Part shown: positions 1 to 64,000 of the stretch, piece after piece
Numbering within the stretch: the stretch's first letter is position 1
How the letters are laid out: the number at the start of each line of letters is the position of its first letter
Source of the DNA: a virus
IMG/VR virus record: IMGVR_UViG_3300044971_004534
Strand: one strand, 5' to 3'
Length of the DNA: 64,000 bases
Program-made: the position numbers and the translations under genes
Notes under the pieces: model-generated
What the model saw: only the letters and a program-made list of their open reading frames with translations
The model's database searches: none
Told to the model about the DNA's origin: nothing

Positions 1-164
1 GGTCGATAGCATATTTCATAAAGGGTAAAGAAGGATATGATTTGATGTTTGTCGGAGATAGGCCGCTTGACTCCCGTGTAGATTGGAATCATTTCAGAGA
101 ACTTGTGGTTCTTGGTCAAAGGCTTGCAGATGAAAAGTGGCAGAATGAAGGAAACTACGAATGA
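1..164 (+). CDS. hypothetical protein, 5'-truncated at window edge (paralog of 4881..5186)
   Basis: Frame 3 open from window start to TGA 162-164; ...GKEGYDLMFVGDRPLDSRVDWNHFRELVVLGQRLADEKW aligns with C-terminus of 4881..5186 product; ATGA overlap with next start. Confidence 0.6.
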   Translation, partial: SIAYFIKGKEGYDLMFVGDRPLDSRVDWNHFRELVVLGQRLADEKWQNEGNYE

Positions 165-778
165 TTGAACCAACAGAAGGTGAAATTGTTGATGTTCTGA
201 ACAACTACCTCAACAGCGGTAACCGAGATACATTTCATCAGATTTTGATTGGTCGTGCCATTGCTGAGATCAAGCATCTCCGCATGCGTGTTGCCGATCT
301 CAAAAATGGATTTGAAGGTTCATGCACTGCATGTGAGCCTGTTGCTGAGATGAATAGAAAGTTGATGGAGGAGCGGGATGAAGCAAGGTGGGAAGTCTGT
401 GGTTTCCATCACCTGACTGGATTCCTTGCAGGAGATTACGCAATCTCCCGTGGTTGGAATTATTTCAATGATGAAAGAAAGTGGCCAAAGTTTCCACAAT
501 CGGTAACTGATTTCAAGCTGTTCCTTGAAGGTCAAGATAAGATTTTTCTTGAAAGTAATGATCGACTCCGCAAGGAACGGGACGAGGCGAGGCGGCTCCT
601 GAAGGCTGTCGTAGACATGATGCGCGACAACATGGCTCCCGATGCCACGCACCCGAAGCATGTGTGCGACTTCATTTACTGCCCCGAAATCGCTACATGC
701 ATGGTGTGCGAGAACTGGACTGACGCACTAGTGATGTGCTACCCCGATGATTTTCAGGACGAGGAGGAAACCAAATGA
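161..778 (+). CDS. ERDEAR/GW-motif family protein (two motif copies)
   Basis: ORF track; MEERDEARWEVC...AISRGWNYF and LRKERDEARRLL; ATGA junctions at both ends. Confidence 0.7.
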   Translation: MIEPTEGEIVDVLNNYLNSGNRDTFHQILIGRAIAEIKHLRMRVADLKNGFEGSCTACEPVAEMNRKLMEERDEARWEVCGFHHLTGFLAGDYAISRGWNYFNDERKWPKFPQSVTDFKLFLEGQDKIFLESNDRLRKERDEARRLLKAVVDMMRDNMAPDATHPKHVCDFIYCPEIATCMVCENWTDALVMCYPDDFQDEEETK

Positions 779-996
779 TTGAATACAAATGGAAAGAACT
801 AAAAGACAAGCGGCTACTGCTGACTGACAGGATCACAAGAATCAAACGCAGCGAATGGACGCTGCTTGAAATCTCTCCAAACAGCAAGGTGGGAAAGTTC
901 CGCAACGAACTTGCCGACACCTGTTTTTGGACTGACCTTGATGATCTCGTCGTGATGGATGTGCTTCACGACATGTACAAGGAGGAAACCAAGTGA
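775..996 (+). CDS. hypothetical protein
   Basis: ORF track; ATG in GGAGGAAACCAAATGA junction, stop overlaps next GTG. Confidence 0.6.
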   Translation: MIEYKWKELKDKRLLLTDRITRIKRSEWTLLEISPNSKVGKFRNELADTCFWTDLDDLVVMDVLHDMYKEETK

Positions 997-1229
997 ACGA
1001 ACACGATGCCATCGCAAGGATCAAGAGACTGTCTCACAGCATCAACTGTGCCGATGAGATCGCAGAAGTGATTGAGCGGCTAATCAAGGAGCGTGATGAG
1101 TTACGCTGCGAGGTTTGTGATTGGGTGGGCAACCACTTCAAGGAGCCACCGCAGGATGTAGCAAAGAGAAACGGCTGGGACTGCTTTGATACGGGTGTTT
1201 GGGATTGCTACAAGGAGAAAAGCAAGTGA
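993..1229 (+). CDS. ERDEAR/GWDCF family protein
   Basis: GTG start in GGAGGAAACCAAGTGA junction; IKERDELRCEVC...AKRNGWDCF. Confidence 0.7.
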   Translation: MNEHDAIARIKRLSHSINCADEIAEVIERLIKERDELRCEVCDWVGNHFKEPPQDVAKRNGWDCFDTGVWDCYKEKSK

Positions 1230-1597
1230 CCCCACACAATCTCAACATCTTGCTTGGACTTTCCACAGTCGGATTCGTCGTGGTGTCCCTGCTCTACATG
1301 ATTCACTTGCATGACACCAAGTGGAAACTCTTGAGCAAGGACAACAAGATTCGTCACCTTGAATCCGAGTTGCGCCACTACAGCAGTCTCTACTTTTCGG
1401 GATGCGCTTGCAAGAAGAGCCACGCACACACCGAGGAAGCGGAGAGCAAGCCCAATGAGAAGCACAGCAGCGGATGGTTCTCGTCCCTATTGAAAATGGG
1501 TATCTTGGCGGCGATTGCCTACCTTGCCTATTTCCTGTACAAGAAGTACAAGCAACGCTCAAAACCCGTTCCCGTCACAACAGAAGTAATCAACTGA
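1226..1597 (+). CDS. membrane protein
   Basis: GTG overlapping previous TGA (same frame as ORF-track 1199..1597); hydrophobic helices LLGLSTVGFVVVSLLYMI and GILAAIAYLAYFLY. Confidence 0.6.
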   Translation: MTPHNLNILLGLSTVGFVVVSLLYMIHLHDTKWKLLSKDNKIRHLESELRHYSSLYFSGCACKKSHAHTEEAESKPNEKHSSGWFSSLLKMGILAAIAYLAYFLYKKYKQRSKPVPVTTEVIN

Positions 1598-1617
1598 AAC
1601 ACAGAAAGGAGAAAGCC

Positions 1618-1719
1618 ATGAATAACTTTTGGAAGTACATCAAAGCCGCAGCCATCGTTGCTGGAGTGTCAATGGTGGCATACTACGGCTACAAAAAGAT
1701 CCGCAAGATGTTTGCTTGA
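1618..1719 (+). CDS. small membrane protein (33 aa)
   Basis: ATG after AAAGGAGAAAGCC; MNNFWKYIKAAAIVAGVSMVAYYGYKKIRKMFA; same frame as ORF-track 1474..1719. Confidence 0.45.
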   Translation: MNNFWKYIKAAAIVAGVSMVAYYGYKKIRKMFA

Positions 1720-1744
1720 CAGCACACCATTTACCTGCTATACT
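1716..1744 (+). promoter_or_regulatory. sigma70-type promoter TTGACA-N17-TATACT
   Basis: TTGACA 1716-1721, 17-nt spacer, TATACT 1739-1744, then AAGGAG and ATG 1766; near-identical twin at 2925. Confidence 0.65.
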
Positions 1745-1765
1745 CTAACAACAAGGAGACTGACA

Positions 1766-2047
1766 ATGACTAAGACTGCAACAAAGAACAAGACCAACAA
1801 GACCGTTACCACAAGTGCATCTGACCTCTACGACATCGCAAAGACGATGGAGGGTCTGTTCGCAAAGATTACTAAACTCAACAATAATGTCTCGTCACGC
1901 TCCATCAGCGGTCGTGATATTGAGAAGGCATGTGATGACATCTCAGAGGAGATGGGTGAGGCATTCGACACCCTGAAGACCATCCTCATTCAGAATGAAG
2001 TTGTCAGCGGACCTTCCTACCCCCTCACTCTGCCCAAGAAGATTTGA
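1766..2047 (+). CDS. hypothetical protein (MxKTATK N-terminus family)
   Basis: ATG 7 nt after AAGGAG, downstream of promoter; MTKTATKNKTNK...; in frame with ORF-track 1658..2047. Confidence 0.7.
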   Translation: MTKTATKNKTNKTVTTSASDLYDIAKTMEGLFAKITKLNNNVSSRSISGRDIEKACDDISEEMGEAFDTLKTILIQNEVVSGPSYPLTLPKKI

Positions 2048-2064
2048 TAACAAGGAGAACAACA

Positions 2065-2238
2065 ATGACTAACACCTGCGCCATGACACTCGCACAGAAG
2101 TCCGACCGCATCCTCGCGCAGACGCGAGGCTTGAGCGGAGCGACACCGAACGCCACGCAACTCATCGAAGAACTGCGGTGGGCGTTGGAGGAAAACATGA
2201 AGGAAGTGCAGCGGCTACGGAAGGAGGAAAGCAAGTGA
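2065..2238 (+). CDS. hypothetical protein
   Basis: ATG in CAAGGAGAACAACAATGACTAA junction (repeated at 3451); in frame with ORF-track 2044..2238. Confidence 0.6.
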   Translation: MTNTCAMTLAQKSDRILAQTRGLSGATPNATQLIEELRWALEENMKEVQRLRKEESK

Positions 2239-2357
2239 GCGACGATTTCGGAATCGGAGTGATTGTCGGCATCGTCCTGACGATGCTGTGTTGCCTCGCA
2301 GGGATCGGGATAAGCGTGCTGTTTCCAAGACGCCCGAAGAAGGAGGACGGCAAGTGA
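2235..2357 (+). CDS. small membrane protein (40 aa)
   Basis: GTGA overlaps at both ends, SD GGAAGGAGGAAAG upstream; VSDDFGIGVIVGIVLTMLCCLAGIGISVLFPRRPKKEDGK; too short for ORF track. Confidence 0.4.
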   Translation: MSDDFGIGVIVGIVLTMLCCLAGIGISVLFPRRPKKEDGK

Positions 2358-2599
2358 AGGACACAGACATCATTGCGGCGATTGCGCCCGATGCGGTATC
2401 GCTGATGGACAAGGCAATTGCGGAGATCAAGCGTCTGCGGCAGGAGAACGCAACCCTCACCGCCGAGCGAGATGAGGCACGACAGGAAGTGTGTTTTCTG
2501 TTGTCTCGTAATGTCACACAGGGATGTGACGGAGACACCCCAGAGTTTCATGCCACCGCCCGTGGGTGGTGCTACCTACTTGAGGAGGACGACGAATGA
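2354..2599 (+). CDS. ERDEAR family protein
   Basis: GTG after GAAGGAGGACGG, overlaps previous TGA; LTAERDEARQEVC...ATARGWCY; frame of ORF-track 2288..2599. Confidence 0.65.
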   Translation: MKDTDIIAAIAPDAVSLMDKAIAEIKRLRQENATLTAERDEARQEVCFLLSRNVTQGCDGDTPEFHATARGWCYLLEEDDE

Positions 2600-2928
2600 G
2601 CAACACCCAAACACCTCGCACCGACGCAGCAGAAACAAACTGGTGGAGTGAGGACGGTCTGCGGTCGGCGTTCATTGTTCGTGCAAATTTTGCCCGTGAA
2701 CTGGAGCGGGAGAACGCAATCCTCACCGCCGAGCGCGACGAGGCGAGGAGATATTCTTGCGATCTAGAAGCACGGATCATCGTGCTTGAGGAGGATCGTC
2801 GTGATACATCAAATAAATTTGGTACGAATCCCTGTTCAGAGATTATTCTGCCAGACTATCCTCTTGCAAGAGAGCCTAAAGAGATCGCAAAGCAAAAGGG
2901 CTGGGACTGCTTCAAAGATAACGCTTGA
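2596..2928 (+). CDS. ERDEAR/GWDCF family protein
   Basis: ORF track; ATGA overlap; LTAERDEARRYSC...AKQKGWDCFKDN. Confidence 0.7.
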   Translation: MSNTQTPRTDAAETNWWSEDGLRSAFIVRANFARELERENAILTAERDEARRYSCDLEARIIVLEEDRRDTSNKFGTNPCSEIILPDYPLAREPKEIAKQKGWDCFKDNA

Positions 2929-2953
2929 CAACACCCATAGACTGTACTATACT
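2925..2953 (+). promoter_or_regulatory. sigma70-type promoter TTGACA-N17-TATACT (twin of 1716)
   Basis: TTGACA 2925-2930 (overlaps stop of 2596..2928), 17-nt spacer, TATACT 2948-2953, AAGGAG, ATG 2975. Confidence 0.65.
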
Positions 2954-2974
2954 ATAACAACAAGGAGATTGACA

Positions 2975-3472
2975 ATGCCTAAGACTGCAACCAAGACCAA
3001 GAACATCACCGTTCATTCCGATGAGATCATTACCGCCTCATCTACCCGCCCCTCTCGCACCATCACCAACACCAACAACGATAGGAAGAACATGAGCATT
3101 GACAAGACCATCACCGTCACGGGCATCAAGTTTTGGAACTGGACGATCACGGCAAAGGTGATTGCAACCTTTGCGTACAATCCCAACACCAACACCTTCT
3201 CTCACACGCAGAACAGCATCGGAACCAACGATGGCGACATCTTTGGTCAGGGCAACGATTCGTCCGTTCCCAACATCTCGTTCAGCAACCATGTCAGCGT
3301 TGACGCTGTTCGTTGGGCAAAGATGAATGCCGATGCAGGAATGAACATCGGGCAGCAAGATGATTGGATTGATGCCATCTACACTTCTGCCGAGTTGAAC
3401 GCTGCTGTGACGGCAGAGTTGGAGTTGCTGAATACCGCTTCCACGATTGTCAAGGAGAACAACAATGACTAA
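2975..3472 (+). CDS. hypothetical protein (MxKTATK N-terminus family)
   Basis: ATG after AAGGAG downstream of promoter; MPKTATKTKNITV...; frame of ORF-track 2786..3472. Confidence 0.7.
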   Translation: MPKTATKTKNITVHSDEIITASSTRPSRTITNTNNDRKNMSIDKTITVTGIKFWNWTITAKVIATFAYNPNTNTFSHTQNSIGTNDGDIFGQGNDSSVPNISFSNHVSVDAVRWAKMNADAGMNIGQQDDWIDAIYTSAELNAAVTAELELLNTASTIVKENNND

Positions 3473-3830
3473 TCACAACAAGATCGCAGCAGATGAGTTT
3501 TGCAACAAGACGCACACTTCACCGATTGAGGCTTATGTCGCCAACAGAATCTATGAGTTGGAGACGCAGGTGAATCGGCTGAAGCAAGAGCGGGATGAAG
3601 CCCGTGCAGCCATTGAAATGCCTGCACAGAAGGCAAGCAAGTTCCGCAACCTGACTCAACAGGCCAACGATGTGCTTGACCTTGCCCGTGGCTATGACCC
3701 CAACTCCCTTGTAGGCAAGTTGGCTTCCCTTTTGGAGCAGACCACTTTCTACAAGGATCTCTACTACAACACGCTGACTCCTGCACAGCGTGAGAATCCG
3801 AATCTCGGTAGCATGGAGGACAGCAAGTGA
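3465..3830 (+). CDS. ERDEAR-motif protein
   Basis: ATG in CAAGGAGAACAACAATGACTAA junction; LKQERDEARAAIE; frame of ORF-track 3447..3830. Confidence 0.65.
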   Translation: MTNHNKIAADEFCNKTHTSPIEAYVANRIYELETQVNRLKQERDEARAAIEMPAQKASKFRNLTQQANDVLDLARGYDPNSLVGKLASLLEQTTFYKDLYYNTLTPAQRENPNLGSMEDSK

Positions 3831-4132
3831 GCAAGACCAAGAAGAAGACCAAGACCACCCGCATCACCAAGACGGAGCGTCTGTGTATTGCAGCAGAGAA
3901 GACCCGTCCAACGGGCATAACCGTTGCTGTGGGAAGACAGTACGAGGTGGAGATCGTCCCGATGTACGACCCCTTTACGCACAAGCGCATGACAGGGGTT
4001 CGTGCGGACCAGTGGGGCGACCCCGATGACACCGCCGCCCCCACCGTCTACATGGAAAGCCCGCATCAGTTGCGAATTCTTGCACAGGCTTTGAATCGGG
4101 CAGCAGATTGGATGGAGGAGGAGATCAAGTGA
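3827..4132 (+). CDS. hypothetical protein (Lys/Thr-rich N-terminus)
   Basis: ORF track; GTG in GGAGGACAGCAAGTGA junction. Confidence 0.6.
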   Translation: MSKTKKKTKTTRITKTERLCIAAEKTRPTGITVAVGRQYEVEIVPMYDPFTHKRMTGVRADQWGDPDDTAAPTVYMESPHQLRILAQALNRAADWMEEEIK

Positions 4133-4353
4133 GCGACATCACAGACATCGTTTCTCGCCTGCGTAGGACTGACGAGAACAGAGGAGTTGCAATCTGTTCA
4201 GAGGCAGCCGACACCATCGAACAACTCCGCAAAGAGCGTGACGAGGCGAGGCGGCTCTACTGCGTGATGCGCGATGGCGATGACGGTGCGAGTTGCGCGG
4301 ATTGGGCAAAGCGCAAGGGATGGGATTGCTTCAAGGAGAACACCAATGACTAA
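4129..4353 (+). CDS. ERDEAR/GWDCF family protein
   Basis: GTG in GGAGGAGGAGATCAAGTGA junction; LRKERDEARRLYC...AKRKGWDCFKEN; frame of ORF-track 4108..4353. Confidence 0.7.
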   Translation: MSDITDIVSRLRRTDENRGVAICSEAADTIEQLRKERDEARRLYCVMRDGDDGASCADWAKRKGWDCFKENTND

Positions 4354-4582
4354 AAATAAAACCATCAAGACTGATACCGAGACAATCACTAAGATTTCTG
4401 ACTTTGTTTGGGAACTCTCTACTGAGATGGATGCCATTAAGGATCAGATGGAGGTTTTGCAACTTCGTATGCTTTCTGTTCGCAAGATGCTACAGATAAT
4501 GGAAGACCCCAAGAACGGAACCGCACAAGACCATGCCACCCGACGCGGCTGGGACTGCTTCAAGGAAAACAACAATGATTGA
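4346..4582 (+). CDS. GWDCF-motif protein
   Basis: ATG after CAAGGAGAACACC; ...ATRRGWDCFKEN; frame of ORF-track 4274..4582. Confidence 0.65.
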   Translation: MTKNKTIKTDTETITKISDFVWELSTEMDAIKDQMEVLQLRMLSVRKMLQIMEDPKNGTAQDHATRRGWDCFKENNND

Positions 4583-4865
4583 CGACGACAAGAACGAAAC
4601 CATTACCTCTCTCCTACACACGATTGCTCTGATACGGGAAGCCGCAGGGGTCGGTGAGAAGCCCATGCTTTCGGAACTGCCCGATGTCATTCGGAAGTTG
4701 CGGAAGGAGCGTGACGAGGCGAGGCGTGAGTTGTGCAGGAATGAGGCAATCATCCGTTTGCAACGGCATCGTGTCCATAGAGACAGCGAAGATGTCGTGG
4801 GTCTGGCAAAGGAGATAGCGGTTGAGCGCGGATGGGACTGCTTCAAGGAGAACGCGGATGTTTGA
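4575..4865 (+). CDS. ERDEAR/GWDCF family protein
   Basis: ATG after CAAGGAAAACAAC; LRKERDEARRELC...AVERGWDCFKEN; frame of ORF-track 4533..4865. Confidence 0.7.
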   Translation: MIDDDKNETITSLLHTIALIREAAGVGEKPMLSELPDVIRKLRKERDEARRELCRNEAIIRLQRHRVHRDSEDVVGLAKEIAVERGWDCFKENADV

Positions 4866-4880
4866 AAGAGGAAACTACGA

Positions 4881-5186
4881 ATGAGCAATCTTTCAAAGCC
4901 TGTTAACACACGTTATTACAAGCCTCTAGAAAATCCAACTAGATACCCCCTTGAATTATGTTCGGATCACCACATCTGTCTTTGGTCAGAGGACGGAAAA
5001 TTTAAGTGGACGATAGCGTATTTCGTAAAGCATAAAGAAGGTTACGATTTGACGTTCATTGGAGATAGACCTCTTGACTCCCGCGTAAACTGGGATCATT
5101 TCAGAGAACTTGTAGTTATTGGTCAACAATTTGCAGATAAAGAGTGGGAAAACGAACACAAGGAAACTAAGAATGAACAATTATAA
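4881..5186 (+). CDS. hypothetical protein (paralog of truncated ORF 1..164)
   Basis: ORF track; start in AGGAAACTACGAATGA junction identical to 149-164. Confidence 0.65.
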   Translation: MSNLSKPVNTRYYKPLENPTRYPLELCSDHHICLWSEDGKFKWTIAYFVKHKEGYDLTFIGDRPLDSRVNWDHFRELVVIGQQFADKEWENEHKETKNEQL

Positions 5187-5367
5187 TAATTCAACGAGCA
5201 AGCAATTCAACTATGTTTTCATTTCAATTACTGTTTTGTTTTTGATGATGTTGGTCAATTGTGTTATTCTTTTTGGCATCATCAATATGTGTGATGGAAT
5301 GAATATGAGAATCAGTGAAATTGAGACACTAAACGGATTTGCAATTGATAAGGATCTTACGCAATGA
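5173..5367 (+). CDS. small membrane protein
   Basis: ATG in AGGAAACTAAGAATGA junction; FNYVFISITVLFLMMLVNCVILFGII helix; frame of ORF-track 5119..5367. Confidence 0.5.
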   Translation: MNNYNNSTSKQFNYVFISITVLFLMMLVNCVILFGIINMCDGMNMRISEIETLNGFAIDKDLTQ

Positions 5368-5543
5368 GTGACGATCAACCAAAGACCATTAAGGAAATGG
5401 TTACGGATGCACTGACAAGCGTTGTCACGGAGATGTGGCGGGAAGAAAACCCGTACCTAGATCCGCAGGATTATGCTTATGACTTTCAGCGATTCTGTGA
5501 GAGGAAGTTGTTTTGTGCCATGGGACTAAGAGGGAAGCAGTGA
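5364..5543 (+). CDS. hypothetical protein (59 aa)
   Basis: ATGA overlap at 5364, TGATG overlap at 5543; MSDDQPKTIKEMVTDALTSVV...; fills a gap left by the 60-aa ORF-track cutoff. Confidence 0.4.
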   Translation: MSDDQPKTIKEMVTDALTSVVTEMWREENPYLDPQDYAYDFQRFCERKLFCAMGLRGKQ

Positions 5544-6130
5544 TGGCATACAAACAGGCATGGCTCATTGGCTGCACCCATTTCGGTCACGATGCCATGT
5601 ATACGTTCAGGAGAAAAAACGGCGAGAAGGTTCGTCCATACCAAAACGCAGCGGAAGGCGATGAGGTGATGGTTGAGAACTGGAATCGTGTGGTAAAACC
5701 CGGTGACAAGGTGTACGTCCTTGGAGATGTCGCTTTCCGTCCTGAGCATCTTGCCGTGATGAATAGCCTGAACGGATCAAAGGTTCTCATCAAGGGAAAC
5801 CACGATGACTTGCAGATGTCTGTCTACGCGAAGTACTTCAGGGACATCCGTGCCACACATCAGTTGGAGAACGAAATACTTTCCCATATCCCGCTGCATC
5901 CGCAGTCTCTTTACAGGCACAAGACTGGCGGCTACTGGCTGAACATCCATGCACATCTTCATGCTGAAGCGGTGATGGAGGGAGATGAAGGATGCCCTGA
6001 TGACCTGATGCGACCGCACATGTCTGAAGATCCCAGGTATTTCTCCGTGTGTGTCGAGCGCATCGGCTACACTCCCATATCCATTGACGAGATCAGGAGC
6101 AGGCTTGACAGGACTGCGAAGGAATCATAA
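5543..6130 (+). CDS. calcineurin-like metallophosphoesterase
   Basis: CTHFGH, VLGDVAF, KGNHD, IPLHP, HAHLH motifs in MPP order; start moved to ATG 5543 within ORF-track 5513..6130. Confidence 0.8.
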   Translation: MAYKQAWLIGCTHFGHDAMYTFRRKNGEKVRPYQNAAEGDEVMVENWNRVVKPGDKVYVLGDVAFRPEHLAVMNSLNGSKVLIKGNHDDLQMSVYAKYFRDIRATHQLENEILSHIPLHPQSLYRHKTGGYWLNIHAHLHAEAVMEGDEGCPDDLMRPHMSEDPRYFSVCVERIGYTPISIDEIRSRLDRTAKES

Positions 6131-6131
6131 A

Positions 6132-6419
6132 ATGAACAGGCTGCAACGGATAGAAAAAGGCATCATCGACAGGATGGTTCCAGATGAGCAGTACGACTAC
6201 AATCAGATCATGTTCGCTGCTTCTGAGTACGTGTATGCTGGAGTCAATTCTGTTGAGGTGGATGAAGTTCTTCTTATCCTCATCAAGAGAGGAGTGATCA
6301 TGCCAGTGTCAAAGAAGGGCGGCAAATCTTCTCTTCGGCAAATACTCCATGACGAGTGCATGTTCGTTCTCAATCCGTTCGGAGAACTCCTTGAAAAGGC
6401 AAAAAGCTACAATGCGTGA
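6132..6419 (+). CDS. small wHTH-like protein (paralog set A)
   Basis: ATG 6132 in frame of ORF-track 6051..6419; C-terminus NPFGELLEKAKSYN shared with 6412 and 7048 products. Confidence 0.6.
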   Translation: MNRLQRIEKGIIDRMVPDEQYDYNQIMFAASEYVYAGVNSVEVDEVLLILIKRGVIMPVSKKGGKSSLRQILHDECMFVLNPFGELLEKAKSYNA

Positions 6420-6684
6420 AGGCAGCAAGAAACTCTGCGTTGTTGAAGAGGACATCTTGTCCAGCATCGTGTCTGCACGAAAGATTGAGTATCACGCCCT
6501 GTACAGGCGTGTGAAGAAAAAACACGGCAATTTCAACCTGAACGACTTCAGCGTTTATCTGTCGAATCTTTTGCGTGAGAACTACATCACGGAAGACAGG
6601 TTCAGGGACGCAATGGGAAGAGTGTCTTTTGTGGAAATTTCACCCACGCCGTTCTACGAATTGCTGAAAGCCGCCAAAAATTGA
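6412..6684 (+). CDS. small wHTH-like protein (paralog set A)
   Basis: ATG 6412 in frame of ORF-track 6349..6684; C-terminus TPFYELLKAAKN. Confidence 0.6.
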   Translation: MREGSKKLCVVEEDILSSIVSARKIEYHALYRRVKKKHGNFNLNDFSVYLSNLLRENYITEDRFRDAMGRVSFVEISPTPFYELLKAAKN

Positions 6685-6726
6685 AGTTTTCGTGGCGATA
6701 CGGCATATGTTCGGTTACTGGTTAGT

Positions 6727-6894
6727 ATGAGCCCTGAATTCGCCATGGTGTTGTCTTTTGTTGCCATTCCTGCCTTCATTGCGTTCCTTGGATACGCCAT
6801 GTACAACGAGGTCTGGCCTTTTGAGCCCAAAGTAAATTACCCCAAAAAGAATTTTGGAGCAAAGAACTATGTCTACCCCCAAAGAAAAGTCTGA
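6727..6894 (+). CDS. small membrane protein (55 aa)
   Basis: Hand-translated: MSPEFAMVLSFVAIPAFIAFLGYAMYNEV...; co-oriented with neighbours, preferred over antisense ORF 6715..7026. Confidence 0.35.
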   Translation: MSPEFAMVLSFVAIPAFIAFLGYAMYNEVWPFEPKVNYPKKNFGAKNYVYPQRKV

Positions 6895-7021
6895 ATACAT
6901 CACCGTTTCCGTTCCTGTCTCTGCGATCAAGTCTGTTGTCATTACTGCATTCACCGCTTGGGGCATCTGGATTCTGTACCTGATGGTGCAGATGATGGCA
7001 AGCATGCCCGTGAAAAAGTAA
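6869..7021 (+). CDS. small membrane protein (50 aa)
   Basis: Hand-translated: MSTPKEKSEYITVSVPVSAIKSVVITAFTAWGIWILYLMVQMMASMPVKK. Confidence 0.35.
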   Translation: MSTPKEKSEYITVSVPVSAIKSVVITAFTAWGIWILYLMVQMMASMPVKK

Positions 7022-7047
7022 TGCATCGTTCAGGAGGTGCGTGAGTA

Positions 7048-7344
7048 TTGAAGCGCTCCGTGAATCCATCCATAAAAGCGCTGGAAGAAAAGATACTTTT
7101 CTTCATCATGCACCATGACAGAACAAGGCCTGTTTCTTTTTTCGATATCTACACACACGCAGAAATTGAGTTCGGCGTTAACGCACTGGACCGCACCAAG
7201 AGGCACATGTTCTCTAACAGGGTGCATAATGCCGTGAACAGGCTTCAGCGCAAGGGTCGCATCTATACGGTGGGCGGAACTTTCACTCTTTTCATGGCGA
7301 ATCCTTTCAGCGAGATCATCGACATCGCCAAGAGCAAGAATTAA
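7048..7344 (+). CDS. small wHTH-like protein (paralog set A)
   Basis: ORF track (TTG start after AGGAGG); C-terminus NPFSEIIDIAKSKN. Confidence 0.6.
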   Translation: MKRSVNPSIKALEEKILFFIMHHDRTRPVSFFDIYTHAEIEFGVNALDRTKRHMFSNRVHNAVNRLQRKGRIYTVGGTFTLFMANPFSEIIDIAKSKN

Positions 7345-7349
7345 CTTAC

Positions 7350-7769
7350 ATGTTTATTCTTCCAGGGACAAAGCTTCGTGTGACCGTCTACCGAAACCTG
7401 CAAAAGCAGTGTTGGTCTGTAAAAGATAGGTACACGGGAAGAGTCATTGCCCATCTGCCTTCTCTTTGTCTTGAAGGTGAAGGGGGCTGCGTTTTCAAGG
7501 TGTCACAGTCAGGGCGCGAGCGCGTTCTTCGTGAGCGGGTAAAGAATGTCCATGCGGGAGTGTGGAGTGAGTGGACGGCAACCGATCACCCTTGGCAGTA
7601 CACGCCACTGAAAAAGGCAGTCAAAGTGTCTTACAATCCGTACAGAGCGCCCCACTTCGTCACTGTCCACAACAAGCCTGTCTTGAGTGCAAAAAGAGTG
7701 GAATTTCGTCCAGACGGGACAGCGTGGGCAGAAGATGTAATCTATGGGAAAGTAGCGTACATTCCTTGA
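7350..7769 (+). CDS. hypothetical protein
   Basis: ORF track, ATG start. Confidence 0.65.
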   Translation: MFILPGTKLRVTVYRNLQKQCWSVKDRYTGRVIAHLPSLCLEGEGGCVFKVSQSGRERVLRERVKNVHAGVWSEWTATDHPWQYTPLKKAVKVSYNPYRAPHFVTVHNKPVLSAKRVEFRPDGTAWAEDVIYGKVAYIP

Positions 7770-7794
7770 CGCGGGGACGCAGGGGGTGTACAAT
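7766..7794 (+). promoter_or_regulatory. sigma70-type promoter TTGACG-N17-TACAAT, probably leaderless
   Basis: TTGACG 7766-7771, 17-nt spacer, TACAAT 7789-7794; ATG 7801 lies 7 nt after the -10 with no SD. Confidence 0.5.
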
Positions 7795-7800
7795 CGTGTC

Positions 7801-7995
7801 ATGGCTACCAAATCCGCTATTCTTATCCCAAAAGAAGATTACAAAAAGTTACGTTCAATCCTGAAGGGCAGGAATCCAGAGGCTATTAGAAACTCTCGCA
7901 AGCGGACTGCGAGACTGTGCAAGTCCATTGCTGCACACCGATCTTCCATTCGTGCCAGTGTGCGCTCCCTCAAGTCTGCAAGAGACAGTCGTTGA
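7801..7995 (+). CDS. small basic protein (64 aa)
   Basis: ATG 7801 in frame of ORF-track 7786..7995; MATKSAILIPKEDYKKLRSILKGRNPEAIRNSRKR... Confidence 0.5.
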   Translation: MATKSAILIPKEDYKKLRSILKGRNPEAIRNSRKRTARLCKSIAAHRSSIRASVRSLKSARDSR

Positions 7996-7997
7996 GC

Positions 7998-8462
7998 ATG
8001 GAGCCGTTTGACTACGGGGTTGATTTCTCTTCCGTTGATTTCAGGAAGAATCCCCATCTGTACAAAGTGGGCAGGGGAGAACAGGGCGTTCTCCTTGTGG
8101 AGCCGTACAAGAGCGAGATTCTTCCCCATTGGCGTTTCAGGAATCCTGCCATTGCACGTGAGTCTGCCCAAAAGATTTACAGAATGTTCCTGTCGTACAT
8201 CTCGCAGGGAGATTTCGTTGGTGCTGACATGGCGAGAAAGTACCTGATGATGGGTTGGACTCGCGCAAGAAGGTACGCAAACTACTCCGGTGGTAAAAAG
8301 TACGGAAGTGACGGAAAGCTCAACGAGCGTCTTCCCGATCACGACACATCGGAAAAGGCTCAATCCGCCGCCGTATTCAAGGAGTACTACGAGATGGCAA
8401 AATCAAACAAAGAATATGGGCAGATGCTCATTTTTTGGGGGAAGACAAATGCTGTCTCCTGA
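7998..8462 (+). CDS. DUF4385-like protein
   Basis: DFRKNPHLYKVGRGEQGVLLVEPYKSEILPHWRF...TRARRYANYSGGKKY matches my memory of DUF4385; ATG 7998 in frame of ORF-track 7917..8462. Confidence 0.6.
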   Translation: MEPFDYGVDFSSVDFRKNPHLYKVGRGEQGVLLVEPYKSEILPHWRFRNPAIARESAQKIYRMFLSYISQGDFVGADMARKYLMMGWTRARRYANYSGGKKYGSDGKLNERLPDHDTSEKAQSAAVFKEYYEMAKSNKEYGQMLIFWGKTNAVS

Positions 8463-8754
8463 AGAAAAGGAAAAGCGTCTCCGAGCAATCCGGGAAGTCT
8501 ACGAGAGGGCGCGTGATGATTGGGAGCGTGAAGGCGGCTTTGAAGGAAGGCGTGGCTGGACTCACAGAGCACGCAGTTGCTATGAACACGCAAAGGCGCG
8601 TTATGAATGGGCTCTCAAGGGGTATTTTCATTGGGAGCCAGGTTACGGCTTGATGACAGAAGAACAGCGTCAAGAGAACGAAACCCGTCAAGAGAAGTGG
8701 ATGCAGAATTTTTTTGCAGAAGTAGACGAGTGGAAGAAGACGCGGGGCTTCTAA
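8449..8754 (+). CDS. hypothetical protein
   Basis: ATG 8449 in frame of ORF-track 8290..8754; 14-nt overlap with previous gene. Confidence 0.55.
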   Translation: MLSPEEKEKRLRAIREVYERARDDWEREGGFEGRRGWTHRARSCYEHAKARYEWALKGYFHWEPGYGLMTEEQRQENETRQEKWMQNFFAEVDEWKKTRGF

Positions 8755-8975
8755 AACTCCAATTCGCTCCTCCATAAGCAAAATCCACTTCATAAGAAAA
8801 TTCGGGGCAAGGAAAGTACACATCAACACTACTTATAGTATTTTTTCATTTACAATCCACTACCTATTGGTATTGCGTCTAAAATGCTACTTCTTTCCTT
8901 CCTTTTTTACACCCCAGTCTTTAAGCTTAAAAAGCTGCAAAATTATTCTTAAAACTTAAAAACCTTTCTCCTTGT

Positions 8976-9281
8976 ATGTCGTGTATGATGGAATACGTGG
9001 ACACAGACCGCCTGACTCCCCTACAGGTGGAGGCGATGAAGAGCGAGATGCTGTCTCTTGTGCATGATATCAGTCACGGAGGGTGGGTAAGCGTACAGTT
9101 GTTGTGGAGTGCGTGTGACACTTCCCTTTCCCCCAAGCAGCAGCAGTATTTCTACAAGGTGATGTACGAGTTGTTTGACGAGGGAAAGATCGAAAGCAGG
9201 AAGTCCACCAATCCCAAGGAGTGGGACATCAGGATCTGCCCCTTGTACTCCCTCCTCCTCTCTTCAAAAACACGTTCTTAA
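8976..9281 (+). CDS. hypothetical protein (possible wHTH)
   Basis: ORF track; stop lies in repeated TTCTTAAGAAAATTCGGG element. Confidence 0.55.
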   Translation: MSCMMEYVDTDRLTPLQVEAMKSEMLSLVHDISHGGWVSVQLLWSACDTSLSPKQQQYFYKVMYELFDEGKIESRKSTNPKEWDIRICPLYSLLLSSKTRS

Positions 9282-9300
9282 GAAAATTCGGGCAAACAAG

Positions 9301-9603
9301 ATGACCACCAATACTACCACGCAGAAACTACTAGAAGACCTGAAAAGCCCTGAACGGAATGTCCGCATGGATGCAGCAAGGAATCCCAATGCCACTCCCG
9401 AAGTACTTCTTATTGCGATGAAAGACGAGTATCAGTATGTCCGCCAAGTAGCAGCAGCCAATTCCAATGCCACTCCCCAAGTGCTTCTTATTGCCCTGAA
9501 AGACGAGGATTATTTTGTCCGCAGAGCAGCAAAATGGGCAATAGAAGAAAATCCCTTCTTAGCACTCCAAATCGCTGCTCTCCAAGGAAAAGCCTCTTCT
9601 TAA
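9301..9603 (+). CDS. HEAT / leucine-rich-repeat-variant (LRV) repeat protein
   Basis: Repeats VRMDAARNPNATPEVLLIAMKDE / VRQVAAANSNATPQVLLIALKDE / VRRAAKWAI; ATG 9301 in frame of ORF-track 9175..9603. Confidence 0.7.
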   Translation: MTTNTTTQKLLEDLKSPERNVRMDAARNPNATPEVLLIAMKDEYQYVRQVAAANSNATPQVLLIALKDEDYFVRRAAKWAIEENPFLALQIAALQGKASS

Positions 9604-9697
9604 GAAAATTCGGGGGAAAGGTATATCACTTCAAAAAAACAGAATATGACCAAAATTTCACCCCTCTTTCCCTCCCTTCCCATCCCGATAAAGCCGT

Positions 9698-10327
9698 ATG
9701 GCAGAAAAGGAAGAAGTACAAGACAGCTTGTTCTCCCATGTAACCCTTTGGGAAGAACTGAGAGCGTGTAGCAAATGCTCCTCCATGCACCCTCTTTCCC
9801 ACTACAAGTGCATAGATAAAAGGGATAAGAAAGGATACTACCTACGAGGGAAGTGCCGTTTGTGCAAAAAGATTGAGTTTGACCAAAAATACGAACGCAA
9901 GTTGGCAGCAAACTTGTTCCCAGACAAAAGGGAATGCATCGTATGCAAGAAGGAAAAGCACCGCAACCAGTTCAATGTTCACAAGAAAGCAAAGAGCGGA
10001 CTGTACGGTGTATGCAAATCATGTTATGTAAAAAAGAATTACTTTTTCCGCCACTCCCAATCCAATCCCACTCAAGAAGATTTTGAGCGCTATTGCAAAG
10101 CCACTTGCTGCGAATGCTGTGGAGAGCCATTCCAAAAACAGGGGAAAAGAAAAAAGTGTCAAGACCATGACCACGACACAAATGCACTCAGAGGCATCAT
10201 TTGCCAGCAATGCAACTGGGGTGAAGGCTTACTGAAGCATGGTTCAAAATGCATTTCTGAACATTCCCGTTCGTGTGTCTTGAAGTACATGGAGAAGTGG
10301 GGAATCACCCCCAAAGATCCCGCATGA
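9698..10327 (+). CDS. recombination endonuclease VII / HNH-type nuclease
   Basis: CQDHDHDTNALRGIICQQCNWGEG matches the Endo VII DHDH-x-TG-x2-RG-x-LC-x2-CN signature; several CxxC pairs upstream. Confidence 0.75.
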   Translation: MAEKEEVQDSLFSHVTLWEELRACSKCSSMHPLSHYKCIDKRDKKGYYLRGKCRLCKKIEFDQKYERKLAANLFPDKRECIVCKKEKHRNQFNVHKKAKSGLYGVCKSCYVKKNYFFRHSQSNPTQEDFERYCKATCCECCGEPFQKQGKRKKCQDHDHDTNALRGIICQQCNWGEGLLKHGSKCISEHSRSCVLKYMEKWGITPKDPA

Positions 10328-10450
10328 ATCCCATGTCCGATCAAGATGTGCCGCCCGAGTATTGGGTGTACTGGTGCGGTCTTCCAATCCTCGTAAGGGC
10401 GTGACAGCGTTTGGCTCAACGCAACTGCAGCAATAACCCTCATTCCGATC

Positions 10451-10590
10451 TCTGTAGCAAAAGGGGTTTATTAGAAATATACCCCCCTCATTTTCACTTC
10501 TGTAGCAAAAGGGGTTTATTAGAAATATACCCCCCTCATTTGGATCTCCGTAGCAAGGTTTATTAGAAATATACCCCCCTCATTTGGATC
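10451..10590 (+). repeat. 3 tandem copies of a 48-bp unit
   Basis: TCTGTAGCAAAAGGGGTTTATTAGAAATATACCCCCCTCATT at 10451-10492 and 10499-10540; third copy 10547-10584 lacks 4 nt; each unit has a GGGGT...ACCCC hairpin. Confidence 0.85.
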
Positions 10591-10733
10591 TCTACTTGCC
10601 GCCCATCTGCGCCATGGAATTTTCTTATATTAGATAATTCGCTGCCCCACTTCCCTCCACACTGCCCCACATTGCAACACACTTCATCACACTTCTTACA
10701 AAATTCACGGCCCACTGGGGGAGGTTTTCCCTC

Positions 10734-11432
10734 ATGTCCGATGAATATAAAATCATGAACTGGTATTCAATTATGAAATTAGCTGATGCTCTTACGGGCG
10801 ATGATGACGAGGCGTTGTGGCGGGAGATAGGGGAAGCTGGCCCTCGCCCGCTGGGTGGGTATGGCCGTGAAGACCTGAGCGGGGAATACTCCAGACGCCA
10901 ACAATTCACCCACCGTTATGGTTGGGCTGTTCCTTCACGTGGAGCACTGAAGAAGATGAAGGAATGGATTGGCGGTGGCAAGGTGATAGAGGTGGGAGGG
11001 GGTAGGGGTCTATGGAGTCGCTTGCTTCGTGGTATGGGGGTAACGGTTGAGGTGTCTGATGCGTATGGGGCAAAGGAGAATTTCTTCCTGAAGGACAGGT
11101 TCAAGGAGAAGGACGAGGGTTCTGACCACACGTGGACGGAGGTTCAGCAGATGAGTGGTGAGGACCATGCTGCTACGGGTGGACCGAACGACGTGTTGAT
11201 GATGATCTGGCCGTACATGGAAGACGAGGGTGCAAAGGGAGACTGGCAGGGTGAGGCACTGAGGCGCTTTGGGGGCAGGAAGTTCATCTACGTTGGGGAG
11301 AGTGAAGGTGGGGCCACTGGATCACCTGGTTTGTGGGCTGAGCTGAACAAGGGATGGCGTGTTGTGGGCGAGGTTGAAATTCCTCGTTGGTGGGGAATGC
11401 ACGACTGGGTGGTTTTTTACGAGAGGAATTGA
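10734..11432 (+). CDS. putative SAM-dependent methyltransferase-like protein
   Basis: ORF track; Rossmann motif-I-like KVIEVGGGRGLW followed by VEVSD; SD GGGGGAGG upstream. Confidence 0.5.
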   Translation: MSDEYKIMNWYSIMKLADALTGDDDEALWREIGEAGPRPLGGYGREDLSGEYSRRQQFTHRYGWAVPSRGALKKMKEWIGGGKVIEVGGGRGLWSRLLRGMGVTVEVSDAYGAKENFFLKDRFKEKDEGSDHTWTEVQQMSGEDHAATGGPNDVLMMIWPYMEDEGAKGDWQGEALRRFGGRKFIYVGESEGGATGSPGLWAELNKGWRVVGEVEIPRWWGMHDWVVFYERN

Positions 11433-11471
11433 TTTTTTTGGTCGTCTAGGTACGATAGATGGATATAGAAG

Positions 11472-11498
11472 TGAGTTCCCTTGGGGAACTCATCTTTG
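11472..11498 (+). terminator. rho-independent terminator
   Basis: GAGTTCCC-ttg-GGGAACTC stem followed by ATCTTT. Confidence 0.55.
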
Positions 11499-11526
11499 GT
11501 GCGGTGTGTGCTAGGATTAAAAAACT

Positions 11527-11601
11527 GGCCCTGTCGTCTAGCCTGGTCTAGGACACCTCCCTTTCACGGAGGTAACAGGGGTTCGAATCCCCTCAGGGTC
11601 A
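11527..11601 (+). tRNA. tRNA-Glu(UUC)
   Basis: Cloverleaf by eye; acceptor GGCCCTG/CAGGGTC, anticodon loop CTTTCAC, T-arm GGGGTTCGAATCCCC. Confidence 0.9.
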
Positions 11602-11620
11602 CTTTCTTAGGATTTTAAAC

Positions 11621-12325
11621 ATGATTAGGCGTCACATGGACGTGAGCAGAGTAACTCACGCAAGCTGGCAGTACGTGGCGTTCCATGAGAGCGCTGATGT
11701 ACGTGACAAGTGGGGGCTGCGCTCTAGTGAATACGGCATGCAGGCTGTGCGTCGTATGCGGTACATCTGGGGCTGGCATTTTCATTTCAAGTCTATGGGT
11801 GACATTGACTTGTTTGATCGGCTGGGAGCTCGCAAGCACCGTGAGTGGATGGAAAAGGGGGTTACGTTGACCCCTCGTGAGGAGTCTTTGCTGTGCCGTT
11901 GGGGTGATGAGGTCTTTGGGAGTTGGTGTGACGAGGAGGTTTGGGGGTGTGGGGCCATGCGGAAGCGGGTGAAGGCAAAGGGTCGTTGTCCTACTCCTGC
12001 GATGGTGTGGGTAACGACTGTTGTGGGGAGTAAATGGTGGACGGACAGAATGGGGGTGTCTGATTTTACTTTGCGCCCCAAAATGGTCCATGTTCCACCT
12101 GGTGCGAAGCGGTTCGTGAGGGTGAAGGACGATGAGTGCGATAAGTTTGTTCCCCCTTGGGGTATGAACGCGGTGGGGTTTGCGTTGGAATTATTGCGGG
12201 AAAAAAAAGACTCTCCCATTCCCGTCAAGCGCTTTGAGGCGTTTGCTCGCAGATTCTGGGGGGCAGAGCTGAGAGGTGGGGGAATTGAGAGAGTCCGTGA
12301 GCTGGGAGGGAAGGGTCTCTTGTAA
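11621..12325 (+). CDS. hypothetical protein (Trp/Arg-rich)
   Basis: ORF track; several antisense ORFs overlap, so strand choice rests on context only. Confidence 0.45.
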   Translation: MIRRHMDVSRVTHASWQYVAFHESADVRDKWGLRSSEYGMQAVRRMRYIWGWHFHFKSMGDIDLFDRLGARKHREWMEKGVTLTPREESLLCRWGDEVFGSWCDEEVWGCGAMRKRVKAKGRCPTPAMVWVTTVVGSKWWTDRMGVSDFTLRPKMVHVPPGAKRFVRVKDDECDKFVPPWGMNAVGFALELLREKKDSPIPVKRFEAFARRFWGAELRGGGIERVRELGGKGLL

Positions 12326-12398
12326 TTCCCTAGCGAGAAGGGAAAGCGCTCGAAAGCGGTGTCCAAGAGACCCTTATCACTCTCAGGGGGGTTTTTAT

Positions 12399-13430
12399 TT
12401 ATCGGCACGGATGGAGAAATTTAAGGAAGTCTTCAGATACTTTTTTCCATGTGTGACCGCTTGCGTGCCTGATTGCTCCTTGAGGGGAGCAGTGGATAAT
12501 GGCTAGCACTGTGGCGAGTTTCAGTGCTGGGAGTGAGCCATCAAAGGCGAGGTATCCGTTCTTCCCGTTCTGGACCCAGTCTTTTGGTCCTGTGACGGGG
12601 TATCCCACAACGGGGAGGCCGCATGCATTTGCTTCCAGCATGACGAGTCCAAAGGTGTCGTTTTTTGATGGGAACACGAAGATGTCGGCATTGCGCAGAG
12701 CTCTCCCCACACCTTCTGGTGGGAGTGGGCCACTGAAATGAACTTTGGGGTATTTCTTTTTAAGTGTATTAAGGTACGAGCCACCGCCTACAAAAGTGCA
12801 GTGGAACCCACTGTTGGAGAGTTCGCAGAAGTCGTCTAAGCCTTTCTCTGGGTGGGCTCTGGACACGCATATAAGGCGCTTGGAGTGAATCTTGAGGGCA
12901 TTACGCTTCCACGCAGGCGGGAAGAAGTAGGACTCGTCTACGCCCCTTCCCCAGACGGCAATGCGGTGGGCTGGTGCGAGTAGGTACGACTCGTTGACGA
13001 GCTCGCCCTTTGTGGAGCGTGTGGGTACGAGAATTTTCTTAGAAAGTTTGTGGAACCACTTGAGGTAGCACTGGGTCAAGGACTGGGGGATGCCGTACCA
13101 GTCGTTTAAGATATCGGGAAATTTAGTGTGGTATCCTGTTGTGAAATGGAGGCGGGAGCTCGAGCATGCTCTCCTAGCACTGAAGCCCAGAGGTCCTTCA
13201 GTGAAAATGTGTATATGATCAGGGTTAAAGTCTTTGATTTTTTTCTTTAGGAAGGGGAAGACGAGTTTGACGCCACCGGTGAATGGCAATTGTATTCCCC
13301 AGAAGAGACCTGGATGAAGAAGCAGCACTTCGTGACCCAGCTGGGTAAGTGCTGAAGCTGTATTTTTAACTGTGGTGTAGACGCCATTGATCTGGGGCTC
13401 CCAGGCGTCTGTGACAAGGATAATCCGCAT
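12399..13430 (-). CDS. GT4-family glycosyltransferase (Agt/SQD2-like)
   Basis: MRIILVTDAWEPQINGVYTTV N-terminus and EANACGLPVVGYPVTGPKDWVQNGKNGYL (EX7E region) are typical of GT4. Confidence 0.85.
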   Translation of the reverse strand: MRIILVTDAWEPQINGVYTTVKNTASALTQLGHEVLLLHPGLFWGIQLPFTGGVKLVFPFLKKKIKDFNPDHIHIFTEGPLGFSARRACSSSRLHFTTGYHTKFPDILNDWYGIPQSLTQCYLKWFHKLSKKILVPTRSTKGELVNESYLLAPAHRIAVWGRGVDESYFFPPAWKRNALKIHSKRLICVSRAHPEKGLDDFCELSNSGFHCTFVGGGSYLNTLKKKYPKVHFSGPLPPEGVGRALRNADIFVFPSKNDTFGLVMLEANACGLPVVGYPVTGPKDWVQNGKNGYLAFDGSLPALKLATVLAIIHCSPQGAIRHASGHTWKKVSEDFLKFLHPCR

Positions 13431-13449
13431 GGGTAAGACCCCTTTCTAA

Positions 13450-13477
13450 AATGAATTTCTATGTATAGAAATTCATT
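13450..13477. promoter_or_regulatory. 28-bp palindrome (operator-like), copy 1
   Basis: AATGAATTTCTAT-gt-ATAGAAATTCATT, perfect 13-nt arms, 19 nt upstream of the GT4 start on the minus strand. Confidence 0.6.
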
Positions 13478-13516
13478 CAAAAACGAGGTGTCTCCTTCTT
13501 ATTTCTGCCCCGATTT

Positions 13517-14269
13517 TTATAATTCTGTCCAGAAGACTAGTTTTATTTCGCCTTCTTCTGTTTCAACGAGGGCACTGAACGACTCAACCCAGTCGCCACA
13601 GTTGTAGTAGGAAATCCCGTTGAGGTCGCGCACTTCAGGCTTATGGATGTGTCCGCACACGACACCGTCGTATCCACGACGCTTTGTATATTCAGAGATG
13701 TGATGCTCAAAATGAAAAACGAAGTTTGTTGCCTGCTTAAAGTTCTGCTTAATGAACTTGGAGAACGACCAGTTCTTCTTGCCGAAAAGACGTAAAGCTT
13801 TTCCTACCAGTCGGTTAGATACAACAAGGAAGTCGTATGCCGTTGATCCCAGAGCACTGATCAGAGGGTTGAGGCGGACAGCAGAGTCAAAAACATCGCC
13901 ATGAAGAACAAGGATCTTCTTACCACCGAGGGTTGTGTGGGAAGCTTCGTTCTTGAACTTGATGTCTCCAAGGGTGATTTTTGTCGGTAGCCATAGACGG
14001 ATGAATTCATCGTGGTTTCCTGGAAGATAGGTAACGTGGGCACCCTGCTTTACCTTCTTCAGTATTTTACGGACAGTAGTGGAATTGGCATTAGGCCAGT
14101 GCCATCGTGATTTGAGGCGCCATCCGTCAATGATATCACCTACAAGATACAGGGAGTCGCAGGTGAATGAATCAAGAAAGTCGTTGACCTTATGAGGGTT
14201 GGCGCAGTCAGCTCCGAGGTGCAGGTCAGAGATCCAGACTGCTCTAAAGTGGTTTTTTGATTTTTTCAT
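13517..14269 (-). CDS. LpxH/YbbF/PlcP-like metallophosphoesterase
   Basis: ISDLHLG, VGDIIDGW, PGNHDEF, VLHGDVFD, CGHIHKPE in LpxH-family order; start moved to MKKSKNHFRAVW within ORF-track 13517..14395. Confidence 0.8.
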   Translation of the reverse strand: MKKSKNHFRAVWISDLHLGADCANPHKVNDFLDSFTCDSLYLVGDIIDGWRLKSRWHWPNANSTTVRKILKKVKQGAHVTYLPGNHDEFIRLWLPTKITLGDIKFKNEASHTTLGGKKILVLHGDVFDSAVRLNPLISALGSTAYDFLVVSNRLVGKALRLFGKKNWSFSKFIKQNFKQATNFVFHFEHHISEYTKRRGYDGVVCGHIHKPEVRDLNGISYYNCGDWVESFSALVETEEGEIKLVFWTEL

Positions 14270-14885
14270 TTGAAATAAGCTCTTGAGTGCGAAGGCCAGA
14301 TCGTCGAGCACTGTTCCATAGAAGATCAGCCCAGAGAGCGCCTGCCTGTATATCGGATGGGAAGTGGAGTCCGCCATCGACTCTGCTCTGGCCAACTAAA
14401 TCGGCCATCTTCATAAACGTACTTTCCTTGTGGGGGAAATTTTCAGCAAGGGCATGAGCCATGATTCGGGCGCATGCCATGTGTCCAGAGGGGTACGAGG
14501 GTGAATGGTCTGTATCTGATGTTGCTGGCTCAAAGTCCATCTGCAGGCGCTTTGCTACTTCTTTCGGCCTGGGACGATTGTGATAGATTTTTTCTTTTAG
14601 AACAAGGGTTTCTGTATCTGATGCGATGAGCTCGAGCAGCGGGCGAAATACTGGGCCTGAACCCTGAGGTAATAATCTTAAAAAGTCATCTACGAATGAA
14701 GTATCGAAGACTTGGACCAAGAGCACCCTTTCTGGGTCGTCTTGAGCATCTCGCATCTGCTGAACAACTTGAAGGAGTTCCGTAGCACTGTCTGGCGGAG
14801 ACGGAAGATGAGGTGGATTTTCCTTCAGTATGACTGTGGGTCTGTGGAGCGCGACGTGATGTTCTGGGGAGAGTGGGCGTGGCAT
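14244..14885 (-). CDS. PAP2-family (type 2 phosphatidic acid/acid) phosphatase
   Basis: Kx6RP (HNRPRPKE), PSGH (SYPSGHMA) and SRx5Hx3D (SRVDGGLHFPSDIQAG) motifs; start taken at MPRPLSPEH, alternative ATG 14921 lies inside the palindrome. Confidence 0.8.
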   Translation of the reverse strand: MPRPLSPEHHVALHRPTVILKENPPHLPSPPDSATELLQVVQQMRDAQDDPERVLLVQVFDTSFVDDFLRLLPQGSGPVFRPLLELIASDTETLVLKEKIYHNRPRPKEVAKRLQMDFEPATSDTDHSPSYPSGHMACARIMAHALAENFPHKESTFMKMADLVGQSRVDGGLHFPSDIQAGALWADLLWNSARRSGLRTQELISNEKIKKPL

Positions 14886-14890
14886 AGTAA

Positions 14891-14918
14891 AATGAATTTC
14901 TATACGTAGAAATTCATT
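14891..14918. promoter_or_regulatory. 28-bp palindrome (operator-like), copy 2
   Basis: AATGAATTTCTA-tacg-TAGAAATTCATT, 12-nt arms identical to copy 1, immediately upstream of the PAP2 gene. Confidence 0.6.
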
Positions 14919-14966
14919 CAAAAAGGGGCCATCTCCTCCCCAAAAAATTGTATTTGAGCGGTTTTT

Positions 14967-15368
14967 TCAACGACCCTGAGGTAAGGTCGTGTGACCGGTC
15001 AAGCGCTGGTACGCGTCAACGTAGGCAATGTTTTCGGTACCCACTGCGATGCGCAGCTTCTCGTACCACATGTCAGTTTCTGCTTTTGTCATCTTCCCTT
15101 CGTGGGAGTAGATAGACAGATCCCGAACAATCCCCTGACGAGCAAGCATGGCTTCTTCTGCGTTGTATCGAAGCTTGTCCGAGTTCATGGAGCACCGAAT
15201 GGACTCCACCAGATCGTCATGGTATTTAAACCACGTGACCATGATCCGCTCTTCACGTGATTGACGCGTCGCACCTGCGTTGGTGGCACTGTTTGGGGTG
15301 GTTTGGCATCCAGAAGAAAAAAGCGACAACGCAACAACTAAGCTCGTAAGGCCAATGCTTTTTTTCAT
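14967..15368 (-). CDS. putative lipoprotein
   Basis: ORF track; MKKSIGLTSLVVALSLFSSGC signal peptide with Cys lipobox-like end. Confidence 0.65.
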   Translation of the reverse strand: MKKSIGLTSLVVALSLFSSGCQTTPNSATNAGATRQSREERIMVTWFKYHDDLVESIRCSMNSDKLRYNAEEAMLARQGIVRDLSIYSHEGKMTKAETDMWYEKLRIAVGTENIAYVDAYQRLTGHTTLPQGR

Positions 15369-15650
15369 TTAGGATGCCCCAATCAGTTCTTGAGTGACGA
15401 CCTCGAGCTCACGAGACCGCACTGAAACGGTTGCGTGAAGATTGAGGTACAGATCGCTTGCGGTGCGGAAGTCATCATCTGACACGTGTCCCTCATGAAC
15501 GAGTGTCGCCATGCGGTCCATCGCAATGGCTCCAGCCCTGAGGATTCCCTCAAGTTCGATAGATGATGTCAGTTCGTCCACCGTATAGATGGCGTAACTG
15601 AAGAATCCAAGAAGTTTGTCGCCGTCAATAGCTTCGTCTTCTGAAAGCAC
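15369..15650 (-). CDS. hypothetical protein
   Basis: ORF track; GTG start 8 nt after AAGGAG; abuts the lipoprotein gene. Confidence 0.5.
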   Translation of the reverse strand: MLSEDEAIDGDKLLGFFSYAIYTVDELTSSIELEGILRAGAIAMDRMATLVHEGHVSDDDFRTASDLYLNLHATVSVRSRELEVVTQELIGAS

Positions 15651-15748
15651 GAGTCTGGTCTCCTTTTTTAATTCAGGGGACCAAACATCGCACTGCGGAC
15701 CCCACTTCGCGCACCGCTTGAAGGCGAGCGATACCTCTTAGTAACCAC

Positions 15749-16468
15749 TCATTCTTCAGACTGACCAACCAAATCCAGCTTTTCGACATTCGGTAGCACT
15801 GCGTCTGGCAAAGGGTGGAAGGGGCCTTTTTTCATCCAAACCTTGGTATACGTCTTCAGGTTCTCCCTCCACGCACCGCGCACCGAGTCGCATCTCCATA
15901 GGGGCATGGACCAACGAAGGCGCACTGCGTTCGTCATAAAGCGGCCTGTCATACCATTCAAATTAAAAAATGGGGAAAACGAGGCGATCCAGAACTGGCT
16001 GTGCCACGCCCAGAGAGCAATCTCCTTTTGGAGGGGGAGTGGAGAGAAGCCCCTTTCCAGATAGTCCAAGGCTTTGGCGTCATGGGCGGCAAACTGGCAT
16101 GCCCATTCCTCTACTAACTTCTCCCCTGGTGTGTGCTCGAAGTAGGTTTTTTTATCTACGATGTGGATAACGGGGTGATCTGGTGGCAGCCCCTCATCTG
16201 TAAGGCCCAGCTCTTCAGCTGCGCCCTTTCGAAGCATCTCGTTTACTTTTTGAGTTGTCTCCCATATCGAGACGGCTCCCTCAGCAGTTACGAAGTTCCA
16301 GATCTCATTGCAGCAGTTTGTCATGGCAAGGGCAAGTTGCCGAGGCGCAGGTGATGTCCTGACTCTGAGGAGCTCGTTCTCGCTCACCAGATAGTTGTCG
16401 ATCTCCGCTGAATTTGCTAAGAAAGATGTCCAATCGGCCATCTCCGGGATATGTATGTGACGGGGCAT
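15749..16468 (-). CDS. hypothetical protein
   Basis: ORF track, ATG start; first gene of the minus-strand block. Confidence 0.55.
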   Translation of the reverse strand: MPRHIHIPEMADWTSFLANSAEIDNYLVSENELLRVRTSPAPRQLALAMTNCCNEIWNFVTAEGAVSIWETTQKVNEMLRKGAAEELGLTDEGLPPDHPVIHIVDKKTYFEHTPGEKLVEEWACQFAAHDAKALDYLERGFSPLPLQKEIALWAWHSQFWIASFSPFFNLNGMTGRFMTNAVRLRWSMPLWRCDSVRGAWRENLKTYTKVWMKKGPFHPLPDAVLPNVEKLDLVGQSEE

Positions 16469-16507
16469 GTCTCTTTATCGGATTGCCATGTCATGGTTGG
16501 AAGTTCC

Positions 16508-16541
16508 CTCTTTTTCCCCCTCCCGAGGGGAGATTGGCGAA
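16508..16541 (+). promoter_or_regulatory. conserved intergenic cassette (candidate phage promoter) copy 1
   Basis: core CTCTTTTTCCCCC 16508-16520; TTG +14..16; A at +21; 57-nt leader to ATG 16598. Confidence 0.55.
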
Positions 16542-16597
16542 AAGCGGCAACGGTCGCTTCCACTACCCAAACTTTGATGTAATCTATCGGCAGTCCC

Positions 16598-17572
16598 ATG
16601 AGCGCAGACTTCAGCCTTCAAGACATCCCCTTTGAGTCACTACCCACGGAGACAGTTCGCAGTCTGTGCGAGATCGCCGTCCGTCACATGGGAAGCAATG
16701 TCCGTTACTACGACCACGGGCTGATTGCTCAGGTTGCCAAGATGGACTATCGCGTTCCTGCGACCATGCGTATCGCTCAGGGGTATGGGTATGGTTCTAC
16801 GAGCGCCGTATGGGGAGCCTTGAGCGAAAACAAGGAAGCGGTTATGACGCTTCTGAACGCTGTGCTTAGTGACCGCAAGGGTGGTTCACAGCGTCATACC
16901 ATGCTTGGCAAGAGCGATATCGCTCCGTCTGTCATCACGAACCCGGACATCTTGTCCTTTGTCTTGAGCGAATCGGACTTTGGCGGTGGTCGCAATGGAA
17001 GCGGCTGCATGGAAAGTCAGGTTTTCGTTCAGGTTACGGACAATCAATGGAACGGGCTTTTTGAGGATCATCCTGCGCTTGTCGCCAAGGCTTTTGCCTC
17101 TCGCCCGTTCCTTCTCAATCGTTTCGTCCGTAATCGTTCTATGCCGAAGGATCGCATCCTGCAAGTTGCAAAGACTGCGCTTGGCTTTACTCATGCGTTC
17201 GACATGGATGCTCCCACCACCCTGAGCCGTGAGGGGCTTTCGGATAGTTCTGTCCGCCCTGACATGGAGGAGATTTACGACGATCTTTTCATGCACATTT
17301 GCACGATCTGCCGCAAGGACAGGGAGAATATGCAGCGCATCAAGGGTGATCTTGACAACCACAGCGTTGGTGGCAAAAAGACCCGCCGCCGTGATGCTGG
17401 CTGGATGACTTCCTACCTGAACGGCAAGTGGGAAGGTGGTCACAAGGATTTCGTGATTCGTACCTGTCGCCTTATTCCGCCTTTTTTCAACCTGATGCAC
17501 AGCAGCGCAAAGGTTTCGGGTGAGATGCGAACCTTGAGGCGGATGTACCAACTAAGTGGAGATGCAAACTGA
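16598..17572 (+). CDS. hypothetical protein
   Basis: ORF track, ATG start. Confidence 0.6.
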   Translation: MSADFSLQDIPFESLPTETVRSLCEIAVRHMGSNVRYYDHGLIAQVAKMDYRVPATMRIAQGYGYGSTSAVWGALSENKEAVMTLLNAVLSDRKGGSQRHTMLGKSDIAPSVITNPDILSFVLSESDFGGGRNGSGCMESQVFVQVTDNQWNGLFEDHPALVAKAFASRPFLLNRFVRNRSMPKDRILQVAKTALGFTHAFDMDAPTTLSREGLSDSSVRPDMEEIYDDLFMHICTICRKDRENMQRIKGDLDNHSVGGKKTRRRDAGWMTSYLNGKWEGGHKDFVIRTCRLIPPFFNLMHSSAKVSGEMRTLRRMYQLSGDAN

Positions 17573-17611
17573 AAAAAGTTTGTAATCTATCAAAAAGCGG
17601 CAAGAATATGC

Positions 17612-17639
17612 TTGCACGATAGCATACACAGGCTATAAT
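17612..17639 (+). promoter_or_regulatory. sigma70-type promoter TTGCAC-N16-TATAAT
   Basis: TTGCAC 17612-17617, TATAAT 17634-17639, 17 nt before ATG 17657. Confidence 0.45.
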
Positions 17640-17656
17640 CACAGGTTGCACTTTTT

Positions 17657-18601
17657 ATGCCACGAACATCAATCCCAGTCGAAGGAATGCTTGGAAGCCT
17701 GAGTCTCAACCGTGAAGTTGAGTTCATGGTCCAAATGCTTGGTTGGAGTGAATCTCAGATTGTAAGCGCAGTCTTGAGCGCACACCCTGAACTGAAGTCA
17801 GATCAACAGTCCCTTATCAACCATATTCGCGTATGCCGTTCACGGTATCGCACAGATCAGAAAGAGAATGCAGAAGTGAGCGCACTTATTGGCGGTGGAA
17901 CGGTCACCTCACTTGACAAGATTGCAGACAAGAAACTTGTCCGCTTTGCTTGTGGTATCGACCACATTGATATGCTGTGGGGTTTTTCAGAAGATGGGAA
18001 GATCAAGGGATTTCCTCGCGGGCAAATCAGCCTGATTGCGGGAAGCCCCGGCGTGGGCAAGACTCGCGCCATGATCGCTGTCTGCGGCAAGATCAGCGCA
18101 CCGGACTATCGACCTGCACTCAAGGCACTTTATTGGCAAAATGAGTTTGCACTTGAGCAGTTCAAGACTGTATCAAAGTCTCAAATCAAGTCAGGCGCAC
18201 GGTTTAGGTGCGGAGACATCCGCTCTTTGAAGGAGCAGTTGAAGGTCGTTGACAAGGAGAAGCCCGATCTTGTCGTGGTTGACTCTATTCAGATGCTTGA
18301 AGAAGCAAAGAACAAGACAGGCATGGAACGCTGCATCGCGGCTTACAAGGCTGCTGCCGTGGAACACAACATCCATGTCGTTCTTGTCGGTCAGTTGAAC
18401 AAGCGCGAACAAGTCGCAGGAAGTCGTGTGTTGGAACATCTTGTGGACTCTGTATTTACGGCAGTTCGTGACCGTGATACGGGAGGATTCGCCATCCGTT
18501 GTACGAAAAACAGATGGGGAATGTCAGGTATCCAAGGTTGCTTCAAGCACACAGCAACGGGCATTGAGCCTGTCGGAGACATCACCCAATCGGAGGATTG
18601 A
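17657..18601 (+). CDS. RadA/Sms-like RecA-superfamily ATPase (no Zn-finger or Lon domain)
   Basis: Walker A GSPGVGKT, Walker B DLVVVDSIQ, RadA-type KNRWG (KNRFG) motif. Confidence 0.75.
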   Translation: MPRTSIPVEGMLGSLSLNREVEFMVQMLGWSESQIVSAVLSAHPELKSDQQSLINHIRVCRSRYRTDQKENAEVSALIGGGTVTSLDKIADKKLVRFACGIDHIDMLWGFSEDGKIKGFPRGQISLIAGSPGVGKTRAMIAVCGKISAPDYRPALKALYWQNEFALEQFKTVSKSQIKSGARFRCGDIRSLKEQLKVVDKEKPDLVVVDSIQMLEEAKNKTGMERCIAAYKAAAVEHNIHVVLVGQLNKREQVAGSRVLEHLVDSVFTAVRDRDTGGFAIRCTKNRWGMSGIQGCFKHTATGIEPVGDITQSED

Positions 18602-18603
18602 AC

Positions 18604-18882
18604 ATGAATAACGAAACAAGTTTGGTAAACAACAAGCCCACATTCAAGCCGCTTCCCATGTACAAGGTGATTGTTCACAACGATGATGTGAACACCTACA
18701 ATCACGTTATTGGGACTTTCATGGAAATCATCAAAATGGACAAGCAGACCGCCCTCCTCAAGACTGTTGAAGTCGATAAGGAAGGGATGTCCGTGGTGTC
18801 CGTGACGCACAAGGAACACGCTGAACTGTTACAGGATCAGTTGAAGTCCAAGGCTCTCACGGTCACTATTGAGCCGGATTGA
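18604..18882 (+). CDS. clpS: ClpS, ATP-dependent Clp protease adaptor
   Basis: PMYKVIVHNDDVNTYNHVIGTFMEI...AELLQDQL is the ClpS core; ATG 18604 6 nt after GGAGGA (ORF track lists TTG 18598). Confidence 0.85.
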   Translation: MNNETSLVNNKPTFKPLPMYKVIVHNDDVNTYNHVIGTFMEIIKMDKQTALLKTVEVDKEGMSVVSVTHKEHAELLQDQLKSKALTVTIEPD

Positions 18883-18894
18883 TTACAAAAGACT

Positions 18895-18966
18895 GCGGTT
18901 GTCGTATAATGGCTATTACGCGGGTTTTCCAAACCCGTCATGGGAGTTCGATCCTCCCCTACCGCA
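18895..18966 (+). tRNA. tRNA-Gly(UCC)
   Basis: Acceptor GCGGTTG/CTACCGC (one mismatch), anticodon stem CGGGT/ACCCG, loop TTTCCAA, T-arm GGGAGTTCGATCCTCCC. Confidence 0.8.
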
Positions 18967-18970
18967 TTCC

Positions 18971-19004
18971 CTCTTTTTCCCCCTCCGGTGGGGGATTTGA
19001 GGGC
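18971..19004 (+). promoter_or_regulatory. conserved intergenic cassette copy 2
   Basis: core CTCTTTTTCCCCC 18971-18983 directly after tRNA-Gly; TTG +14..16; leader with GGAG to ATG 19063. Confidence 0.55.
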
Positions 19005-19062
19005 GTTGGGACTCCAGCGGGGAGAACCATACAATCGTTTCTAAAGTTTGGAGCAATAACAA

Positions 19063-20085
19063 ATGAATCTCGTTGAGAAGATCAAGCGCAACCGCAAGAC
19101 GGGTGTTCCCACCTTCATCTTTGGTGCGCCCGGTGTTGGCAAGTCGCAGATGGTTCATCAGGCAGCGGACGGGGACACCGTGATTGATGTCCGTCTGTCC
19201 ATGCTTGATCCGGTTGACCTGCGTGGTCTGCCGACCGTCAAGCAGAACGGCGATGGTGAGTCCGTGGTTGAGTGGGCGCGTCCTGAGTTCATCCCGGCTG
19301 AAGGCAAGGGCATCATCTTCTTTGATGAGTTGAACACCGCCCCCGCTGCCGTGCAGAACGCTGCGCTTCAGATCATCCTTGATCGCAAGTGTGGTCCGCA
19401 TAAGTTGGGCGATGGTTGGTACATCGTGGCTGCGGGAAACAAGGCTTCCCACAAGGCTCATGTCAACCCGCTCTCCGCACCGCTCCGCAACCGCTTTGCC
19501 GTGGTTGAGTACGAGCCGTCCGTTGAGGCTTGGTCTGCGTGGGCGATGGGTGCGGGAGTTCACGACCATGTGATCGGCTTCCTCAACTTCCGCCCCGGTC
19601 TGCTCACGACCGATCCGAAGGACGAGTACGCCAACTTTGCCTCCCCCCGTTCGTGGGATCGCGTGTCGAAGTTCCTTCAGGCGGGTCTTGACGAGCAGGA
19701 GGACATGGAGCCTCTTGTCGGCAAGGGTGCTGCTGCGGAGTTCACGGCGTATCGGACGGAGATTCGGGATATGCCCGACATTGACGCTCTGATTGCGAAG
19801 AAGGCTGAGTTCAAGGAGAACCCCAAGAAGATCAGCATTTCCTACGCTGTGGCGATGGCTCTCGCTTCCCGCCTGTCCCGTGGTGACAAGAAGTTCGTGA
19901 CCACGAACGCGGATCGGTGCTGTGAGATCGTGTCTGCCCTGTCCCCGGAGATCGCGTGTCTGTTCTTTGTCCGTACTCTCACCTCCGATCCTCATGTCAA
20001 GACCGCTGTGTGTGAGAGCAAGTCTGCTCACAAGTGGGTGCTGACCCATGAGAAGTTGCTGACGAAGTACGGGATCAAGAAGTAA
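19063..20085 (+). CDS. MoxR/CbbQ-like AAA+ ATPase (AAA_5)
   Basis: Walker A GAPGVGKS, Walker B IIFFDELN, TAPAAVQNAALQIILDRK sensor region. Confidence 0.9.
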   Translation: MNLVEKIKRNRKTGVPTFIFGAPGVGKSQMVHQAADGDTVIDVRLSMLDPVDLRGLPTVKQNGDGESVVEWARPEFIPAEGKGIIFFDELNTAPAAVQNAALQIILDRKCGPHKLGDGWYIVAAGNKASHKAHVNPLSAPLRNRFAVVEYEPSVEAWSAWAMGAGVHDHVIGFLNFRPGLLTTDPKDEYANFASPRSWDRVSKFLQAGLDEQEDMEPLVGKGAAAEFTAYRTEIRDMPDIDALIAKKAEFKENPKKISISYAVAMALASRLSRGDKKFVTTNADRCCEIVSALSPEIACLFFVRTLTSDPHVKTAVCESKSAHKWVLTHEKLLTKYGIKK

Positions 20086-20132
20086 TCCCCCCGCAGGAGT
20101 GGGGGGAGGGCGGCAACGCTCTCCCCCTCTCC

Positions 20133-20166
20133 CTCTTTTTCCCCCTTCCCCGAAGGACTTGGGACA
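20133..20166 (+). promoter_or_regulatory. conserved intergenic cassette copy 3 (leaderless class)
   Basis: core 20133-20145; TTG +14..16; ATG 20166 at +21. Confidence 0.55.
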
Positions 20167-21416
20167 TGGCAAAGAAGAAGAACAACTCCACCGCAACCGC
20201 CGCTCCTGCTGCCGACAACGCTCAGGATGTCGGACTCACGCCTTCTGAACTCAACGAACTCCGTGAGCGCATGAAGGGCATCGTGTTCCGTATGTACCGC
20301 TTCTTTCCCTTTTGGGGACTGCTTGCGGAGAACTGCAAGGTGTCGATCAAGTCCGACAAGGATGTTCCGACCGCCTGTGTTGACCGATACGGCAACATCA
20401 GTTTCGGAGCAAAGTTCTTCAAGGACTTGACCGAAGATCAGGCGTTGTTCGTCCTCGCGCATGAGATCGGTCACGCTGCGTTCAGTCACATTGATCGCCG
20501 TCAGAGCCGTGATCCGCTGCTTTGGAATGTTGCGATTGACTACGCCATCAACCTCCTCCTGTCGGACAACTTCAACGATTCCAAGTATCTGCCGAAGGGT
20601 GTCCTGCTTGACAAGAAGTACGCGGGGATGTCCGCTGAGGAGATTTACGAAGATGTCATCCGCAACGCCAAGACCGTGAAGGTCTACACGCTTTCGGGCG
20701 ATGTTGACTACAGCGACAAGGGCGAGGATGGCGATGGCGATGGCGATGGCATCGTGATCCGTGATCGCCGTGCCGAAAAGAAGGGCAACGAGCAGGGTTG
20801 GGATCAGGCAATCGCCTTGAGCCATGCCCGTGCAAAGATGCAGGGCGATATGCCTGAGTCTCTTGATCGTGCCGTGTCGGAGAAGTTGGGCAGCAAGATT
20901 GATTGGCGCGAAGCACTCAAGCAGTACCTCCGCTTTGGCGTGACTCGCATCCTGCGGGATCACTACACCTTCATGCCCCCGAACCGCCGCTTTGTCCATC
21001 AGGGTCTTTACTTGCCGTCCATGTACGGCAACGATGCCCCGAAGATCGGCTTTGCCGTGGACACCTCCGGTTCGATTGGTGAGTCAGAGATGGCTCAGGC
21101 AATCGCTGAGATTGATGAGATTCGCCGTCAGTTCAACTGCCCTCTTTACCTTGTGGAGTGTGATGCGGAAGTCCATGACGGGCGTTGGATCAGTCCCGAT
21201 CAGTCCTGCCCAACGGCGTTCAAGGGCGGCGGCGGAACCGATTTCCGTCCCGTGTTTGACCACCTCAAGGAGCAGAAAGTCCCCGTGGACATTATGGTGT
21301 ACCTCACCGATGGCTACGGCGAGTTTGGAGATCAGCCCGAAGTCGATGTCCTTTGGGTCACGACCACGAATGTCAAGCCGCCTTATGGCGACCACATTCA
21401 AGTGGGTGTGGGCTAA
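20166..21416 (+). CDS. VWA-domain protein with N-terminal zincin-like domain (MoxR partner, DUF2201-like)
   Basis: HEIGHAAFSH (HExxH) and MIDAS DTSGSIG; immediately downstream of the MoxR ATPase. Confidence 0.85.
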   Translation: MAKKKNNSTATAAPAADNAQDVGLTPSELNELRERMKGIVFRMYRFFPFWGLLAENCKVSIKSDKDVPTACVDRYGNISFGAKFFKDLTEDQALFVLAHEIGHAAFSHIDRRQSRDPLLWNVAIDYAINLLLSDNFNDSKYLPKGVLLDKKYAGMSAEEIYEDVIRNAKTVKVYTLSGDVDYSDKGEDGDGDGDGIVIRDRRAEKKGNEQGWDQAIALSHARAKMQGDMPESLDRAVSEKLGSKIDWREALKQYLRFGVTRILRDHYTFMPPNRRFVHQGLYLPSMYGNDAPKIGFAVDTSGSIGESEMAQAIAEIDEIRRQFNCPLYLVECDAEVHDGRWISPDQSCPTAFKGGGGTDFRPVFDHLKEQKVPVDIMVYLTDGYGEFGDQPEVDVLWVTTTNVKPPYGDHIQVGVG

Positions 21417-21446
21417 TATGGGGGACAGGGGCGAAAGCCCCTCTCC

Positions 21447-21480
21447 CTCTTTTTCCCCCTCCGTGGGGGAAGTTGGAGAG
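21447..21480 (+). promoter_or_regulatory. conserved intergenic cassette copy 4
   Basis: core 21447-21459 after hairpin 21427-21442; TTG +14..16; leader with AAGGAG to ATG 21563. Confidence 0.55.
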
Positions 21481-21562
21481 TCAGCCGGATGTTCCGGTTG
21501 ACAGTAGCACTTGAGAGCCACAAACCAAGTCGCATGACTTGTTTAGGTGGCAAGGAGAAAAG

Positions 21563-22213
21563 ATGGCTAACACCATCAGCAACGCATCGGTCGTCGTCAG
21601 CAACGCTCAGGCTCACGCCCTGATCCGTACCTCCCTCGCTAAGAGCGGTTCGTGCAAGACGATGAAGGGTAACTCCACGGCTGACACCATGTTGGTGGAC
21701 AAGTCGCGTGGTGAGAAGTACGCCATTGACGCGACCGTTCGCATGACGGGAACGATCAGCGTGGAGCAGAACGGCACGATCAAGAAGCGTCTTGATCGGT
21801 TCAAGTTGTTCACTCAGGCTGTCATCAATCTGACTCGTCAGGGTGCGCCCATCAACAAGGCTCTCATCATCGGTGAGATGGATCGCCTGTGGACGCTTCA
21901 CAAGGACAACCGTGACCTCAAGCAGATCGACAGCGAGACTTTCGATTCTGTCCTTGGGGAACTCTTTGGACGGGATTTCTGCGACCGGATGTACGCTCCG
22001 GTTGACGAGTCCGCTCCGAAGGCGGGTGACTTCAGCGTGAGCGACCTCAGCATCGACATCCTCAACTCCATCGTTGGGGCTGTCGGGTCGGAGAATCCCG
22101 CTGTGTGGAACATCACTCCCACTCCGGTTGCAGCCGTCACTCATGCTGCGGGTGGACCGCAGAATGATGCGGATGCTAAGAACAGCAAGCCTGTTCGCAG
22201 GAAGCGGAAGTGA
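21563..22213 (+). CDS. hypothetical protein
   Basis: ATG 21563 after CAAGGAGAAAAG, frame of ORF-track 21539..22213. Confidence 0.6.
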   Translation: MANTISNASVVVSNAQAHALIRTSLAKSGSCKTMKGNSTADTMLVDKSRGEKYAIDATVRMTGTISVEQNGTIKKRLDRFKLFTQAVINLTRQGAPINKALIIGEMDRLWTLHKDNRDLKQIDSETFDSVLGELFGRDFCDRMYAPVDESAPKAGDFSVSDLSIDILNSIVGAVGSENPAVWNITPTPVAAVTHAAGGPQNDADAKNSKPVRRKRK

Positions 22214-22263
22214 CCAATAATCGGGCGGGGAGTGGGGGTAAAACCCCCTCCCCGTTCGATACG

Positions 22264-22297
22264 CTCGTTTTCCCCCTTCCCTCTTTAGGTTGGGGTA
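22264..22297 (+). promoter_or_regulatory. conserved intergenic cassette copy 5
   Basis: core CTCGTTTTCCCCC 22264-22276; TTG +14..16; A at +21. Confidence 0.5.
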
Positions 22298-22340
22298 TAA
22301 GAAAAATCAAGAATCTTCTTACATTTGTTACTAACATCAC

Positions 22341-22368
22341 TTGACACAAATAAGAAGCGTTCTATGAT
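22341..22368 (+). promoter_or_regulatory. sigma70-type promoter TTGACA-N16-TATGAT
   Basis: TTGACA 22341-22346, TATGAT 22363-22368, upstream of 22450. Confidence 0.45.
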
Positions 22369-22449
22369 TTGCTCATATTGATCCATCGCTGCCGAGGGTC
22401 AATCTGATTCATCCAATCGGCAGTTCTTACTAACAGGAGTTTCTTCAAA

Positions 22450-23121
22450 ATGAAGAACAGCAACACGGGCATGGTTCTTGCCCCGAACCCGGCTGACATC
22501 ATCAGCCGTCAGTTGAAGTTGGACCGCAACACTTTCCTTCAGGCTGTCAACCTCTACAACTCGCTGACGCAGTTGGATCAGTCAGCGACGGTTGCCGCCC
22601 CGAACGAAGGTGGCGAGGAGGACACGGGCAAGCGTGGTCCCGGTCGCCCGAAGGGGTCGAAGAACCGGAAGCCCGGTCGCCCGAAGGCGAAGCGTGGTCC
22701 CGGTCGCCCGAAGAAGAAGCGTGGTCCGGGTCGCCCCAAGGCGAAGAAGGGTCCGGGTCGCCCCGCTGCCAAGCGTGGTCCCGGTCGCCCGAAGGGGTCG
22801 GTTGCCAAGCGCAAGACGGTGAAGGGTGGCGCAACCGCCTCTCGCCGTGGTCGCAAGGCGAAGAACCCGAACGGCATGACCATGCGCGATGCGGTCACTA
22901 ACGCTCTCCGCAACGCCAATGGTCCGGTGAAGGCTCCTGCCATCGCTGAAACCCTCAAGGGTCAGGGCTTTACGAGCAAGTCGCTCAACACTCAGGTGGC
23001 TCAGGAGTTGAGCCGCATGGTGACTGATGGACTTGCCAGCCGCCCTGAGCGTGGTTCGTATGCTTGGTCGGGCAGCAACGCCCCGGCAGAGCAGACGGCT
23101 GAAGTCGCTCAGACCGCCTGA
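22450..23121 (+). CDS. AT-hook repeat DNA-binding protein with C-terminal H1/winged-helix-like domain
   Basis: Seven GRP cores: KRGPGRPKG, KPGRPKA, KRGPGRPKK, KRGPGRPKA, KKGPGRPAA, KRGPGRPKG...; nucleotide repeat GGTCCCGGTCGCCCGAAG. Confidence 0.8.
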   Translation: MKNSNTGMVLAPNPADIISRQLKLDRNTFLQAVNLYNSLTQLDQSATVAAPNEGGEEDTGKRGPGRPKGSKNRKPGRPKAKRGPGRPKKKRGPGRPKAKKGPGRPAAKRGPGRPKGSVAKRKTVKGGATASRRGRKAKNPNGMTMRDAVTNALRNANGPVKAPAIAETLKGQGFTSKSLNTQVAQELSRMVTDGLASRPERGSYAWSGSNAPAEQTAEVAQTA

Positions 23122-23140
23122 GTCTGATTGAAAAAGTTCC

Positions 23141-23184
23141 AACGGCGGGTCGCCCTAAAAAAGCGACTCGCCGTTGTGCTTTTG
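23141..23184 (+). terminator. rho-independent terminator
   Basis: AACGGCGGGTCGC / GCGACTCGCCGTT 13-bp stem (one mismatch) then TGCTTTTG. Confidence 0.7.
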
Positions 23185-23221
23185 TATCACTTGCGAGAAA
23201 TCTTGGATAGTACCCAATGAG

Positions 23222-23470
23222 ATGCCCGAACCTCGTATCAATCAGGCTACGCAAACCATTGGGAACGGAATCGCTTGGGACTCCATCAAGGGTCTTATCA
23301 CGCATTTTATTTCTAGTGACGGCAAGACCGTGTGTGGCAAAGATGTGAGTGGCGGCGCCTCTTACGGATGGTATCCAAGCAAGAAGGATGAAAAAACCAG
23401 GATTTGTCCTGACTGCGCTAAACGCAAAACTGTTCCCGTAGCTCAACTGGATAGAGCAGCCGCCTTCTAA
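23222..23470 (+). CDS. hypothetical Zn-ribbon-like protein (uncertain)
   Basis: ATG 23222 in frame of ORF-track 23174..23470; C...CPDC; last 39 nt overlap tRNA-Arg, which lowers confidence. Confidence 0.35.
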   Translation: MPEPRINQATQTIGNGIAWDSIKGLITHFISSDGKTVCGKDVSGGASYGWYPSKKDEKTRICPDCAKRKTVPVAQLDRAAAF

Positions 23471-23505
23471 GCGGCAGGTTACTGGTTCGAGCCCAGTCGG
23501 GAACG
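23432..23505 (+). tRNA. tRNA-Arg(UCU)
   Basis: Acceptor GTTCCCG/CGGGAAC, anticodon stem GCCGC/GCGGC, loop CTTCTAA, T-arm CTGGTTCGAGCCCAG. Confidence 0.9.
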
Positions 23506-23538
23506 CTTAGTCTCATAATAAAAGTGGACAGAATGGAC

Positions 23539-23567
23539 TTGACACTCCATTGAACCAACGCTATACT
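23539..23567 (+). promoter_or_regulatory. sigma70-type promoter TTGACA-N17-TATACT
   Basis: TTGACA 23539-23544, TATACT 23562-23567; AAAGGAG before ATG 23619. Confidence 0.6.
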
Positions 23568-23618
23568 ATGTATGTCTGAGTTTTATTCTTCATTTACCTT
23601 TTACAAAAGGAGTTCAAC

Positions 23619-23909
23619 ATGAGTCACATTTCTGTTCGCAGTTCGTCTATTCGTCTGACTGAAGAAAATGCAACACCTCGTCAGAGGCTTCATGGATGGG
23701 TGTTCCCTCCAAGTCCTGTCACGCAGGGAGTTCTTGTGGGCATGAACGATGCTCTTGCTGAGGAGATCATCGGCATGATCCGTGACTGCTGCTCTGATGA
23801 CAATGGCAACATGATTCTTGATGGATCAAATGCCGATCTGCTGACTTTTGCTAGCCGTCTTGAGCAGAACATTGCTCAGAAGGCGATGCGGAAAACAGAT
23901 CGTGAGTAA
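23619..23909 (+). CDS. hypothetical protein
   Basis: ORF track; SD AAAGGAG 7 nt upstream. Confidence 0.6.
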   Translation: MSHISVRSSSIRLTEENATPRQRLHGWVFPPSPVTQGVLVGMNDALAEEIIGMIRDCCSDDNGNMILDGSNADLLTFASRLEQNIAQKAMRKTDRE

Positions 23910-23947
23910 AGGACTTTTCCCAGTTCCATAGAAATATGGGCTGTGAA

Positions 23948-24302
23948 GGGGCTGAACTGGTTTCGATTGCTGAAGGACTATTCGATACTGCACGACGAGG
24001 CTGATGGGCAACTCGTAAAAAGCCGATCAAACAACAACCGCCAACGAATCGTTGATGGCTGTCGCTGCTTGATGCAGCAAAGTTCTTAGAAGTTGGACAC
24101 TTGCTTCTAAGAACTGTCTGAAGTGTCGATCAGCGTACTGCGAAGTTCCAACGCATAAGGCGCTGAAGTTAATATTATATGATTTGGAACTTTCAAAGGA
24201 CTCATGGTACGAGGACTCCTTTGATCGACGGACTCGTACCTAGCGTGGAGAAGGTGCGATAGGACTTTTGCCAACACAGGGGTTCGACTCCCCTCGGCTC
24301 CA
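23948..24302 (+). ncRNA. ssrA: tmRNA (SsrA), tag ADQTTTANESLMAVAA
   Basis: 5' GGGGCTGAACTGGTTTCGA; 3' T-arm GGGGTTCGACTCCCC plus acceptor CGGCTCC-A pairing with the 5' end incl. G3:U; tag ORF GCC 24022 to TGA 24072 after an A-rich tract; no encoded CCA. Confidence 0.8.
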
Positions 24303-24311
24303 TTCAGCAAG

Positions 24312-24345
24312 CCCTCGTTCAGAGAAATCTGGGCGAGGGATTTTC
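24312..24345 (+). terminator. rho-independent terminator after tmRNA
   Basis: CCCTCG ... CGAGGG stem followed by ATTTT. Confidence 0.5.
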
Positions 24346-24368
24346 TACTAAATACAGAAAGGGATTCA

Positions 24369-24611
24369 ATGGAAATGGTTTACGGGATCGGTATCGCTAT
24401 TTGCTCTGTGGCTTCCGCTTACTTTGGCTGGAAGTTCGGTTACGCTCAGGGAAACAAAGACGGACACAAAACCGGGTACGATCATGGGGTGACTGCTGCC
24501 ATTCACGCTAACAAAAACGCTATTTTCCGTCAGAGTAAGCCAAGGCTTATGTATGGCGCAAAAAAGATCGTGAATGAAAAAAGCAAGCAAGAAGAAGTCT
24601 GGATTGGTTGA
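24369..24611 (+). CDS. small membrane protein
   Basis: ORF track; N-terminal helix VYGIGIAICSVASAYFGW. Confidence 0.55.
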   Translation: MEMVYGIGIAICSVASAYFGWKFGYAQGNKDGHKTGYDHGVTAAIHANKNAIFRQSKPRLMYGAKKIVNEKSKQEEVWIG

Positions 24612-24651
24612 GATTCCGTATCACTTCTCTATCTGTTGGATATTACTAGGT

Positions 24652-24725
24652 GGGAGATTAGCTCAGCGGTCAAGAGCAGGCGACTCATAATCGCTTGGTC
24701 GTGGGTTCGAACCCCACATCTCCCA
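24652..24725 (+). tRNA. tRNA-Met(CAU) elongator or tRNA-Ile2(CAU, lysidine type)
   Basis: Acceptor GGGAGAT/ATCTCCC, anticodon loop CTCATAA, T-arm GTGGGTTCGAACCCCAC; lacks initiator GGG/CCC anticodon stem. Confidence 0.85.
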
Positions 24726-24799
24726 TTATGCCTAGACGGATAAAGCTTTTACCGTGGCGTATGCCTAGTCACTTTTACGAATATCAAGGAGAAGAAAAA

Positions 24800-25132
24800 A
24801 TGAACGAAAGAAACAAGACCTCTGTGATCCTTTTCAGCATCGGTGCAGGAATGCTGTTTGGTTCTGCTGCCACCATGAGTGCGCCGCAGTATTCCATGTA
24901 TTTTCTGTTTGGTTCGCAGTTCTTCATCATTGCTGGTGCAATCGCCAGTTCCGCTCACTTCACTCGTCGTTTTGATGAGATGAATGTTGAAACTGACAAC
25001 AATCGGCGTGATATGTACAATCACGTTAGTTCCGTTGAAGACAGCATCCAGAGAGATGTTGATGGAGTGCGCCGTGAACTGGCTCAGGTTGAGAGTCGCA
25101 TCTGCACGAACAAACAGAAAGACGCTCGCTGA
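24800..25132 (+). CDS. membrane protein
   Basis: ATG 24800 after CAAGGAGAAG; two helices (VILFSIGAGMLFGSAA, FLFGSQFFIIAGAIA); ORF-track 24695 start would overlap the tRNA. Confidence 0.6.
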   Translation: MNERNKTSVILFSIGAGMLFGSAATMSAPQYSMYFLFGSQFFIIAGAIASSAHFTRRFDEMNVETDNNRRDMYNHVSSVEDSIQRDVDGVRRELAQVESRICTNKQKDAR

Positions 25133-25449
25133 TGTCGCGCCGCCCAAGTAACTCCAAAGGTGGTCTTGACCGCCTTGCGGTTTTGAACGGAGATAGTGCA
25201 GGACAGTATGTTCGCGTTTGCGAAGATGCCGTCAGCACCGTTGAGTTCAAGCCAGGTGTCTACGCTCGCTCAGTCAACGACAACGGATGGGCTTGCCCCC
25301 GTGGTCTTGAGGAAGTGAAGACGCAGGGACTCATCAAGAGCGCTGCGTGGGCGATTCGGGCAATCAAGAGGCGCGCTGAGTCTGGCGATGCTGAAGCGCA
25401 GATCATCATTCAGAACTTGAACGAGATTATCGGACAAGCTTCTGCGTAA
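25132..25449 (+). CDS. hypothetical protein
   Basis: ORF track; TGATG overlap with previous gene. Confidence 0.6.
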   Translation: MSRRPSNSKGGLDRLAVLNGDSAGQYVRVCEDAVSTVEFKPGVYARSVNDNGWACPRGLEEVKTQGLIKSAAWAIRAIKRRAESGDAEAQIIIQNLNEIIGQASA

Positions 25450-25472
25450 GAGCCAAGGAGAGAGGGATGGGG

Positions 25473-25509
25473 TAGCCCCGATTGTCGGAGATCGGGGCTA
25501 TCTTTTTTT
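25473..25509 (+). terminator. rho-independent terminator
   Basis: TAGCCCCGAT / ATCGGGGCTA 10-bp stem followed by TCTTTTTTT. Confidence 0.8.
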
Positions 25510-25573
25510 AATCTACGATGGTCAACTTTCTTGGGAAAAATGGAGAGATTTCGTACCAAGAAGAATGTAGACT

Positions 25574-25582
25574 TGTATACTA
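25574..25582 (+). promoter_or_regulatory. possible extended -10 (TGTATACTA), leaderless
   Basis: -10-like element ends 6-7 nt before ATG 25589; weak -35. Confidence 0.3.
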
Positions 25583-25588
25583 ATAGAC

Positions 25589-25855
25589 ATGGAGCGCAAT
25601 CCTCTATACAGTAAGAGTCGAAAGACAAGCCGTATCATCAATCAGGTTGATAATACGCCGTCTTTGCCTCAGCCAATCCTCAGTCCGATGGTGCGAGTTG
25701 GACTGTACAACTTGGTAACTGGAAGGAATGCGAGTCCTGTTGCGGGTAGCGGTGCTTCATTGAACCAGTATTATGATTCTTTGGACGCTCAGGGTATTGC
25801 GTATCCTGAGTTCGGACCCAATCTTGTGAAACTCAATAAGCCCCCGGAAGGGTGA
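25589..25855 (+). CDS. hypothetical protein
   Basis: ORF track; followed by a strong hairpin. Confidence 0.45.
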   Translation: MERNPLYSKSRKTSRIINQVDNTPSLPQPILSPMVRVGLYNLVTGRNASPVAGSGASLNQYYDSLDAQGIAYPEFGPNLVKLNKPPEG

Positions 25856-25889
25856 GGGGTTGAGGGTTCGCCCTCCCCCTCACCTTTTT
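25851..25889 (+). terminator. rho-independent terminator fused to cassette copy 6
   Basis: GGTGAGGGG / CCCCTCACC 9-bp stem followed by TTTTT. Confidence 0.7.
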
Positions 25890-25923
25890 CTCTTTTTCCC
25901 CCACGATGGGGAAGGTTGTGGCA
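25890..25923 (+). promoter_or_regulatory. conserved intergenic cassette copy 6
   Basis: core 25890-25902; TTG +14..16; A 25923 at +21; 13-nt leader with AAGGA to ATG 25936. Confidence 0.55.
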
Positions 25924-25935
25924 GCAAGGACGATC

Positions 25936-26853
25936 ATGCCCATCCGACACCTCGGTTATGCCTGTCAGAATATGACCCTCGGGGAGACTAAGCCAGTCTC
26001 CAAGCGTGTCTTTACGGACAGAACGCTTCGGATGGACGGGTTTAGTCTGCGGCGAGTAAATGAACTTGCCCTGTCGAACTCCCGTGATCTGCTCAAGATC
26101 ATGTGGTGGAATGTTGAAAATAAAATCAACTTCTTCCGCATTGGTTCAGGGATGTTTCCGTTCATGGATCATCCCGAACTGAAGTACGGTCTTGATGACC
26201 TCGCTACTGCGTTCACGATCAAGGGCGTGTTTCAGAATGTCGGCAACCTTGCCCGTGAGCATGGTATCCGGCTGTCAATGCACCCCGGTCCATACACCTG
26301 TCTTGCATCCCCTGATGAGGCAGTTGTCGCTAAGTCCTTGCTGTGCGTGGAGATGCACTCAATGGTTGGCGATCTTCTTGGAATGGATGACTTCCCAATC
26401 AACATCCACATTGGTGGTGTGTATGACGGCAAGGAAGGGTGTGCAGAGCGGTTTGTCCACAACTTCTCCCGACTTTCTCCACGCGCTCAATCAAGGCTGA
26501 CGCTTGAAAACGATGACAAGGAGGGAATGTGGACGATTCGTGACCTTCTTCCGGTGCATGAAAAGACAGGTATTCCACTTGTTCTTGACATTCATCACCA
26601 CTCGCTCAACACAGGTGGAGATGAACTGACAGCCGTAGCAGACATCGCTCTTTCCACTTGGAACGGAAAAACTCCAAAAGTTCATTATAGTGAACCTAAA
26701 GAGGGTTGCCGTCCCCAAGCACATTCCGACTACATCGTGAATGAGATTCCCGAACTTTGTCCAGTCAGACAATACGATGTGATGATTGAGGCAAAGGCAA
26801 AGGAACTCGCTCTCCTCAAATACAGAAACCTCTTTTTCCCCCTCTCTCGGTGA
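25936..26853 (+). CDS. uvdE: UV damage endonuclease UvdE
   Basis: RHLGYACQN..., FFRIGSGMFPF, RLSMHPGPY, HIGGVY, RLTLENDD, LVLDIHHH, VMIEAKAKE are the UvdE TIM-barrel signature; start set by cassette geometry and SD. Confidence 0.9.
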   Translation: MPIRHLGYACQNMTLGETKPVSKRVFTDRTLRMDGFSLRRVNELALSNSRDLLKIMWWNVENKINFFRIGSGMFPFMDHPELKYGLDDLATAFTIKGVFQNVGNLAREHGIRLSMHPGPYTCLASPDEAVVAKSLLCVEMHSMVGDLLGMDDFPINIHIGGVYDGKEGCAERFVHNFSRLSPRAQSRLTLENDDKEGMWTIRDLLPVHEKTGIPLVLDIHHHSLNTGGDELTAVADIALSTWNGKTPKVHYSEPKEGCRPQAHSDYIVNEIPELCPVRQYDVMIEAKAKELALLKYRNLFFPLSR

Positions 26854-26863
26854 ACTTACGATA
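26830..26863 (+). promoter_or_regulatory. conserved intergenic cassette copy 7 (leaderless class)
   Basis: core 26830-26842 inside the uvdE 3' end; TTA +14..16; ATG 26863 at +21. Confidence 0.55.
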
Positions 26864-27975
26864 TGCCCGCACGCATCTACGACAATCTCTCTGTTGATTC
26901 GGTCAGCGTCAGCAACTCTCACTCTGCTGCCCTTATTGGTGACAGCATCCTTGGGTGGGGTAGCCGCGCCAAGAGCAAGTTGGACTTCCCGGTTGGCAAG
27001 TTCGTGAGCGCAGCCTGTGGCTTCTCTCACTCTGCCGCCGTTGACTCCAACGGCAGTCTTTTCACCATTGGCAACGCGCTTGGTGGCAAGTTGAACAGCG
27101 GCAATCTGAACAGTCGTGGCAAGTTCAAGACCGTTCGCTGCTCTCGCAACTACACCGCTGCGACCATTGAGTACGGTGACGGAAAGCATCGGATTGCCGT
27201 GTTTGGCGATCAGAAGCCGTACAGCGTTCTCCCGTCCACGATTTACTCCAAGACGGCTAAGGATGAAGGTGTGTTCACCTTTGACTCCAACATCGGAGAC
27301 TTTGACATTGATGACAACGGGACTCTCGTTGTTGATGATCTCAAGGGTTCGATCTCCGTCATTCGTGGCAGCATTTGCAGCCTGAGCGGACTTCCCGGTA
27401 AAGTTACCAAGGTTCGTTGCGGCGACCCCAACACCACGACCATTGCAATCGCCCATGTGAATGACAGGGCATATCTGCTCACCCGCACCCACACGGGAAC
27501 TCAGCAGATTGCGGAGATTGCGGGTGATGTCACCGATGTGATCTGTGCAAACAAGTTCTATGGATATGTTGTTTCCAAGCGTGAACTCGTTGTCGTTGGA
27601 GAGCATTTCGGAAACATTCGCCTTCCCGATGGTTGGTCGATTGAGAGCGCCGATGGCGGCAATAATGGTTATGCAATCTGTGTGAGCGACAATGAAGGCA
27701 GTCGCCATCTTGTCCTTGTTGGAGACAACACCAAGAACAAGGAACTTGTGATCGAAGGTCACGATCATCGTGAATGCCCCCGCAAGGACGGCATGATCTA
27801 TGAGATTCGTGAGGACAAGACCGCCAAGGCGAAGCCGATTGTCGTTGCCGCTGTCAGCGCGATCACCGATGATTGCGATGATTCCGACTACGAGTGTGAG
27901 CCGTGCAAGTTCCGCTTTGTCGCAAAGTCCCCTGTTTGCCCGATGTGTAAGGGCGAGGTGGCGGTCAATGTTTGA
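26863..27975 (+). CDS. RCC1-like beta-propeller repeat protein with C-terminal Zn-ribbon
   Basis: HSAALIGDSILGWGS, SHSAAVDSNGSLFTIGN repeats; C-terminal CEPC...CPMC; repeat assignment is weak. Confidence 0.55.
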   Translation: MPARIYDNLSVDSVSVSNSHSAALIGDSILGWGSRAKSKLDFPVGKFVSAACGFSHSAAVDSNGSLFTIGNALGGKLNSGNLNSRGKFKTVRCSRNYTAATIEYGDGKHRIAVFGDQKPYSVLPSTIYSKTAKDEGVFTFDSNIGDFDIDDNGTLVVDDLKGSISVIRGSICSLSGLPGKVTKVRCGDPNTTTIAIAHVNDRAYLLTRTHTGTQQIAEIAGDVTDVICANKFYGYVVSKRELVVVGEHFGNIRLPDGWSIESADGGNNGYAICVSDNEGSRHLVLVGDNTKNKELVIEGHDHRECPRKDGMIYEIREDKTAKAKPIVVAAVSAITDDCDDSDYECEPCKFRFVAKSPVCPMCKGEVAVNV

Positions 27976-28096
27976 ACGCAAGTGGTATTCCAACATTGAA
28001 CCGATCATGGATTGGTGGATCAGCAATACTCCAAAGTGGATGCAGCCTCATTTTGTTTGGACTGCCTACTTTTTTGCCATCGACCGATTTCCTTGA
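27968..28096 (+). CDS. small hypothetical protein (42 aa)
   Basis: ATG 27968 overlaps previous stop; frame of ORF-track 27800..28096; Trp-rich. Confidence 0.3.
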   Translation: MFERKWYSNIEPIMDWWISNTPKWMQPHFVWTAYFFAIDRFP

Positions 28097-28113
28097 ACCG
28101 ATAAATCGTTGAA

Positions 28114-28197
28114 GGCTCTGTGGCGGAACTGGCAGACGCAGCGGACTCAAAATCCGCCGCCGTAAAAAGCGTGTGGGTTCGACCCCCACCGGAGCCA
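28114..28197 (+). tRNA. tRNA-Leu(CAA)
   Basis: Acceptor GGCTCTG/CGGAGCC, anticodon stem GCGGA/TCCGC, loop CTCAAAA, long variable arm, T-arm GTGGGTTCGACCCCCAC. Confidence 0.85.
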
Positions 28198-28200
28198 TTC

Positions 28201-28285
28201 GGGACTGTGGCGGAATCGGCATACGCAGCAGACTTAAAATCTGCCGACCTCAAAAGTCTTGTGGGTTCAAGTCCCACCAGTCCCA
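28201..28285 (+). tRNA. tRNA-Leu(UAA)
   Basis: Acceptor GGGACTG/CAGTCCC, anticodon stem GCAGA/TCTGC, loop CTTAAAA, long variable arm, T-arm GTGGGTTCAAGTCCCAC. Confidence 0.9.
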
Positions 28286-28319
28286 CTCTTTTTCCCCCTC
28301 TCCCGGTAGGATTGCGGCA
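28286..28319 (+). promoter_or_regulatory. conserved intergenic cassette copy 8 (leaderless class)
   Basis: core 28286-28298 abuts tRNA-Leu 3' end; TTG +14..16; ATG 28319 at +21. Confidence 0.55.
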
Positions 28320-29029
28320 TGACCAAGGTTTTGGACAACGCATCCGTAGTGAAGGCTTACCGATCACTCCTCAAGGAGTCAAAGGATTGGGGGCATCGTT
28401 TCTCAACTCCCGCCGTTCGTGGCGTACTGAATCGACTTTTTGGTCTTGATGCACTGAGGCTTGATTATTCCAACGAGGAATATGCACTTGCCTTGATTCG
28501 CAGCGATCCCAACTCAATCTCTTGCATTCCTGAGCAAGTTTGGGAAAAGATCAAGGATGACGCAGACAACATCCTCACGCTTCAGCGTGTGGGTGGAGCG
28601 ATGCCTCACAACACGGAGGGTATTCAGTTTTGCCTTGTTGTTGACGAAGGATGGGAGTTGCTTGGGTGGCAACCTCTTGCCTTGATTCTCGCTGCCGGGG
28701 CAATCAAGATGGACATTTACACCATCGGCTCAGGCATTGATGGTGATGATTCCATTGACATCACCTTCTTCAAGGATGTGAACAAGCCGATTGATCTTGA
28801 CTACGAGACTTGGACTTGGGACATCAATGATTGGCTCATCAACTCGTATGCGTACAGGAATGTGGCAATCACCATCCATGTTGACATTCTCAAGTTGAAT
28901 GTCACCTGCGAGGGAGAGATGGCAGTTCGCAGAAGTTTCGCGGAAAAAATGAGTATTTCCAACAAGAACAATCTTGTTCAGTCAGTTGATGACATCTTGG
29001 TGTCAGTTGGCAAAAAACTGACTACTTGA
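28319..29029 (+). CDS. hypothetical protein
   Basis: ORF track. Confidence 0.6.
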   Translation: MTKVLDNASVVKAYRSLLKESKDWGHRFSTPAVRGVLNRLFGLDALRLDYSNEEYALALIRSDPNSISCIPEQVWEKIKDDADNILTLQRVGGAMPHNTEGIQFCLVVDEGWELLGWQPLALILAAGAIKMDIYTIGSGIDGDDSIDITFFKDVNKPIDLDYETWTWDINDWLINSYAYRNVAITIHVDILKLNVTCEGEMAVRRSFAEKMSISNKNNLVQSVDDILVSVGKKLTT

Positions 29030-29034
29030 CCCTT

Positions 29035-29068
29035 CTCGTTTTCCCCCTCTAGCCGTGGGTTTGAGGTA
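29035..29068 (+). promoter_or_regulatory. conserved intergenic cassette copy 9 (leaderless class)
   Basis: core 29035-29047; TTG +14..16; ATG 29068 at +21. Confidence 0.55.
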
Positions 29069-30270
29069 TGAGCATCAAGGTCGATTCTTTCTTCAGCGGA
29101 CACAGCGCCGCCGCATTCACCCTGAGTGATGGCAGCATTCGCATGGTCGGAGAAGCGGGTCGTGAGGGAGCCTTTGGCTTCTACTCCAAGGGGTGTCACT
29201 CGTACACGAAGATTTCTCCCAACGGAGTGATTGTCGGCAGCATCAGCAACAAGTATTTCCACGCTCCTCCTCAGCACATCGGTCACATCGTGAAGTGCGT
29301 GACCATGTGGGGAATGACTTTCGCCATTGATAACACGGGCAGACTGTACGCTTGGGGTACATTCAAGAAGCGTCAATGGGACTCTATCCCATTTGACCGT
29401 ACTTTCAAGAACATCATGTGCGTTGGATGGGGGACCATTCTCTTTACTCAAACGGATGGAACGAGCGTTCCCATGTTCTTGCGTGAAGAAGGTCCGTCAA
29501 CGACCATGTTCTTCCAACACGCTAAGTCATTTCCTGCAATCAAGTCTGCTGCGATTGCGCGAGACAGCGGGTACATGATGGGTGAAGATGGCAGTCTCCT
29601 TTACTATTGGGACAAGAACGGTTCAGATAGCGACAAGAGTTGTGACTGGAAGTGCAAGACCGTAAGTGATTGCATTTGGGCTTCATTCAGCGATGGAAGC
29701 CTGATCTATAGGGACGGAAGGGGTGTGCATATTGCCATGAGGGGCAACAACAAGTGGAGTACCTCCATGAGTATCGCTGCCGTTGAGGACAAGGAAAGCC
29801 CTATTCATCGTGCAGTTGCATCAGCGGATCATTTCACTAACGACAATCAGGCATTCTTGCTTGACGATAACTCCATTCTGCGTTGCATCAACGGCAGATT
29901 CCGTGGAGACAAGTGCGAAGGCAGCATCACTCCTGTGTTTGAGGATGGAGTGAAGCAGTTTGACTGCAACTTTGTCCTTACGAACAAAGGTGTAATCATC
30001 CCGATTTCTGATGAGGCTTGGAGTCGTACTGACATGGTTCTGTCAGCCTTTGACGAATGGGCTGATGACGAGGACATCGTGTACGGAATGTGCAAGATTG
30101 CCCCTCGCAACTTCCTGTGTGCCTCTAATCGTCTACGCAAGGATGTTGACTTCTGCAAGAAGATTGCACAACTTGGACCCCATGCGTATCAGTACATTGA
30201 TGGCATGGTCAGAAGGAATCGTGAACTGCGTCCATACAAGCATATGTATGCGATGGCAGGAGATCGGTAG
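29068..30270 (+). CDS. RCC1-like beta-propeller repeat protein
   Basis: GHSAAAFTLSDGSIRMVGE, TFAIDNTGRLYAWGTF repeats; weak. Confidence 0.55.
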   Translation: MSIKVDSFFSGHSAAAFTLSDGSIRMVGEAGREGAFGFYSKGCHSYTKISPNGVIVGSISNKYFHAPPQHIGHIVKCVTMWGMTFAIDNTGRLYAWGTFKKRQWDSIPFDRTFKNIMCVGWGTILFTQTDGTSVPMFLREEGPSTTMFFQHAKSFPAIKSAAIARDSGYMMGEDGSLLYYWDKNGSDSDKSCDWKCKTVSDCIWASFSDGSLIYRDGRGVHIAMRGNNKWSTSMSIAAVEDKESPIHRAVASADHFTNDNQAFLLDDNSILRCINGRFRGDKCEGSITPVFEDGVKQFDCNFVLTNKGVIIPISDEAWSRTDMVLSAFDEWADDEDIVYGMCKIAPRNFLCASNRLRKDVDFCKKIAQLGPHAYQYIDGMVRRNRELRPYKHMYAMAGDR

Positions 30271-30273
30271 ACC

Positions 30274-30307
30274 CTCGTTTTCCCCCACCGCACCGGAACT
30301 TACGACA
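30274..30307 (+). promoter_or_regulatory. conserved intergenic cassette copy 10 (leaderless class)
   Basis: core 30274-30286; TTA +14..16; ATG 30307 at +21. Confidence 0.55.
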
Positions 30308-30726
30308 TGAGCCACCCTTACTACCACGCCAAGAGTTCCGCCAAGAAGTTTGGTGGTCAGCCGGAAGATTACATCGCTCTACATGAATGGTTCGATCAGA
30401 CGAAGGCTCATCTTCCCGATGCGCGTCACCGCTCTGTTCTCCATTCGTCTTTCGGCATCTACATGGCGCAGCAAGTCTTTGGTGAGGTGATCGTTCGCAA
30501 GTCAGACGGCAAGCCTGTCCCCACCCGAATGCTTGGCGAACAGCACGTTCTTGAGGACATGGGTATGATTCCCACGCTTCAAGATTGGCTCAAGGAACTC
30601 CCCCTGCGTTCGTGGATGATCCGTGGCGCAAAGGCTTTGAGCAAGGAGCAAGACTCTGCTGAAGGCGGTATGTGTGAGCCGAATCAGCACGAAGTTATTG
30701 GACAGCCTGTGACTACAGAAAGTTGA
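30307..30726 (+). CDS. hypothetical protein
   Basis: ORF track; HAKSSAKKFGGQPEDYIALHEWFDQTK N-terminus recalls a widespread phage family I cannot name. Confidence 0.65.
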   Translation: MSHPYYHAKSSAKKFGGQPEDYIALHEWFDQTKAHLPDARHRSVLHSSFGIYMAQQVFGEVIVRKSDGKPVPTRMLGEQHVLEDMGMIPTLQDWLKELPLRSWMIRGAKALSKEQDSAEGGMCEPNQHEVIGQPVTTES

Positions 30727-30782
30727 CCTAAAAGTTGATATCCCGTATCAGATGAGTTTTGAAAGGGATATCAATAGGTAAC

Positions 30783-30855
30783 GAGACTGTAGCTCAGTTG
30801 GTAGAGCAATCGGCTTTTAACCGATTGGTCATGGGTTCAAGTCCCATCAGTCTCA
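30783..30855 (+). tRNA. tRNA-Lys(UUU)
   Basis: Acceptor GAGACTG/CAGTCTC, anticodon stem ATCGG/CCGAT, loop CTTTTAA, T-arm ATGGGTTCAAGTCCCAT. Confidence 0.9.
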
Positions 30856-30860
30856 TTCAA

Positions 30861-31106
30861 ATGAAAAAAGAACGATCCAACACCTTTGCTGTGGTGGATG
30901 GCGTTCTGTTCTTGGGCAAAAACGGTGATATTGTCGGGGTGGATAAATCGGGCAAGGAAACACAGCGGATTCCGCTAGACAACATTGCTGAATGTTGTAG
31001 ACTAGTATCCGCACATCCCGGCATATACAACATACTTCCGAAATCGCTTAGAAATAACAAAGAGATAAAGTCAACCTACCTGATAGCAAAGTTAGGTAAG
31101 GGCTGA
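30861..31106 (+). CDS. hypothetical protein
   Basis: ATG 30861 just after the tRNA; frame of ORF-track 30759..31106, whose N-terminus is tRNA sequence. Confidence 0.5.
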   Translation: MKKERSNTFAVVDGVLFLGKNGDIVGVDKSGKETQRIPLDNIAECCRLVSAHPGIYNILPKSLRNNKEIKSTYLIAKLGKG

Positions 31107-31140
31107 CTCGTTTTCCCCCTCCACGGCAGGACTTGAGACA
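31107..31140 (+). promoter_or_regulatory. conserved intergenic cassette copy 11 (leaderless class)
   Basis: core 31107-31119; TTG +14..16; ATG 31140 at +21. Confidence 0.55.
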
Positions 31141-31850
31141 TGGCAAAGAAGAAGGCTACCAAGACCGTCAAGACCGCATCCGAGTCCAAGTTTGATTGGC
31201 TTGCTCATTTCAACAAGCCGCAGACTCGCAAGACCATTGTTCGACTCATTAGCATTTGCTCTGATGAGGAAGTCAAGATTGACACGAACGCGAAGCCCGA
31301 GCAGTTCGCAGAGCAGATCATCTCGTACTCTCCGAACTCTTGGAAGTTCATGCCCAAGTCTCTTATTCCTGATACGGAGCGGCGCAAGGTTCTTGAGACT
31401 TTGAACAAGTTGGCTTCACCCGAAGGGGAAAAGTCTTGGTATCGCCGCGACAACGCGGCTATTCCTCCCGCGATCCTCGCTCTTATGTCGCGTGGCGTGA
31501 AGTCTCTTGACTTCCAATACAGCGGTGGTTGGGATGAAACTTCCTATGACGAAGGCGCTCCTACGGTCGATTTCTTCCCTGATGCCCTGTCGAAGGCTGA
31601 TGAAAAGCGACTCAACAGCAACAAGTGGGATACTTTGCAGAAGTTCTACGGTGAACTTTTTGATTGGCTGAAGAACGAAACGGGAGTCGAAGCACGGGAC
31701 ATTCTGTACGCTTTCCTTGATGACTCCGGCGCAGGAGATGGGAACACCTACTCGCAGATGATGAAGATTGACCTTGAGAAGTGGTCAGTTCACCTTCACG
31801 ACTACGAGCAGGATGAGTACGAAGATGACGAGGAGGAGAGCGAGGAGTGA
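31140..31850 (+). CDS. hypothetical protein with acidic C-terminal tail
   Basis: ORF track; ends YEQDEYEDDEEESEE. Confidence 0.65.
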   Translation: MAKKKATKTVKTASESKFDWLAHFNKPQTRKTIVRLISICSDEEVKIDTNAKPEQFAEQIISYSPNSWKFMPKSLIPDTERRKVLETLNKLASPEGEKSWYRRDNAAIPPAILALMSRGVKSLDFQYSGGWDETSYDEGAPTVDFFPDALSKADEKRLNSNKWDTLQKFYGELFDWLKNETGVEARDILYAFLDDSGAGDGNTYSQMMKIDLEKWSVHLHDYEQDEYEDDEEESEE

Positions 31851-31854
31851 TGTC

Positions 31855-31888
31855 CTCGTTTTCCCCCTACAAGCAAGAGGTTGCAGCA
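31855..31888 (+). promoter_or_regulatory. conserved intergenic cassette copy 12 (leaderless class)
   Basis: core 31855-31867; TTG +14..16; ATG 31888 at +21. Confidence 0.55.
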
Positions 31889-32217
31889 TGAAAGAGCCAG
31901 CGACAATCCAACATTCTCTTGATAAGGCAAAGGAAGCGTTCCTTGAGTGGCATCAGATCGCCACAGGAGAGTTTCCCGACATCAAGGATCGTGAGGAAAA
32001 GGCGGTTACCGCTGTCATGGCTCTATCTGATGTCATCAGTAGGGCTTCAATGAAGTCCTTTGGTGATCTCCTTACGGCTCCCGAACTGAAGGCTGTTCAT
32101 CAGTCGATGATGATGATTCGCACAAAGGAATCAGACGATGTATTCAAGAAGTCGCTCCACCATGCCGTGCAGCGTTTGCTTGAGAACTTCACGCAATCTT
32201 TGACAGACGAGAAATAA
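31888..32217 (+). CDS. hypothetical protein
   Basis: ATG 31888 in frame of ORF-track 31768..32217. Confidence 0.6.
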   Translation: MKEPATIQHSLDKAKEAFLEWHQIATGEFPDIKDREEKAVTAVMALSDVISRASMKSFGDLLTAPELKAVHQSMMMIRTKESDDVFKKSLHHAVQRLLENFTQSLTDEK

Positions 32218-32218
32218 A

Positions 32219-32506
32219 ATGCCACGATTTGAAAAGGTCGGATACATCGGTGTCGATAGCGGTCAAGTCATGCTCATCGACCCCTGCTACATCAAGAAGG
32301 ACTTTGAGAGTGAGTTTGGGGCAAAGCCTGACCTGAACTATGCGGGTGCTTGTGAAGTCACGCTTTCGCAGGATGGTTGCGGCAACTTTGGTGGCGATGG
32401 CATGGCTTTCGCAACGCGCACCGCTTTCGGAGATGGCACATATCCCGTCTATGTGAAGCGCGATTCACACGGCGCTATCATTGAAATGAAAATCAAGTTC
32501 GTATGA
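32219..32506 (+). CDS. hypothetical protein
   Basis: ORF track; GVDSGQVMLIDP...GDGTYPVY pattern. Confidence 0.6.
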   Translation: MPRFEKVGYIGVDSGQVMLIDPCYIKKDFESEFGAKPDLNYAGACEVTLSQDGCGNFGGDGMAFATRTAFGDGTYPVYVKRDSHGAIIEMKIKFV

Positions 32507-32805
32507 AAGCAGACATTGACAGGATCGCTGTCATCTCAACGGCGCACATCACGCCTGATGACAACGTTCTTTTCAAGAAAGTAACCACTTATCCGCTGAC
32601 CACCTTCCATTACGAAGGTGGGATTATCCTGCCACTTCTTGCTACCGAAGTGCTTACAGCAAGACAGCGGACTGAAGTGCTTGATTGGGGTTTCAGTCAG
32701 AGCGTAGTTGAGATCATTATGTGGGCGCATCACAACCGTTTTGCGGGTGTGCGTCTTGATCGTGATGGTCCGATTGTTTCTGAACTTGCCTCATACGATT
32801 GGTAA
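32503..32805 (+). CDS. hypothetical protein
   Basis: ORF track; ATGA overlap. Confidence 0.6.
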   Translation: MKADIDRIAVISTAHITPDDNVLFKKVTTYPLTTFHYEGGIILPLLATEVLTARQRTEVLDWGFSQSVVEIIMWAHHNRFAGVRLDRDGPIVSELASYDW

Positions 32806-32808
32806 AGC

Positions 32809-32842
32809 CTCGTTTTCCCCCACCGCACCGGGGTTTGAGCCA
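32809..32842 (+). promoter_or_regulatory. conserved intergenic cassette copy 13 (leaderless class)
   Basis: core 32809-32821; TTG +14..16; ATG 32842 at +21. Confidence 0.55.
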
Positions 32843-33090
32843 TGTCGCGGCGAAAGCAAGAAAAGGAAGCACAATGGCGTCTGAGATATGGCGATGCAGT
32901 TGATTCGGATGCAACCATTGAATGCTCAGAGTGCGGCGAGGTGTTACTTGGTGATGGACCGATCATCGAAGTGGTCTGCCTTACCTGTTGGATGAGGCAA
33001 GACCCGCTTGAAGAACTACTTGAGATTGCAGAGGATAAGGATGAGCAGCAGCGAAGAACTACTCAACAAGATGGCAACTGCCCATCTTGA
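32842..33090 (+). CDS. Zn-ribbon-like small protein
   Basis: ORF track; CSEC...CLTC. Confidence 0.55.
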   Translation: MSRRKQEKEAQWRLRYGDAVDSDATIECSECGEVLLGDGPIIEVVCLTCWMRQDPLEELLEIAEDKDEQQRRTTQQDGNCPS

Positions 33091-33337
33091 GCCTCACATC
33101 AAGTCCGAGGTTTACGACTTCCTCAAGCGTGAGGAGCGCGAACTTTGCATCGACATTGATGATGCTGTAGAGTCTGCTCGTCAGGCACTCATTCCCATTG
33201 TGCATGAGGCGAAGGTGTCTTTTGAGGACTGTCACCTGATGCGGCTGCTTATCAAACAGGCAGTTCAGGAAGTCGGCTACGATGCAAGTGAGCCGTTTTT
33301 TGAACGAGAAGAATCGGGGTACTACAACGATGAATAG
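33041..33337 (+). CDS. hypothetical protein
   Basis: ATG 33041 (alt. 33071) in frame of ORF-track 33008..33337; overlaps previous gene by 50 (or 20) nt. Confidence 0.5.
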   Translation: MSSSEELLNKMATAHLEPHIKSEVYDFLKREERELCIDIDDAVESARQALIPIVHEAKVSFEDCHLMRLLIKQAVQEVGYDASEPFFEREESGYYNDE

Positions 33338-33527
33338 CGAAATCAGGAACCGGTTGAAGGAACTGATCGAAGGCGAAAGCAACTCAGAGATCAAGGAACT
33401 GTCTGCCATGCTGTTCTTCTCCATGACTTGCATGGAGTATGTGGGGCAAGTCGATCCTGAACTGCACAAGCGAGCCACCGCATTCGCAGCAGAGACTCAC
33501 GGGCTTGAAGGAGTTGACTTCTCCTGA
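33330..33527 (+). CDS. hypothetical protein
   Basis: ATG 33330 in frame of ORF-track 33282..33527; 8-nt overlap. Confidence 0.5.
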   Translation: MNSEIRNRLKELIEGESNSEIKELSAMLFFSMTCMEYVGQVDPELHKRATAFAAETHGLEGVDFS

Positions 33528-33559
33528 CTTTTTCCCCCTTGCCGGGGGAGGTTGTGGCA
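33526..33559 (+). promoter_or_regulatory. conserved intergenic cassette copy 14 (leaderless class)
   Basis: core GACTTTTTCCCCC 33526-33538; TTG +14..16; ATG 33559 at +21. Confidence 0.55.
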
Positions 33560-34086
33560 TGGCACGGTACGGCTATCAAACGCCCGCGCAAAAGAAAATC
33601 CGCGCAAAGGCAAGTCGCATCCTCAGGAACAAGGTTCCTGATGGGTGGCGTTTGCGCTTGTCCTTCAAGCGTGCAGCAAACCCACGAATGTTCCGCAAGG
33701 GCTTGCCCATTGTCATAGACAAGTACGACAAGTACTGGGTGACTGCGACAAAGTACCTTGGACCAACAAAGTCGCACAAGGGGTATCCATACCTCAAGTT
33801 GTTCCTGTACCCAAACGGTGACCGTGTGTGGAGCCTGAGCAACTGGGCTGACCAAGGCACCGCATCTCATGTCAGCACTCAACTGGCACTGCTTGCTGCC
33901 ACCGAAATGGATCGTGTGTTTCAATGCCTTGAAGCACTCTACGCCATGTGCGACACCGACAATGGTGGAATGAACTTCCTGATTGGAGTAAGCAAGGTCA
34001 AGACTCTCTCTGACTGGGCAGACTCTTTTTCCCCCGCCAAGGAAGATGTTGCATCATGGACGACAACACCATCATCTCCGTCTTGA
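33559..34086 (+). CDS. hypothetical protein (paralog of 35995..36465)
   Basis: ATG 33559 in frame of ORF-track 33439..34086; IRAKASRILRNKVPDGWRLRL resembles AKRKVAKKLKGRLPKGWSYKI. Confidence 0.6.
   Translation: MARYGYQTPAQKKIRAKASRILRNKVPDGWRLRLSFKRAANPRMFRKGLPIVIDKYDKYWVTATKYLGPTKSHKGYPYLKLFLYPNGDRVWSLSNWADQGTASHVSTQLALLAATEMDRVFQCLEALYAMCDTDNGGMNFLIGVSKVKTLSDWADSFSPAKEDVASWTTTPSSPS
34023..34056 (+). promoter_or_regulatory. conserved intergenic cassette copy 15 (leaderless class, inside upstream CDS)
   Basis: core 34023-34035; TTG +14..16; ATG 34056 at +21. Confidence 0.55.
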
Positions 34087-34766
34087 ATCAGAACGGCAGC
34101 GACTTTGCCAAGTCTCTCGTTGCTTCTCACGGCAAGTGGGGGCGTTGGACTCCCAAGCAGAGAGCGTGTGCTGAGGAGATCGTTCGTGTCACTCAGGCAC
34201 CGAAGCAGGAGGTTGCTTCTGCGGCACTGAAGGGCATTGTTGATCTGTTTGCCCGTCCGATTTCTCGCGGTATGAAGCGACCGAAGTTGTCCTTCATCTT
34301 GGATACAAAGAAGTTGACCATCAGCATGGCTCCTGCCATGAAGGGCAGCAGTCCTCACCCCAACGCAGGGTGCTTCTACGTCAAGTACGAAGGCTTGTAT
34401 TGCGGCAAGATCACTCCAAGTGGACTCTTTCAGGGTCGCCACGGGTTCGTTCCTCAGAACGTCATGGACTTCATGGAAGTGTTTGCCAAGGACCCCCTGA
34501 CGGTTGGCTCTGAGTACGGCAGAAAGAGCGGCTGCTGCTGCTTCTGCGGGATGGGTCTGAGCGATGGCAGGTCGCTCATCAAGGGCTACGGACCCGTCTG
34601 CGCCAATCATTGGGAACTTCCTTGGGGCGATGAGAAGGAGGAGAACATGAAGCGGTCTGAGCAGTCAGACATCGCTCCCGATGTCCCGATTATTCAACTC
34701 AGACAGGCTGCTCATGGGATGTCTGAGGGCTGCCGTGAAGATGTCGTAGACATTCATCCTGATTGA
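34056..34766 (+). CDS. protein with DUF6011-like C-terminal Cys motif
   Basis: CCFCGMGLSDGRSLIKGYGPVC resembles the CxxCGRxLTDxxSxxxGxGPxC motif as I remember it. Confidence 0.55.
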   Translation: MDDNTIISVLNQNGSDFAKSLVASHGKWGRWTPKQRACAEEIVRVTQAPKQEVASAALKGIVDLFARPISRGMKRPKLSFILDTKKLTISMAPAMKGSSPHPNAGCFYVKYEGLYCGKITPSGLFQGRHGFVPQNVMDFMEVFAKDPLTVGSEYGRKSGCCCFCGMGLSDGRSLIKGYGPVCANHWELPWGDEKEENMKRSEQSDIAPDVPIIQLRQAAHGMSEGCREDVVDIHPD

Positions 34767-34825
34767 AAGAATCTGATATACTCTGTCTTGACAGTTTCGA
34801 GACAGGGGCTAAACTGCCTAGCCGC

Positions 34826-34859
34826 CTCGTTTTCCCCCTTCCCCGGTGGGGTTAGGGCA
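34826..34859 (+). promoter_or_regulatory. conserved intergenic cassette copy 16
   Basis: core 34826-34838; TTA +14..16; A 34859 at +21; 49-nt leader with AAAGGA to ATG 34908. Confidence 0.55.
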
Positions 34860-34907
34860 GACGGCTTGAATGGCAAGCCTGAACAAAAGTCATAACAAAG
34901 GACGAAT

Positions 34908-35927
34908 ATGGCACACAACATCGTGACTGACGGCGCTCTCCGCGACCGGATGCTGATTGAGGGCGACAAGGGTTGGCACGGGCTGGGCGAGGATCGCAAG
35001 TCGATCTCCGCGAAGGATGTCCGTGAGGCGTTCCCGTGGGATTGGCAGATGGACGATCTCCTGCTGCCCAACGGCAACAAGGTGGACGGCTTCAAGGCTG
35101 TGACGAGCGAGGGCAACGCCGTGGGCGTTGTCGGTGACTCCTACACCATGATCGGCATTGACGATGTGGTGTCTCTCGCGGAGGACATCATCCTTCAGCA
35201 CGGCACGGGTCGCATCGTGTCGGCAGGTACGCTTCACGGTCGGCAGGACTTCTTCCTTGACCTTGAGTTGGGCAAGGAGTTCCGCAACGGCGATGATGTG
35301 AACAAGCCGTACATCGGTCTGTCCAACAACGCGGTCGGGTCGCGTCACTTCATCGGTGGAGCGCATATGCACCGCATCGTCTGTGCGAACACGCTCAACC
35401 TGATGATCGGTGAGGCAAAGACTTCTCCGCGCTGCCTCAAGGTGCGCCACACGAAGTCCGCTTTCAACCGCCTGTCGGAAGCGAAGCGCATCCTTGGTAT
35501 CGCTTGTGCGGCGTTCGACAAGGCTGACGCAGAGATGCAGGCGATGATCGCCAAGTCTCTGACCGATGCAGAGGTCGAAGCGTACTACAACACGATCATG
35601 CCCGTGCAGGCAGTCCCCGGACTCTCTGCGGGCGAGAACGCGGAGCAGTACGAGGCGAAGGTCGAGAAGATCGAACGCGCTAACCGCAAGACGGAGCGTG
35701 TCCGCGATGTGTGGTGGGACACGCTGAACACGGAGCGTCAGATTCTCAAGTCTGCGTCGCCCAACCTGTGGCTCGCTATGAACAGCGTGACCAAGTGGGC
35801 GCAGCACGACCGCTCTGTGCGCGGCGAGTCCGATGATCCGATGATGCGCCTGTGGAGCAATCGGTTCAGCGATGGGTTCGACCGGACGAACGAGGCTCAC
35901 GATATCGCGGTGGCGATGCTCAAGTGA
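34908..35927 (+). CDS. DUF932 (phage/plasmid-like protein, TIGR03299-type)
   Basis: GWHGLG..., DSYTMIG, RIVCANTLN, LKVRHTKS motifs match my memory of DUF932. Confidence 0.8.
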   Translation: MAHNIVTDGALRDRMLIEGDKGWHGLGEDRKSISAKDVREAFPWDWQMDDLLLPNGNKVDGFKAVTSEGNAVGVVGDSYTMIGIDDVVSLAEDIILQHGTGRIVSAGTLHGRQDFFLDLELGKEFRNGDDVNKPYIGLSNNAVGSRHFIGGAHMHRIVCANTLNLMIGEAKTSPRCLKVRHTKSAFNRLSEAKRILGIACAAFDKADAEMQAMIAKSLTDAEVEAYYNTIMPVQAVPGLSAGENAEQYEAKVEKIERANRKTERVRDVWWDTLNTERQILKSASPNLWLAMNSVTKWAQHDRSVRGESDDPMMRLWSNRFSDGFDRTNEAHDIAVAMLK

Positions 35928-35934
35928 CCGGGAT

Positions 35935-35969
35935 GGGGAGGGGCGCAAGCCCCTCCCCTCTCTCGTTTT
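35935..35969 (+). terminator. rho-independent terminator fused to cassette copy 17
   Basis: GGGGAGGGGC-gcaa-GCCCCTCCCC stem, then TCTCTCGTTTT. Confidence 0.75.
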
Positions 35970-35995
35970 CCCCCTCAACCGGAGTGTTTGAGATA
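35962..35995 (+). promoter_or_regulatory. conserved intergenic cassette copy 17 (leaderless class)
   Basis: core 35962-35974; TTG +14..16; ATG 35995 at +21. Confidence 0.55.
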
Positions 35996-36465
35996 TGTCG
36001 CTAGTCAACTATCGAACGATGACCCCATACGAGTGGACCCCGGAGCAGGCGCGTAATGGGAAGTTTGAGACTGCCAAGCGCAAGGTCGCCAAGAAGTTGA
36101 AGGGCAGGCTTCCAAAGGGATGGTCTTACAAGATCATCGCTCCATACAACCACGGCAAGGTGCGGTGGGAGATCAAGATGGATTATGGTCCGCACCCGTG
36201 GATCACGATTCGTTGGCGTCCGTGCATGGCTGAAAAGGATTCCGTGCTTCACTATTGGATGGAAGTGAATGAGTCCAATCAAGGTTGTCCTGAGTTTGAC
36301 CCTTTGAGTGGTGCAAATGCGGTCATGCGTGATCTGCCGATCATCCTTGATGTGGTGCAGGACATCTTTGACGGACTGAATCCTGATCCGCTCATGCAAC
36401 TCCACGCGATGGCAAAGAAGGCAACTGCCTCGTTTTCCCCCTCATCCGTGCAGGTTGAGGCATGA
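35995..36465 (+). CDS. hypothetical protein (paralog of 33559..34086)
   Basis: ORF track. Confidence 0.6.
   Translation: MSLVNYRTMTPYEWTPEQARNGKFETAKRKVAKKLKGRLPKGWSYKIIAPYNHGKVRWEIKMDYGPHPWITIRWRPCMAEKDSVLHYWMEVNESNQGCPEFDPLSGANAVMRDLPIILDVVQDIFDGLNPDPLMQLHAMAKKATASFSPSSVQVEA
36429..36462 (+). promoter_or_regulatory. conserved intergenic cassette copy 18
   Basis: core 36429-36441; TTG +14..16; ATG 36462 at +21 opens only a doubtful 58-aa ORF. Confidence 0.45.
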
Positions 36466-36507
36466 GGAGCCTTTATTCCAAGTCGATAAAGACGAGCAGG
36501 CTGAAGT

Positions 36508-36541
36508 CTCTTTTTCCCCCTCCAACGGTACACCTGGTAAC
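36508..36541 (+). promoter_or_regulatory. conserved intergenic cassette copy 19
   Basis: core 36508-36520; CTG at +14..16 (variant); leader with GAAAGG to ATG 36589. Confidence 0.45.
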
Positions 36542-36588
36542 ACCAACGAGTCCGGTTTTTTCAACCACAACGCAGAAAGGCAAGAACA

Positions 36589-36981
36589 ATGGCGTACAAG
36601 TGCGTGGCTCATCTGGGCGGCAACGAGGGCGAAGGTAGTCACAGTTGGGAGTTCGACCTTCCCACCGTGGAGGAGTGTCTGGATCAGTTGTTCTACAACA
36701 TGAACCACGAGGAAACGACTCCTCTCAATGCTCGTTCCATGTCCGTTGGCGATTGCGCCAGCGTGTCAAACATGAGCAAGCATGTCTCTCTTACCCGTCA
36801 CTTCATCTGCCTTTCGGTGGGTTGGTGCGAGGTGACGGAGCATGTCCTGCACAAGTGGATGCGGCATGACTGGAACCGCAGGATGCTGCACCCGCTTGTT
36901 GGCGTGACCGATCCTCTACTGGCACTGCTTCATGTGCAGAAGATGGATGCGGGATTCATGCGGATGGGCGAGAAGGTTTAG
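36589..36981 (+). CDS. hypothetical protein
   Basis: ORF track; SD GAAAGG upstream. Confidence 0.6.
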   Translation: MAYKCVAHLGGNEGEGSHSWEFDLPTVEECLDQLFYNMNHEETTPLNARSMSVGDCASVSNMSKHVSLTRHFICLSVGWCEVTEHVLHKWMRHDWNRRMLHPLVGVTDPLLALLHVQKMDAGFMRMGEKV

Positions 36982-36989
36982 TCAGTCGC

Positions 36990-37023
36990 CTCGTTTTCCC
37001 CCTTAGATGGGGAGGTTGCAGCA
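36990..37023 (+). promoter_or_regulatory. conserved intergenic cassette copy 20 (leaderless class)
   Basis: core 36990-37002; TTG +14..16; ATG 37023 at +21. Confidence 0.55.
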
Positions 37024-37508
37024 TGGCTACACGAAGCATGATCGGAATGACCCTGACCAACGGCGAGATCAAGGCGATCTATTGCCATTGGGACGGGTAC
37101 ATCAGCAACAACGGCATGATTCTTTACAACTGCTACAACACGGTTGAGCAAGTTGAAGCCCTCATGTCTCTTGGCGACCTGTCAAGCCTCCGCGAAAAGT
37201 TGGGCGAGAAGCATGACATGACCGATCCTCTCAATAAGGTCGGAAGCGACAATGGATGGTGTACGGCTTTCGGGCGTGACCGTGGCGACGAGGGTTGTGA
37301 AGCGCGAATCCTCAAGGACAACCGGAAACTCAAGTCACTTGCCCAAAGTGTTTGGGCTGAATGGATTTACCTGTACGACTGCCACAACAAGGAGTGGCTT
37401 GTAAAGCCCACATCAGAAGGTCGTTACAGGAAGTTGTACGATGTTCTTCTTGAGGATGGGTTGATTGATCCCATTGATGAACTTCTAAATACGGCAAAGC
37501 AGGACTAA
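37023..37508 (+). CDS. hypothetical protein
   Basis: ORF track; SMIGMTLTNGEIKAIYCHWDGY N-terminus recalls a common phage family I cannot name. Confidence 0.65.
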   Translation: MATRSMIGMTLTNGEIKAIYCHWDGYISNNGMILYNCYNTVEQVEALMSLGDLSSLREKLGEKHDMTDPLNKVGSDNGWCTAFGRDRGDEGCEARILKDNRKLKSLAQSVWAEWIYLYDCHNKEWLVKPTSEGRYRKLYDVLLEDGLIDPIDELLNTAKQD

Positions 37509-37516
37509 GCAACTCC

Positions 37517-37550
37517 CTCGTTTTCCCCCTCCCCTGCCGGGTTTGGGGCA
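37517..37550 (+). promoter_or_regulatory. conserved intergenic cassette copy 21
   Basis: core 37517-37529; TTG +14..16; A 37550 at +21; leader with AAAGGA to ATG 37581. Confidence 0.55.
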
Positions 37551-37580
37551 GCACAGGTCATCAACACAAAGGAACTCACT

Positions 37581-37961
37581 ATGGGCGCATGGGGATACAA
37601 GGCATTCGACAACGATCACGCTCTTGATTGGGCTGGCATCGTGATCGACGACGCTTTTTGGGGCAAGGTCAAGAAGGGTCTTGAAGGCAATAATCACGAT
37701 GAGATTCGTGCTGCTGCCGGAATCACCATCGCGGTTCTCTCCGGTTGCCGTGGAGTTACTCCCTACGGCTTCAACATCCTGAAGATTGCATACGATGCGC
37801 TGAAGCGTGTCTTGAATGACAGCGAGTGGCTTGATTCGTGGGACAACCCCGAAGCGGTCAGAAAAGAAATCAAGCAGCAGATGAATGATCTAGCAAAGAT
37901 CAACCCTGCTACGACTCTTTCCGAAGTTCTTGCCGAATGTGACACGGAACTGTCACAGTAA
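37581..37961 (+). CDS. DUF4259-like protein
   Basis: MGAWGYKAFDNDHALDW N-terminus matches my memory of DUF4259. Confidence 0.65.
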   Translation: MGAWGYKAFDNDHALDWAGIVIDDAFWGKVKKGLEGNNHDEIRAAAGITIAVLSGCRGVTPYGFNILKIAYDALKRVLNDSEWLDSWDNPEAVRKEIKQQMNDLAKINPATTLSEVLAECDTELSQ

Positions 37962-37975
37962 ACGAAAGGAAACAC

Positions 37976-38332
37976 ATGAAGCCCAATGTCCCTGAGCGTC
38001 TTGCCATCGCTACCGTCCTGATCGGATGCGGGAGCCTCCGTGCTGCCCTCATCAAGATGAACGAGAAGGATCGCAAGTGGTGCAACTCTATCCGTACTCA
38101 CTTTGACAACATTCAGCAGTCCCTCACGGGTTCAGACATCTCCATGCGCGCTGCCGTCAATGCGTGGGACGAAGTGAAGCAGATTCTTGACGATGGTTTC
38201 AACGGAACCCCCTACAGCGCGGACGAGATTGACGATGTGATGTACCTGTTCGGTGCCGTGGACGAGACTTTCTACGCCATGCTTGACAAGGCTGGCGTTC
38301 CGTTTGAACCCGAAATCAATATGCAGGACTAA
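37976..38332 (+). CDS. hypothetical protein
   Basis: ORF track; SD GAAAGGAAACAC. Confidence 0.6.
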   Translation: MKPNVPERLAIATVLIGCGSLRAALIKMNEKDRKWCNSIRTHFDNIQQSLTGSDISMRAAVNAWDEVKQILDDGFNGTPYSADEIDDVMYLFGAVDETFYAMLDKAGVPFEPEINMQD

Positions 38333-38334
38333 CC

Positions 38335-38499
38335 ATGAACGACCCCTATTCCAACTTCCCGCTTCAGCAGAAGCAGATCACCTACTGCATGGCTTGCCCC
38401 GAAGGTAGGTATGTCGCCCATTCGTGGATCAGTCTTGGATGGGCAATCCTGCGGCACCGCATTTGGCACCTGTTCAAGCATGGCAGGTGGATGGACTGA
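38335..38499 (+). CDS. small hypothetical protein (54 aa)
   Basis: Hand-translated MNDPYSNFPLQQKQITYCMACPEGRYVAHSW...; fills the gap before cassette copy 22. Confidence 0.4.
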   Translation: MNDPYSNFPLQQKQITYCMACPEGRYVAHSWISLGWAILRHRIWHLFKHGRWMD

Positions 38500-38531
38500 C
38501 TTTTTCCCCCTGCCCGAAAGGACTTGAGGCA
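38498..38531 (+). promoter_or_regulatory. conserved intergenic cassette copy 22 (leaderless class)
   Basis: core GACTTTTTCCCCC 38498-38510; TTG +14..16; ATG 38531 at +21. Confidence 0.55.
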
Positions 38532-39118
38532 TGGCACACCGCACCCGAAGATTCGTCATTGATTGCGAAACTAACGCCATCAACTTTGATGCTTGGCACA
38601 AGGGTGACTTCAGTTCCCTGAAGTCCGTTCATTGTCTTGTCGCCATTGACGCAGACACGAACAAGGTGTATCGGTTCCGTGAGGAGCGAGTCCGTGACGG
38701 CATCATTTGGATCTTCAACCAAGCGAACGAAGTCATCGCTCATTACGCGAAGTTCGATGTGCAGGTGATTGAGTCCTACATTGGGGCAAAGTTCCCCAAA
38801 GAAGTTGTCATCACCTGTACGCAGAAGATGGCAAAGGAACTGTTCCCCAACGGGTACCGTGAGGATCGGGTTCCCGAAGGTCAGCGTGGTCGGCACAAGT
38901 TGGAGACTTGGGGATTCCGTTTGGGCATCCACAAGGGTTTGTTCAACAAGAAGACCAATCCGTTCTCGCAGTATTCCGATGAAATGATGGAGTATTGCGT
39001 CCGTGACTGCACCGTGACTCTTGCGCTGCACCGATTCTTGTCGCGCCGCAAGCGTTGGGGCAAGTTGGCTTCAATCTTTGACTACTTCTCTCCCATTGAG
39101 GAGCCGCAAGTGGCGTAA
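38531..39118 (+). CDS. DnaQ/DEDD-type 3'-5' exonuclease (Pol A exonuclease-domain-like)
   Basis: ExoI VIDCETN, ExoII HYAKFDVQVI, ExoIII EYCVRD in canonical order. Confidence 0.75.
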   Translation: MAHRTRRFVIDCETNAINFDAWHKGDFSSLKSVHCLVAIDADTNKVYRFREERVRDGIIWIFNQANEVIAHYAKFDVQVIESYIGAKFPKEVVITCTQKMAKELFPNGYREDRVPEGQRGRHKLETWGFRLGIHKGLFNKKTNPFSQYSDEMMEYCVRDCTVTLALHRFLSRRKRWGKLASIFDYFSPIEEPQVA

Positions 39119-39131
39119 AGAAGGCAACTGC

Positions 39132-39165
39132 CTCGTTTTCCCCCACCGCCCACCGCTTTGAGGCA
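39132..39165 (+). promoter_or_regulatory. conserved intergenic cassette copy 23
   Basis: core 39132-39144; TTG +14..16; A 39165 at +21; 13-nt leader GAAAGGAAACTC to ATG 39178. Confidence 0.55.
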
Positions 39166-39177
39166 GAAAGGAAACTC

Positions 39178-39723
39178 ATGCCAAACTGGTGTCTGAACAA
39201 GGTTCGTATCAAGGCAAAGCCCGCAACTCTCGCAGCGATCAAGGAAACGCTGAAGGGCAAGGAGTATGTTCGCCCCTTCAACTTTGAGAAGCGAGAGGAT
39301 GGCGAACTCACCTGTGTGGACAGCATCTTCTGCTTCCACAGCATCATTCCGCAGCCTGACGAGATTCTCGACCCGGAAGATCCGCGCCGCAAGGCAAAGA
39401 TGTCATCTGCGGAGATTCTTGAGCGTCTGTCCAAGAAGGAAGAGAAGGGTATGCCAGAGTGGTGGAACTGGCGTGTCAACAACTGGGGCACGAAGTGGTC
39501 GGTGAACGGAGAGGACATCGGATTTGAGGAGAAGAAGGGTTCAATGATCTACTCCTTTGATACCGCATGGGCACCTCCTGAACCCGTGATCCAAAAACTG
39601 TCGGAGATGTTCCCCGATGCGAACATCCTGCTCTCGTTTTACGAGCCGGGGTGTATCGGTCGCGGAAGCGTCACCTACAAGGATGGCGAAATCATCAAGA
39701 CAACCGGAGTGGGCGTTGACTGA
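39178..39723 (+). CDS. DUF1281 / Api92-like ferredoxin-fold protein
   Basis: MPNWCLNKVRI start and NNWGTKW motif match my memory of DUF1281. Confidence 0.6.
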   Translation: MPNWCLNKVRIKAKPATLAAIKETLKGKEYVRPFNFEKREDGELTCVDSIFCFHSIIPQPDEILDPEDPRRKAKMSSAEILERLSKKEEKGMPEWWNWRVNNWGTKWSVNGEDIGFEEKKGSMIYSFDTAWAPPEPVIQKLSEMFPDANILLSFYEPGCIGRGSVTYKDGEIIKTTGVGVD

Positions 39724-39761
39724 CGACGGAATGGGGTGGCGGGATGAAATACTCCCGCCGC

Positions 39762-39795
39762 CTCGTTTTCCCCCTGCCCGAAAGGACTTGGAGCA
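39762..39795 (+). promoter_or_regulatory. conserved intergenic cassette copy 24 (leaderless class)
   Basis: core 39762-39774 after hairpin 39738-39759; TTG +14..16; ATG 39795 at +21. Confidence 0.55.
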
Positions 39796-40229
39796 TGAGC
39801 AACTCAACCTACGAGCGCGAAACGGACATCATCCTCAACGGTATCTCCCTGAAGTCCGCACCGGGCTGGAAGATCGACCTGACCCTGAAGGTCAAGTACG
39901 AGTGGGTGCGTGGCGGCATCGGAGCCTACGAGTTCTGGGGAGCGCGTGGTGTGGACATCGGTGGCGGATGGGAGTGGGTGGAGTACGGCGTTGAAGGCAT
40001 CAAGGCTTCCAACGACAGCGGAACCGTACTGACCGCTACCAACAGCCAACAGTTCAACCCGGATTTCGTCAGCGGTGTTCTCTCTGACTACGGGATCAAC
40101 CTGTACGAATGGCTGAACGAGATCAACGACAGCGAGATCATCCAAGACATGATTATCGACAAGTGTCCTGATTGGACTGACCCCCGCTATGACGGGATGC
40201 CCGATGACAACTCACCTGATGGAGACTGA
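39795..40229 (+). CDS. hypothetical protein
   Basis: ATG 39795 in frame of ORF-track 39744..40229. Confidence 0.6.
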   Translation: MSNSTYERETDIILNGISLKSAPGWKIDLTLKVKYEWVRGGIGAYEFWGARGVDIGGGWEWVEYGVEGIKASNDSGTVLTATNSQQFNPDFVSGVLSDYGINLYEWLNEINDSEIIQDMIIDKCPDWTDPRYDGMPDDNSPDGD

Positions 40230-40230
40230 T

Positions 40231-40431
40231 ATGGAACCCAAGTACCCAAACATCACCGTGCAACTGGTTGGACAGGACGGCAACGCTTTCGCCATTCTTG
40301 GTCGCGTTCAGAGGGAAATGAAGCGTGGCGGCGTTCCTCGCAACGAGATCGACAACTTCATGTCAGAGGCAACGAAGGGCAACTACGATGAACTTCTTGT
40401 CACCGTTATGAAGTGGGTGGAAGTGGAGTAA
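40231..40431 (+). CDS. small hypothetical protein (66 aa)
   Basis: ATG 40231 after GGAG, abuts previous stop; frame of ORF-track 40189..40431. Confidence 0.6.
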   Translation: MEPKYPNITVQLVGQDGNAFAILGRVQREMKRGGVPRNEIDNFMSEATKGNYDELLVTVMKWVEVE

Positions 40432-40440
40432 GGCAACTGC

Positions 40441-40474
40441 CTCGTTTTCCCCCACCGAAGGAGGTGTTGCATCG
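40441..40474 (+). promoter_or_regulatory. conserved intergenic cassette copy 25 (leaderless class, GTG)
   Basis: core 40441-40453; TTG +14..16; GTG 40474 at +21. Confidence 0.5.
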
Positions 40475-40872
40475 TGGACGCAAAGCACCCGATCAGAAAC
40501 TTGGTATACGAACGCATGACAACTCTCGCATCGTGCACCGTAGGAACGATTGATGTCCTCAACGAGATGCTCCCATCTCTTGAGAATGACGAGATCGACC
40601 CAAACGCGATTGCGTTTCAGACGGATGAGTTCCGTGCGATGATGAAGGAGACCTACAGCGGTCAGCACATTGCTATGGTTCTGTATCCGAACGGACAGAC
40701 CATGCACCGCAGGTTCTACTGTTGGTATGTCAGCACCGAACACAACAAGAGCGGAAATGCGTGGATGATCCTCACCCACCGACATCCCGACTTGTTCACG
40801 AAGGGCAAGATCATGCGACCTGATGACTTCACAAAGAGCATGGCACTGCTTCAGACGATGGAAACCAAGTGA
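40474..40872 (+). CDS. hypothetical protein
   Basis: ORF track (GTG start). Confidence 0.55.
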   Translation: MDAKHPIRNLVYERMTTLASCTVGTIDVLNEMLPSLENDEIDPNAIAFQTDEFRAMMKETYSGQHIAMVLYPNGQTMHRRFYCWYVSTEHNKSGNAWMILTHRHPDLFTKGKIMRPDDFTKSMALLQTMETK

Positions 40873-40881
40873 GGCACCGCA

Positions 40882-41187
40882 ATGAAGATCAAGAAGGCAA
40901 TCGCTGAACTCAAGCGTTTGGAGAAGGAGTTTGGAGGAGATCAGCACATCTGCTGCTTCTATGTGTGTCCAAACTTTGTAATCGACTCTGCAAGTCATCA
41001 AGACAAGTCCATTACCGCAGAAATCGCGGGAAAGATTCTGAAGGAAGTGATGGCAGAGGAGGAGCGCGAAGGACATATGTTCCGCGTGTTCTCCGATCTT
41101 GTCGATGCCTACATCGCTGATTACGACCCTGACCCCCTTGACGATCTCGTAGACGCAGCAAAGTCCAAGAAGAAAGGCAAGAAATGA
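40882..41187 (+). CDS. hypothetical protein
   Basis: ORF track. Confidence 0.6.
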   Translation: MKIKKAIAELKRLEKEFGGDQHICCFYVCPNFVIDSASHQDKSITAEIAGKILKEVMAEEEREGHMFRVFSDLVDAYIADYDPDPLDDLVDAAKSKKKGKK

Positions 41188-41447
41188 CGCATCCTGCAAA
41201 CAAGCAAACCGCTGATTTCCTCCTCAAGCAGCAGCGGCGTGTGTTCACCATCGACCTAACTGCCCTTGATGTCGCTGACCATCTTGGTTGCAGCGAGGAG
41301 CGCGCAGAGCGTGTCATTGAAGATATGTCTCACAACTGCGATGCTCTGTTTGACTACATCTGGAACCTTGTTGACGAGTGTGCAACGGGGATTCCTGAAG
41401 ATCCAATCGCTGACCTGATGGATGCGGCGAAGAAGGACGAGAAGTAA
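41184..41447 (+). CDS. hypothetical protein
   Basis: ORF track; ATGA overlap; C-terminus DPIADLMDAAKK resembles DPLDDLVDAAKSKK of the previous product. Confidence 0.6.
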   Translation: MTHPANKQTADFLLKQQRRVFTIDLTALDVADHLGCSEERAERVIEDMSHNCDALFDYIWNLVDECATGIPEDPIADLMDAAKKDEK

Positions 41448-41455
41448 GCAGCCGC

Positions 41456-41489
41456 CTCGTTTTCCCCCTTCCCCGGTGGGGTTGCGGTG
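41456..41489 (+). promoter_or_regulatory. conserved intergenic cassette copy 26
   Basis: core 41456-41468; TTG +14..16; leader with GAAAGGA to ATG 41532. Confidence 0.55.
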
Positions 41490-41531
41490 TTGCCCGCCGT
41501 GGGCAGCAGACGCAACAAGAAAGGACGAACG

Positions 41532-41960
41532 ATGACGATGACGAAGATCAGCCTCGATGTGAAGTCGAAGGGTGCTGCGGAGATCGTGAAGGAACTCCTC
41601 AACCTCCCCGAAGGCTTCACCTCCGGTCGCGTGGAAGTGGCGTTCAACTTCACCGCCGACAAGGGTGCGGACGAGACTTACACCGCCGTGCAGGAACTCT
41701 GCCCGTGGACGCTCGTGGCGGTTCTCATGTCCAAGATCAACGGGGTTACGCAGGATGCCGTGATCGACTGCATCCCCACGATCATGGAGATGAACGACAA
41801 GCAGCGCAAGGTGCTGCGCGAGTCGCTGAAGGAGTCCACCACGAAGCGGCTTGAGGAGATGGGCGCATTCGTGCAGAAGGTGCGCTCCGGCAAGACGCGC
41901 ATCGAAGTGGCGGGCGATGCCACCGTGACGGGGGATAACCTCCCGGTCGCAACCGCCTAA
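41532..41960 (+). CDS. hypothetical protein
   Basis: ATG 41532 in frame of ORF-track 41487..41960. Confidence 0.6.
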   Translation: MTMTKISLDVKSKGAAEIVKELLNLPEGFTSGRVEVAFNFTADKGADETYTAVQELCPWTLVAVLMSKINGVTQDAVIDCIPTIMEMNDKQRKVLRESLKESTTKRLEEMGAFVQKVRSGKTRIEVAGDATVTGDNLPVATA

Positions 41961-42001
41961 CAGACCCCCGGAACGGAGGGGAGGCAAGTAGTGCGCCTCC
42001 C

Positions 42002-42035
42002 CTCTTTTTCCCCCTCAACCGGAGTATTTGCGGCA
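42002..42035 (+). promoter_or_regulatory. conserved intergenic cassette copy 27 (leaderless class)
   Basis: core 42002-42014 overlapping hairpin 41976-42004; TTG +14..16; ATG 42035 at +21. Confidence 0.55.
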
Positions 42036-42148
42036 TGGACACAATCATCCTCATGCTCATCGGATCGAACCTTGCCTTGATTGGCTACCTGTGCCACAAG
42101 GACATGAAGGGCAAGCGCAGCAAGTCGCGCAGGAAGGCAACGGCGTGA
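42035..42148 (+). CDS. small membrane protein (37 aa)
   Basis: Hand-translated MDTIILMLIGSNLALIGYLCHKDMKGKRSKSRRKATA; start fixed by cassette geometry; GTGA overlap with next gene. Confidence 0.4.
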   Translation: MDTIILMLIGSNLALIGYLCHKDMKGKRSKSRRKATA

Positions 42149-42456
42149 AGTCGAACCCTTACATTCAGATGCTTGAACCTCTCATCGGTGGAACGATCAC
42201 GAAGATCATCTACGATGAAAGCGACCCGCATGGTGATCCGTTCTGCGGCTTCATCGTGACGCGACCCGAAGCCGTGTATCAGGTGATTGCCTTGCGTGAT
42301 CCCGAAGGCAACGGAGCCGGGTTCGTGGAAGTGACGAAGGTAAGAACTTGGCTGAAGGACACTTGCGACAAGTGTGGCGGACTGATCAACGGGATTGACA
42401 AGTTCCCCGCAGTTGGTACAATGGGCGTACCGATCTGCACAGATTGCGACAACTAA
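42145..42456 (+). CDS. hypothetical protein
   Basis: GTG 42145 after AGGAAGG, frame of ORF-track 42028..42456. Confidence 0.5.
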   Translation: MKSNPYIQMLEPLIGGTITKIIYDESDPHGDPFCGFIVTRPEAVYQVIALRDPEGNGAGFVEVTKVRTWLKDTCDKCGGLINGIDKFPAVGTMGVPICTDCDN

Positions 42457-42502
42457 TCCTTTCTGCGAAGGGAGTGCGTTCCGAAGTGAATGCGCTCCCT
42501 TC

Positions 42503-42536
42503 CTCTTTTTCCCCCTGTTCCCCGCCTCTTGGGTTG
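42503..42536 (+). promoter_or_regulatory. conserved intergenic cassette copy 28
   Basis: core 42503-42515 after hairpin 42467-42502; TTG +14..16; leader with AAAGGAG to ATG 42554. Confidence 0.55.
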
Positions 42537-42553
42537 TCGAAAGGAGACAACGA

Positions 42554-42805
42554 ATGGGTTACAAGCAGATTGGTCGCCTCATCGTTTCGCAAGATGAGAG
42601 CGAGTGGATTGACATCAAGCGTCCGTGTGTCGTGACGGGTGAACCGTACAGCGTCAGCGTTCGCCGCACCGATTGGGATGCGTGGAAGGGCGGCAAGTTG
42701 GCGCAACTTGCGTTCCCTTACCTCTCCCGCGAGGATCGTGAGTTCATCATCAGCGGAACCAGCCCGCAAGGTTGGGAGGAGTTGTTTGGAGGTAACGATG
42801 AGTGA
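42554..42805 (+). CDS. hypothetical protein
   Basis: ATG 42554 in frame of ORF-track 42395..42805. Confidence 0.6.
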   Translation: MGYKQIGRLIVSQDESEWIDIKRPCVVTGEPYSVSVRRTDWDAWKGGKLAQLAFPYLSREDREFIISGTSPQGWEELFGGNDE

Positions 42806-42938
42806 TCCATCGCTAGACCCCTCTGACGAGGACAACTACGACGGCGGCGAGTTCTTCTACGAGGAGCCGTCTGACGAGCCAATGTGGGAGCCAAACGAGT
42901 TCTACACCGATCCCATGTACGGGTCGGAAACTTTCTAA
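42798..42938 (+). CDS. small acidic protein (46 aa)
   Basis: ATG 42798, 8-nt overlap; MSDPSLDPSDEDNYDGGEFFYEEPSDEP...; frame of ORF-track 42639..42938. Confidence 0.4.
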   Translation: MSDPSLDPSDEDNYDGGEFFYEEPSDEPMWEPNEFYTDPMYGSETF

Positions 42939-42986
42939 TCTTCTTGCGTCCTGCGGGGCGGGGTACTTCCTTTCCCCCGCCCCGCT

Positions 42987-43020
42987 ATCTTTTTCCCCCT
43001 TTGCCGACAAACTTCTAGCA
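42987..43020 (+). promoter_or_regulatory. conserved intergenic cassette copy 29 (leaderless class)
   Basis: core ATCTTTTTCCCCC 42987-42999 after hairpin 42953-42985; TTC at +14..16 (variant); ATG 43020 at +21. Confidence 0.5.
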
Positions 43021-43244
43021 TGGACAAGAGAACTTCCCCCATCAACGGTCTGTACCTCCACGATGTCTACACCGATGCTGCCCGCATCAAGTCGTGCTTC
43101 CCGTGGGCTGATGTGAAGCCCGGAATGGAGATGGAGTGCTGGTCTACTCCGTTCAACTTCCCGTCGCCCACCGATTTCAACATCCTCATGCTGCGAGACA
43201 TGAACGGCGAACTGATCGCCACGAAGCGCGAGGAGGGTTACTAA
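43020..43244 (+). CDS. hypothetical protein
   Basis: ORF track. Confidence 0.55.
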   Translation: MDKRTSPINGLYLHDVYTDAARIKSCFPWADVKPGMEMECWSTPFNFPSPTDFNILMLRDMNGELIATKREEGY

Positions 43245-43247
43245 ACC

Positions 43248-43281
43248 CTCTTTTTCCCCCACCGTGGTAGACTTTTGGGCA
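43248..43281 (+). promoter_or_regulatory. conserved intergenic cassette copy 30
   Basis: core 43248-43260 after hairpin 43233-43250; TTG +15..17; A 43281 at +21; GAAAGGA leader to ATG 43299. Confidence 0.5.
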
Positions 43282-43298
43282 GAAAGGAACTTCCCCCA

Positions 43299-43487
43299 AT
43301 GGCTGAACTGCGAGTCACGATCAACCTGAACAACGACGCCTTCCATGTGGACGAGTTCAACGAGGTGTCCCGCGTCTTTGAGAGTCTTGCGCGCAAGGTG
43401 GCGCGAGGCGACATGAGGAACCACGCCATCATGGACTCCAACGGCAACACGGTCGGTTCGTTCACCGTGATTGACGAGGATGCGTGA
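43299..43487 (+). CDS. hypothetical protein
   Basis: ATG 43299 in frame of ORF-track 43275..43487. Confidence 0.55.
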   Translation: MAELRVTINLNNDAFHVDEFNEVSRVFESLARKVARGDMRNHAIMDSNGNTVGSFTVIDEDA

Positions 43488-43708
43488 TGGAGTATCCCAA
43501 CAAGTGCATCAAGTGCGGAGAGGTTCACCAAGACCCCAACGCAGGACGATGGACGGAATGCAGGGAGTGCGAGGCTCGTAGCCCAAGAGTCATCACCCCT
43601 TCCTACTTCCATTTCGTGACGGGAATGACAGACGAACAACTGGAGGCAACCTATGAAGCCCAACGACAACTCGTCCTCAACCACAAGCGGAACAAAGTGC
43701 GGATGTGA
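43487..43708 (+). CDS. Zn-ribbon small protein
   Basis: ATG 43487 (TGATG overlap; ORF track lists GTG 43484); CIKC...CREC. Confidence 0.55.
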   Translation: MEYPNKCIKCGEVHQDPNAGRWTECRECEARSPRVITPSYFHFVTGMTDEQLEATYEAQRQLVLNHKRNKVRM

Positions 43709-43826
43709 CGGGTGTGACGGGTCATTCGATCCCGATGCCCTCACGGAGTGCAGGTACGACTATCCCGATGAATCGTGGGAGTGGTTCAAGTTCTGCCCCG
43801 ATTGCCTCAAGGCTGACGCATTCTAG
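43653..43826 (+). CDS. Zn-ribbon small protein (57 aa), overlaps previous gene by 56 nt
   Basis: Hand-translated MKPNDNSSSTTSGTKCGCDGCDGSFDPDALTECRYDYPDESWEWFKFCPDCLKADAF; GGAGG 6 nt before the ATG. Confidence 0.4.
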   Translation: MKPNDNSSSTTSGTKCGCDGCDGSFDPDALTECRYDYPDESWEWFKFCPDCLKADAF

Positions 43827-43834
43827 GCAGCCGC

Positions 43835-43868
43835 CTCGTTTTCCCCCTGCCTCGCACCGCTTGGGGCA
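43835..43868 (+). promoter_or_regulatory. conserved intergenic cassette copy 31
   Basis: core 43835-43847; TTG +14..16; A 43868 at +21; leader GAAAGGAAACTC to ATG 43881. Confidence 0.55.
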
Positions 43869-43880
43869 GAAAGGAAACTC

Positions 43881-44198
43881 ATGCAGCCCAAGTATGTGAA
43901 CCTCACCGACAAGCCCGCTGACTACTCCGACAACAACGGTCACGGTCAGCCCACCCACCTCCAGTCGCGTAGCACCGGAAGGTGGATCAAGACTCCCGAT
44001 GGCTACTGCCGTCGTGACGATGGCATCATCTCCCACAAGTACCTCAAGAACGAGGAAGGCGAGTGGGAGTGGTTCCCCGTCCCGTCTACGGAGGAACTCA
44101 ACTTCATGGCGTTCGACTCCGTGTGCCAAACGCCGTGGGGCGACGATGTGGAACCCGATCACCCCAAGTCGTGGCTCCGCATCTTGGGAATGATCTGA
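43881..44198 (+). CDS. hypothetical protein
   Basis: ORF track. Confidence 0.6.
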   Translation: MQPKYVNLTDKPADYSDNNGHGQPTHLQSRSTGRWIKTPDGYCRRDDGIISHKYLKNEEGEWEWFPVPSTEELNFMAFDSVCQTPWGDDVEPDHPKSWLRILGMI

Positions 44199-44250
44199 AC
44201 CCCCGGAAGGGATGGGGGAGTTGATGGCAACATCCTCCCCTGTCCTTCCT

Positions 44251-44284
44251 CTCGTTTTCCCCCAGTCGGGTAGTTTTTCGGGCA
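44251..44284 (+). promoter_or_regulatory. conserved intergenic cassette copy 32
   Basis: core 44251-44263; TTC at +14..16 (variant); A 44284 at +21; GAAAGG leader to ATG 44302. Confidence 0.5.
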
Positions 44285-44301
44285 ACAAGAAAGGTACTTC
44301 A

Positions 44302-44523
44302 ATGAACGACACCCTCCTCAGCATCTTCATGGCTTGCGACACGATCAAGGCGACCATCCTTGAGAACGCTCAACTCAAGGAGGAGAATGCTCAACTCCGT
44401 GAGCGCATCAAGGCGGCTGACGCTGCGCGTGATGAGGGATTCCGTTCTGCGGAGCGGTATCACGAGGAGATGGTGAAGTCCCTGCTCAGCGGGGAACTCA
44501 TCGTCAACAGGGGAGGAAACTAG
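44302..44523 (+). CDS. hypothetical coiled-coil protein
   Basis: ATG 44302 in frame of ORF-track 44212..44523. Confidence 0.55.
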   Translation: MNDTLLSIFMACDTIKATILENAQLKEENAQLRERIKAADAARDEGFRSAERYHEEMVKSLLSGELIVNRGGN

Positions 44524-44531
44524 GCAACCGC

Positions 44532-44565
44532 CTCGTTTTCCCCCTTCCCCGCTCCCGTTAGGACA
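44532..44565 (+). promoter_or_regulatory. conserved intergenic cassette copy 33
   Basis: core 44532-44544; TTA +14..16; A 44565 at +21; leader hairpin GCCCC-aaa-GGGGC plus GAAAGGA to ATG 44596. Confidence 0.55.
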
Positions 44566-44595
44566 CAGCCCCAAAGGGGCAGAAAGGATCGCAAG

Positions 44596-44958
44596 ATGAA
44601 GAAGATGCTCGTTATCAAGATGAACGGTCAGGTGGAGGAGCGCGAGAACACGGGTCTGGAGTCCCTCCAGTCGGGTGTCGGTGGCTGGATCGAAGGCATC
44701 GACTTGGGCAACGGCGCGATGATGTACTGCAACGAGGAGGGCAAGTGCAACGGTCTGCCCGCTAACCTCGTCGCTACGCGCCTCTACGAGAACGCATTCG
44801 GCAAGGGCATCGACATCGTCGTGGGCGATGTGGTCATCGTCGGCTACATCTCCCCCTCCGGTGAGAACGACGGCGAGGACTACGACTACCCCGCGTGGGT
44901 GTCGGACGCAGCACGCAAGGAAGCGGAAGCGTTCGCACCGCGCTGCACGGTGTCGTGA
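44596..44958 (+). CDS. DUF3846-like protein
   Basis: LQSGVGGWIEGIDL...YCNEEGKCNGLPAN matches my memory of DUF3846. Confidence 0.65.
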   Translation: MKKMLVIKMNGQVEERENTGLESLQSGVGGWIEGIDLGNGAMMYCNEEGKCNGLPANLVATRLYENAFGKGIDIVVGDVVIVGYISPSGENDGEDYDYPAWVSDAARKEAEAFAPRCTVS

Positions 44959-44995
44959 ACAAGAGAAGGGGAGGGAGTCGAAAGGCTCCCTCCCT

Positions 44996-45029
44996 CTCTT
45001 TTTCCCCTCGCACCGCACTGCTTGGGGCA
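44996..45029 (+). promoter_or_regulatory. conserved intergenic cassette copy 34
   Basis: core CTCTTTTTCCCCT 44996-45008 after hairpin 44968-44995; TTG +14..16; A 45029 at +21; GAAAGGA leader to ATG 45047. Confidence 0.55.
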
Positions 45030-45046
45030 GAAAGGAAAGCAACAGA

Positions 45047-45217
45047 ATGGGTAAGGGAATGATTCGAATCGCCGTAGTGATCTGTGTGGCGTTCACCGTG
45101 TCTGCCGCCATCATGTGGGCATTCATCAACTGGCTAGACGCCAATCCCGTAGTGGTGGCTGGGTTCCTTGGAATGGGCTACGCAAGCAACCATTTCTTCA
45201 ACCCACCGCGCCGCTAG
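45047..45217 (+). CDS. small membrane protein (56 aa)
   Basis: ATG 45047 in frame of ORF-track 44828..45217; IRIAVVICVAFTVSAAIMWAF helix. Confidence 0.45.
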   Translation: MGKGMIRIAVVICVAFTVSAAIMWAFINWLDANPVVVAGFLGMGYASNHFFNPPRR

Positions 45218-45277
45218 CACCGAAGCACCGCACCGCGCACCGCTTTTCGCGGGGAAGGGAATCTAGGGGAACAAATC

Positions 45278-45311
45278 CTCTTTTTCCCCTCCCCGCCAAG
45301 CCGTTGGAACA
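45278..45311 (+). promoter_or_regulatory. conserved intergenic cassette copy 35
   Basis: core CTCTTTTTCCCCT 45278-45290; TTG +14..16; A 45311 at +21; GAAAGGA leader to ATG 45325. Confidence 0.55.
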
Positions 45312-45324
45312 GAAAGGAACCCCC

Positions 45325-45552
45325 ATGAACGAAGAATGGTGGAAGAACACCAAGCCAGACCCGGTCAGGAGTGGCTACAGCGTGGTCGATACGGTCACGC
45401 TGGAGGAACGCGAACTCTCCGTACATGACGCAAACCACCGCTTGCAGCAGGAATGCAACTCCCTGCGGGCGAAACTGCGAAACATGGAGGAGCAGATCAA
45501 GAAGTTGCAGATCGAACGCGACCTGCTCATGCAGATCGTTCTCAAGAAGTAA
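45325..45552 (+). CDS. hypothetical coiled-coil protein
   Basis: ATG 45325 in frame of ORF-track 45115..45552. Confidence 0.55.
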   Translation: MNEEWWKNTKPDPVRSGYSVVDTVTLEERELSVHDANHRLQQECNSLRAKLRNMEEQIKKLQIERDLLMQIVLKK

Positions 45553-45580
45553 GCCACATACGGCTCACTTCCACCTGTGG

Positions 45581-45614
45581 CTCGTTTTCCCCCTCTCCCT
45601 CCCCTCTTGGGGAG
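45581..45614 (+). promoter_or_regulatory. conserved intergenic cassette copy 36
   Basis: core 45581-45593 after hairpin 45553-45581; TTG +14..16; GAAAGGA leader to ATG 45633. Confidence 0.55.
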
Positions 45615-45632
45615 CAGAAAGGAAGAAACGCC

Positions 45633-45791
45633 ATGAAGTCAGTCGTAGACATCGCTCGCAAGATCGCGTGGGAGACTCGCAGGGACGAGATCGCTGCGGG
45701 TCGTCGCGTCCGCTCCAAGACTTGGGGCAAGAAGTCGCGTGATCCCCGCAAGGCACGACGCGAAAGCAGGCGCGAACTCTCGCGTATGTAG
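45633..45791 (+). CDS. small basic protein (52 aa)
   Basis: ATG 45633 in frame of ORF-track 45453..45791. Confidence 0.45.
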   Translation: MKSVVDIARKIAWETRRDEIAAGRRVRSKTWGKKSRDPRKARRESRRELSRM

Positions 45792-45810
45792 AGCGCGCCC
45801 AAGCAGCCGC

Positions 45811-45844
45811 CTCGTTTTCCCCCTGCCCCGCTCCCGTTGGGTCA
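45811..45844 (+). promoter_or_regulatory. conserved intergenic cassette copy 37
   Basis: core 45811-45823; TTG +14..16; A 45844 at +21; leader hairpin plus GAAAGGA to ATG 45875. Confidence 0.55.
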
Positions 45845-45874
45845 GCCCCAAAGGGGCAGAAAGGACGCTGCAAC

Positions 45875-46078
45875 ATGAAGAAGCAGCACGACGCGGGTTT
45901 CGGGTGCATGGGGGACACGGTGGAGGTGGAGGCGCGTGTGACCGGCAAGGGCGGGCGGTCGTGGACGAGCCTCGACCGCAAGGTGGAGGCGGAGGGGCAG
46001 AGCCTCGCCTACATGGGTCGCCTGTGGTTCTGCGGCAAGGTCTGGGAATGCCCGACCCCTGAAACCGCCCTCGCCTGA
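45875..46078 (+). CDS. hypothetical protein
   Basis: ORF track. Confidence 0.55.
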   Translation: MKKQHDAGFGCMGDTVEVEARVTGKGGRSWTSLDRKVEAEGQSLAYMGRLWFCGKVWECPTPETALA

Positions 46079-46149
46079 AGCGGCGGAACCGTCCCCGAAG
46101 GGGAGCCGAAAGCGGCTCCCCTTCCTCATTTGGTGAACTAGGCAGCCGT

Positions 46150-46183
46150 ATCGTTTTCCCCCTGCCTCGCTCCCGTTGTGGTG
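46150..46183 (+). promoter_or_regulatory. conserved intergenic cassette copy 38
   Basis: core ATCGTTTTCCCCC 46150-46162; TTG +14..16; leader hairpin GCCCC-aac-GGGGC plus GAAAGGA to ATG 46216. Confidence 0.55.
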
Positions 46184-46215
46184 TAGCCCCAACGGGGCAG
46201 AAAGGATACGCAAGA

Positions 46216-46698
46216 ATGGACAAGCAGCAGAAGATGTCGGCTCTCGCGCAGATCATCGGGAGCAACCCGCAGAAGGCGGAGTTCGCGGCGAGCCTCCTGG
46301 GTGCGCTGGCGAAGGGCAACCCGACCCCCAAGCAGGCGGAGTGGATCGACCGCCTCATCAACGAGGAAGCGAACCCCGTCCCGTCGCTCACGCTCGCCCC
46401 GCTCGTGGAGGCGTTCCGCGCAGCGGCGCAGGCGGTCAAGTTCCCGAAGGTCGTCGTGGAGGCTGACGGCGTGGAGTGGACGCTCTCGTACACTCGCCCC
46501 GACTCCGACAAGGCGAAGCCCGAGAACAAGGACACGGTGGGCATCGCATCGGGCAAGTGGGGCGACCCCGCCGCGAAGTGGGCAGGGCGCATCCTCGCGG
46601 ATGGCACGGTGAAGTGGGGCAAGGACGCGACCCCCGCTCTCGCGGACGCCATCGCCGCCATCCCGACCGCTCCGCTCCCCCTCAAGACGCGGAAGTGA
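46216..46698 (+). CDS. hypothetical protein
   Basis: ORF track. Confidence 0.6.
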   Translation: MDKQQKMSALAQIIGSNPQKAEFAASLLGALAKGNPTPKQAEWIDRLINEEANPVPSLTLAPLVEAFRAAAQAVKFPKVVVEADGVEWTLSYTRPDSDKAKPENKDTVGIASGKWGDPAAKWAGRILADGTVKWGKDATPALADAIAAIPTAPLPLKTRK

Positions 46699-46733
46699 AC
46701 AGCGGAGGGGCGGGAGTCGAAAGGCTCCCGCCC

Positions 46734-46767
46734 CTCGTTTTCCCCCTGCACCGCACCCGTTGTGGTG
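46734..46767 (+). promoter_or_regulatory. conserved intergenic cassette copy 39
   Basis: core 46734-46746 after hairpin 46707-46734; TTG +14..16; same leader as copy 38 to ATG 46798. Confidence 0.55.
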
Positions 46768-46797
46768 TAGCCCCAACGGGGCAGAAAGGATCGAACG

Positions 46798-47061
46798 ATG
46801 CCCAAGTGGATCGTCGGAACGCAGTACATGGAGAACTACGGCGACAGCGAGAAGCCGTACTGGAAGGCGAAGGGCGGCAGCGACTACGCCGTGGAAGCCG
46901 CAACCGCCGCCGATGCGGAGCGCGTGGTGCAGGAGAAGAAGTGCCACAAGACCGACTACTCCGAGGAGTACATCATCGGCACCACGATCCCCTACGAGCA
47001 GTTCGTGCAGGAGTGCCGCGACCACCCGTGGATGATCGAAGGGGTCGAAACAGTCGCCTAA
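46798..47061 (+). CDS. hypothetical protein
   Basis: ORF track; last gene of the GC-rich block. Confidence 0.6.
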   Translation: MPKWIVGTQYMENYGDSEKPYWKAKGGSDYAVEAATAADAERVVQEKKCHKTDYSEEYIIGTTIPYEQFVQECRDHPWMIEGVETVA

Positions 47062-47066
47062 TCAAC

Positions 47067-47133
47067 GGGAGCCACACGGCTCCCCATCCTTTCCGCCCTG
47101 TCCCCCTAAAGGAGGACGGGGCGTGTTTCTTTG
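47067..47133 (+). terminator. two tandem hairpins, second with U-tract
   Basis: GGGAGCC-acac-GGCTCCC (47067-47084), then CGCCCTGTCC...GGACGGGGCG (47094-47123) followed by TGTTTCTTT. Confidence 0.65.
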
Positions 47134-47144
47134 CATAGGCAGAA

Positions 47145-47258
47145 AGCCGGTATGGAAGAAAGCAGCGAACAGAGACAGCCGGTATCGAAAGAGTTTGCAG
47201 AATCGGACAGCCGGTATGGAAGCATCCAAACCAACGGTCTGAATCCATCCAAACCAAC
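47145..47258 (+). repeat. short direct repeats in a non-coding junction
   Basis: AGCCGGTATGGAAG 47145 and 47209, AGCCGGTATCGAAA 47177 (about 32-nt period); CATCCAAACCAAC at 47223 and 47246. Confidence 0.8.
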
Positions 47259-47341
47259 TGGGCAGCATGGCAGGTAGCCAAAGGGTCGTACACTATACCC
47301 CCCACCCGGGGGTGCTTATATAGGGGTGATTTGGCTGGAGG

Positions 47342-47377
47342 GGGATACCTTAGCCCCTCTTCTCTTTTTTGTAATAA
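47342..47377 (+). promoter_or_regulatory. GGGATACCTTAG motif plus TGTAATAA (-10-like), copy 1
   Basis: motif 47342-47353; TAATAA 47372-47377, 18 nt after CCTTAG. Confidence 0.35.
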
Positions 47378-47434
47378 ATCCTGGTTTAAAAAATAGGGGC
47401 ATAAAAATATAAGATTTATGATTTTGAAAAAAGG

Positions 47435-47469
47435 GGGATACCTTAGCGGGAGTGTATGAATGGTAATAT
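47435..47469 (+). promoter_or_regulatory. GGGATACCTTAG motif plus TGGTAATAT (extended -10), copy 2
   Basis: motif 47435-47446; TAATAT 47464-47469, 17 nt after CCTTAG; ATG 47494 downstream. Confidence 0.4.
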
Positions 47470-47493
47470 TTTATTTTTACGGGGGGTGTGTAA

Positions 47494-47856
47494 ATGCAGG
47501 AACAGACTGATGTTATACACAAGCAGCTTGTGGGTTACGGGATAGAGATAGGGCTTCTTATTTCAGGTTTCTTTGGGGCTTTGCTCCTTGTTTCGAAGAA
47601 CGCATCGCAGCGCATGGGGGCAACGGTTGCGTCGCTTCTTGCGGGAACTGCGTGTGCAAACTACCTGACGCCTGTGGTCCTGAACTTTCTTCCTGAATCC
47701 ATCAGGGCTCAAGGAAAGTACGCTGCTGCCTTCATGATGGGATTCATGGGGTTAAAGGGCTTGGAGCTGATGATAGACAAATTTGTTAAAAAGGAAGAGG
47801 AGGGCGGGAAGAAGAATCGTTCCCGTTCATCCACTAAGAGAAAGGGCAAGTCATGA
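47494..47856 (+). CDS. membrane protein, holin-like (3 predicted helices, basic tail)
   Basis: ORF track; helices GIEIGLLISGFFGALLLV, ATVASLLAGTACANYL, AAFMMGFMGLKGL; tail KKNRSRSSTKRKGKS; the function is a guess. Confidence 0.5.
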   Translation: MQEQTDVIHKQLVGYGIEIGLLISGFFGALLLVSKNASQRMGATVASLLAGTACANYLTPVVLNFLPESIRAQGKYAAAFMMGFMGLKGLELMIDKFVKKEEEGGKKNRSRSSTKRKGKS

Positions 47857-48179
47857 ACGTGATTTCTGTGATAAACGCTGTTGTCAACGGGGTAATGGCG
47901 CTTGGTTTTAGTGCATTTCTGGTGTTCCTGTTTGGAAGAGAGAATTCCCTTATTCATAAATTGGGTAATATGAATGTTATTTTCGTGAAGATCATCCTGA
48001 GCATGTGTGCTTCTGGGGCTCTTTACAATGCGTGCATACTCCACGAGCCAGCGCCTTCGGAGCTGTTGCTTAATGCGGGTGTTGCCGCGCTGTTTTGCTG
48101 GGCTTCCGTATTCCATTACATGCGATTCGTGAAGCCAATTAAGAAAAAAGCGGCAAAGAAAAAAAGACGCACAAAGTGA
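47853..48179 (+). CDS. membrane protein (3 predicted helices, basic tail)
   Basis: ORF track; ATGA overlap; tail KKKAAKKKRRTK. Confidence 0.5.
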   Translation: MNVISVINAVVNGVMALGFSAFLVFLFGRENSLIHKLGNMNVIFVKIILSMCASGALYNACILHEPAPSELLLNAGVAALFCWASVFHYMRFVKPIKKKAAKKKRRTK

Positions 48180-48228
48180 TTACTTAAACAAGGAATGCTA
48201 GCGCAGACAGTTCACTTTTTTGTAAAAA

Positions 48229-48262
48229 GGGATACCTTAGTGAATTGGGGCAATAGTAAGAT
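48229..48262 (+). promoter_or_regulatory. GGGATACCTTAG motif plus TAAGAT, copy 3
   Basis: motif 48229-48240; TAAGAT 48257-48262, 16 nt after CCTTAG; ATG 48281 downstream. Confidence 0.35.
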
Positions 48263-48280
48263 TTGGAGGAAGTATTACGC

Positions 48281-49102
48281 ATGCATACGATTATCAATAC
48301 GCTAAGGGGTCGCTTCGTGCACGGGAAGGACGAGAGCGAGTACTACGAATCAATCATAAAAAACGTCCATACGGGAATGGATCACACGTTCTGCTTTTCC
48401 GTATGCAACACTGAATTGCCAGAGATTCCTCCGGGAACAATTGTATTTTCTACATCTGACGAACACCACAGGCAGCCCATACCGAACCACTTGCAGGAAA
48501 ACGTTGGGATACTTTTGAAGACTTTTTTCCCCAAGGAAGGGGTGACTGACCATCGTGTGCTGCCGTTTCCTCTGGGTTATTTCACGGATTTTGGGGGCCA
48601 TGCGCTTACTCCTATTGCGGAGAGAGGTCTTGACTACTCGTTCTACGGTGCTCACAACGACAATGGTCGTGACAAGCTGCACGGATGGCTAAGGAAGCGA
48701 AAGGGGGACGGATGCAAGAAGGAGTGGGGTTTTTACGAAGGTTGGGGCAAGGGAAAGGGGATGTGGGACTACGGTTCGCTGCTGACGAAGACAAAGATCG
48801 CTCTTTGTCCTCCTGGATACGTGAGTCCTGAATGCGCAAGGCTTCCAGAAGCTGCTCGCTGCGGTTGCGTCCTTCTAGTCCCGAATGACTTGCCCACGCA
48901 TCTATGGTATTTCCAGGGGTTTCCTGGGATAAAGATTGAAGACTGGTCGAACCTGAAGATTGTTGACGAACTGCTTGCAGATCCTAAAAGGATGCAGGAC
49001 ATCAGCGACGAAACAGTGAAATGGTACAACAGGTGCATTGATCCAAAAGCCGTGGGTGCATGGCTTACGGAAAGGATCAAGGAAAGAATCCAAAAGGCAT
49101 AA
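48281..49102 (+). CDS. exostosin (GT47)-like glycosyltransferase
   Basis: ALCPPGYVSPECARLPEAARCGCVLLV resembles the exostosin C-terminal motif; ATG 48281 10 nt after GGAGGA (ORF track lists TTG 48263). Confidence 0.5.
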   Translation: MHTIINTLRGRFVHGKDESEYYESIIKNVHTGMDHTFCFSVCNTELPEIPPGTIVFSTSDEHHRQPIPNHLQENVGILLKTFFPKEGVTDHRVLPFPLGYFTDFGGHALTPIAERGLDYSFYGAHNDNGRDKLHGWLRKRKGDGCKKEWGFYEGWGKGKGMWDYGSLLTKTKIALCPPGYVSPECARLPEAARCGCVLLVPNDLPTHLWYFQGFPGIKIEDWSNLKIVDELLADPKRMQDISDETVKWYNRCIDPKAVGAWLTERIKERIQKA

Positions 49103-49105
49103 ACT

Positions 49106-49591
49106 ATGCAGTACAAATTATCTAAAAGCGAATGGCTCAAAATAGGCGAACAAGCTGGATGGCTGAGGATCAGCGGGGAACAGGCAGTCCTGACGAAGCA
49201 GGGGAAATCAAATGTTGCTGGTGCGGTCTTTCAGGTGATGCGTAAACCCGAGATAGCAAAGAGGATCATTGAACTTTCTAAAATCTGGAATTCCAATTCA
49301 AGCGAGTTTAGCAAGAAGCTTCAAGATCTGGAGCAAGAGATCGTTGTTGACTATCATAATTTTTTGGACACAGGAGCATCAGAAGATTTGTTCATTGACC
49401 GAATCGAGTTACGGAGTATCATTGAAAAAATCATCTATAAAATGCTTGAAGTTGGCGACTTGGGAGTTCGGGAAGCAGGCGAACAAGCTGGATGGCTGAA
49501 GGAAGCCAAGTGCTGGAAGGGCTACAAAGCCGTTGGCATGAAGAAGAAAAAGGGCAAGACCGTTCCCAATTGCGTCCGCAAGGAGAGCTGA
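49106..49591 (+). CDS. QYKLSK-domain protein (module 1, gene A)
   Basis: MQYKLSKSEWLKIGEQAGWLRI N-terminus; C-terminus GEQAGWLKEAKCWKGYKAVGMKKKKGKTVPNCV; internal 22-nt exact repeat 49145/49478. Confidence 0.65.
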   Translation: MQYKLSKSEWLKIGEQAGWLRISGEQAVLTKQGKSNVAGAVFQVMRKPEIAKRIIELSKIWNSNSSEFSKKLQDLEQEIVVDYHNFLDTGASEDLFIDRIELRSIIEKIIYKMLEVGDLGVREAGEQAGWLKEAKCWKGYKAVGMKKKKGKTVPNCVRKES

Positions 49592-50437
49592 ATGGGTTGG
49601 CTCAAGGCGGCGCAGACAAGTGCATGGGGCCAGAACACGAGCAGGGGTGCAAGGGAAATCTACACCGCATTGCGTGAACGTGCCAATCCCCACAGGAGCA
49701 GCGCTGAGCTGAATAAAAAATGGGGGGAGGAAATAGTGAAGATACCGGGTTACGTGTCCCGTTGGTCCGGTGGCAGCTGGGCATACGTGGACTACGACCC
49801 CCAGAAGCGAAAGAACACCGACAGGATGAATCCACTTGCCCACAAGGGAATGGAGTGGAAGCTGTACTTTACCGTCAATCCAAAGGACGGGGGCGCGGAG
49901 AGCATGGGAAACACCCTTGAGGCGTTGAAAGACCTTCCGAGACAGCTGGAGGCAAACCTTGGTCCTCATGGCGTCGCCCTTCTCTACAAGATCCCTGGAA
50001 CCTGGAGTGGATTTTTGCGGGAGAACGACACAGTCGTGATGTATCACCCGTTCGAGCCTCGCAGCAGGTGGACGGACTTCATCTCTTCCGTTGTTCGTGG
50101 CTGGATGGGCAAATGGGGACTGGAGGAAGGGAAGCGTTCGTACAACGAGGGCTTTGACTGGCACGAGCAGACGGAGTACAGGGACGGAACGCAGGTGGAG
50201 CACAAGGAGATGACGGACAGGCTGGGATGGCTGAAGCCAGAGGGATTCATTGCCATGGGGCTGGAAAGGGGTGGTGGATCATTTGGCACTACATTGGCCC
50301 GCTTCATGGAACTTGTTGGCAAGAACCCTGATGACCCGCGCTGGAAGGGCTTGGTGAAGGGGGGAGAGATCAGTATGAAGGAAGCAGCAGACTGGCTTAT
50401 TGGGCACGGCAAAGAGGTAGCACAGGAACTGATGTGA
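49592..50437 (+). CDS. GW-K N-terminus protein (module 1, gene B)
   Basis: MGWLKAAQ start; AAGGAG SD; noticeably more GC-rich than its neighbours. Confidence 0.65.
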   Translation: MGWLKAAQTSAWGQNTSRGAREIYTALRERANPHRSSAELNKKWGEEIVKIPGYVSRWSGGSWAYVDYDPQKRKNTDRMNPLAHKGMEWKLYFTVNPKDGGAESMGNTLEALKDLPRQLEANLGPHGVALLYKIPGTWSGFLRENDTVVMYHPFEPRSRWTDFISSVVRGWMGKWGLEEGKRSYNEGFDWHEQTEYRDGTQVEHKEMTDRLGWLKPEGFIAMGLERGGGSFGTTLARFMELVGKNPDDPRWKGLVKGGEISMKEAADWLIGHGKEVAQELM

Positions 50438-50460
50438 CGAACACCTGTTTTGTTTTTTGT

Positions 50461-50492
50461 ATCCCCCGAAAAATTATGGAGGGGGATTTTTA
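50461..50492 (+). terminator. rho-independent terminator
   Basis: ATCCCCC ... GGGGGAT stem followed by TTTTTATT. Confidence 0.6.
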
Positions 50493-50662
50493 TTATATTG
50501 TTCTGGTTGAAAAAACATCGACCTGTTGAGATGCCCCTAAAAAAATTTTTGGCGCGTTAATACTGGGTTACTGATGGAGGGGGCGGAAATTTTTATAATC
50601 ATCATAAGACCAAAAGGGAAAGACTATTAATCAAAGCAATATAATAAATAGGGAGACTCAAT

Positions 50663-51181
50663 ATGCAATACAAACTATCTAAAGAACAGTGGTTGGAGAT
50701 CGGGCAAAAGGCTGGTTGGTTCAAAATTGCACAGCAAGAAGAGAAAGGACGTGCATTCTTCGTCACTGCTTCAGAAGAAGAAATAAAAAAATATATAGAC
50801 AGCATAGAAGAGTCGTCTGCGCAGGATCTTGCCGACAACCTTGCGGGCGAAAGAGACATGATGAGGGAGAGTGCAAATGGGGCTCGTAGGGCTGCGATGT
50901 CAGCTGATGCAGGCGGAGACGCTGATGACTACAGATTCCAGCTCAAGTTAGAAAAGCAAAAAATTGAAGTTGCAGACAAGTTTGCAAAAGCACTGGCAAT
51001 GCTTACGGTAAGATTTCCGAATGTAAAAACTCCAGAACCAGCCAAGCTCATGGACATGGCAGATTCAATGGAGACACTTTCTCAAAAAGAACATGAGCAA
51101 TCCCGAAGCCAAAGCACCTTACAGGGAGATGCAGAAAAAAGACTGAGACTACCTGGCCTGGGAGCAAACACCCCAAGATAA
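50663..51181 (+). CDS. QYKLSK-domain protein (module 2, gene A)
   Basis: MQYKLSKEQWLEIGQKAGWFKIAQQ; GGGAG SD. Confidence 0.65.
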   Translation: MQYKLSKEQWLEIGQKAGWFKIAQQEEKGRAFFVTASEEEIKKYIDSIEESSAQDLADNLAGERDMMRESANGARRAAMSADAGGDADDYRFQLKLEKQKIEVADKFAKALAMLTVRFPNVKTPEPAKLMDMADSMETLSQKEHEQSRSQSTLQGDAEKRLRLPGLGANTPR

Positions 51182-51199
51182 AAATTATAAGGAAAACAC

Positions 51200-51514
51200 A
51201 TGAACTGGTACAAAAGCGCAAGAAAAAGATACGGATCATTCCATTATGACTTTGACGGAATAGAGCTTATTAATCCCATTTGCTTTTGCTCTGGAACTGC
51301 AAATGTGGAATTTTCAATAGAAAGAGATCCAGGTGACAGATATGAGCCTCCGACCACAGATGTTGATCTCAATGTGACAGTTGAGTCACTTTACTGCACA
51401 GACGCAGAGGGTGAAGAAATTCCAGTCACGAATGAAATGGTTAGGGAGGTTGAGGCCATACTCAGAGATGAAGAACATTTGCGAGAAAAAGCCTTTGACC
51501 ACGAATTTGATTAA
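51200..51514 (+). CDS. NWYK N-terminus protein (module 2, gene B)
   Basis: MNWYKSARKRYG start; ORF track. Confidence 0.6.
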   Translation: MNWYKSARKRYGSFHYDFDGIELINPICFCSGTANVEFSIERDPGDRYEPPTTDVDLNVTVESLYCTDAEGEEIPVTNEMVREVEAILRDEEHLREKAFDHEFD

Positions 51515-51601
51515 TTTGAAATAATTTTTAAAAATTACAGAACATTTTAAATTCATAATCGTACAAATGATGACATCATTTATCACAGGAGATTATGTCC
51601 A

Positions 51602-53059
51602 ATGAAAATACTACTCGCAATTTTAGTAAGTGCTCTTATCGTAAACGGTTCTGAATTTAAGAAAAATACAACAAACAAGAACGTCGTAACCGCCACGGAA
51701 ACCCAGGTGAATACGGCGTTTGTCGGTTTTAATGACGGCGTTTCTCTGGAGGACAAACAGAGGACTATTGCATCTCTTGGGAACATGATTGAGTCTGCAC
51801 ATTATTATGAAAATATCCCCAATTTGGCACTTGTCGTTGTTTCGAGTAACTTTATAACTAACATAGCAGACGTGTCAAGTGCACTTGAAGGAAATGAGAC
51901 TGTTTCATTCTTTGAAATGGACAGAAGATTTACCGCAACATACAGCGAAGTGATTCCAAACGATGCCGGATTCTCACAATGCTGGGGTCACAGAAATACC
52001 GGAGCTTCTGGTGGACTGGTAAACTTTGATATGAATACAACAAATGCATGGTCTATTACTCAAGGACAGCCAACGGTAAAAATACTTGTCTTTGAGACAG
52101 GAATACAGCAAGATCATCCAGATATAAATCAACTGCCAGGAAGAGACTTCACAACAGGTGCAGTGAACGGAGTAAGCGGCGGTGGACCAAGCAACTCTTG
52201 TGACAATCACGGGACTGCCGTTGCAGGATGCATTACAGGCATTATCAACAATTCAATAGGAACCGTGGGAACTGCACCAAATTGCAAAGTCATTTCCGCA
52301 AAAGTTGGCACAGCAATCACTCCATGCAATGGGTCGTGGCAGGGGCAAACATCATGGACTGTAAATGCTATTAACTGGGCAATCGGCAATGGAGTAAGGG
52401 TAACAAACAACAGCAATGATTACGGCACAGCTTCTACGGCAATGTCAAATGCATATTCTGCCGCAAAAAATGCTGGAATAGTTAATTTTGCAAGTTCTGG
52501 AAATTCTGGAAACACTTCTATTGGTTTCCCAGCAAGTGCTTCTGCGGTGAACGCAGTTGGTGCAAGCAGCAGAAACGGACAGAAAGCTTCTTTTTCGTCA
52601 TACGGCACAAAGCTCGCTTTTGTTGCTGCTGGCCAATCGGTTTACACCACAGACAGGACGGGATCAAATGGATACTCTTCAGGTGACTATTCACTTATTG
52701 ACGGAACTTCTTTTTCTTCCCCATATGCCGCTGGTGTCGCAGCACTTATCATTTCAGTGAACCCATCACTTTCTGCAGCACAGGTTGAGTCCATTATGCA
52801 AACAACATGCAAGGACATGGGAGCAGTAGGATTTGACACTCTTACTGGATGGGGAATGCTGAATGCAGAAGCTGCCGTGCTTCTTGCTCGCCCTGTTCCA
52901 TGCCCAGCAGATTTAAATGGAGACAGGTCTGTCAATGGAAGCGATCTTGGTCAATTGTTGTCTTCATGGGGTTCATCTGGATCTGACCTTACTGGAGATT
53001 CAGTCGTCAATGGCGAAGATTTAGGCGTTCTTCTTTCTGCATGGGGGCCTTGTCCGTAA
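51602..53059 (+). CDS. secreted subtilisin-like (S8) serine protease with C-terminal dockerin-like repeats
   Basis: Signal peptide MKILLAILVSALIVNG; catalytic D (VFETGIQQDHPD), H (NHGTAVAG), S (GTSFSSPYAAG); tail DLNGDRSVNGSDLGQLLSSWG / DLTGDSVVNGEDLGVLLSAWG. Confidence 0.9.
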   Translation: MKILLAILVSALIVNGSEFKKNTTNKNVVTATETQVNTAFVGFNDGVSLEDKQRTIASLGNMIESAHYYENIPNLALVVVSSNFITNIADVSSALEGNETVSFFEMDRRFTATYSEVIPNDAGFSQCWGHRNTGASGGLVNFDMNTTNAWSITQGQPTVKILVFETGIQQDHPDINQLPGRDFTTGAVNGVSGGGPSNSCDNHGTAVAGCITGIINNSIGTVGTAPNCKVISAKVGTAITPCNGSWQGQTSWTVNAINWAIGNGVRVTNNSNDYGTASTAMSNAYSAAKNAGIVNFASSGNSGNTSIGFPASASAVNAVGASSRNGQKASFSSYGTKLAFVAAGQSVYTTDRTGSNGYSSGDYSLIDGTSFSSPYAAGVAALIISVNPSLSAAQVESIMQTTCKDMGAVGFDTLTGWGMLNAEAAVLLARPVPCPADLNGDRSVNGSDLGQLLSSWGSSGSDLTGDSVVNGEDLGVLLSAWGPCP

Positions 53060-53068
53060 GGTTGCTGT

Positions 53069-53587
53069 ATGAAAGAACATCCGTATACTCCATTTGATGA
53101 TTTTTTTGCAGAGTTTAGATGGTATCAGAAAAGAGGGATAGCTCCTGATATATCAAAAAGTCAGCTTAAAAAAATATGGAATGAATCTCCTGTAGTATTG
53201 CTTGAACCAAAGAATTTTGATTCATTCAGAAACTTCTCTCCATATCGTGAAAAGCTGAATGGCACAATGGAGAACAGAATAAGAAAACTGCTTGAGATAT
53301 CTGCAACGGAAGATAGAGATGAAGTGTTTGACACCAAGTGGGAATTGAAAAGAAAAAAGAATCCACAAAAATACATTATCAATTTAGCTCAACTTGTGTG
53401 GAACAAAGATGGATACGATCCAGTAAATGTAGTGGACATAAATGGTAAAAGACAATTTATCACAGGTGGCAGAACTCGTGCAGCAATCGGAAAAGCACTG
53501 GGAGTTCCCGTGCTGACTCGCATTGTTTGCCTGGAACATAAGGGAAAATGGTCTAAGCGAGCTCGTGAGCTTATGAATGGAAAATGA
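53069..53587 (+). CDS. hypothetical protein, possible ParB/Srx-like nuclease fold
   Basis: VVDINGKRQFITGGRTRAAIGKALGVPVL resembles the ParB N-terminal GxRRxxAA..LG box; weak. Confidence 0.45.
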   Translation: MKEHPYTPFDDFFAEFRWYQKRGIAPDISKSQLKKIWNESPVVLLEPKNFDSFRNFSPYREKLNGTMENRIRKLLEISATEDRDEVFDTKWELKRKKNPQKYIINLAQLVWNKDGYDPVNVVDINGKRQFITGGRTRAAIGKALGVPVLTRIVCLEHKGKWSKRARELMNGK

Positions 53588-53640
53588 CGCGTTGCAGGTA
53601 ATCATCTGTTAGCGTTGAATATATTTCAATGGAGAATTAT

Positions 53641-54096
53641 ATGCAATATAAATTATCAAAGTCAGAGTGGGAATCTATAGGCGTCAATGCTGGGTGGATG
53701 AAAATTGCTGGACCTGGCGGAAGATTTCAGGCTTCCATGAGTGCAGCAGAGCAAAAGTTGTGGGCAAGCCTAAATCAGCAACAAAAAAATAATTATGCAA
53801 CATTGGATGCTGCCAATAGAGCAAGGGTTGCAGCACTGCCATTGCAGCAAGCACAACAATACCTGAACAGCATAATGCCACCAGCTGGAGGTAAAGTCCC
53901 AACAGCTTCATTTGATAATGAAATAAAGACGGCTCTTAAATTAAATGACAAAACTGATGAAAAAACACCAGAGCAGTATAAGGAAGAGTTTATAGAAAGA
54001 ATGAAGTCCATCGGGATGACAGATGAAGAAATCGAGCGTGCACTAAAATCTGGATATTTAGAAAGAATCATGAAAGGCAGAAAGAATAAAGAATGA
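53641..54096 (+). CDS. QYKLSK-domain protein (module 3, gene A)
   Basis: MQYKLSKSEWESIGVNAGWMKIAG; ATG 53641 6 nt after GGAG (ORF track lists 53629). Confidence 0.65.
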   Translation: MQYKLSKSEWESIGVNAGWMKIAGPGGRFQASMSAAEQKLWASLNQQQKNNYATLDAANRARVAALPLQQAQQYLNSIMPPAGGKVPTASFDNEIKTALKLNDKTDEKTPEQYKEEFIERMKSIGMTDEEIERALKSGYLERIMKGRKNKE

Positions 54097-54860
54097 ACTG
54101 GTATAAGCTGGCTCAAAATAGGTCTTTTTCTTGGGCCAATGTAGAGGGTATTTTATACACACCAGAGGCCATGAGAGACTTGAAAGATTTTAAGAAGTCT
54201 CAGGAAGGAAGAAGTGCTAAGGAAATTAGCATGCTTATTAAAGACGTTATTGATAGAAGACAAATTAATTTACGGAATGTAGAATCCAGGTCTGCTGCAA
54301 ATCCTTACATTCCAAACGGACCAAAAGAAAAAATAAAGATTCACGTATTTGAGCCAAGAGGTGTTGGACTCGCTGAAGGTCCCGGAAAGGCTTACAGAAT
54401 AGGAGCACAACTATGTTCTTTAGGAGGAGAAACTTCAGAATCATCAGACAAATACATTCGAGAGCAAGAATTTGAAAGAACTGGACGTAAATTTTTAATT
54501 ATCAAGAGAGTATTTGAAAATCATGATGAAGATTATTTGCCATGGATTAGTCTATATAATTCTTCTCACGTAGATGATTGTCCAAAATACACATTTCAAA
54601 TTCAAAGAAAAGAAAACCAAGAAAAAATAGTAGATCTCAATCCTCAAAACCCTTTTGACTGGTTAGTAAATTCTGTAAAGATGATACGCGATAGAAATAT
54701 TGAAGGCATCAGCATTCATAAAAGAATGCTTGAAGGAAAATCAGAAGAAGAAATTTTTAGTATTTTAGAATTTATGACAAAAAATCAGGCTAGATTCCCA
54801 TCTAATATATTAAAAGATATAGGCAGGTGGATCGAGGAATACGTGGACAGAACAGGGTAA
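54093..54860 (+). CDS. NWYK N-terminus protein (module 3, gene B)
   Basis: MNWYKLAQNRSF start; ATGA overlap. Confidence 0.6.
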   Translation: MNWYKLAQNRSFSWANVEGILYTPEAMRDLKDFKKSQEGRSAKEISMLIKDVIDRRQINLRNVESRSAANPYIPNGPKEKIKIHVFEPRGVGLAEGPGKAYRIGAQLCSLGGETSESSDKYIREQEFERTGRKFLIIKRVFENHDEDYLPWISLYNSSHVDDCPKYTFQIQRKENQEKIVDLNPQNPFDWLVNSVKMIRDRNIEGISIHKRMLEGKSEEEIFSILEFMTKNQARFPSNILKDIGRWIEEYVDRTG

Positions 54861-54880
54861 TACATCTTTGGAAAACACAC

Positions 54881-55336
54881 ATGAACTATTCTGAATTTTA
54901 TGGAACTGGAGATGACGCAAAAAGGCTTAAGCTTATTCTTATGTCTTACGATGAAGAGTATGCACGTCAAATGAAAACATATCCAGAGCAAAAAAATGCT
55001 TTAACAACTCAGTTTAAGTCATATTCAAATCTAGTTATTAATCAACTTAATAGCTACACAGAATCAGGAGAAAGCGCTCCAAGTGGAGTCAGAATGCTTG
55101 GAATTGTTTTCAAAAAGAATTTAAATGTTGCCGCTAAGTACGAGCTTATTAATCCTGTAGAATTTTCTACATATACTGACGCAGCAAAATCTTTCTATGT
55201 CAGTCAAAACTTAGACGTAAGTGAATACTTTGATAATTCAGAAAATTCAACAGAACTGTTTAATAGAATTAATACTAGTCAGGATAATCCTACAGGTATA
55301 ACATACTTAGATTCATCAGGTTCATTAGTGAGGTAA
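54881..55336 (+). CDS. hypothetical protein
   Basis: ATG 54881 in frame of ORF-track 54827..55336. Confidence 0.55.
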   Translation: MNYSEFYGTGDDAKRLKLILMSYDEEYARQMKTYPEQKNALTTQFKSYSNLVINQLNSYTESGESAPSGVRMLGIVFKKNLNVAAKYELINPVEFSTYTDAAKSFYVSQNLDVSEYFDNSENSTELFNRINTSQDNPTGITYLDSSGSLVR

Positions 55337-55341
55337 TAAAG

Positions 55342-55620
55342 ATGTCTTTTAGAGAAAAAATCGGATTTGAAAAACAAGGCGACCAATGGGTTCGCACCCA
55401 GGCAGCGCTAAACGCTGCTGCTCCTAAAGCTATAAGTAGAATTGAAAAACTTATATATTCTGCTGATACTGCTGCAGGTATTGGAGACATGAACGGAGCT
55501 GCGTTTCATGCGAATTGGGCCAGAATTGTCATACAGAGTGCACTAGACAATGGTTTTATTACTCAAAATCAGCACTCAACATACATGTCTCAAATTAACG
55601 CTATTTCTCCGCCAGAATAA
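55342..55620 (+). CDS. hypothetical protein
   Basis: ORF track; SD GTGAGG. Confidence 0.55.
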   Translation: MSFREKIGFEKQGDQWVRTQAALNAAAPKAISRIEKLIYSADTAAGIGDMNGAAFHANWARIVIQSALDNGFITQNQHSTYMSQINAISPPE

Positions 55621-55639
55621 TAGAGATATTAGATACAAC

Positions 55640-55663
55640 AAAGGGGAGCTTTTGGCTCCCCTT
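55640..55663. terminator. bidirectional rho-independent terminator
   Basis: AAAGGGGAGC-tttt-GCTCCCCTTT between convergent genes. Confidence 0.8.
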
Positions 55664-55689
55664 TGTTGTATTATAAAATGTAAAAATAA

Positions 55690-56328
55690 TTATTTACGCT
55701 TACGTTGACTAAAGCTGCAAAGACCTGCAATACCAATAAGAGATACTGCTCCTGGTGCAGGAATTGCGTTTACTCCAAAGCCACAGTAGTCAATAAAGTT
55801 TCCCTGAGTAGATCCGCCTGTGGCGCTAACTGCCTGAAATGCGAATCTTGTCAGATTTCCTATACTAACTATAGATCCTGAATGAAATTGCCAAGCAGTT
55901 TCATCTGCAGTAAAGTTGCCCTGATACAGAACAGTGTCATCTCCGTTGCCATACAGCTGATCTGCGCCAAGATCAATTATTGAAAGCTGCATGACATCAA
56001 CTCCGTATCTGCCTCTGTGAGCAAAATGCCAATTAATTGTATTGAAATCTCCTAAGCCATTGACGTGCTGATACAAAGTAGAATCGTAGTTTGCATTGAG
56101 TTCAGCGAATGAACTTCCCTCATATGCAGGCACTCCAAGAAATCCATCTGACCAAATCTCCAAATTGTTGTCTGGTGCTGTGGTTGCCCAGTTCAAAGTT
56201 GGGTCAGAACCAGAAAAGAAACCATAACCCCAGGTCTGAAAATCTTCAAAACCACCGTTTACAAGATCTGCCATACAACTTGTAGAAATAACTAAAGTAG
56301 ACAAAAATGCACAAGCGTATTTAACCAT
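55690..56328 (-). CDS. secreted PEP-CTERM protein with DUF642-like domain
   Basis: Signal peptide, then DLVNGGFE; C-terminus IPAPGAVSLIGIAGLCSFSQRKRK (PEP-CTERM variant: PxPG, helix, basic cluster); SD AAGGAGGG. Confidence 0.75.
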   Translation of the reverse strand: MVKYACAFLSTLVISTSCMADLVNGGFEDFQTWGYGFFSGSDPTLNWATTAPDNNLEIWSDGFLGVPAYEGSSFAELNANYDSTLYQHVNGLGDFNTINWHFAHRGRYGVDVMQLSIIDLGADQLYGNGDDTVLYQGNFTADETAWQFHSGSIVSIGNLTRFAFQAVSATGGSTQGNFIDYCGFGVNAIPAPGAVSLIGIAGLCSFSQRKRK

Positions 56329-56369
56329 TTAATAAACCCTCCTTATTAAAATTGGTAATGGTGTAAAAA

Positions 56370-57164
56370 TTATATTCTTTTACGATTATGAAAAAATTGA
56401 CTAAAAGCAACTACAGTAAAAGCTCCAGGTGATGGAACGGACGGTGGCACATAGTATCCACCAGTGTCTATACCATAGTACTCTCCAAATCCATAGTTAG
56501 TTCCAAGAGCAAGTGTAGTGCTATAGACATCAAATGGCAGCAAACTAGGAGTAAAAAAGGCTGCGTATGGATCTGCAAATCCTGTTTGAGCTGCCAAAGA
56601 GGTAACCGGGGCTAAATTAATATCTGTCGCCAAAGCTGCCTGCACAATTTGCTTTGTCAATTTATTTTGCTCATTAGTAACAACAAGTGGAGCTTCAACT
56701 GGCTTATCTCCACCAATTTTATTTTCTTTGGGAAATCTAGCAAGTTCATCTGAGATCTGATAGCCACGAGTCTGTTCTTTGTTGTCAATTTTGAATGGTT
56801 TCTGCCAGTGCCCTTGATAAGGTTGGCCAAACAAAGCGGAATTTGACTGCTTATTACTATTATTGTCTTTTTGTTCTTGATTTTTTGGAGCGTCTGCTTT
56901 CCCAATATCAGAAGCTGCAGTTATGGCAGAATTCATGCCATTAATCGCTGACATAAGAGACTGTACTCCACGTTCACCAAGCAATGTGATTGCAGAAGTA
57001 CATACGATGGTCATAACGTAAACTTTTTTCTCTAAGCTTTTAACCTTAGATTTTGCTTCTTCACACATTCTGGCACATGAAGAGCATCCCCCAGAAATGC
57101 TCTCAACATGCGAGTGTGAAACTGGCGTAGGCGCAGGCTGCTGAATGTCTTTTTTAATCCCCAT
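56370..57164 (-). CDS. PEP-CTERM-like membrane/secreted protein
   Basis: C-terminus VPSPGAFTVVAFSQFFHNRKRI; internal helix VYVMTIVCTSAITLL. Confidence 0.55.
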   Translation of the reverse strand: MGIKKDIQQPAPTPVSHSHVESISGGCSSCARMCEEAKSKVKSLEKKVYVMTIVCTSAITLLGERGVQSLMSAINGMNSAITAASDIGKADAPKNQEQKDNNSNKQSNSALFGQPYQGHWQKPFKIDNKEQTRGYQISDELARFPKENKIGGDKPVEAPLVVTNEQNKLTKQIVQAALATDINLAPVTSLAAQTGFADPYAAFFTPSLLPFDVYSTTLALGTNYGFGEYYGIDTGGYYVPPSVPSPGAFTVVAFSQFFHNRKRI

Positions 57165-57304
57165 TTGTACCCCCCGATACTTTGAAGTTGCGAATATACT
57201 TAATTTAAAAATACGATATATTATTTCATTTTCCTTTTGTAATAAGCACTCATCTTATTTGATAATAGTCAGAAAGGTAATGGATTTATTTTTAGTAATA
57301 TTTT

Positions 57305-60004
57305 ATGTATTTAAAGTATTTTATGAATATAGAAAAAACTGCACAACTTAATTGGTTTCGAGGAATAAGGGATCGCATTCGTGGCAACAAGCCAGATGAA
57401 AGCGGTCAAGAATTGTCATTTAATGAACAAGAACTGCGTGGGCTTGAAGAAATAGAAAGAAGAAAGACTGAAGAAGAAAGAAAAAGAGTTGATAAGCTGG
57501 TCCAAGAATCAAAAGAAAGAGCTGAAAGCTTTGGTAGACCTGACAATATTCCCGGAAAATTTGAATTAAGTAGATCTAGTATTCAAAATATATTGTCTAT
57601 GGACAGAGATACTTTATGGCATAAGCTTTGTGCATCTTTTGAGAATTGTTCTCCTTATGTTTCTGAAACTACGGCACAAAGGGGAAGAATAATAAGATAT
57701 CTTGTAGACACTAGGCAAGGCGATTATCGAGGTGGCTGGGGAAGTGTGCTTAGGAGCATAGATTTTCTACTGCAAGGATTAGAATTAGATATACGTAATG
57801 CAGGCAATAATAGTAAAGCGGCAATATCTCATAATAATATGCAAGAAATTTTTACCAATAGAGATTGGCTCATGGCAAATAAAGATGGAATTCAACGAGC
57901 CTATGCACAAGCATCTCCAGACTCTATTAATAAAGAAGTTTTAAATAAATTTTTAACAAATAAACAATCGTATTATGCTCGACGTGATGCAGCTATAGAA
58001 GTATGGGCATCATTTTTAAAAAATAAATATCAATATTACTATGGAAATACATTAAGTGATCAGTATTTTTATAATATTCATCTGTATGCGGATAGGTTAT
58101 GGGAAGATTTTAAATTATATTTTCGATTGATGTCAGGTAATCTATTCCACAACATAGGCATTCAATTAGGTAAAAAATACTTACCAGAAGATATGCAATC
58201 AATTTCTGATGGTGTTCATGCAATAGATGTAAGTATGTTCGACATAGCAAAGCCAGCTAATTTAATGCAATCACGCAGTAATGCAAGGGGTGAAAATGAT
58301 ATCTTTTATAATTGGACCGTGAATAAATGGAAAGAATTTGTAGAAGATACACATTTAATGCTAAGCGTCTTTGGATTTAATTTAAAAGGTGTGTCAAATA
58401 TTAATAATATAAATGGAGAAAATTTATATTACAATATGATGCAAAAAATAATTATGATAGAAAATATTGTTAATAGAGATCCTTTTATAAGTCATATTTT
58501 TAATAACAGTAGATTAGATTTAGGAGATAGCTATTATATATATGCACAAATTAAAGACAAAATGAGTGCTGATCATAATCCAAATAGAGAAGAATATTTA
58601 GTTTCTATATTAAATCAAATTTATGTTAATCAGCATGGAGGGTACTCAAGAGCAATATCTGAAGCTTCAGATGAAAGTTTGAGATCGGCGGCAGATAGGG
58701 TGCCATTTGCAGTAGAACATATTTTATTGCATTTAGAATTTGGTGAAAATATGTATAATGTTATTAATAATTTTGACCAATATCAATCTGCTCTAAATTC
58801 ATACAGAGAAAAACAGCATTCAGCATTAAAAAAAGTAAGAAACGTTCTAGCCAATCCTGATTTAACACAGATGTCTCCCGAAGAGGCAAGACAGTATTTT
58901 GTAGAAAAACTTAATAGACTAGCGAATAGGGAGTTTGAAGGTAGCAATATCGAAAAGGCAAAGCAAGAGCAAATTCTTGATTCTCCATTTGAGCACACAT
59001 CAGTGATAAGACCGTCTACCTTTCCTGGTCAAGCAGCATTTAATAGCAACTCCTTGCCTGAATTGCAAGGAACTCCAATTTCTTTTAATATAGCAATTTA
59101 TCCAAAAAAGAAAGAAAATGACCCGGAAAACTTTGCACAAGTTCTTGCTCCAGGTGGGCACGCACAAGATGGACTAAACTTTCATCATCAGAATATTCCG
59201 TCATTAGAAAATAAGAAATATTATAGTCATATACTTGGCTGGATAGGTGGATGGGTTGACGTAGTAGGCTCGAACATGTATATAGCAGAAATTCAAAGCG
59301 ACGTTATGCAACATACGTCTTACATGAAAGATCCAGAAAAGTCAAAAACAAAATTGAACGAAGAACTTAAAAAGCAAATGCAAGAATTGCAAAAAGAAAA
59401 AGACAATCTTGCTAAACAATCTACAGAAGGTATAGAAAAATTCTATGATAAAAGAATTGAAGAGTTAGAAAAAAAGAGAGATAGCGCAAATAATGAGGCA
59501 ATGAAGCAGCAAATGGATACTGCAATAAAAAAATTAACAGAACAAAAAAACGCTAAAGAAGATCCGTGGGTTAAACTAAGAAAAAAAATAAAAGACATAG
59601 AAAATGTTATTGTTGAAATTAAAAATCAAATTCAAGAGCTTATTGATTATGAAAGAAACACTAACGATCAATGGAGAAAAAGGCCGCAGTTTGCTGATGT
59701 AAAGTCAAAAATAGAAAATAGATTTTCTGAATATGTCGATGTTTTTTATAATGAAGCAATTTACTATTGTGCTCAACTCAAAATTAAAGGTTTATGGATA
59801 GTGCATTCAGATCTTTTAGCTGCAGTCTGGCGACATTTTGCAACGGCTGATACCGTAGAAATGTATAAGAAAATATACGACAAACGAGCGATGGAGATGG
59901 GAGCAGAAAAGAAGGGCAACTGGTGGCACTTAGATCTTACCAAGAAAATGCCTAAGTATGCAAGCACAAATTGGTATCAAAGGACTAAAAATGGGATGGT
60001 ATAA
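57305..60004 (+). CDS. large hypothetical protein (899 aa), paralog 1
   Basis: ORF track (alt. start ATG 57323, MNIEKTAQLNWFRG); C-terminal ~350 aa colinear with the next gene incl. IAEIQSDVMQ and ENRF motifs; ends STNWYQRTKNGMV. Confidence 0.7.
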   Translation: MYLKYFMNIEKTAQLNWFRGIRDRIRGNKPDESGQELSFNEQELRGLEEIERRKTEEERKRVDKLVQESKERAESFGRPDNIPGKFELSRSSIQNILSMDRDTLWHKLCASFENCSPYVSETTAQRGRIIRYLVDTRQGDYRGGWGSVLRSIDFLLQGLELDIRNAGNNSKAAISHNNMQEIFTNRDWLMANKDGIQRAYAQASPDSINKEVLNKFLTNKQSYYARRDAAIEVWASFLKNKYQYYYGNTLSDQYFYNIHLYADRLWEDFKLYFRLMSGNLFHNIGIQLGKKYLPEDMQSISDGVHAIDVSMFDIAKPANLMQSRSNARGENDIFYNWTVNKWKEFVEDTHLMLSVFGFNLKGVSNINNINGENLYYNMMQKIIMIENIVNRDPFISHIFNNSRLDLGDSYYIYAQIKDKMSADHNPNREEYLVSILNQIYVNQHGGYSRAISEASDESLRSAADRVPFAVEHILLHLEFGENMYNVINNFDQYQSALNSYREKQHSALKKVRNVLANPDLTQMSPEEARQYFVEKLNRLANREFEGSNIEKAKQEQILDSPFEHTSVIRPSTFPGQAAFNSNSLPELQGTPISFNIAIYPKKKENDPENFAQVLAPGGHAQDGLNFHHQNIPSLENKKYYSHILGWIGGWVDVVGSNMYIAEIQSDVMQHTSYMKDPEKSKTKLNEELKKQMQELQKEKDNLAKQSTEGIEKFYDKRIEELEKKRDSANNEAMKQQMDTAIKKLTEQKNAKEDPWVKLRKKIKDIENVIVEIKNQIQELIDYERNTNDQWRKRPQFADVKSKIENRFSEYVDVFYNEAIYYCAQLKIKGLWIVHSDLLAAVWRHFATADTVEMYKKIYDKRAMEMGAEKKGNWWHLDLTKKMPKYASTNWYQRTKNGMV

Positions 60005-63000
60005 GTTTGCACAACTTCATGCAATGAAGTGCTCTCCAGTAAACTTGAAAAAGTTACTGCAATTTGCACACACTCCAGGACAGGCTTATTTGTTCGAGAT
60101 GGGCGAAGAACATTCTGCTATGCAAAAACACATAGAAAGACTTGGCGGAAAAAGATATAAAATTCAATTTTTACTCAACACGTTTGATGCAATGCTTACC
60201 GATCTAGATAACACAAAATTAGATTTTGAAGTAGATCAAGATAGGATTGCAAATCGCATAGATTCCGACTATGTAGAAGAATCATATGGTTATATTTTTG
60301 ATGAAGATGACACTAAGTTTTGGGAAAACATAGATGGCATAAATGATCAAGTTTTAGAATTTATTGAAGAATCTTGGGATGTTTCTGAAGATGACTTTGA
60401 GAGTCGCTTATTTCATTATCCAGTAAGTAGTCGTGAACCAAATAATTCAAAAGAACTCGTTAGTCTCAAAGACATTTCAGAAGAACTGTCTAGTTTTGCG
60501 TATTTTGGAGATATGATTTCTTGCATAGGCAATTTGAAACATGATAAATATGTAGCTCGTGATATCATGAGAGAAATAGCGGATATAGATATTGATTTAA
60601 GGTCAATGGGAGAATCAGCAACCGGCATTCATGTTCATACGTGGGCTAAAAATAAAGGCATTGATCTGACGCTTGCTGTGGTTCAAAAAGCAGCAGGTGG
60701 AGAACAAAATGTTGAGATCGCAAAATACGATCCAGATTCAGCAAAACAAATAGCACAAAAAGCTTACTCTAATGTTGCAAATTCTTGGGTTGACAGTATA
60801 GAAAAATTACCACATTCTAAAACAGATTTAGAAGAAGCAATTGAAGAAGCATTCAGAGATCAGGTAAAAGAATCATGGTGGGAGTCTAACAAACAACGCT
60901 TTATGGAAGATGCAGTTGATAATGAAATTGAAAGTACTGCGGATTCATTTAATTATGATGATAGAAGATGGGCTAAAAACACATTGCCCGCAGAATCAGT
61001 AGACCCAAACGTCAGACATCATGTAAGTAAAACTTTTACGGAAGCATTAAAGGAGCACAGCTGGCTAGATAGAGACGAAGATTCTGGTCATGTACAGGTT
61101 GAAGCTAGTAGCTATTTTGCAAACTTAGGAGTTAAAGATTGGAGTAAAATAGCGGATGATATACAGGAAATGGCGGATGACCACGCAATGACTGGTTACG
61201 AAGATTATGTAAAAGAAATAAGATCATATACATCTATGATTAATTGGATTGTAGCAAGTGATCCAGACTTGTCTGCAATCTTTTCTGATGAAGACGCAGA
61301 CCCGACAACACTTACGCAGACTGCTACGGATTTGGGGCAAATAGTTAAAACTTCATATGAGGTTATATCTCTTATGCCTCAGGACGATGCAAGACGCATG
61401 GAGCAAAGCATAACTGCAGAAAATCCAGAGATTGAAGACTGGATTAAAGCCTTAAGAGAAAGAGAAGAAGTAGAAAGACAGGCGAGAGAAACTCAAGCTG
61501 CCATGCTTGCGGAAGAAGAGGCAAGAAAAGCTATACAAAGATCAAATAGAGAAAGAATTGAAAAAGAAGTTTCTGAAGAGTCTAAAAAAATTAATGATCC
61601 AAATATCGGCTCAAGGTCTTTCACAGAAGAGCAAAAGCAGCAGGCAAAAACTCAAAACATTATTGGTAAACCATTTGAGCACATGTCAACATTGCGGGTT
61701 GATCAAAAATACCCTGGAGTGAGCGCCTTTGTGTTAAAGCCAGTACCTATGGAAAGTGAAGTTCCTTATAAGACTTTCCATATTGCTATATATCCAAAAA
61801 AGGAGCAAAGCGATCCGACAAGACTGCATGATGTCTTTGATAGAAGTGCGGGTTTAAATTTTCATGGATTTAGTTTTCCTGAACATGTGAATGAAAATTA
61901 TTACGATCTTATTGGATGGGTTGGCGGCACTATTGACCTTTATAATAAGATAATGTACGTCACAGAAATACAAAGTGATGTAATGCAAAATACCCCTCGC
62001 ATGAAAGATGTTTCCAAGAGCATTGTTGCTTTGAACGAGGGAAAAAATAGCTTATTAGCTGAAGCTGAAAAAATAAAAACATATATTACCACAAATGATA
62101 TCAATGCATATTATGACAAGAGAATACAAGATTTAAAATTAAAAATTCAATCCATGAGTGACAGTCCTGCTGCAATGCAAATGCAGCAAGCTGTTTTAAA
62201 ATTAGAAGAGTTAAAGAATAAGGGTGTAGACCCTTTTGAAAAAGAAAGACAAAAACTACACGATATTGACAATAAACTTAAAGAGATTAATAGGCAAATA
62301 AATGATATAGAAGAATTTGATAAGAAACCTTCTGCCAAACTAAATAAACCTCATCTTTCAGAATTAAGATCTCGAATAGAAAATAGATTTACTGATTGGG
62401 TAGATACCTTCTATAATGAAATATTTATGTATTGTTCTCGCTTAGGAATAAAACATTTATATATAGCAGCTTCTTCTTATTTGTATCTAACATGGAGACA
62501 GTATGCCAAGGCATCTACACTAGAATTGTATAAAAAGATATATGATACAAAGGCTGAGAAGTACGGAATGCGTAAAGTACATTATAAGGGTGTCACGTAT
62601 TGGCATTTAGATCTATCAGAAAACATGCCAAAGTTTGCGAGCAAAGAAAGGTTACAAATGTCTAAAAATAATTGGTATAGGCAAATTAAAACTGCAATGG
62701 ATTTTAGCAGTATTTACATTGATGATATAAAAAGAAAATTTTCTAATGGAGAGATTACGGAAGAGCAAATGCAAGCGCAGATACGTGAAAGATATATGGA
62801 ACACACACAAGATCCAACTACTCGTGACCCAAAACTGTTTATTATAGAAGCAAAAACTTTCTTTGATACGATTAAGCATATTGAAGGCAGAGAAAGGGGT
62901 GGAGAAGATTCTGAGTTTTCAAAAGCTCAATTTATGAGGGAAGCATTGGGTCAGTTTTTAGAATTTAATGGTAAGAAATATACAGACAGAGACGGCAAGC

Positions 63001-63086
63001 TAGAAGAGCCATTTAAATCAATACTTCAAAGATTGCTTATACAGAAATTTAATTACGACATGGATTTAGATGAAATGGTAGAGTGA
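59991..63086 (+). CDS. large hypothetical protein (1031 aa), paralog 2
   Basis: ATG 59991 (MGWYKFAQL) in frame of ORF-track 59958..63086; VTEIQSDVMQ, ENRF, NNWYRQIK motifs. Confidence 0.7.
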   Translation: MGWYKFAQLHAMKCSPVNLKKLLQFAHTPGQAYLFEMGEEHSAMQKHIERLGGKRYKIQFLLNTFDAMLTDLDNTKLDFEVDQDRIANRIDSDYVEESYGYIFDEDDTKFWENIDGINDQVLEFIEESWDVSEDDFESRLFHYPVSSREPNNSKELVSLKDISEELSSFAYFGDMISCIGNLKHDKYVARDIMREIADIDIDLRSMGESATGIHVHTWAKNKGIDLTLAVVQKAAGGEQNVEIAKYDPDSAKQIAQKAYSNVANSWVDSIEKLPHSKTDLEEAIEEAFRDQVKESWWESNKQRFMEDAVDNEIESTADSFNYDDRRWAKNTLPAESVDPNVRHHVSKTFTEALKEHSWLDRDEDSGHVQVEASSYFANLGVKDWSKIADDIQEMADDHAMTGYEDYVKEIRSYTSMINWIVASDPDLSAIFSDEDADPTTLTQTATDLGQIVKTSYEVISLMPQDDARRMEQSITAENPEIEDWIKALREREEVERQARETQAAMLAEEEARKAIQRSNRERIEKEVSEESKKINDPNIGSRSFTEEQKQQAKTQNIIGKPFEHMSTLRVDQKYPGVSAFVLKPVPMESEVPYKTFHIAIYPKKEQSDPTRLHDVFDRSAGLNFHGFSFPEHVNENYYDLIGWVGGTIDLYNKIMYVTEIQSDVMQNTPRMKDVSKSIVALNEGKNSLLAEAEKIKTYITTNDINAYYDKRIQDLKLKIQSMSDSPAAMQMQQAVLKLEELKNKGVDPFEKERQKLHDIDNKLKEINRQINDIEEFDKKPSAKLNKPHLSELRSRIENRFTDWVDTFYNEIFMYCSRLGIKHLYIAASSYLYLTWRQYAKASTLELYKKIYDTKAEKYGMRKVHYKGVTYWHLDLSENMPKFASKERLQMSKNNWYRQIKTAMDFSSIYIDDIKRKFSNGEITEEQMQAQIRERYMEHTQDPTTRDPKLFIIEAKTFFDTIKHIEGRERGGEDSEFSKAQFMREALGQFLEFNGKKYTDRDGKLEEPFKSILQRLLIQKFNYDMDLDEMVE

Positions 63087-63130
63087 TTTCTACGACAAAT
63101 AAGTAAAAGCTCTATCATAGGAGAACTTAC

Positions 63131-63274
63131 ATGGGAAAAAATGTTAGAAATAATTACAGCGACAATGGCATGACTAGAAGAAACTGGAAGGCAAAAATGA
63201 TGAAGAAAAAGCATGACCGAATAAGAAATCTTGAAGGCTGCAATGCAAGAAAGCAAGCCGAAAACCCTCAGTAA
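63131..63274 (+). CDS. small basic protein (47 aa)
   Basis: Hand-translated MGKNVRNNYSDNGMTRRNWKAKMMKKKHDRIRNLEGCNARKQAENPQ; AGGAG upstream; terminator overlaps the stop. Confidence 0.4.
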   Translation: MGKNVRNNYSDNGMTRRNWKAKMMKKKHDRIRNLEGCNARKQAENPQ

Positions 63275-63286
63275 TGAGGGTTTTTT
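63261..63286 (+). terminator. rho-independent terminator
   Basis: AAAACCCTCA-gtaa-TGAGGGTTTT followed by TT. Confidence 0.8.
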
Positions 63287-63309
63287 AATTAAAGCTTGTA
63301 ATATATTAC

Positions 63310-63762
63310 ATGTTTAAAGTAAATGATATTAAAATATCAAAATATGACTGGATCAATATCGGCATACATGCTGGTTGGATCAAGACATCTCATATGGGGC
63401 ACGCTCCAAATGTCTACGATATGACTGCGCATATGTTGCATTACAGAAGCTTGTACGAAGAACACATCAGTCCTGTTATAAAAAAATTGGCAGTTCATTT
63501 GCAAAAAGGTCTTTTTAATAAAGAAATGGCTTTGGCTTCTTTTGAAAGAATTGCTCATAAAGGAATAGAAATGTATATTAAGGAGCATGGTGAAATAGAC
63601 GTGACTCCAATGATTGTAAGATCTATAGCTGAAAACTTATTAGACAACTACATGGAAGAGATAACAGATGAGCTTTTGACTATAAGTGACGAAAATATTG
63701 TGTCGAAAAATAAGGATGAGAAGAAAAAAGCTCCCAATAAACGCAGAGACCGTAATCCATAG
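63310..63762 (+). CDS. QYKLSK-domain-related protein (divergent)
   Basis: MFKVNDIKISKYDWINIGIHAGWIKTSH N-terminus. Confidence 0.6.
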   Translation: MFKVNDIKISKYDWINIGIHAGWIKTSHMGHAPNVYDMTAHMLHYRSLYEEHISPVIKKLAVHLQKGLFNKEMALASFERIAHKGIEMYIKEHGEIDVTPMIVRSIAENLLDNYMEEITDELLTISDENIVSKNKDEKKKAPNKRRDRNP

Positions 63763-64000
63763 CAGATACGGTCAACCTAGATACATAACAAGAGTTTCTA
63801 AAAAAGAATACCTCATACGTGGGGTGTCTAGTTTTATTAGAATGGGATACTCTGATGACTTAAAAGCTGAGTATGAATTTGTGGACTTTGACGGCGGACC
63901 TTTCCTTCAGGTTGGCGACATACTGCTTATGAATGTGCAGTATCAAGAAAATAAAAAAATAGTATCGCTTAAGCCAAGTGATAGCCCTCAAGAAGGCGAT
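63716..64000 (+). CDS. hypothetical protein, 3'-truncated at window edge
   Basis: Frame open from ATG 63716 to the window end; MRRKKLPINAETVIHSRYGQPRYITRVSKKEYLIRGV...; 47-nt overlap with previous gene. Confidence 0.45.
   Translation, partial: MRRKKLPINAETVIHSRYGQPRYITRVSKKEYLIRGVSSFIRMGYSDDLKAEYEFVDFDGGPFLQVGDILLMNVQYQENKKIVSLKPSDSPQEGD

Follow-up and report, generated by a model that had tools for sequence, protein, structure and literature searches.

Positions 51602 to 57164 of the 64,000-nucleotide stretch of viral DNA analysed here (the window) appear to hold two separate things, a PEP2–PEP1 cassette on the minus strand and an S8 protease gene on the plus strand, and we would put even money on their common theme being exported proteins with host-type surface-anchoring modules. 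The cassette itself can, with about the same balance of confidence, be described as a self-contained, phage-specific two-gene unit that runs opposite to the genes around it and closes with a hairpin. Our preferred explanation, which we give roughly a one-in-two standing, is that the cassette proteins are exported via the host exosortase to change or mask surface glycans, together with a surface-docked S8 subtilase. We found no published description of phage PEP-CTERM proteins. The features are as follows:

47494..47856, plus strand: membrane protein of the holin family, 120 aa (identified by tblastn from the gene in relatives)
47853..48179, plus strand: small membrane protein, 108 aa, counterpart of the relatives' partner gene 'c28' (best tblastn E 6e-25)
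51602..53059, plus strand: S8 subtilase precursor, 485 aa (PF00082, phrog_3677)
52901..53056, plus strand: Cys-bracketed dockerin-like tail of S8, residues 434–485 (pattern search)
55635..55669: perfect hairpin, 15-bp stem and 5-nt loop (read from the sequence)
55690..56328, minus strand: PEP1, 212 aa, with signal peptide, beta-sandwich, and PEP-CTERM-like tail
55693..55767, minus strand: PEP1 sorting tail, residues 188–212 (IPAPG, about 14 hydrophobic residues, RKRK)
56370..57164, minus strand: PEP2, 264 aa (alignment of 22 homologues)
56373–56438, minus strand: PEP2 PEP-CTERM-like tail, residues 243–264
56976–57023, minus strand: PEP2 hydrophobic helix, about residues 48–63
57165..57304: AT-rich divergent intergenic region, 140 bp, between PEP2 (minus) and gene 57305 (plus)

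A six-frame scan of the whole 64 kb (ORFs ≥ 60 aa) for a PxP motif, hydrophobic stretch, and basic cluster at the C-terminus returned only the adjacent PEP1 and PEP2, in agreement with the two minus-strand genes of PEP-CTERM layout in the original prediction. The dockerin-type repeat pattern occurred only twice in the window (52910 and 52985), both times in the S8 gene. As tail and repeat patterns are confined to these genes, chance is not a reasonable explanation. Overall, the original observation was confirmed, and its interpretation was partly supported.

Anatomy of PEP1 and PEP2

PEP1 is preceded by a strong ribosome-binding site (AAGGAGG, 9 nt upstream), starts with the expected signal peptide and DLVNGGFE, and ends in ...IPAPGAVSLIGIAGLCSFSQRKRK. 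The signal peptide, some 20 residues long and with an A-x-A site, is predicted to be cleavable, and its −1 residue is Ala in 107 of 118 homologues. The family comprises 161 homologues, all of about 210 aa, and > 160 of them keep the signal peptide, a carbohydrate-binding-type beta-sandwich, and the [IV]PxPG tail; one relative has a broken copy, and one member bears the NCBI label "PEP-CTERM protein".

The middle of PEP1 is a beta-sandwich of about 165 residues of the carbohydrate-binding-module (CBM) type. Its AlphaFold2 model (pLDDT 88.2) was matched by Foldseek to the jelly rolls of CBM4-2, CBM16, CBM22, and CBM61 (E 2.6e-6 to 1e-5, probability 1.0, target TM-score ≤ 0.7), and in BFVD to tail-fibre tip, CenC, and F5/8-type modules. 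The domain had originally been called DUF642-like, an assignment that we do not retain: no Pfam model matched it, DUF642 included, and the modelled fold is a CBM4/16/22-like jelly roll. The NGGFE-type N-terminal motif is typical of the CBM4/16/22-type clan. Sequence identity to the structural CBM relatives is just 10–17%, and glycan binding by PEP1 is suggested by this similarity in fold.

PEP2, which ends in ...VPSPGAFTVVAFSQFFHNRKRI, consists of a Cys-containing N-terminal coil, a helix, a long stretch of low complexity that is probably disordered, a conserved motif (FFTPS.LPFDVYSTT..G.NYGFGEYYG), and the tail. The 264-aa start was favoured over a 214-aa call because the N-terminal coil is conserved. 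AlphaFold2 gave a poor model (pLDDT 53.8) with a helix at residues 28–85, a disordered middle, and a helix at 248–258, and neither this model nor the alignment revealed a classical N-terminal signal peptide. Only five columns, i.e., M1, C30, G63, P244, and R263, are invariant among the 22 very divergent homologues (30% mean identity); two of these columns fall in the tail (P244, the first Pro of the motif, and R263). PEP2 has 50 unnamed homologues, and some relatives have short, tail-less versions.

Linkage and neighbours of the cassette

In 40 of 42 sources, the gene immediately upstream of PEP1 is PEP2. The hairpin at 55635..55669, located between the convergent stops of PEP1 and the plus-strand gene 55342–55620, is probably the transcription stop of the cassette; a consensus terminator scan missed it because it has no T run. 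The divergent region 57165..57304 is the probable promoter region, and sigma-70-like matches are no commoner than in shuffles (7 versus 6.9), so that the promoter stays predicted.

Small membrane-protein genes, among them those of the holin family, border the pair in about 25 of 40 loci. The relatives' holin-family gene, which matches phrog_2359 'holin' (E 1.3e-10) as well as phrog_126 and phrog_198, is directly adjacent to the pair, and the pair also has as neighbours a membrane protein with three helices and a small, unimolecular-spanin-like protein with a lipobox and C-terminal helix. The window retains the holin-family gene (55–64% identity, E about 1e-40, tblastn) and its partner, the two overlapping through ATGA, at a distance of 7.8 kb from the pair. 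Such neighbours, and the layout of PEP2, in which a long flexible segment connects the N-terminal helix to the C-terminal anchor, could indicate that both proteins are periplasmic or membrane parts of a lysis or lysis-timing apparatus. They could act as a sensor of the antiholin type, or PEP2 could bridge the envelope with its N-terminus in the inner membrane and its C-terminus in an outer layer; the tail would then be a membrane anchor, and help from exosortase optional. We consider a role in lysis rather unlikely: the linkage is not universal, with the pair located elsewhere in some 15 of the 40 loci, the window among them, and no endolysin was identified adjoining the pair. Furthermore, spanins and antiholins have no known role for a carbohydrate-binding-type domain, and a plain anchor has no need of an invariant PxP motif.

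Constraint on the C-terminal tails

The predicted PEP-CTERM character was borne out by TIGR02595 at the family level (40 of 118 PEP1 members, E ≤ 1), but not for the window's own tails, as PEP1 reached 14.8 bits (cut-off 16) and PEP2 had no match. Similarly, PF07589 gave 15.2 bits for PEP1 (cut-off 20.7) and no match for PEP2, whose relatives scored 12.6–13.2 bits with the PEP-CTERM HMM. NF038125 matched 27 of 118 PEP1 family members, and MYXO-CTERM and other tail models gave weak matches, too. Regarding the motif itself, [IV]PxP[GS] is kept in 111 of 119 family members, followed by hydrophobic residues (median 14) and about 4 basic ones, and either Ala, Ser, Thr, or Gly sits between the prolines. 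Among 118 sequences, P190 never varies and P192 is ≥ 90% conserved, whereas the sequence of the helix is variable. Some PEP2 relatives have the canonical VPEPST or IPEPQ. A profile built solely from the tails of one Phycisphaeraceae genome picked PEP1 (18.7 bits, E 6.5e-5), PEP2 (barely recognised, 6.3 bits), and three further tailed ORFs out of 836 phage ORFs.

The low scores, the weak matches from several tail models, and the search of four related phage fragments, in which no exosortase was found, would also suit ordinary C-terminal transmembrane anchors that are merely PEP-CTERM-like, with a stop-transfer basic cluster and no sorting enzyme. This explanation is unlikely in our view, given the invariant PxP next to a variable helix, the canonical motifs in relatives, and a tail type that fits an exosortase-bearing lineage indicated independently by S8 and dockerin homology. 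Judged by its conservation, the motif in PEP1 and PEP2 is constrained more than a plain anchor requires, which supports the tails as real, constrained sorting-type signals.

The S8 protease and the probable host lineage

The S8 protease with two C-terminal dockerin-like repeats was recovered as predicted. It comprises a signal-peptide-like N-terminus, whose hydrophobic segment is common to its homologues, a probable propeptide, the catalytic domain (residues 159–418), and the dockerin-like module. Peptidase_S8 (PF00082) matched with 135.5 bits (E 3e-39, full profile coverage) and phrog_3677 'protease' with E 6.8e-46; the best solved relative is subtilisin Carlsberg (E 1.2e-36). All 113 homologues retain His, Ser, and the oxyanion Asn, and the catalytic Asp position is occupied by Glu in 81 and by Asp in 32. 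Since Glu replaces the catalytic Asp in the phage clade, S8 included, activity of the protease is not assured. The tail contains two Ca-loop-type repeats, DLNGDRSVNGSDLGQLL and DLTGDSVVNGEDLGVLL, flanked by CP...GPCP. These repeats were found by pattern, but the dockerin models did not reach significance or cut-off (GC-type dockerin NF041540: 19.1 bits, E 0.0013, cut-off 29; Dockerin_1 PF00404: E 0.54). S8 is linked to the PEP pair in the window's sub-lineage only, which places it outside the conserved cassette.

The nearest named cellular relatives of S8 belong to Phycisphaeraceae/Phycisphaerae, one of them in chromosomal context, and share the identical tail architecture with the phage-type homologues. 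The Phycisphaeraceae genome with an S8 relative has an exosortase, 24 tails of the PxPG type ([VI]P[TAS]PG[AS]...RRRR), and 103 GC-type dockerin matches; GC-type dockerins were found in 0 of 61 Bacteroidota genomes, and of 121 genomes sampled from the class Phycisphaerae, 119 have an exosortase. Both anchor types, i.e., PxPG tails and the dockerin-like anchor, thus match Phycisphaerae (Planctomycetota), which are therefore the probable host lineage, and the clue to the host that had been seen in these features is supported as pointing to Planctomycetota.

Location of the block in a phage genome

The block sits inside a phage genome, as had been proposed: the same gene order is present in four independent assemblies (contigs of 73–280 kb and one of 406 kb), where its neighbours are ORFan genes and the phage's tagged proteins, and the longest contig bearing it measures 406,100 bp. 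Its source is a giant uncultured freshwater phage with a megaphage genome. The pair is carried by 40 IMG/VR viral contigs. In 185,579 species genomes, the PEP1 profile found one locus only, on a 9.5-kb contig binned as Bacteroidota that we read as mis-binned, and 61 Phycisphaerae genomes gave nothing convincing (one marginal match of 21.7 bits, profile positions 1–82). The pair hence looks phage-specific, and the host-derived origin that had been considered is disfavoured.

A reading of the sub-block as host chromosome, or as an island recently derived from the host, is very improbable. In its favour, GC content drops from about 55–60% to 32–44% near 48–50 kb of the window, the S8-plus-dockerin architecture is known from Phycisphaerae chromosomes, and some PEP1 contigs were placed in bacterial MAG bins. 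Against it, these labels conflict (Alphaproteobacteria, Bacteroidota), no exosortase was found in the Bacteroidota bin, the S8 clade of the phages is only 44–47% identical to the cellular genes (92% of length) and shows an Asp-to-Glu change of its own, and the gene order and distribution given above speak for a phage.

Relation to known systems and proposed function

PEP-CTERM/exosortase protein sorting (TIGR02595, PF07589; EpsH/XrtA family PF09721) was reportedly described by Haft et al. in 2006. PEP1 and PEP2 resemble this system in their Pro-rich motif, hydrophobic helix, and Arg/Lys cluster; PEP1 also has the signal peptide, a family recognised by PEP-CTERM models, and the tail type of the exosortase-bearing Phycisphaeraceae genome. 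They differ in being encoded by a phage, with no exosortase found in four related phage fragments, in the middle residue of PxPG (Ala/Ser/Thr/Gly, not Glu), in window tails under the curated cut-offs, and in a PEP2 lacking the classical signal peptide. The jelly roll of PEP1 is similar to those of Rhodothermus marinus CBM4-2 (2y6k), CBM16 (2zew), and TmCBM61 (2xom), and to receptor-binding tips of phage tail fibres (BFVD); unlike these, the PEP1 module stands alone on its sorting tail and belongs to neither an enzyme nor a fibre.

A comparable arrangement exists in Firmicutes LPXTG proteins. In the 562-aa protein of GenBank OR846807, the N-terminal domain resembles PEP1 (31.5% identity, E 1e-12), and LPQTG followed by a helix and a basic stretch closes the chain, i.e., a displayed module with a C-terminal sorting signal, although this is a cellular protein of several domains, adhesin-like and sortase-anchored by a different signal. 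The PEP1 domain thus serves elsewhere as a displayed module. OR846807 is labelled 'UNVERIFIED_ORG Listeria phage', yet the DNA looks bacterial (Firmicute-type contig). As for S8, Phycisphaerae proteins such as the Phycisphaeraceae MAG protein P0225 share the signal peptide, S8 domain, conserved His, Ser, and Asn, and two-repeat Cys-bracketed tail (NF041540); the phage protein is shorter (470–485 versus 550–600 aa), has Glu at the catalytic Asp, and remains under the NF041540 cut-off.

From how the sequences are built and conserved within their families, from gene linkage and fold, and from the matching features of Phycisphaerae genomes, we infer the following course of events. PEP1 would be exported through Sec and retained in the inner membrane by its C-terminal helix, until it is cleaved by the host exosortase at the unvarying [IV]PxPG motif and handed to the cell surface or slime layer, where its beta-sandwich may bind a host glycan. 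Its partner PEP2, disordered for the most part, would carry a membrane helix at the N-terminus and a tail of the same type. S8 would be a secreted subtilase with a Glu-His-Ser triad, docked onto the same surface by its Cys-bracketed tail. Superinfection is blocked, or progeny protected, by such phage envelope proteins as T5 Llp, a lipoprotein, and T4 Imm/Sp. The cassette proteins would resemble them as small exported phage envelope proteins using host sorting (lipoprotein sorting for Llp), but are unrelated in sequence and fold and would take the exosortase route. Working alongside the phage's envelope and lysis genes, the cassette would most likely alter or mask the glycan surface of the infected cell, which may block superinfection or keep progeny off debris in the manner of Llp. 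The phage thus probably puts its own proteins on the surface of its host.

Sorting-type tails of the PEP1 and PEP2 proteins

The genes under study are located at the following positions of the window:

47494-47856 (+), holin-family gene, 120 aa
47853-48179 (+), small membrane-protein gene, 108 aa, overlapping the holin-family gene at an ATGA
51602-53059 (+), S8 gene, subtilase precursor of 485 aa with a C-terminal dockerin-like tail
55690-56328 (-), PEP1, 212 aa
56370-57164 (-), PEP2, 264 aa

Both PEP1 and PEP2 carry a tripartite tail at the extreme C-terminus, consisting of a Pro-rich motif, a hydrophobic helix, and a basic cluster. When all six frames of the window were scanned for ORFs whose C-terminus combines Pro-x-Pro, a stretch of hydrophobic residues, and clustered basic residues, these two proteins alone were returned, and the dockerin-type repeat pattern occurs in two copies (52910 and 52985), both inside the S8 gene. 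Because the window-wide scans gave nothing but the PEP1/PEP2 tails and the S8 repeats, chance resemblance was rejected. The tail is kept in 33 of 47 PEP2 homologues and in 111 of 119 PEP1 homologues, where it takes the form [IV]-P-x-P-[GS], followed by ~14 hydrophobic residues and ~4 Arg/Lys. In the PEP1 tail, all sequences retain the first Pro and the second reaches at least 90% conservation; the sequence of the helix, in contrast, varies freely. This pattern fits a recognition motif and not a mere anchor. The 22 PEP2 sequences compared share five invariant columns, among them the first Pro of the tail motif and one Arg in the basic cluster; some PEP2 relatives end in the canonical VPEPST or IPEPQ.

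The original prediction regarded both proteins as PEP-CTERM proteins. The layout stood for both; at the curated cut-offs, the profile check did not bear out the assignment for the window's own tails, since PEP1 scored below the cut-offs of TIGR02595 (14.8 vs. 16 bits) and PF07589 (15.2 vs. 20.7 bits) and the PEP2 tail matched neither model. The accepted TIGR02595 tails of a Phycisphaeraceae genome, a MAG holding a near cellular relative of the S8 protease, score 13-24 bits, so that the PEP1 score of the window falls inside their range. When 118 PEP1 homologues were scanned singly and at full length against tail models, 40 matched TIGR02595 (best E-value 0.0015), 27 a PEP-CTERM subfamily model, and 20 MYXO-CTERM (all at E ≤ 1). 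One family member is annotated by NCBI as a PEP-CTERM protein.

Further ORFs with a tail of the PxPG...RRRR type are found in related phage loci (L022:10692-11702 (-), L024:12705-13166 (-), and L041:984-1421 (+)). They are unrelated to the PEP pair, and one of them directly adjoins PEP1. The tailed cargo of these phages is thus wider than the PEP pair.

PEP1 is a conserved family with a predicted carbohydrate-binding fold

A search of 5.8 billion proteins yielded 161 PEP1 homologues, all of ~210 residues, with identities of 55-86% among the 120 matches listed. Signal peptide, conserved domain, and tail are common to all homologues. The predicted signal peptides of the PEP1 family are clear-cut, with a median length of 20 residues, Ala at position -1 in 107 of 118 sequences, and a small residue at -3. 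The AlphaFold2 model of PEP1 is confident (pLDDT 88.2) and predicts a beta-sandwich with a helix at either terminus, and in Foldseek the modelled sandwich groups with the carbohydrate-binding modules CBM4-2, CBM16, CBM22, and CBM61. A DUF642-like domain, as had been proposed for PEP1, was not recovered: PF04862 gave no match even at E ≤ 10, and the predicted fold is a CBM-type jelly roll, a broad class of folds that also includes DUF642. Searches with Pfam, NCBIfam, and PHROGs returned nothing for either PEP protein or for the ORFs that separate S8 from PEP1. Within the PEP1 family alignment, 51 of 118 sequences weakly match the long NCBIfam model NF012221 (MARTX N-terminal region; best E-value 7e-6).

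Among viral models, the predicted PEP1 structure matches distal modules of tail fibres. A direct link to phage receptor-binding proteins was unsupported at the sequence level, as a paralogue search covering the tail proteins of four related phages turned up no PEP1-like domain beyond the single PEP1 gene. A domain 32% identical to PEP1 makes up the N-terminus of a 562-aa protein in L074 (GenBank OR846807.1), the C-terminus of which consists of LPQTG, a helix, and a basic tail. The module is thus used elsewhere as the displayed part of a sortase-anchored surface protein. L074, recorded as 'UNVERIFIED_ORG: Listeria phage LM 4-11-1', also holds an XRE/TPR-type regulator and looks like bacterial (Firmicute-type) DNA rather than phage DNA.

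PEP2 and PEP1 form a strict pair, often next to envelope genes

In 40 of 42 sources, PEP1 has a PEP2-family gene as its immediate upstream neighbour, in the same orientation; the sources comprise 40 related loci (L005-L042, L045) plus the window and its relatives. In L045 (IMG/VR, 145,204 bp), stop codons/frameshifts break PEP1 into three fragments (~10001-10626); this PEP1 copy is apparently a pseudogene, and the gene upstream is not PEP2-like. PEP2 diverges fast (mean column identity 30% over 22 sequences) and its structure prediction is poor (pLDDT 53.8), with a middle region predicted to be disordered. No classical signal peptide was found in PEP2. Its N-terminus is conserved as a Cys-containing coil of ~45 residues followed by a hydrophobic helix of ~16 residues, which argues that the start giving 264 aa is right and that a classical signal peptide is indeed absent. 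Eight relatives possess a short, tail-less PEP2. In the window, the PEP pair is oriented opposite to all of its neighbours, a strong ribosome-binding site precedes PEP1, and a perfect 15-bp hairpin, common to the convergent gene, closes the pair. A sigma-70 promoter scan stayed at background level, and no promoter was demonstrated for the pair.

The genes flanking the pair in the window, including S8, are common to one sub-lineage only (related loci L015 and L075). The S8 gene was therefore rejected as a member of the conserved cassette. In ~25 of 40 loci, the PEP pair adjoins the holin-family gene (phrog_2359 in relatives, E-value 1.3e-10), its small membrane partner, or other small membrane-protein genes, the latter encoding a three-helix membrane protein or a small lipobox protein with a C-terminal helix. 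Both the holin-family gene and its 108-aa partner directly adjoin PEP2-PEP1 in relatives; no endolysin was identified near their position in the window (47494-48179). This neighbourhood places the PEP pair in the phage's envelope gene set. Just upstream of PEP2 in ~16 related phages lies c3 (L006:8898-9224 and homologues), a small protein with the lipobox LLLAGC and a C-terminal hydrophobic helix, i.e., the layout of a unimolecular spanin, for which no database match was obtained.

A subtilase with Glu in place of the catalytic Asp

The S8 assignment was confirmed by PF00082 (135.5 bits against a cut-off of 21.8; profile positions 4-288 of 288). More than 100 homologues follow the same plan, with a hydrophobic segment at the N-terminus, then the S8 domain, and a Cys-bracketed two-repeat module at the C-terminus. 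Among 113 homologues, His203, Ser370, and the oxyanion residue Asn301 are invariant. Glu165 (~52094-52096) aligns with the catalytic Asp32 of subtilisin Carlsberg, so that the window protein has Glu for Asp in the canonical Asp-His-Ser triad. At this position, 81 homologues carry Glu and 32 Asp; Glu is restricted to the closer clade, which is presumably phage-borne, while distant relatives, including the named Phycisphaerae ones, retain Asp. Activity with a Glu-His-Ser triad is plausible.

The dockerin tail proposed for this protein was recovered in part. Two tandem Ca-loop-type (F-hand) repeats with Cys brackets are present, and the CP...GPCP brackets as well as the C-terminal position are kept across homologues, Phycisphaerae included; the cut-offs of NF041540 (GC-type dockerin; 19.1 vs. 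29 bits, E-value 0.0013) and PF00404 (type I dockerin; 10.9 vs. 22.9 bits, E-value 0.54, not significant) were not reached. The nearest named cellular relatives stem from Phycisphaeraceae/Phycisphaerae MAGs (44-47% identity), and one of them is located on a 564-kb contig, adjoining ribosomal protein S2 and EF-Ts.

The PEP pair is phage-specific

It had been considered that the sub-block with the PEP genes might be host-derived. Gene order is identical in four independent assemblies (JGI, ENA, Logan, and NCBI; contigs of 73-280 kb with small ORFan surroundings), and the PEP1 profile matched 40 IMG/VR viral contigs. Among 185,579 species (one genome each), it retrieved a single locus, located on a 9.5-kb contig binned as Bacteroidota, and nothing convincing was found among 61 Phycisphaerae genomes. 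We therefore rejected the host-chromosome reading and regard the pair as phage-specific. No exosortase was present in the Bacteroidota bin holding the 9.5-kb contig. Four related phage fragments (55-83% complete) have one PEP1 copy, and exosortase (PF09721) was not found in them.

Metagenomic contigs carrying proteins of this stretch reach 406,100 bp, and the window itself contains seven tRNA genes and one tmRNA gene. Its GC content drops sharply from ~55-60% to 32-44% at ~48-50 kb and stays low to the window end, placing the S8/PEP stretch in the AT-richer part. Just upstream of this drop (window ~48000-50000), the related assemblies L002 and L003 are unlike L001 and L004, indicating strain-level variation. 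The surrounding genes include a recurrent N-terminal tag, MQYKLSKSEW..AGW, at 49106, 50663, and 53629, and NWYK-type starts at 51200, 54093, and 59958; these genes are otherwise unrelated to one another, and the S8 protein, PEP1, and PEP2 lack such tags. Model searches including PHROGs gave no useful match for the flanking proteins of 899 and 1042 aa.

Two anchor types point to Phycisphaerae as probable host lineage

The tails and dockerins had been read as a clue to a host lineage of the Planctomycetes/Verrucomicrobia type, and support was gained for Planctomycetota. The Phycisphaeraceae genome (2.7 Mb) encodes an exosortase (143.9 bits), 24 TIGR02595 matches with tails almost all of the form [VI]P[TAS]PG[AS]...RRRR, and 103 matches to the GC-type dockerin model. 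The cut-off of the latter was reached in none of 14 control genomes, and none of 61 Bacteroidota genomes matched at E ≤ 1e-5. Of 121 genomes sampled from the candidate host class, 119 encode an exosortase. A tail profile built from the tails of the Phycisphaeraceae genome only was applied to 836 ORFs of related phage loci. Besides PEP1 (31) and PEP2 (15), it picked a small number of other ORFs, including three with obvious tails of the same type. On the window, it scored 18.7 bits for PEP1 and only 6.3 bits for PEP2. Taken together, PxPG tails and Cys-bracketed dockerins are two independent anchor types that both indicate Phycisphaerae as the candidate host lineage among the genomes compared (Phycisphaerae, Bacteroidota, and controls). 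A lake-enrichment paper describes large phages predicted to infect Planctomycetes; these features are absent from that paper.

Discussion

According to our model, PEP1 would be exported via Sec and retained by its C-terminal helix. The host exosortase would then cut at the PxPG motif and pass PEP1 to the surface or slime layer, where its CBM-like module may bind glycan. PEP2, with an anchor at each end and a flexible middle, would accompany PEP1, and the S8 protease may be exported and docked to the same surface via its dockerin-like tail. Most likely, the PEP pair would mask or alter the infected cell's surface glycan, thereby excluding superinfection or protecting the progeny.

The main rival places the PEP pair in lysis control, and the envelope-gene setting with its holin-family neighbours is compatible with such a lysis-related role. 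A more far-reaching proposal, which we consider improbable, is that PEP2-PEP1 constitutes a previously unrecognised, host-exosortase-dependent phage envelope device. PEP2 would span the envelope, with its N-terminal helix in the inner membrane and its C-terminus handed to the outer layer by the exosortase, and PEP1 would bind surface glycan; acting with the holin-family genes nearby, the device would either set the timing of lysis or bring it to completion, or else close the cell to superinfecting phages. If true, PEP2-PEP1 would be the first phage envelope system to depend on a sorting enzyme, and it would help to reveal what exosortase substrates become attached to.

Literature searches on phage-encoded PEP-CTERM proteins found no relevant paper. 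The present analysis adds that PEP2 and PEP1 are strictly paired and linked to envelope/lysis genes, that PEP1 has a predicted CBM-type fold, that the two anchor types match Phycisphaerae, and that a subtilase clade carries Glu for Asp, a conserved exchange that is a small enzymological curiosity in itself. The attachment targets of exosortase substrates are poorly understood, and a compact, highly conserved cassette with a small PEP1 predicted to be well folded would be a convenient substrate. The two anchor types provide a sequence-based prediction of Phycisphaerae hosts for an extensive freshwater clade of uncultured jumbo phages/megaphages, the hosts of which are otherwise difficult to assign. 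If the proposed route is true, huge phages would exploit a surface-sorting route of their host beyond the lipoprotein pathway and thereby remodel the infected cell.

Follow-up and report, generated by a model that had tools for sequence, protein, structure and literature searches.

ORF1 and ORF2, two tandem genes of an uncultured huge phage, encode proteins that end in the same colinear module of about 350 aa. The module is a previously unannotated protein domain that has so far been found only on phage or phage-like contigs. Its predicted structure is nearest to the GNAT fold, split by a long helical arm, and the module is therefore probably a phage transferase of a new type. We consider it likely that the module represents a new, divergent GNAT-like family with an enzymatic role. 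An earlier interpretation of this DNA from its letters and reading frames (the first-pass annotation) is partly supported by our analysis.

ORF1 and ORF2 share a C-terminal module with an inserted arm

We analyzed a stretch of 64,000 nucleotides (the window), in which the two genes and their parts have the following positions.

57305..60004, + strand: ORF1, 899 aa; a lineage-specific N-terminal region followed by the C-terminal module
57305..58939, + strand: ORF1 N-terminal region, residues 1 to 545, without a known domain
58970..59320, + strand: ORF1 core N-half, residues 556 to 672
59288..59302, + strand: ORF1 EIQSD (E662-I-Q664-S665-D666); E, Q, S, and D are invariant across the family
59321..59686, + strand: ORF1 helical arm insert, residues 673 to 794, 122 aa
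59687..60001, + strand: ORF1 core C-half, residues 795 to 899
59991..63086, + strand: ORF2, 1031 aa; an in-frame ATG upstream at 59958 would give 1042 aa
59991..61625, + strand: ORF2 N-terminal region, residues 1 to 545, without a known domain
61656..61997, + strand: ORF2 core N-half, residues 556 to 669; EIQSD at 61965-61979 (residues 659 to 663)
61998..62351, + strand: ORF2 helical arm insert, residues 670 to 787, 118 aa
62352..62705, + strand: ORF2 core C-half, residues 788 to 905
62706..63083, + strand: ORF2 C-terminal tail domain, about 126 aa

For ORF1, gene callers favor Met7 at 57323 as the start, giving 893 aa. The ORF2 start at ATG 59991 is preceded by an RBS-like AAGGA (59980-59984) and is also used in the ORF2 orthologs P0006 and L008_11100. 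Given this start, the genes overlap by 14 nt, as first described. A promoter and terminator scan gave counts no different from shuffle expectation.

BLASTP aligned ORF1 539-898 with ORF2 539-903 at 149/374 identities (40%; E 1e-76), confirming the tandem paralogs of the first-pass annotation, and all of the motifs it listed were found in the pairwise alignment. With SEG filtering on, a per-segment comparison of the two proteins gave 42% identity for the core N-half (E 1.5e-28), 38% for the helical insert (E 6e-15), and 46% for the core C-half (E 1.7e-35). Because each core half and the insert is significant alone, the similarity is more than that of a low-complexity coiled coil, a possibility raised in the same annotation. 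The N-terminal regions of about 545 aa have no similarity to each other (best E 0.11) and were rightly called unrelated.

The conserved core comprises about 190 residues and is split at a single fixed site by the Lys/Glu coiled-coil arm, whose length had been put at about 120 aa. The insertion site immediately follows the strand ending in E-x-Q-S-D-x-x-Q and precedes a long helix, which starts with K-S-K-x-E-N. In ORF1, the core N-half contains PFEH, the FNIAIYPKK strand, LNFH (H627), GWIGG (G645, W646, and G649), and the MYIAEIQSDVMQ strand. The core C-half contains the KSKIE804N805RF...FYN816 helix, the LWIV strand, the MYKKIY858D helix, the WWHLDL strand, and the MPKYAS-NWY tail. In the model, the second strand of the central hairpin has EIQSD at its C-terminal end. 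The ORF1 arm is modeled as four helices with pLDDT >90. The net charge of the arm is mildly positive, with a mean of +2.5 and a value above 0 in 78% of 72 inserts; at so mild a charge, nucleic-acid binding by the arm is without clear support.

The tail domain of ORF2 is also present in P0006, P0010-14, and P0080/81, and it is a separate ORF in L008. By eye, this domain and the tail of short family members are alike.

The module defines a family with invariant polar residues

The family is rare: searching 1.84 billion representative proteins with its profile gave 72 matches at E<1e-3, 17 of them at E<1e-30, and these were mostly proteins of 800-1000 aa. Pattern scans of metagenome contigs found 15 loci that carry the family. 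Two pattern sets run against 185,579 species-representative genomes gave no family member, and neither a megablast of the locus nor tblastn with three different family members matched any of 50,697 GenBank phage records. Scans of ORF1 and ORF2 with Pfam, PHROGs, and NCBIfam gave nothing significant, and searches with Pfam on 81 members and with PHROGs on 19 cores gave only LRV/HEAT repeats, one DUF4116, and coiled-coil noise. An hmmsearch of PDB sequences with the family profile matched nothing but coiled-coil proteins when the profile contained the arm, and it gave no credible match when the arm was spliced out. Both N-terminal regions were without a match in the PDB by phmmer.

The invariant columns of the family are G, W, G, E, Q, S, D, Q, E, and Y, with an almost invariant N, and they form the motifs GW.GG, E.QSD..Q, (KSK.)EN, N, and Y. 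In ORF1 numbering, the conserved polar residues are H627, E662, Q664, S665, D666, Q669, E804, N805, N816, and Y858. The novel family that had been proposed is therefore real and unannotated, and it has invariant polar residues. Across the family the arm ranges from 4 to 205 aa at its one site. P0062 (213 aa; insert of 4 aa), P0071 (insert of 8 aa), and P0070 (insert of 21 aa) are natural members nearly or wholly without an arm.

Two old lineages and the replacement of ORF1

Judged from their sequences, the ORF1 type and the ORF2 type are two ancient paralogous lineages that have been kept in tandem. Each lineage retains its own N-terminal region across related phages. The ORF1 region is conserved only in ORF1-type orthologs (P0002-5, P0007, P0009, and L008_8351), and the ORF2 region is conserved in ORF2-type orthologs (P0006, P0010-13, and L008_11100). 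The first-pass annotation had described the N termini as swappable. This description suits the family at large, where many different kinds of N-terminal region precede the module, but not the window pair with its two old lineages. L008 has a syntenic pair (8351-11113 and 11100-13814) that also overlaps by 14 nt, and this conserved overlap suggests translational coupling of ORF1 and ORF2. In L017, an 868-aa gene is followed by a 761-aa member, with the called genes about 730 nt apart.

Both flanks and ORF2 of L006 are 96-100% identical to those of the window, whereas ORF1 is only 50-80% identical. The drop has a sharp boundary at the ORF1/ORF2 junction, and the L006 allele diverges most in its N-terminal region. 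The comparison indicates that ORF1 alone has been swapped for a divergent allele in this otherwise near-identical genome. Other divergent ORF1 alleles are in genomes with equally divergent flanks. We rejected a diversity-generating (mutational) origin of the ORF1 variability, because L006 has a whole-gene replacement with a sharp boundary and the flanks of the other alleles are equally divergent.

The predicted core is nearest to the GNAT fold

Foldseek matches to the full ORF1 module were dominated by SMC-like coiled coils. Therefore, we modeled the arm-less member P0062, and the AF2 model had a pLDDT of 84.9 and a pTM of 0.84. The best 50 Foldseek PDB matches to this model were GNAT-fold acyltransferases without exception (50/50). 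OrfE and nourseothricin acetyltransferase (7ypu/5c82) were the best of these (E 8e-3 to 2e-2, prob 1.0), and GCN5, SpeG, AAC(6'), and p300 were among the others. The matches are weak, with PDB E values of at least 8e-3, TM of 0.25-0.45, and rmsd often >6 Å. A BFVD search with the P0062 model returned GNATs of giant viruses (E 1e-3 to 1e-2) and large uncharacterized phage or viral proteins. A second, independently built model, that of the ORF1 module (pLDDT 77), had a strand and helix order identical to that of the P0062 model and, coiled-coil matches aside, matched the p300/CBP HAT domains. The first-pass annotation had looked to structure searches for an assignment; Foldseek gives GNAT, weakly, but profile searches place the module in no family. 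GNAT families in Pfam were not matched at E<=0.1 by 41 members or at E<=0.001 by 40 further members, and there was no GNAT match in NCBIfam or PHROGs.

In GNAT enzymes, the P-loop Q/R-x-x-G-x-G/A lies between β4 and α3 and binds the CoA pyrophosphate (PMC4964394). This canonical loop is absent from the module, and no member has a Gly-rich loop. The equivalent segment is E-I-Q-S-D-V-M-Q, followed by the 122/118-aa helical insert and then K-S-K-I-E-N, so that the arm in the model occupies the place of the pyrophosphate-binding P-loop. The strand order also departs from the textbook GNAT, with a helix between the second and third strands and no clear α1-α2 pair.

Based on these models, we lean toward a divergent GNAT-like core split by a helical arm and a probable phage transferase, with a putative cleft and a predicted activity. 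The core of about 190 residues would most likely adopt a divergent GNAT (acyl-CoA N-acyltransferase)-like α/β fold. The invariant polar residues, if they cluster as we assume, would line a cleft that matches the GNAT donor/acceptor site, and we infer a catalytic role for EIQSD. In that case, the module would act in group transfer, as an acyl- or aminoacyl-type enzyme that binds its donor otherwise than in the canonical acetyl-CoA manner, and ORF1 and ORF2 would deliver it on different lineage-specific N-terminal regions. If the module is enzymatic, it is a phage-specific GNAT branch in which the CoA-binding loop was lost and a long helical arm was acquired. Few GNAT enzymes use non-CoA donors, and those that do are of mechanistic interest; the arm-less P0062, at 213 aa, offers an easy entry to biochemistry.

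A genuinely new fold or enzyme class would have only a superficial likeness to GNAT, in the Foldseek 3Di alphabet, and could serve any function of an acidic or polar cleft, such as that of a hydrolase, a nucleotidyl transferase, or a ligand sensor. The low TM-scores and marginal E values fit such a fold, as do the absent P-loop, the atypical strand and helix order, and the lack of a profile-level link to any family. However, chance 3Di matches would be mixed, whereas the PDB matches are uniformly of GNAT fold, and two independently built models both give acetyltransferases. We consider a new fold unlikely.

Genomic context of the family

The genes that precede a 1052-aa member in L012 encode an S77 prohead protease, a Mom/GNAT-REase protein, the gp23 capsid protein, and another Mom/GNAT protein. 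A member adjoins a T4 portal, an S77 protease, and a Mom/GNAT protein in L013, and another is three genes downstream of a T4 portal in L016. Association with head genes is seen in two or three lineages only; the other members, including those of the window, are among small accessory genes, where the arm-less P0062 stands alone. In L036, the module is at the end of a 1664-aa protein with a 2H phosphoesterase domain and LRV repeats. P0070 (1460 aa) has LRV/HEAT repeats by Pfam and MORN-like repeats by eye. A likeness to polyvalent phage proteins, noted earlier, extends to some relatives, which are giant multi-domain proteins; the N-terminal 545 aa or so of the window proteins are without a recognizable domain.

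This context suggests phage-host conflict or head association. The transferase may act at the phage-host interface as a modifying effector, and it may be virion associated. Because of the Mom-type and head-gene neighbors, the 2H phosphoesterase fusion, and the wholesale swap of a paralog between near-identical genomes, we regard the family as a candidate for a new host-takeover, anti-defense, or nucleic-acid-modifying activity in huge phages.

In L012, L013, and L016, the proximity of members to genes for the portal, the prohead protease, and the capsid could also indicate a noncatalytic structural or assembly module, for example an internal head, scaffold-like, or ejected protein. In this scenario, the degenerate GNAT-like core would serve in interaction, with EIQSD and the other invariant residues as the binding interface and the coiled coil as an oligomerization element or spacer. 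The missing cofactor loop agrees with such a role, a long coiled coil is typical of scaffolds, and the basic tail at the C terminus (NWY..K), which is conserved, could serve as a docking peptide. However, about 10 invariant or nearly invariant polar residues are kept at otherwise 20-30% identity, which is more like an active site. The arm is dispensable, as in the stand-alone arm-less member among accessory genes, many loci have no structural genes nearby, and in one case the module shares an effector-like giant protein with a 2H phosphoesterase. Therefore, a noncatalytic module seems improbable to us.

A possible carrier-borne donor and an improbable nuclease site

A more specific form of the transferase reading, drawn by analogy, is that the donor, as with Mom and FemA, would come to the enzyme on a macromolecular carrier (aminoacyl-tRNA or acyl-ACP) and not as acyl-CoA. 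The arm, analogous to the antiparallel arms of FemA and seryl-tRNA synthetase, would bind the carrier, and the various N-terminal regions would each direct this chemistry to a target of their own, DNA or protein, in the host or the phage. We hold this to be speculative and rather unlikely; if true, the proteins would be a new class of phage hypermodification or anti-defense enzymes.

The first-pass annotation had also guessed at a PD-(D/E)xK-type nuclease, in which a BglII-like D...E-x-Q metal site on the β-hairpin would consist of D652 and E662-x-Q664, a helix and a fourth strand would follow, and the coiled coil would be inserted behind the catalytic strand. Replacement of E-x-K by E-x-Q is known in BglII, and Q stands for K in a few nucleases; in this family, E-x-Q is invariant in place of (D/E)-x-K. 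The β-β-β-α-β order around the motif fits the fold, and the D-x9-EIQSD pattern is present in ORF1 (D652...E662-D666). However, we consider a nuclease very improbable, because the upstream Asp, D652, lacks conservation across the family, with T/S/K-rich loops at this place in short-type members, none of the best 50 PDB or BFVD structural matches to either model is a nuclease, and no Pfam nuclease family matched at E<0.1.

Comparison with known systems

The GNAT superfamily, including the streptothricin/nourseothricin acetyltransferases 5c82 and 7ypu, supplied the best and the only consistent structural matches to the arm-less member. Both have a central β-hairpin, then a long helix, and then a short parallel strand. 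The invariant Glu of the module in the hairpin strand and its invariant Tyr in a later helix recall the general base and general acid of GNAT enzymes. However, there is no similarity at the sequence level, the P-loop is replaced by Q-S-D-x-x-Q and a helical insert of 4-205 aa, and the module has extra N-terminal strands and an atypical helix placement.

T4 Alt, an ADP-ribosyltransferase, and the internal head proteins are packaged in the capsid and ejected. The analogy with the module is functional only: these are large enzyme-bearing proteins of T4-like phages, and some family members are in head-gene clusters. Alt has no homology to the module, and a capsid-targeting sequence was not found in the module proteins.

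FemA, one of the FemABX aminoacyl-tRNA transferases, has an arm of paired long antiparallel helices (residues 246-307) between β3 and β4 of its domain 2 (PMC4964394). FemA and the module thus both carry an inserted antiparallel helical arm on a GNAT or GNAT-like domain. However, the arm of FemA is shorter, FemA has twin GNAT domains whereas the module has a single core, and the insertion points may not be equivalent. The module had no Pfam FemAB match and no sequence match to FemA, and FemA was absent among its Foldseek matches.

Among phages and conjugative elements, polyvalent proteins are reported to contain GNAT and ART domains (Iyer et al. 2017, cited in PMC7824862). The L036 relative is likewise large and joins several effector-type domains, with 2H phosphoesterase, LRV, and the module in one chain. 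In contrast, each window ORF has one recognizable module, and there was no match to an LPD Pfam family.

Mom of phage Mu (PF25680) has a GNAT fold and moves glycine from Gly-tRNA onto DNA adenine, a glycyl-tRNA-dependent DNA modification that was established only recently (PMC13219725). Jumbo phages often have several Mom-type proteins (PMC7824862). The module had no Pfam Mom match, and hhalign against the Mom-domain proteins of L012 gave a probability of 0.2%; Mom also differs in its conserved motifs and has no helical arm. Mom-domain proteins, one of them with an REase-like domain, are the immediate neighbors of family members in L012 and L013, and Mom itself, a phage enzyme of the GNAT fold, uses a donor other than CoA.

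Tandem genes sharing a C-terminal module

Two adjacent genes in the window encode large proteins with a common C-terminal module of about 350 aa.

57305-60004, + strand: ORF1, 899 aa
59958/59991-63086, + strand: ORF2, 1042/1031 aa (two candidate starts)

By BLASTP, residues 539 to 898 of ORF1 matched residues 539 to 903 of ORF2 at 40% identity over 374 columns (E = 1e-76). This bears out the colinear module described in the first-pass annotation, and all the motifs listed there were seen in the pairwise alignment. We then divided the module into three parts and compared them pairwise with the low-complexity filter on. Matches were found for the N-terminal half of the core (E = 1.5e-28, 42% identity), the helical insert (E = 6e-15, 38% identity), and the C-terminal half of the core (E = 1.7e-35, 46% identity). 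Each of the three parts is significant separately, so the similarity is more than coiled coil alone. No likeness was found between the N-terminal ~545 aa of the two proteins (best E = 0.11), which had been described as unrelated.

ORF2 is read in the +1 frame with respect to ORF1, and the overlap (in the stretch 59980-60004, ACT AAA AAT GGG ATG GTA TAA) includes five consecutive A's. The reported 14-nt overlap holds given an ORF2 start at 59991. AAGGA lies six bases 5' of that ATG, ORF2 orthologues begin at the equivalent position, and the syntenic pair in IMG/VR contig L008 has the identical 14-nt overlap. The simple reading of this arrangement would be translational coupling; alternatively, a +1 slip at the overlap may fuse both proteins.

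A rare family with an interrupted core

A profile of the two modules was searched against 1.84 billion cluster representatives and matched 72 proteins at E<1e-3, 17 of them at E<1e-30. The majority are 800 to 1000 aa long with the module at or near the C terminus, and stand-alone forms of 213 to 450 aa are also present. The family had no match in Pfam, PHROGs, or NCBIfam, among PDB sequences, in 50,697 GenBank phage records, or, with two motif sets, in 185,579 species-representative genomes. It is rare and unannotated, and phage or phage-like contigs are the only places where it has been seen.

The conserved core is about 190 aa long, and about ten of its polar residues are invariant or nearly invariant. 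In ORF1 numbering, G645, W646, G649, E662, Q664, S665, D666, Q669, E804, and Y858 are invariant, and N805, N816, and H627 are nearly so. The Lys/Glu coiled coil is always inserted at the same place in the core, after the E-x-Q-S-D-x-x-Q strand and before the K-S-K-x-E-N helix. Insert lengths span 4 to 205 aa and peak near 72, 92, and 120 (ORF1, 122 aa; ORF2, 118 aa), and natural members P0062, P0070, and P0071 are nearly without the insert. Therefore, the earlier suggestion that a coiled coil interrupts a conserved core is correct.

Predicted fold

The AlphaFold2 model of the ORF1 module (15 aligned sequences, pLDDT 77) has a small α/β core, and the insert forms an arm of four helices that is predicted with confidence. 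SMC-type coiled coils dominated its Foldseek matches, and the sole globular ones were p300/CBP acetyltransferase domains at E of about 1 to 2. Because the coiled coils swamped the search, we modeled the arm-less, 213-aa P0062 with a 41-sequence family alignment (pLDDT 84.9, pTM 0.84). All 50 best PDB matches of P0062 in Foldseek were GNAT-fold acyltransferases, although the scores were weak (TM 0.25 to 0.45). OrfE and nourseothricin acetyltransferase led (E = 8e-3 to 2e-2, probability 1.0), and GCN5/PCAF, SpeG, AAC(6'), and p300 were also among the best 50. In BFVD, the best matches were large uncharacterised phage proteins and annotated giant-virus GNATs.

We suggest a GNAT-like core as the best reading of the models, because the matches are uniform across two independent models. 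That the core is a new fold, with mimicry of GNATs in Foldseek only, is unlikely. We likewise doubt that the module, with its invariant polar residues, is a non-catalytic scaffold or assembly module. The PD-(D/E)xK nuclease guessed at first is highly improbable, because its upstream Asp, D652, varies across the family and no nuclease was among the structural matches listed for the ORF1-module and P0062 models.

The pyrophosphate-binding P-loop of GNATs reads Q/R-x-x-G-x-G/A (PMC4964394). In contrast, the module segment at that position reads Q-S-D-V-M-Q and then runs into the arm, so that the P-loop is missing and canonical acetyl-CoA binding would not be expected. The invariant residues would cluster together in the fold. 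The GNAT-like module is probably best classified as a new, strongly divergent GNAT-fold variant that lost the P-loop and gained a helical arm.

Lineages and an allele swap

ORF1-type and ORF2-type proteins are separate lineages. The ORF1 N-terminal region is also found in P0002 to P0005, P0007, P0009, and L008_8351. The ORF2 N-terminal region and a ~126-aa C-terminal tail are found in P0006, P0010 to P0014, and L008_11100, and the tail is a separate ORF in L008. This recurrence in relatives indicates that the duplication predates the divergence of these phages. L008 keeps the tandem pair, and in contig L017 about 730 nt separate an 868-aa gene from the 761-aa ORF2-type member that follows it.

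Contig L006 is 96 to 100% identical to the window on both flanks and throughout ORF2, but only 50 to 80% identical across ORF1, and the identity climbs back to 100% right where ORF1 gives way to ORF2. ORF1 alone has undergone an allelic replacement here. The genomes carrying two other divergent ORF1 alleles, P0003 and P0004, are equally divergent elsewhere. Therefore, there is one clear swap and not a general hypermutation mechanism. A second short patch of L006 divergence (window 53601-54000, 31 to 52% identity against a background of ~100%) spans the start of a 155-aa ORF at 53629-54096.

Genomic contexts

In contig L012, the gene order is an S77 (gp21-type) prohead protease, an REase-like plus Mom/GNAT protein, the gp23 capsid protein, a second Mom/GNAT protein, and a 1052-aa member. 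In L013, a member adjoins the gp20 portal, S77 protease, and a Mom/GNAT protein. In L016, the short member P0054 is three genes downstream of a T4-type portal, and in L009 and L010 a member has a ribonucleotide reductase gene on one side and a gene with a weak likeness to terminase on the other. The window pair, the stand-alone P0062, and other loci lie among small accessory genes. Therefore, the association with the head cluster is real but not universal.

These loci have further features. The T4-like head gene clusters (L012 941-7722, L013 5766-13217) have Mom-family GNAT proteins interleaved with prohead protease, capsid protein, and portal genes, and one such protein also has an MTES_1575 REase-like domain. 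An 82-aa PP-binding (acyl-carrier-protein-like) gene (L016 8765-9013) lies directly 3' of the portal and three genes upstream of P0054. The ribonucleotide reductase large subunit at L009 4219-7914, two genes upstream of the member, is split by an intein that bears a LAGLIDADG endonuclease domain. In L010, the core halves are on two adjacent ORFs (8513-10798 and 10883-11845) with the break within the arm; the gene may be truly split in two, or the break may be an artefact of assembly or of a frameshift.

The 1664-aa protein of L036 combines a 2H (2'-5' RNA ligase superfamily) phosphoesterase domain, LRV repeats, and a C-terminal module, and L037 has the module inside a 1722-aa protein. Such large fusions are reminiscent of the polyvalent proteins that have been discussed in connection with jumbo phages (PMC7824862). 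An inter-domain motif, S-S-L-[RK]-[FL]-(S/A)-(W), recurs in the giant proteins, with 5 observed versus 0.05 expected in L036 (5636-10627), 3 versus 0.04 in L037 (8711-13876), and 2 versus 0.04 in P0070. The C-terminal MPK(Y/F)AS..NWY of the module and the N-terminal MGWYKFAQ of ORF2 look like degenerate copies. The motif could be a putative docking or cleavage site.

Surroundings of the pair

Seven tRNA genes are scattered through the window and, with a tmRNA gene, make a total of 8. The window also encodes UvdE, DUF932, RCC1 repeats, and a MoxR-type AAA and VWA pair, and small ORFs are numerous.

11527-30855: dispersed tRNA genes (Glu, Gly, Arg, Met, Leu x2, Lys) and tmRNA gene
23948-24302: tmRNA gene, tag peptide ANESLMAVAA
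51602-53059: subtilase (Peptidase_S8, E = 3e-39), 485 aa

The exact ORF1 protein sequence occurs on contigs of up to 406 kb, and a syntenic relative is filed in IMG/VR. We read the source as an uncultured huge phage. GC content is 0.50 to 0.60 over the first 48 kb (1-48 kb) and falls to 0.32 to 0.40 from about 54 kb on, a strong compositional break within one phage genome (window 1-64000; contig L001, 16679-22682). The low-GC part holds the tandem pair and extends for 6.7 kb or more beyond the end of the window.

The subtilase gene is kept in the syntenic relatives L006 and L008. Its product has a weak dockerin-like C terminus, and its nearest NCBIfam model, a type VII secretion mycosin, is well below cutoff. 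Just upstream of ORF1, in divergent orientation, genes 55690-56328 (- strand) and 56370-57164 (- strand) encode proteins ending in PEP-CTERM-like sorting tails (...IPAPGAVSLIGIAGLCSFSQRKRK and ...VPSPGAFTVVAFSQFFHNRKRI, respectively). The first also has a signal-like N-terminal segment, and neither matched NCBIfam. Phage-encoded exosortase-type substrates would be unusual, if true, and would hint at the host.

Proposed mechanism and comparison with known systems

We suggest that the module is an enzyme that uses the GNAT cleft for group transfer. The candidate general base would be Glu662, in the hairpin strand, and the candidate general acid Tyr858, in a helix further along. The mode of donor binding would differ from that of acetyl-CoA, and the N-terminal regions and ORF2 tail may supply targeting. 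The genomic contexts and the ORF1 allele swap suggest a putative role as a virion-carried or early effector. The family merits biochemical study, with the 213-aa member as an easy protein to begin with.

The charge of the arm (mean net charge only +2.5) adds no support for a carrier-borne donor. FemA is a GNAT enzyme carrying an inserted antiparallel helical pair (PMC4964394), a precedent for the module's arm, and Mom is an example of a phage GNAT able to use aminoacyl-tRNA (PMC13219725). By analogy with these two systems, the donor of the module may be carrier-borne.
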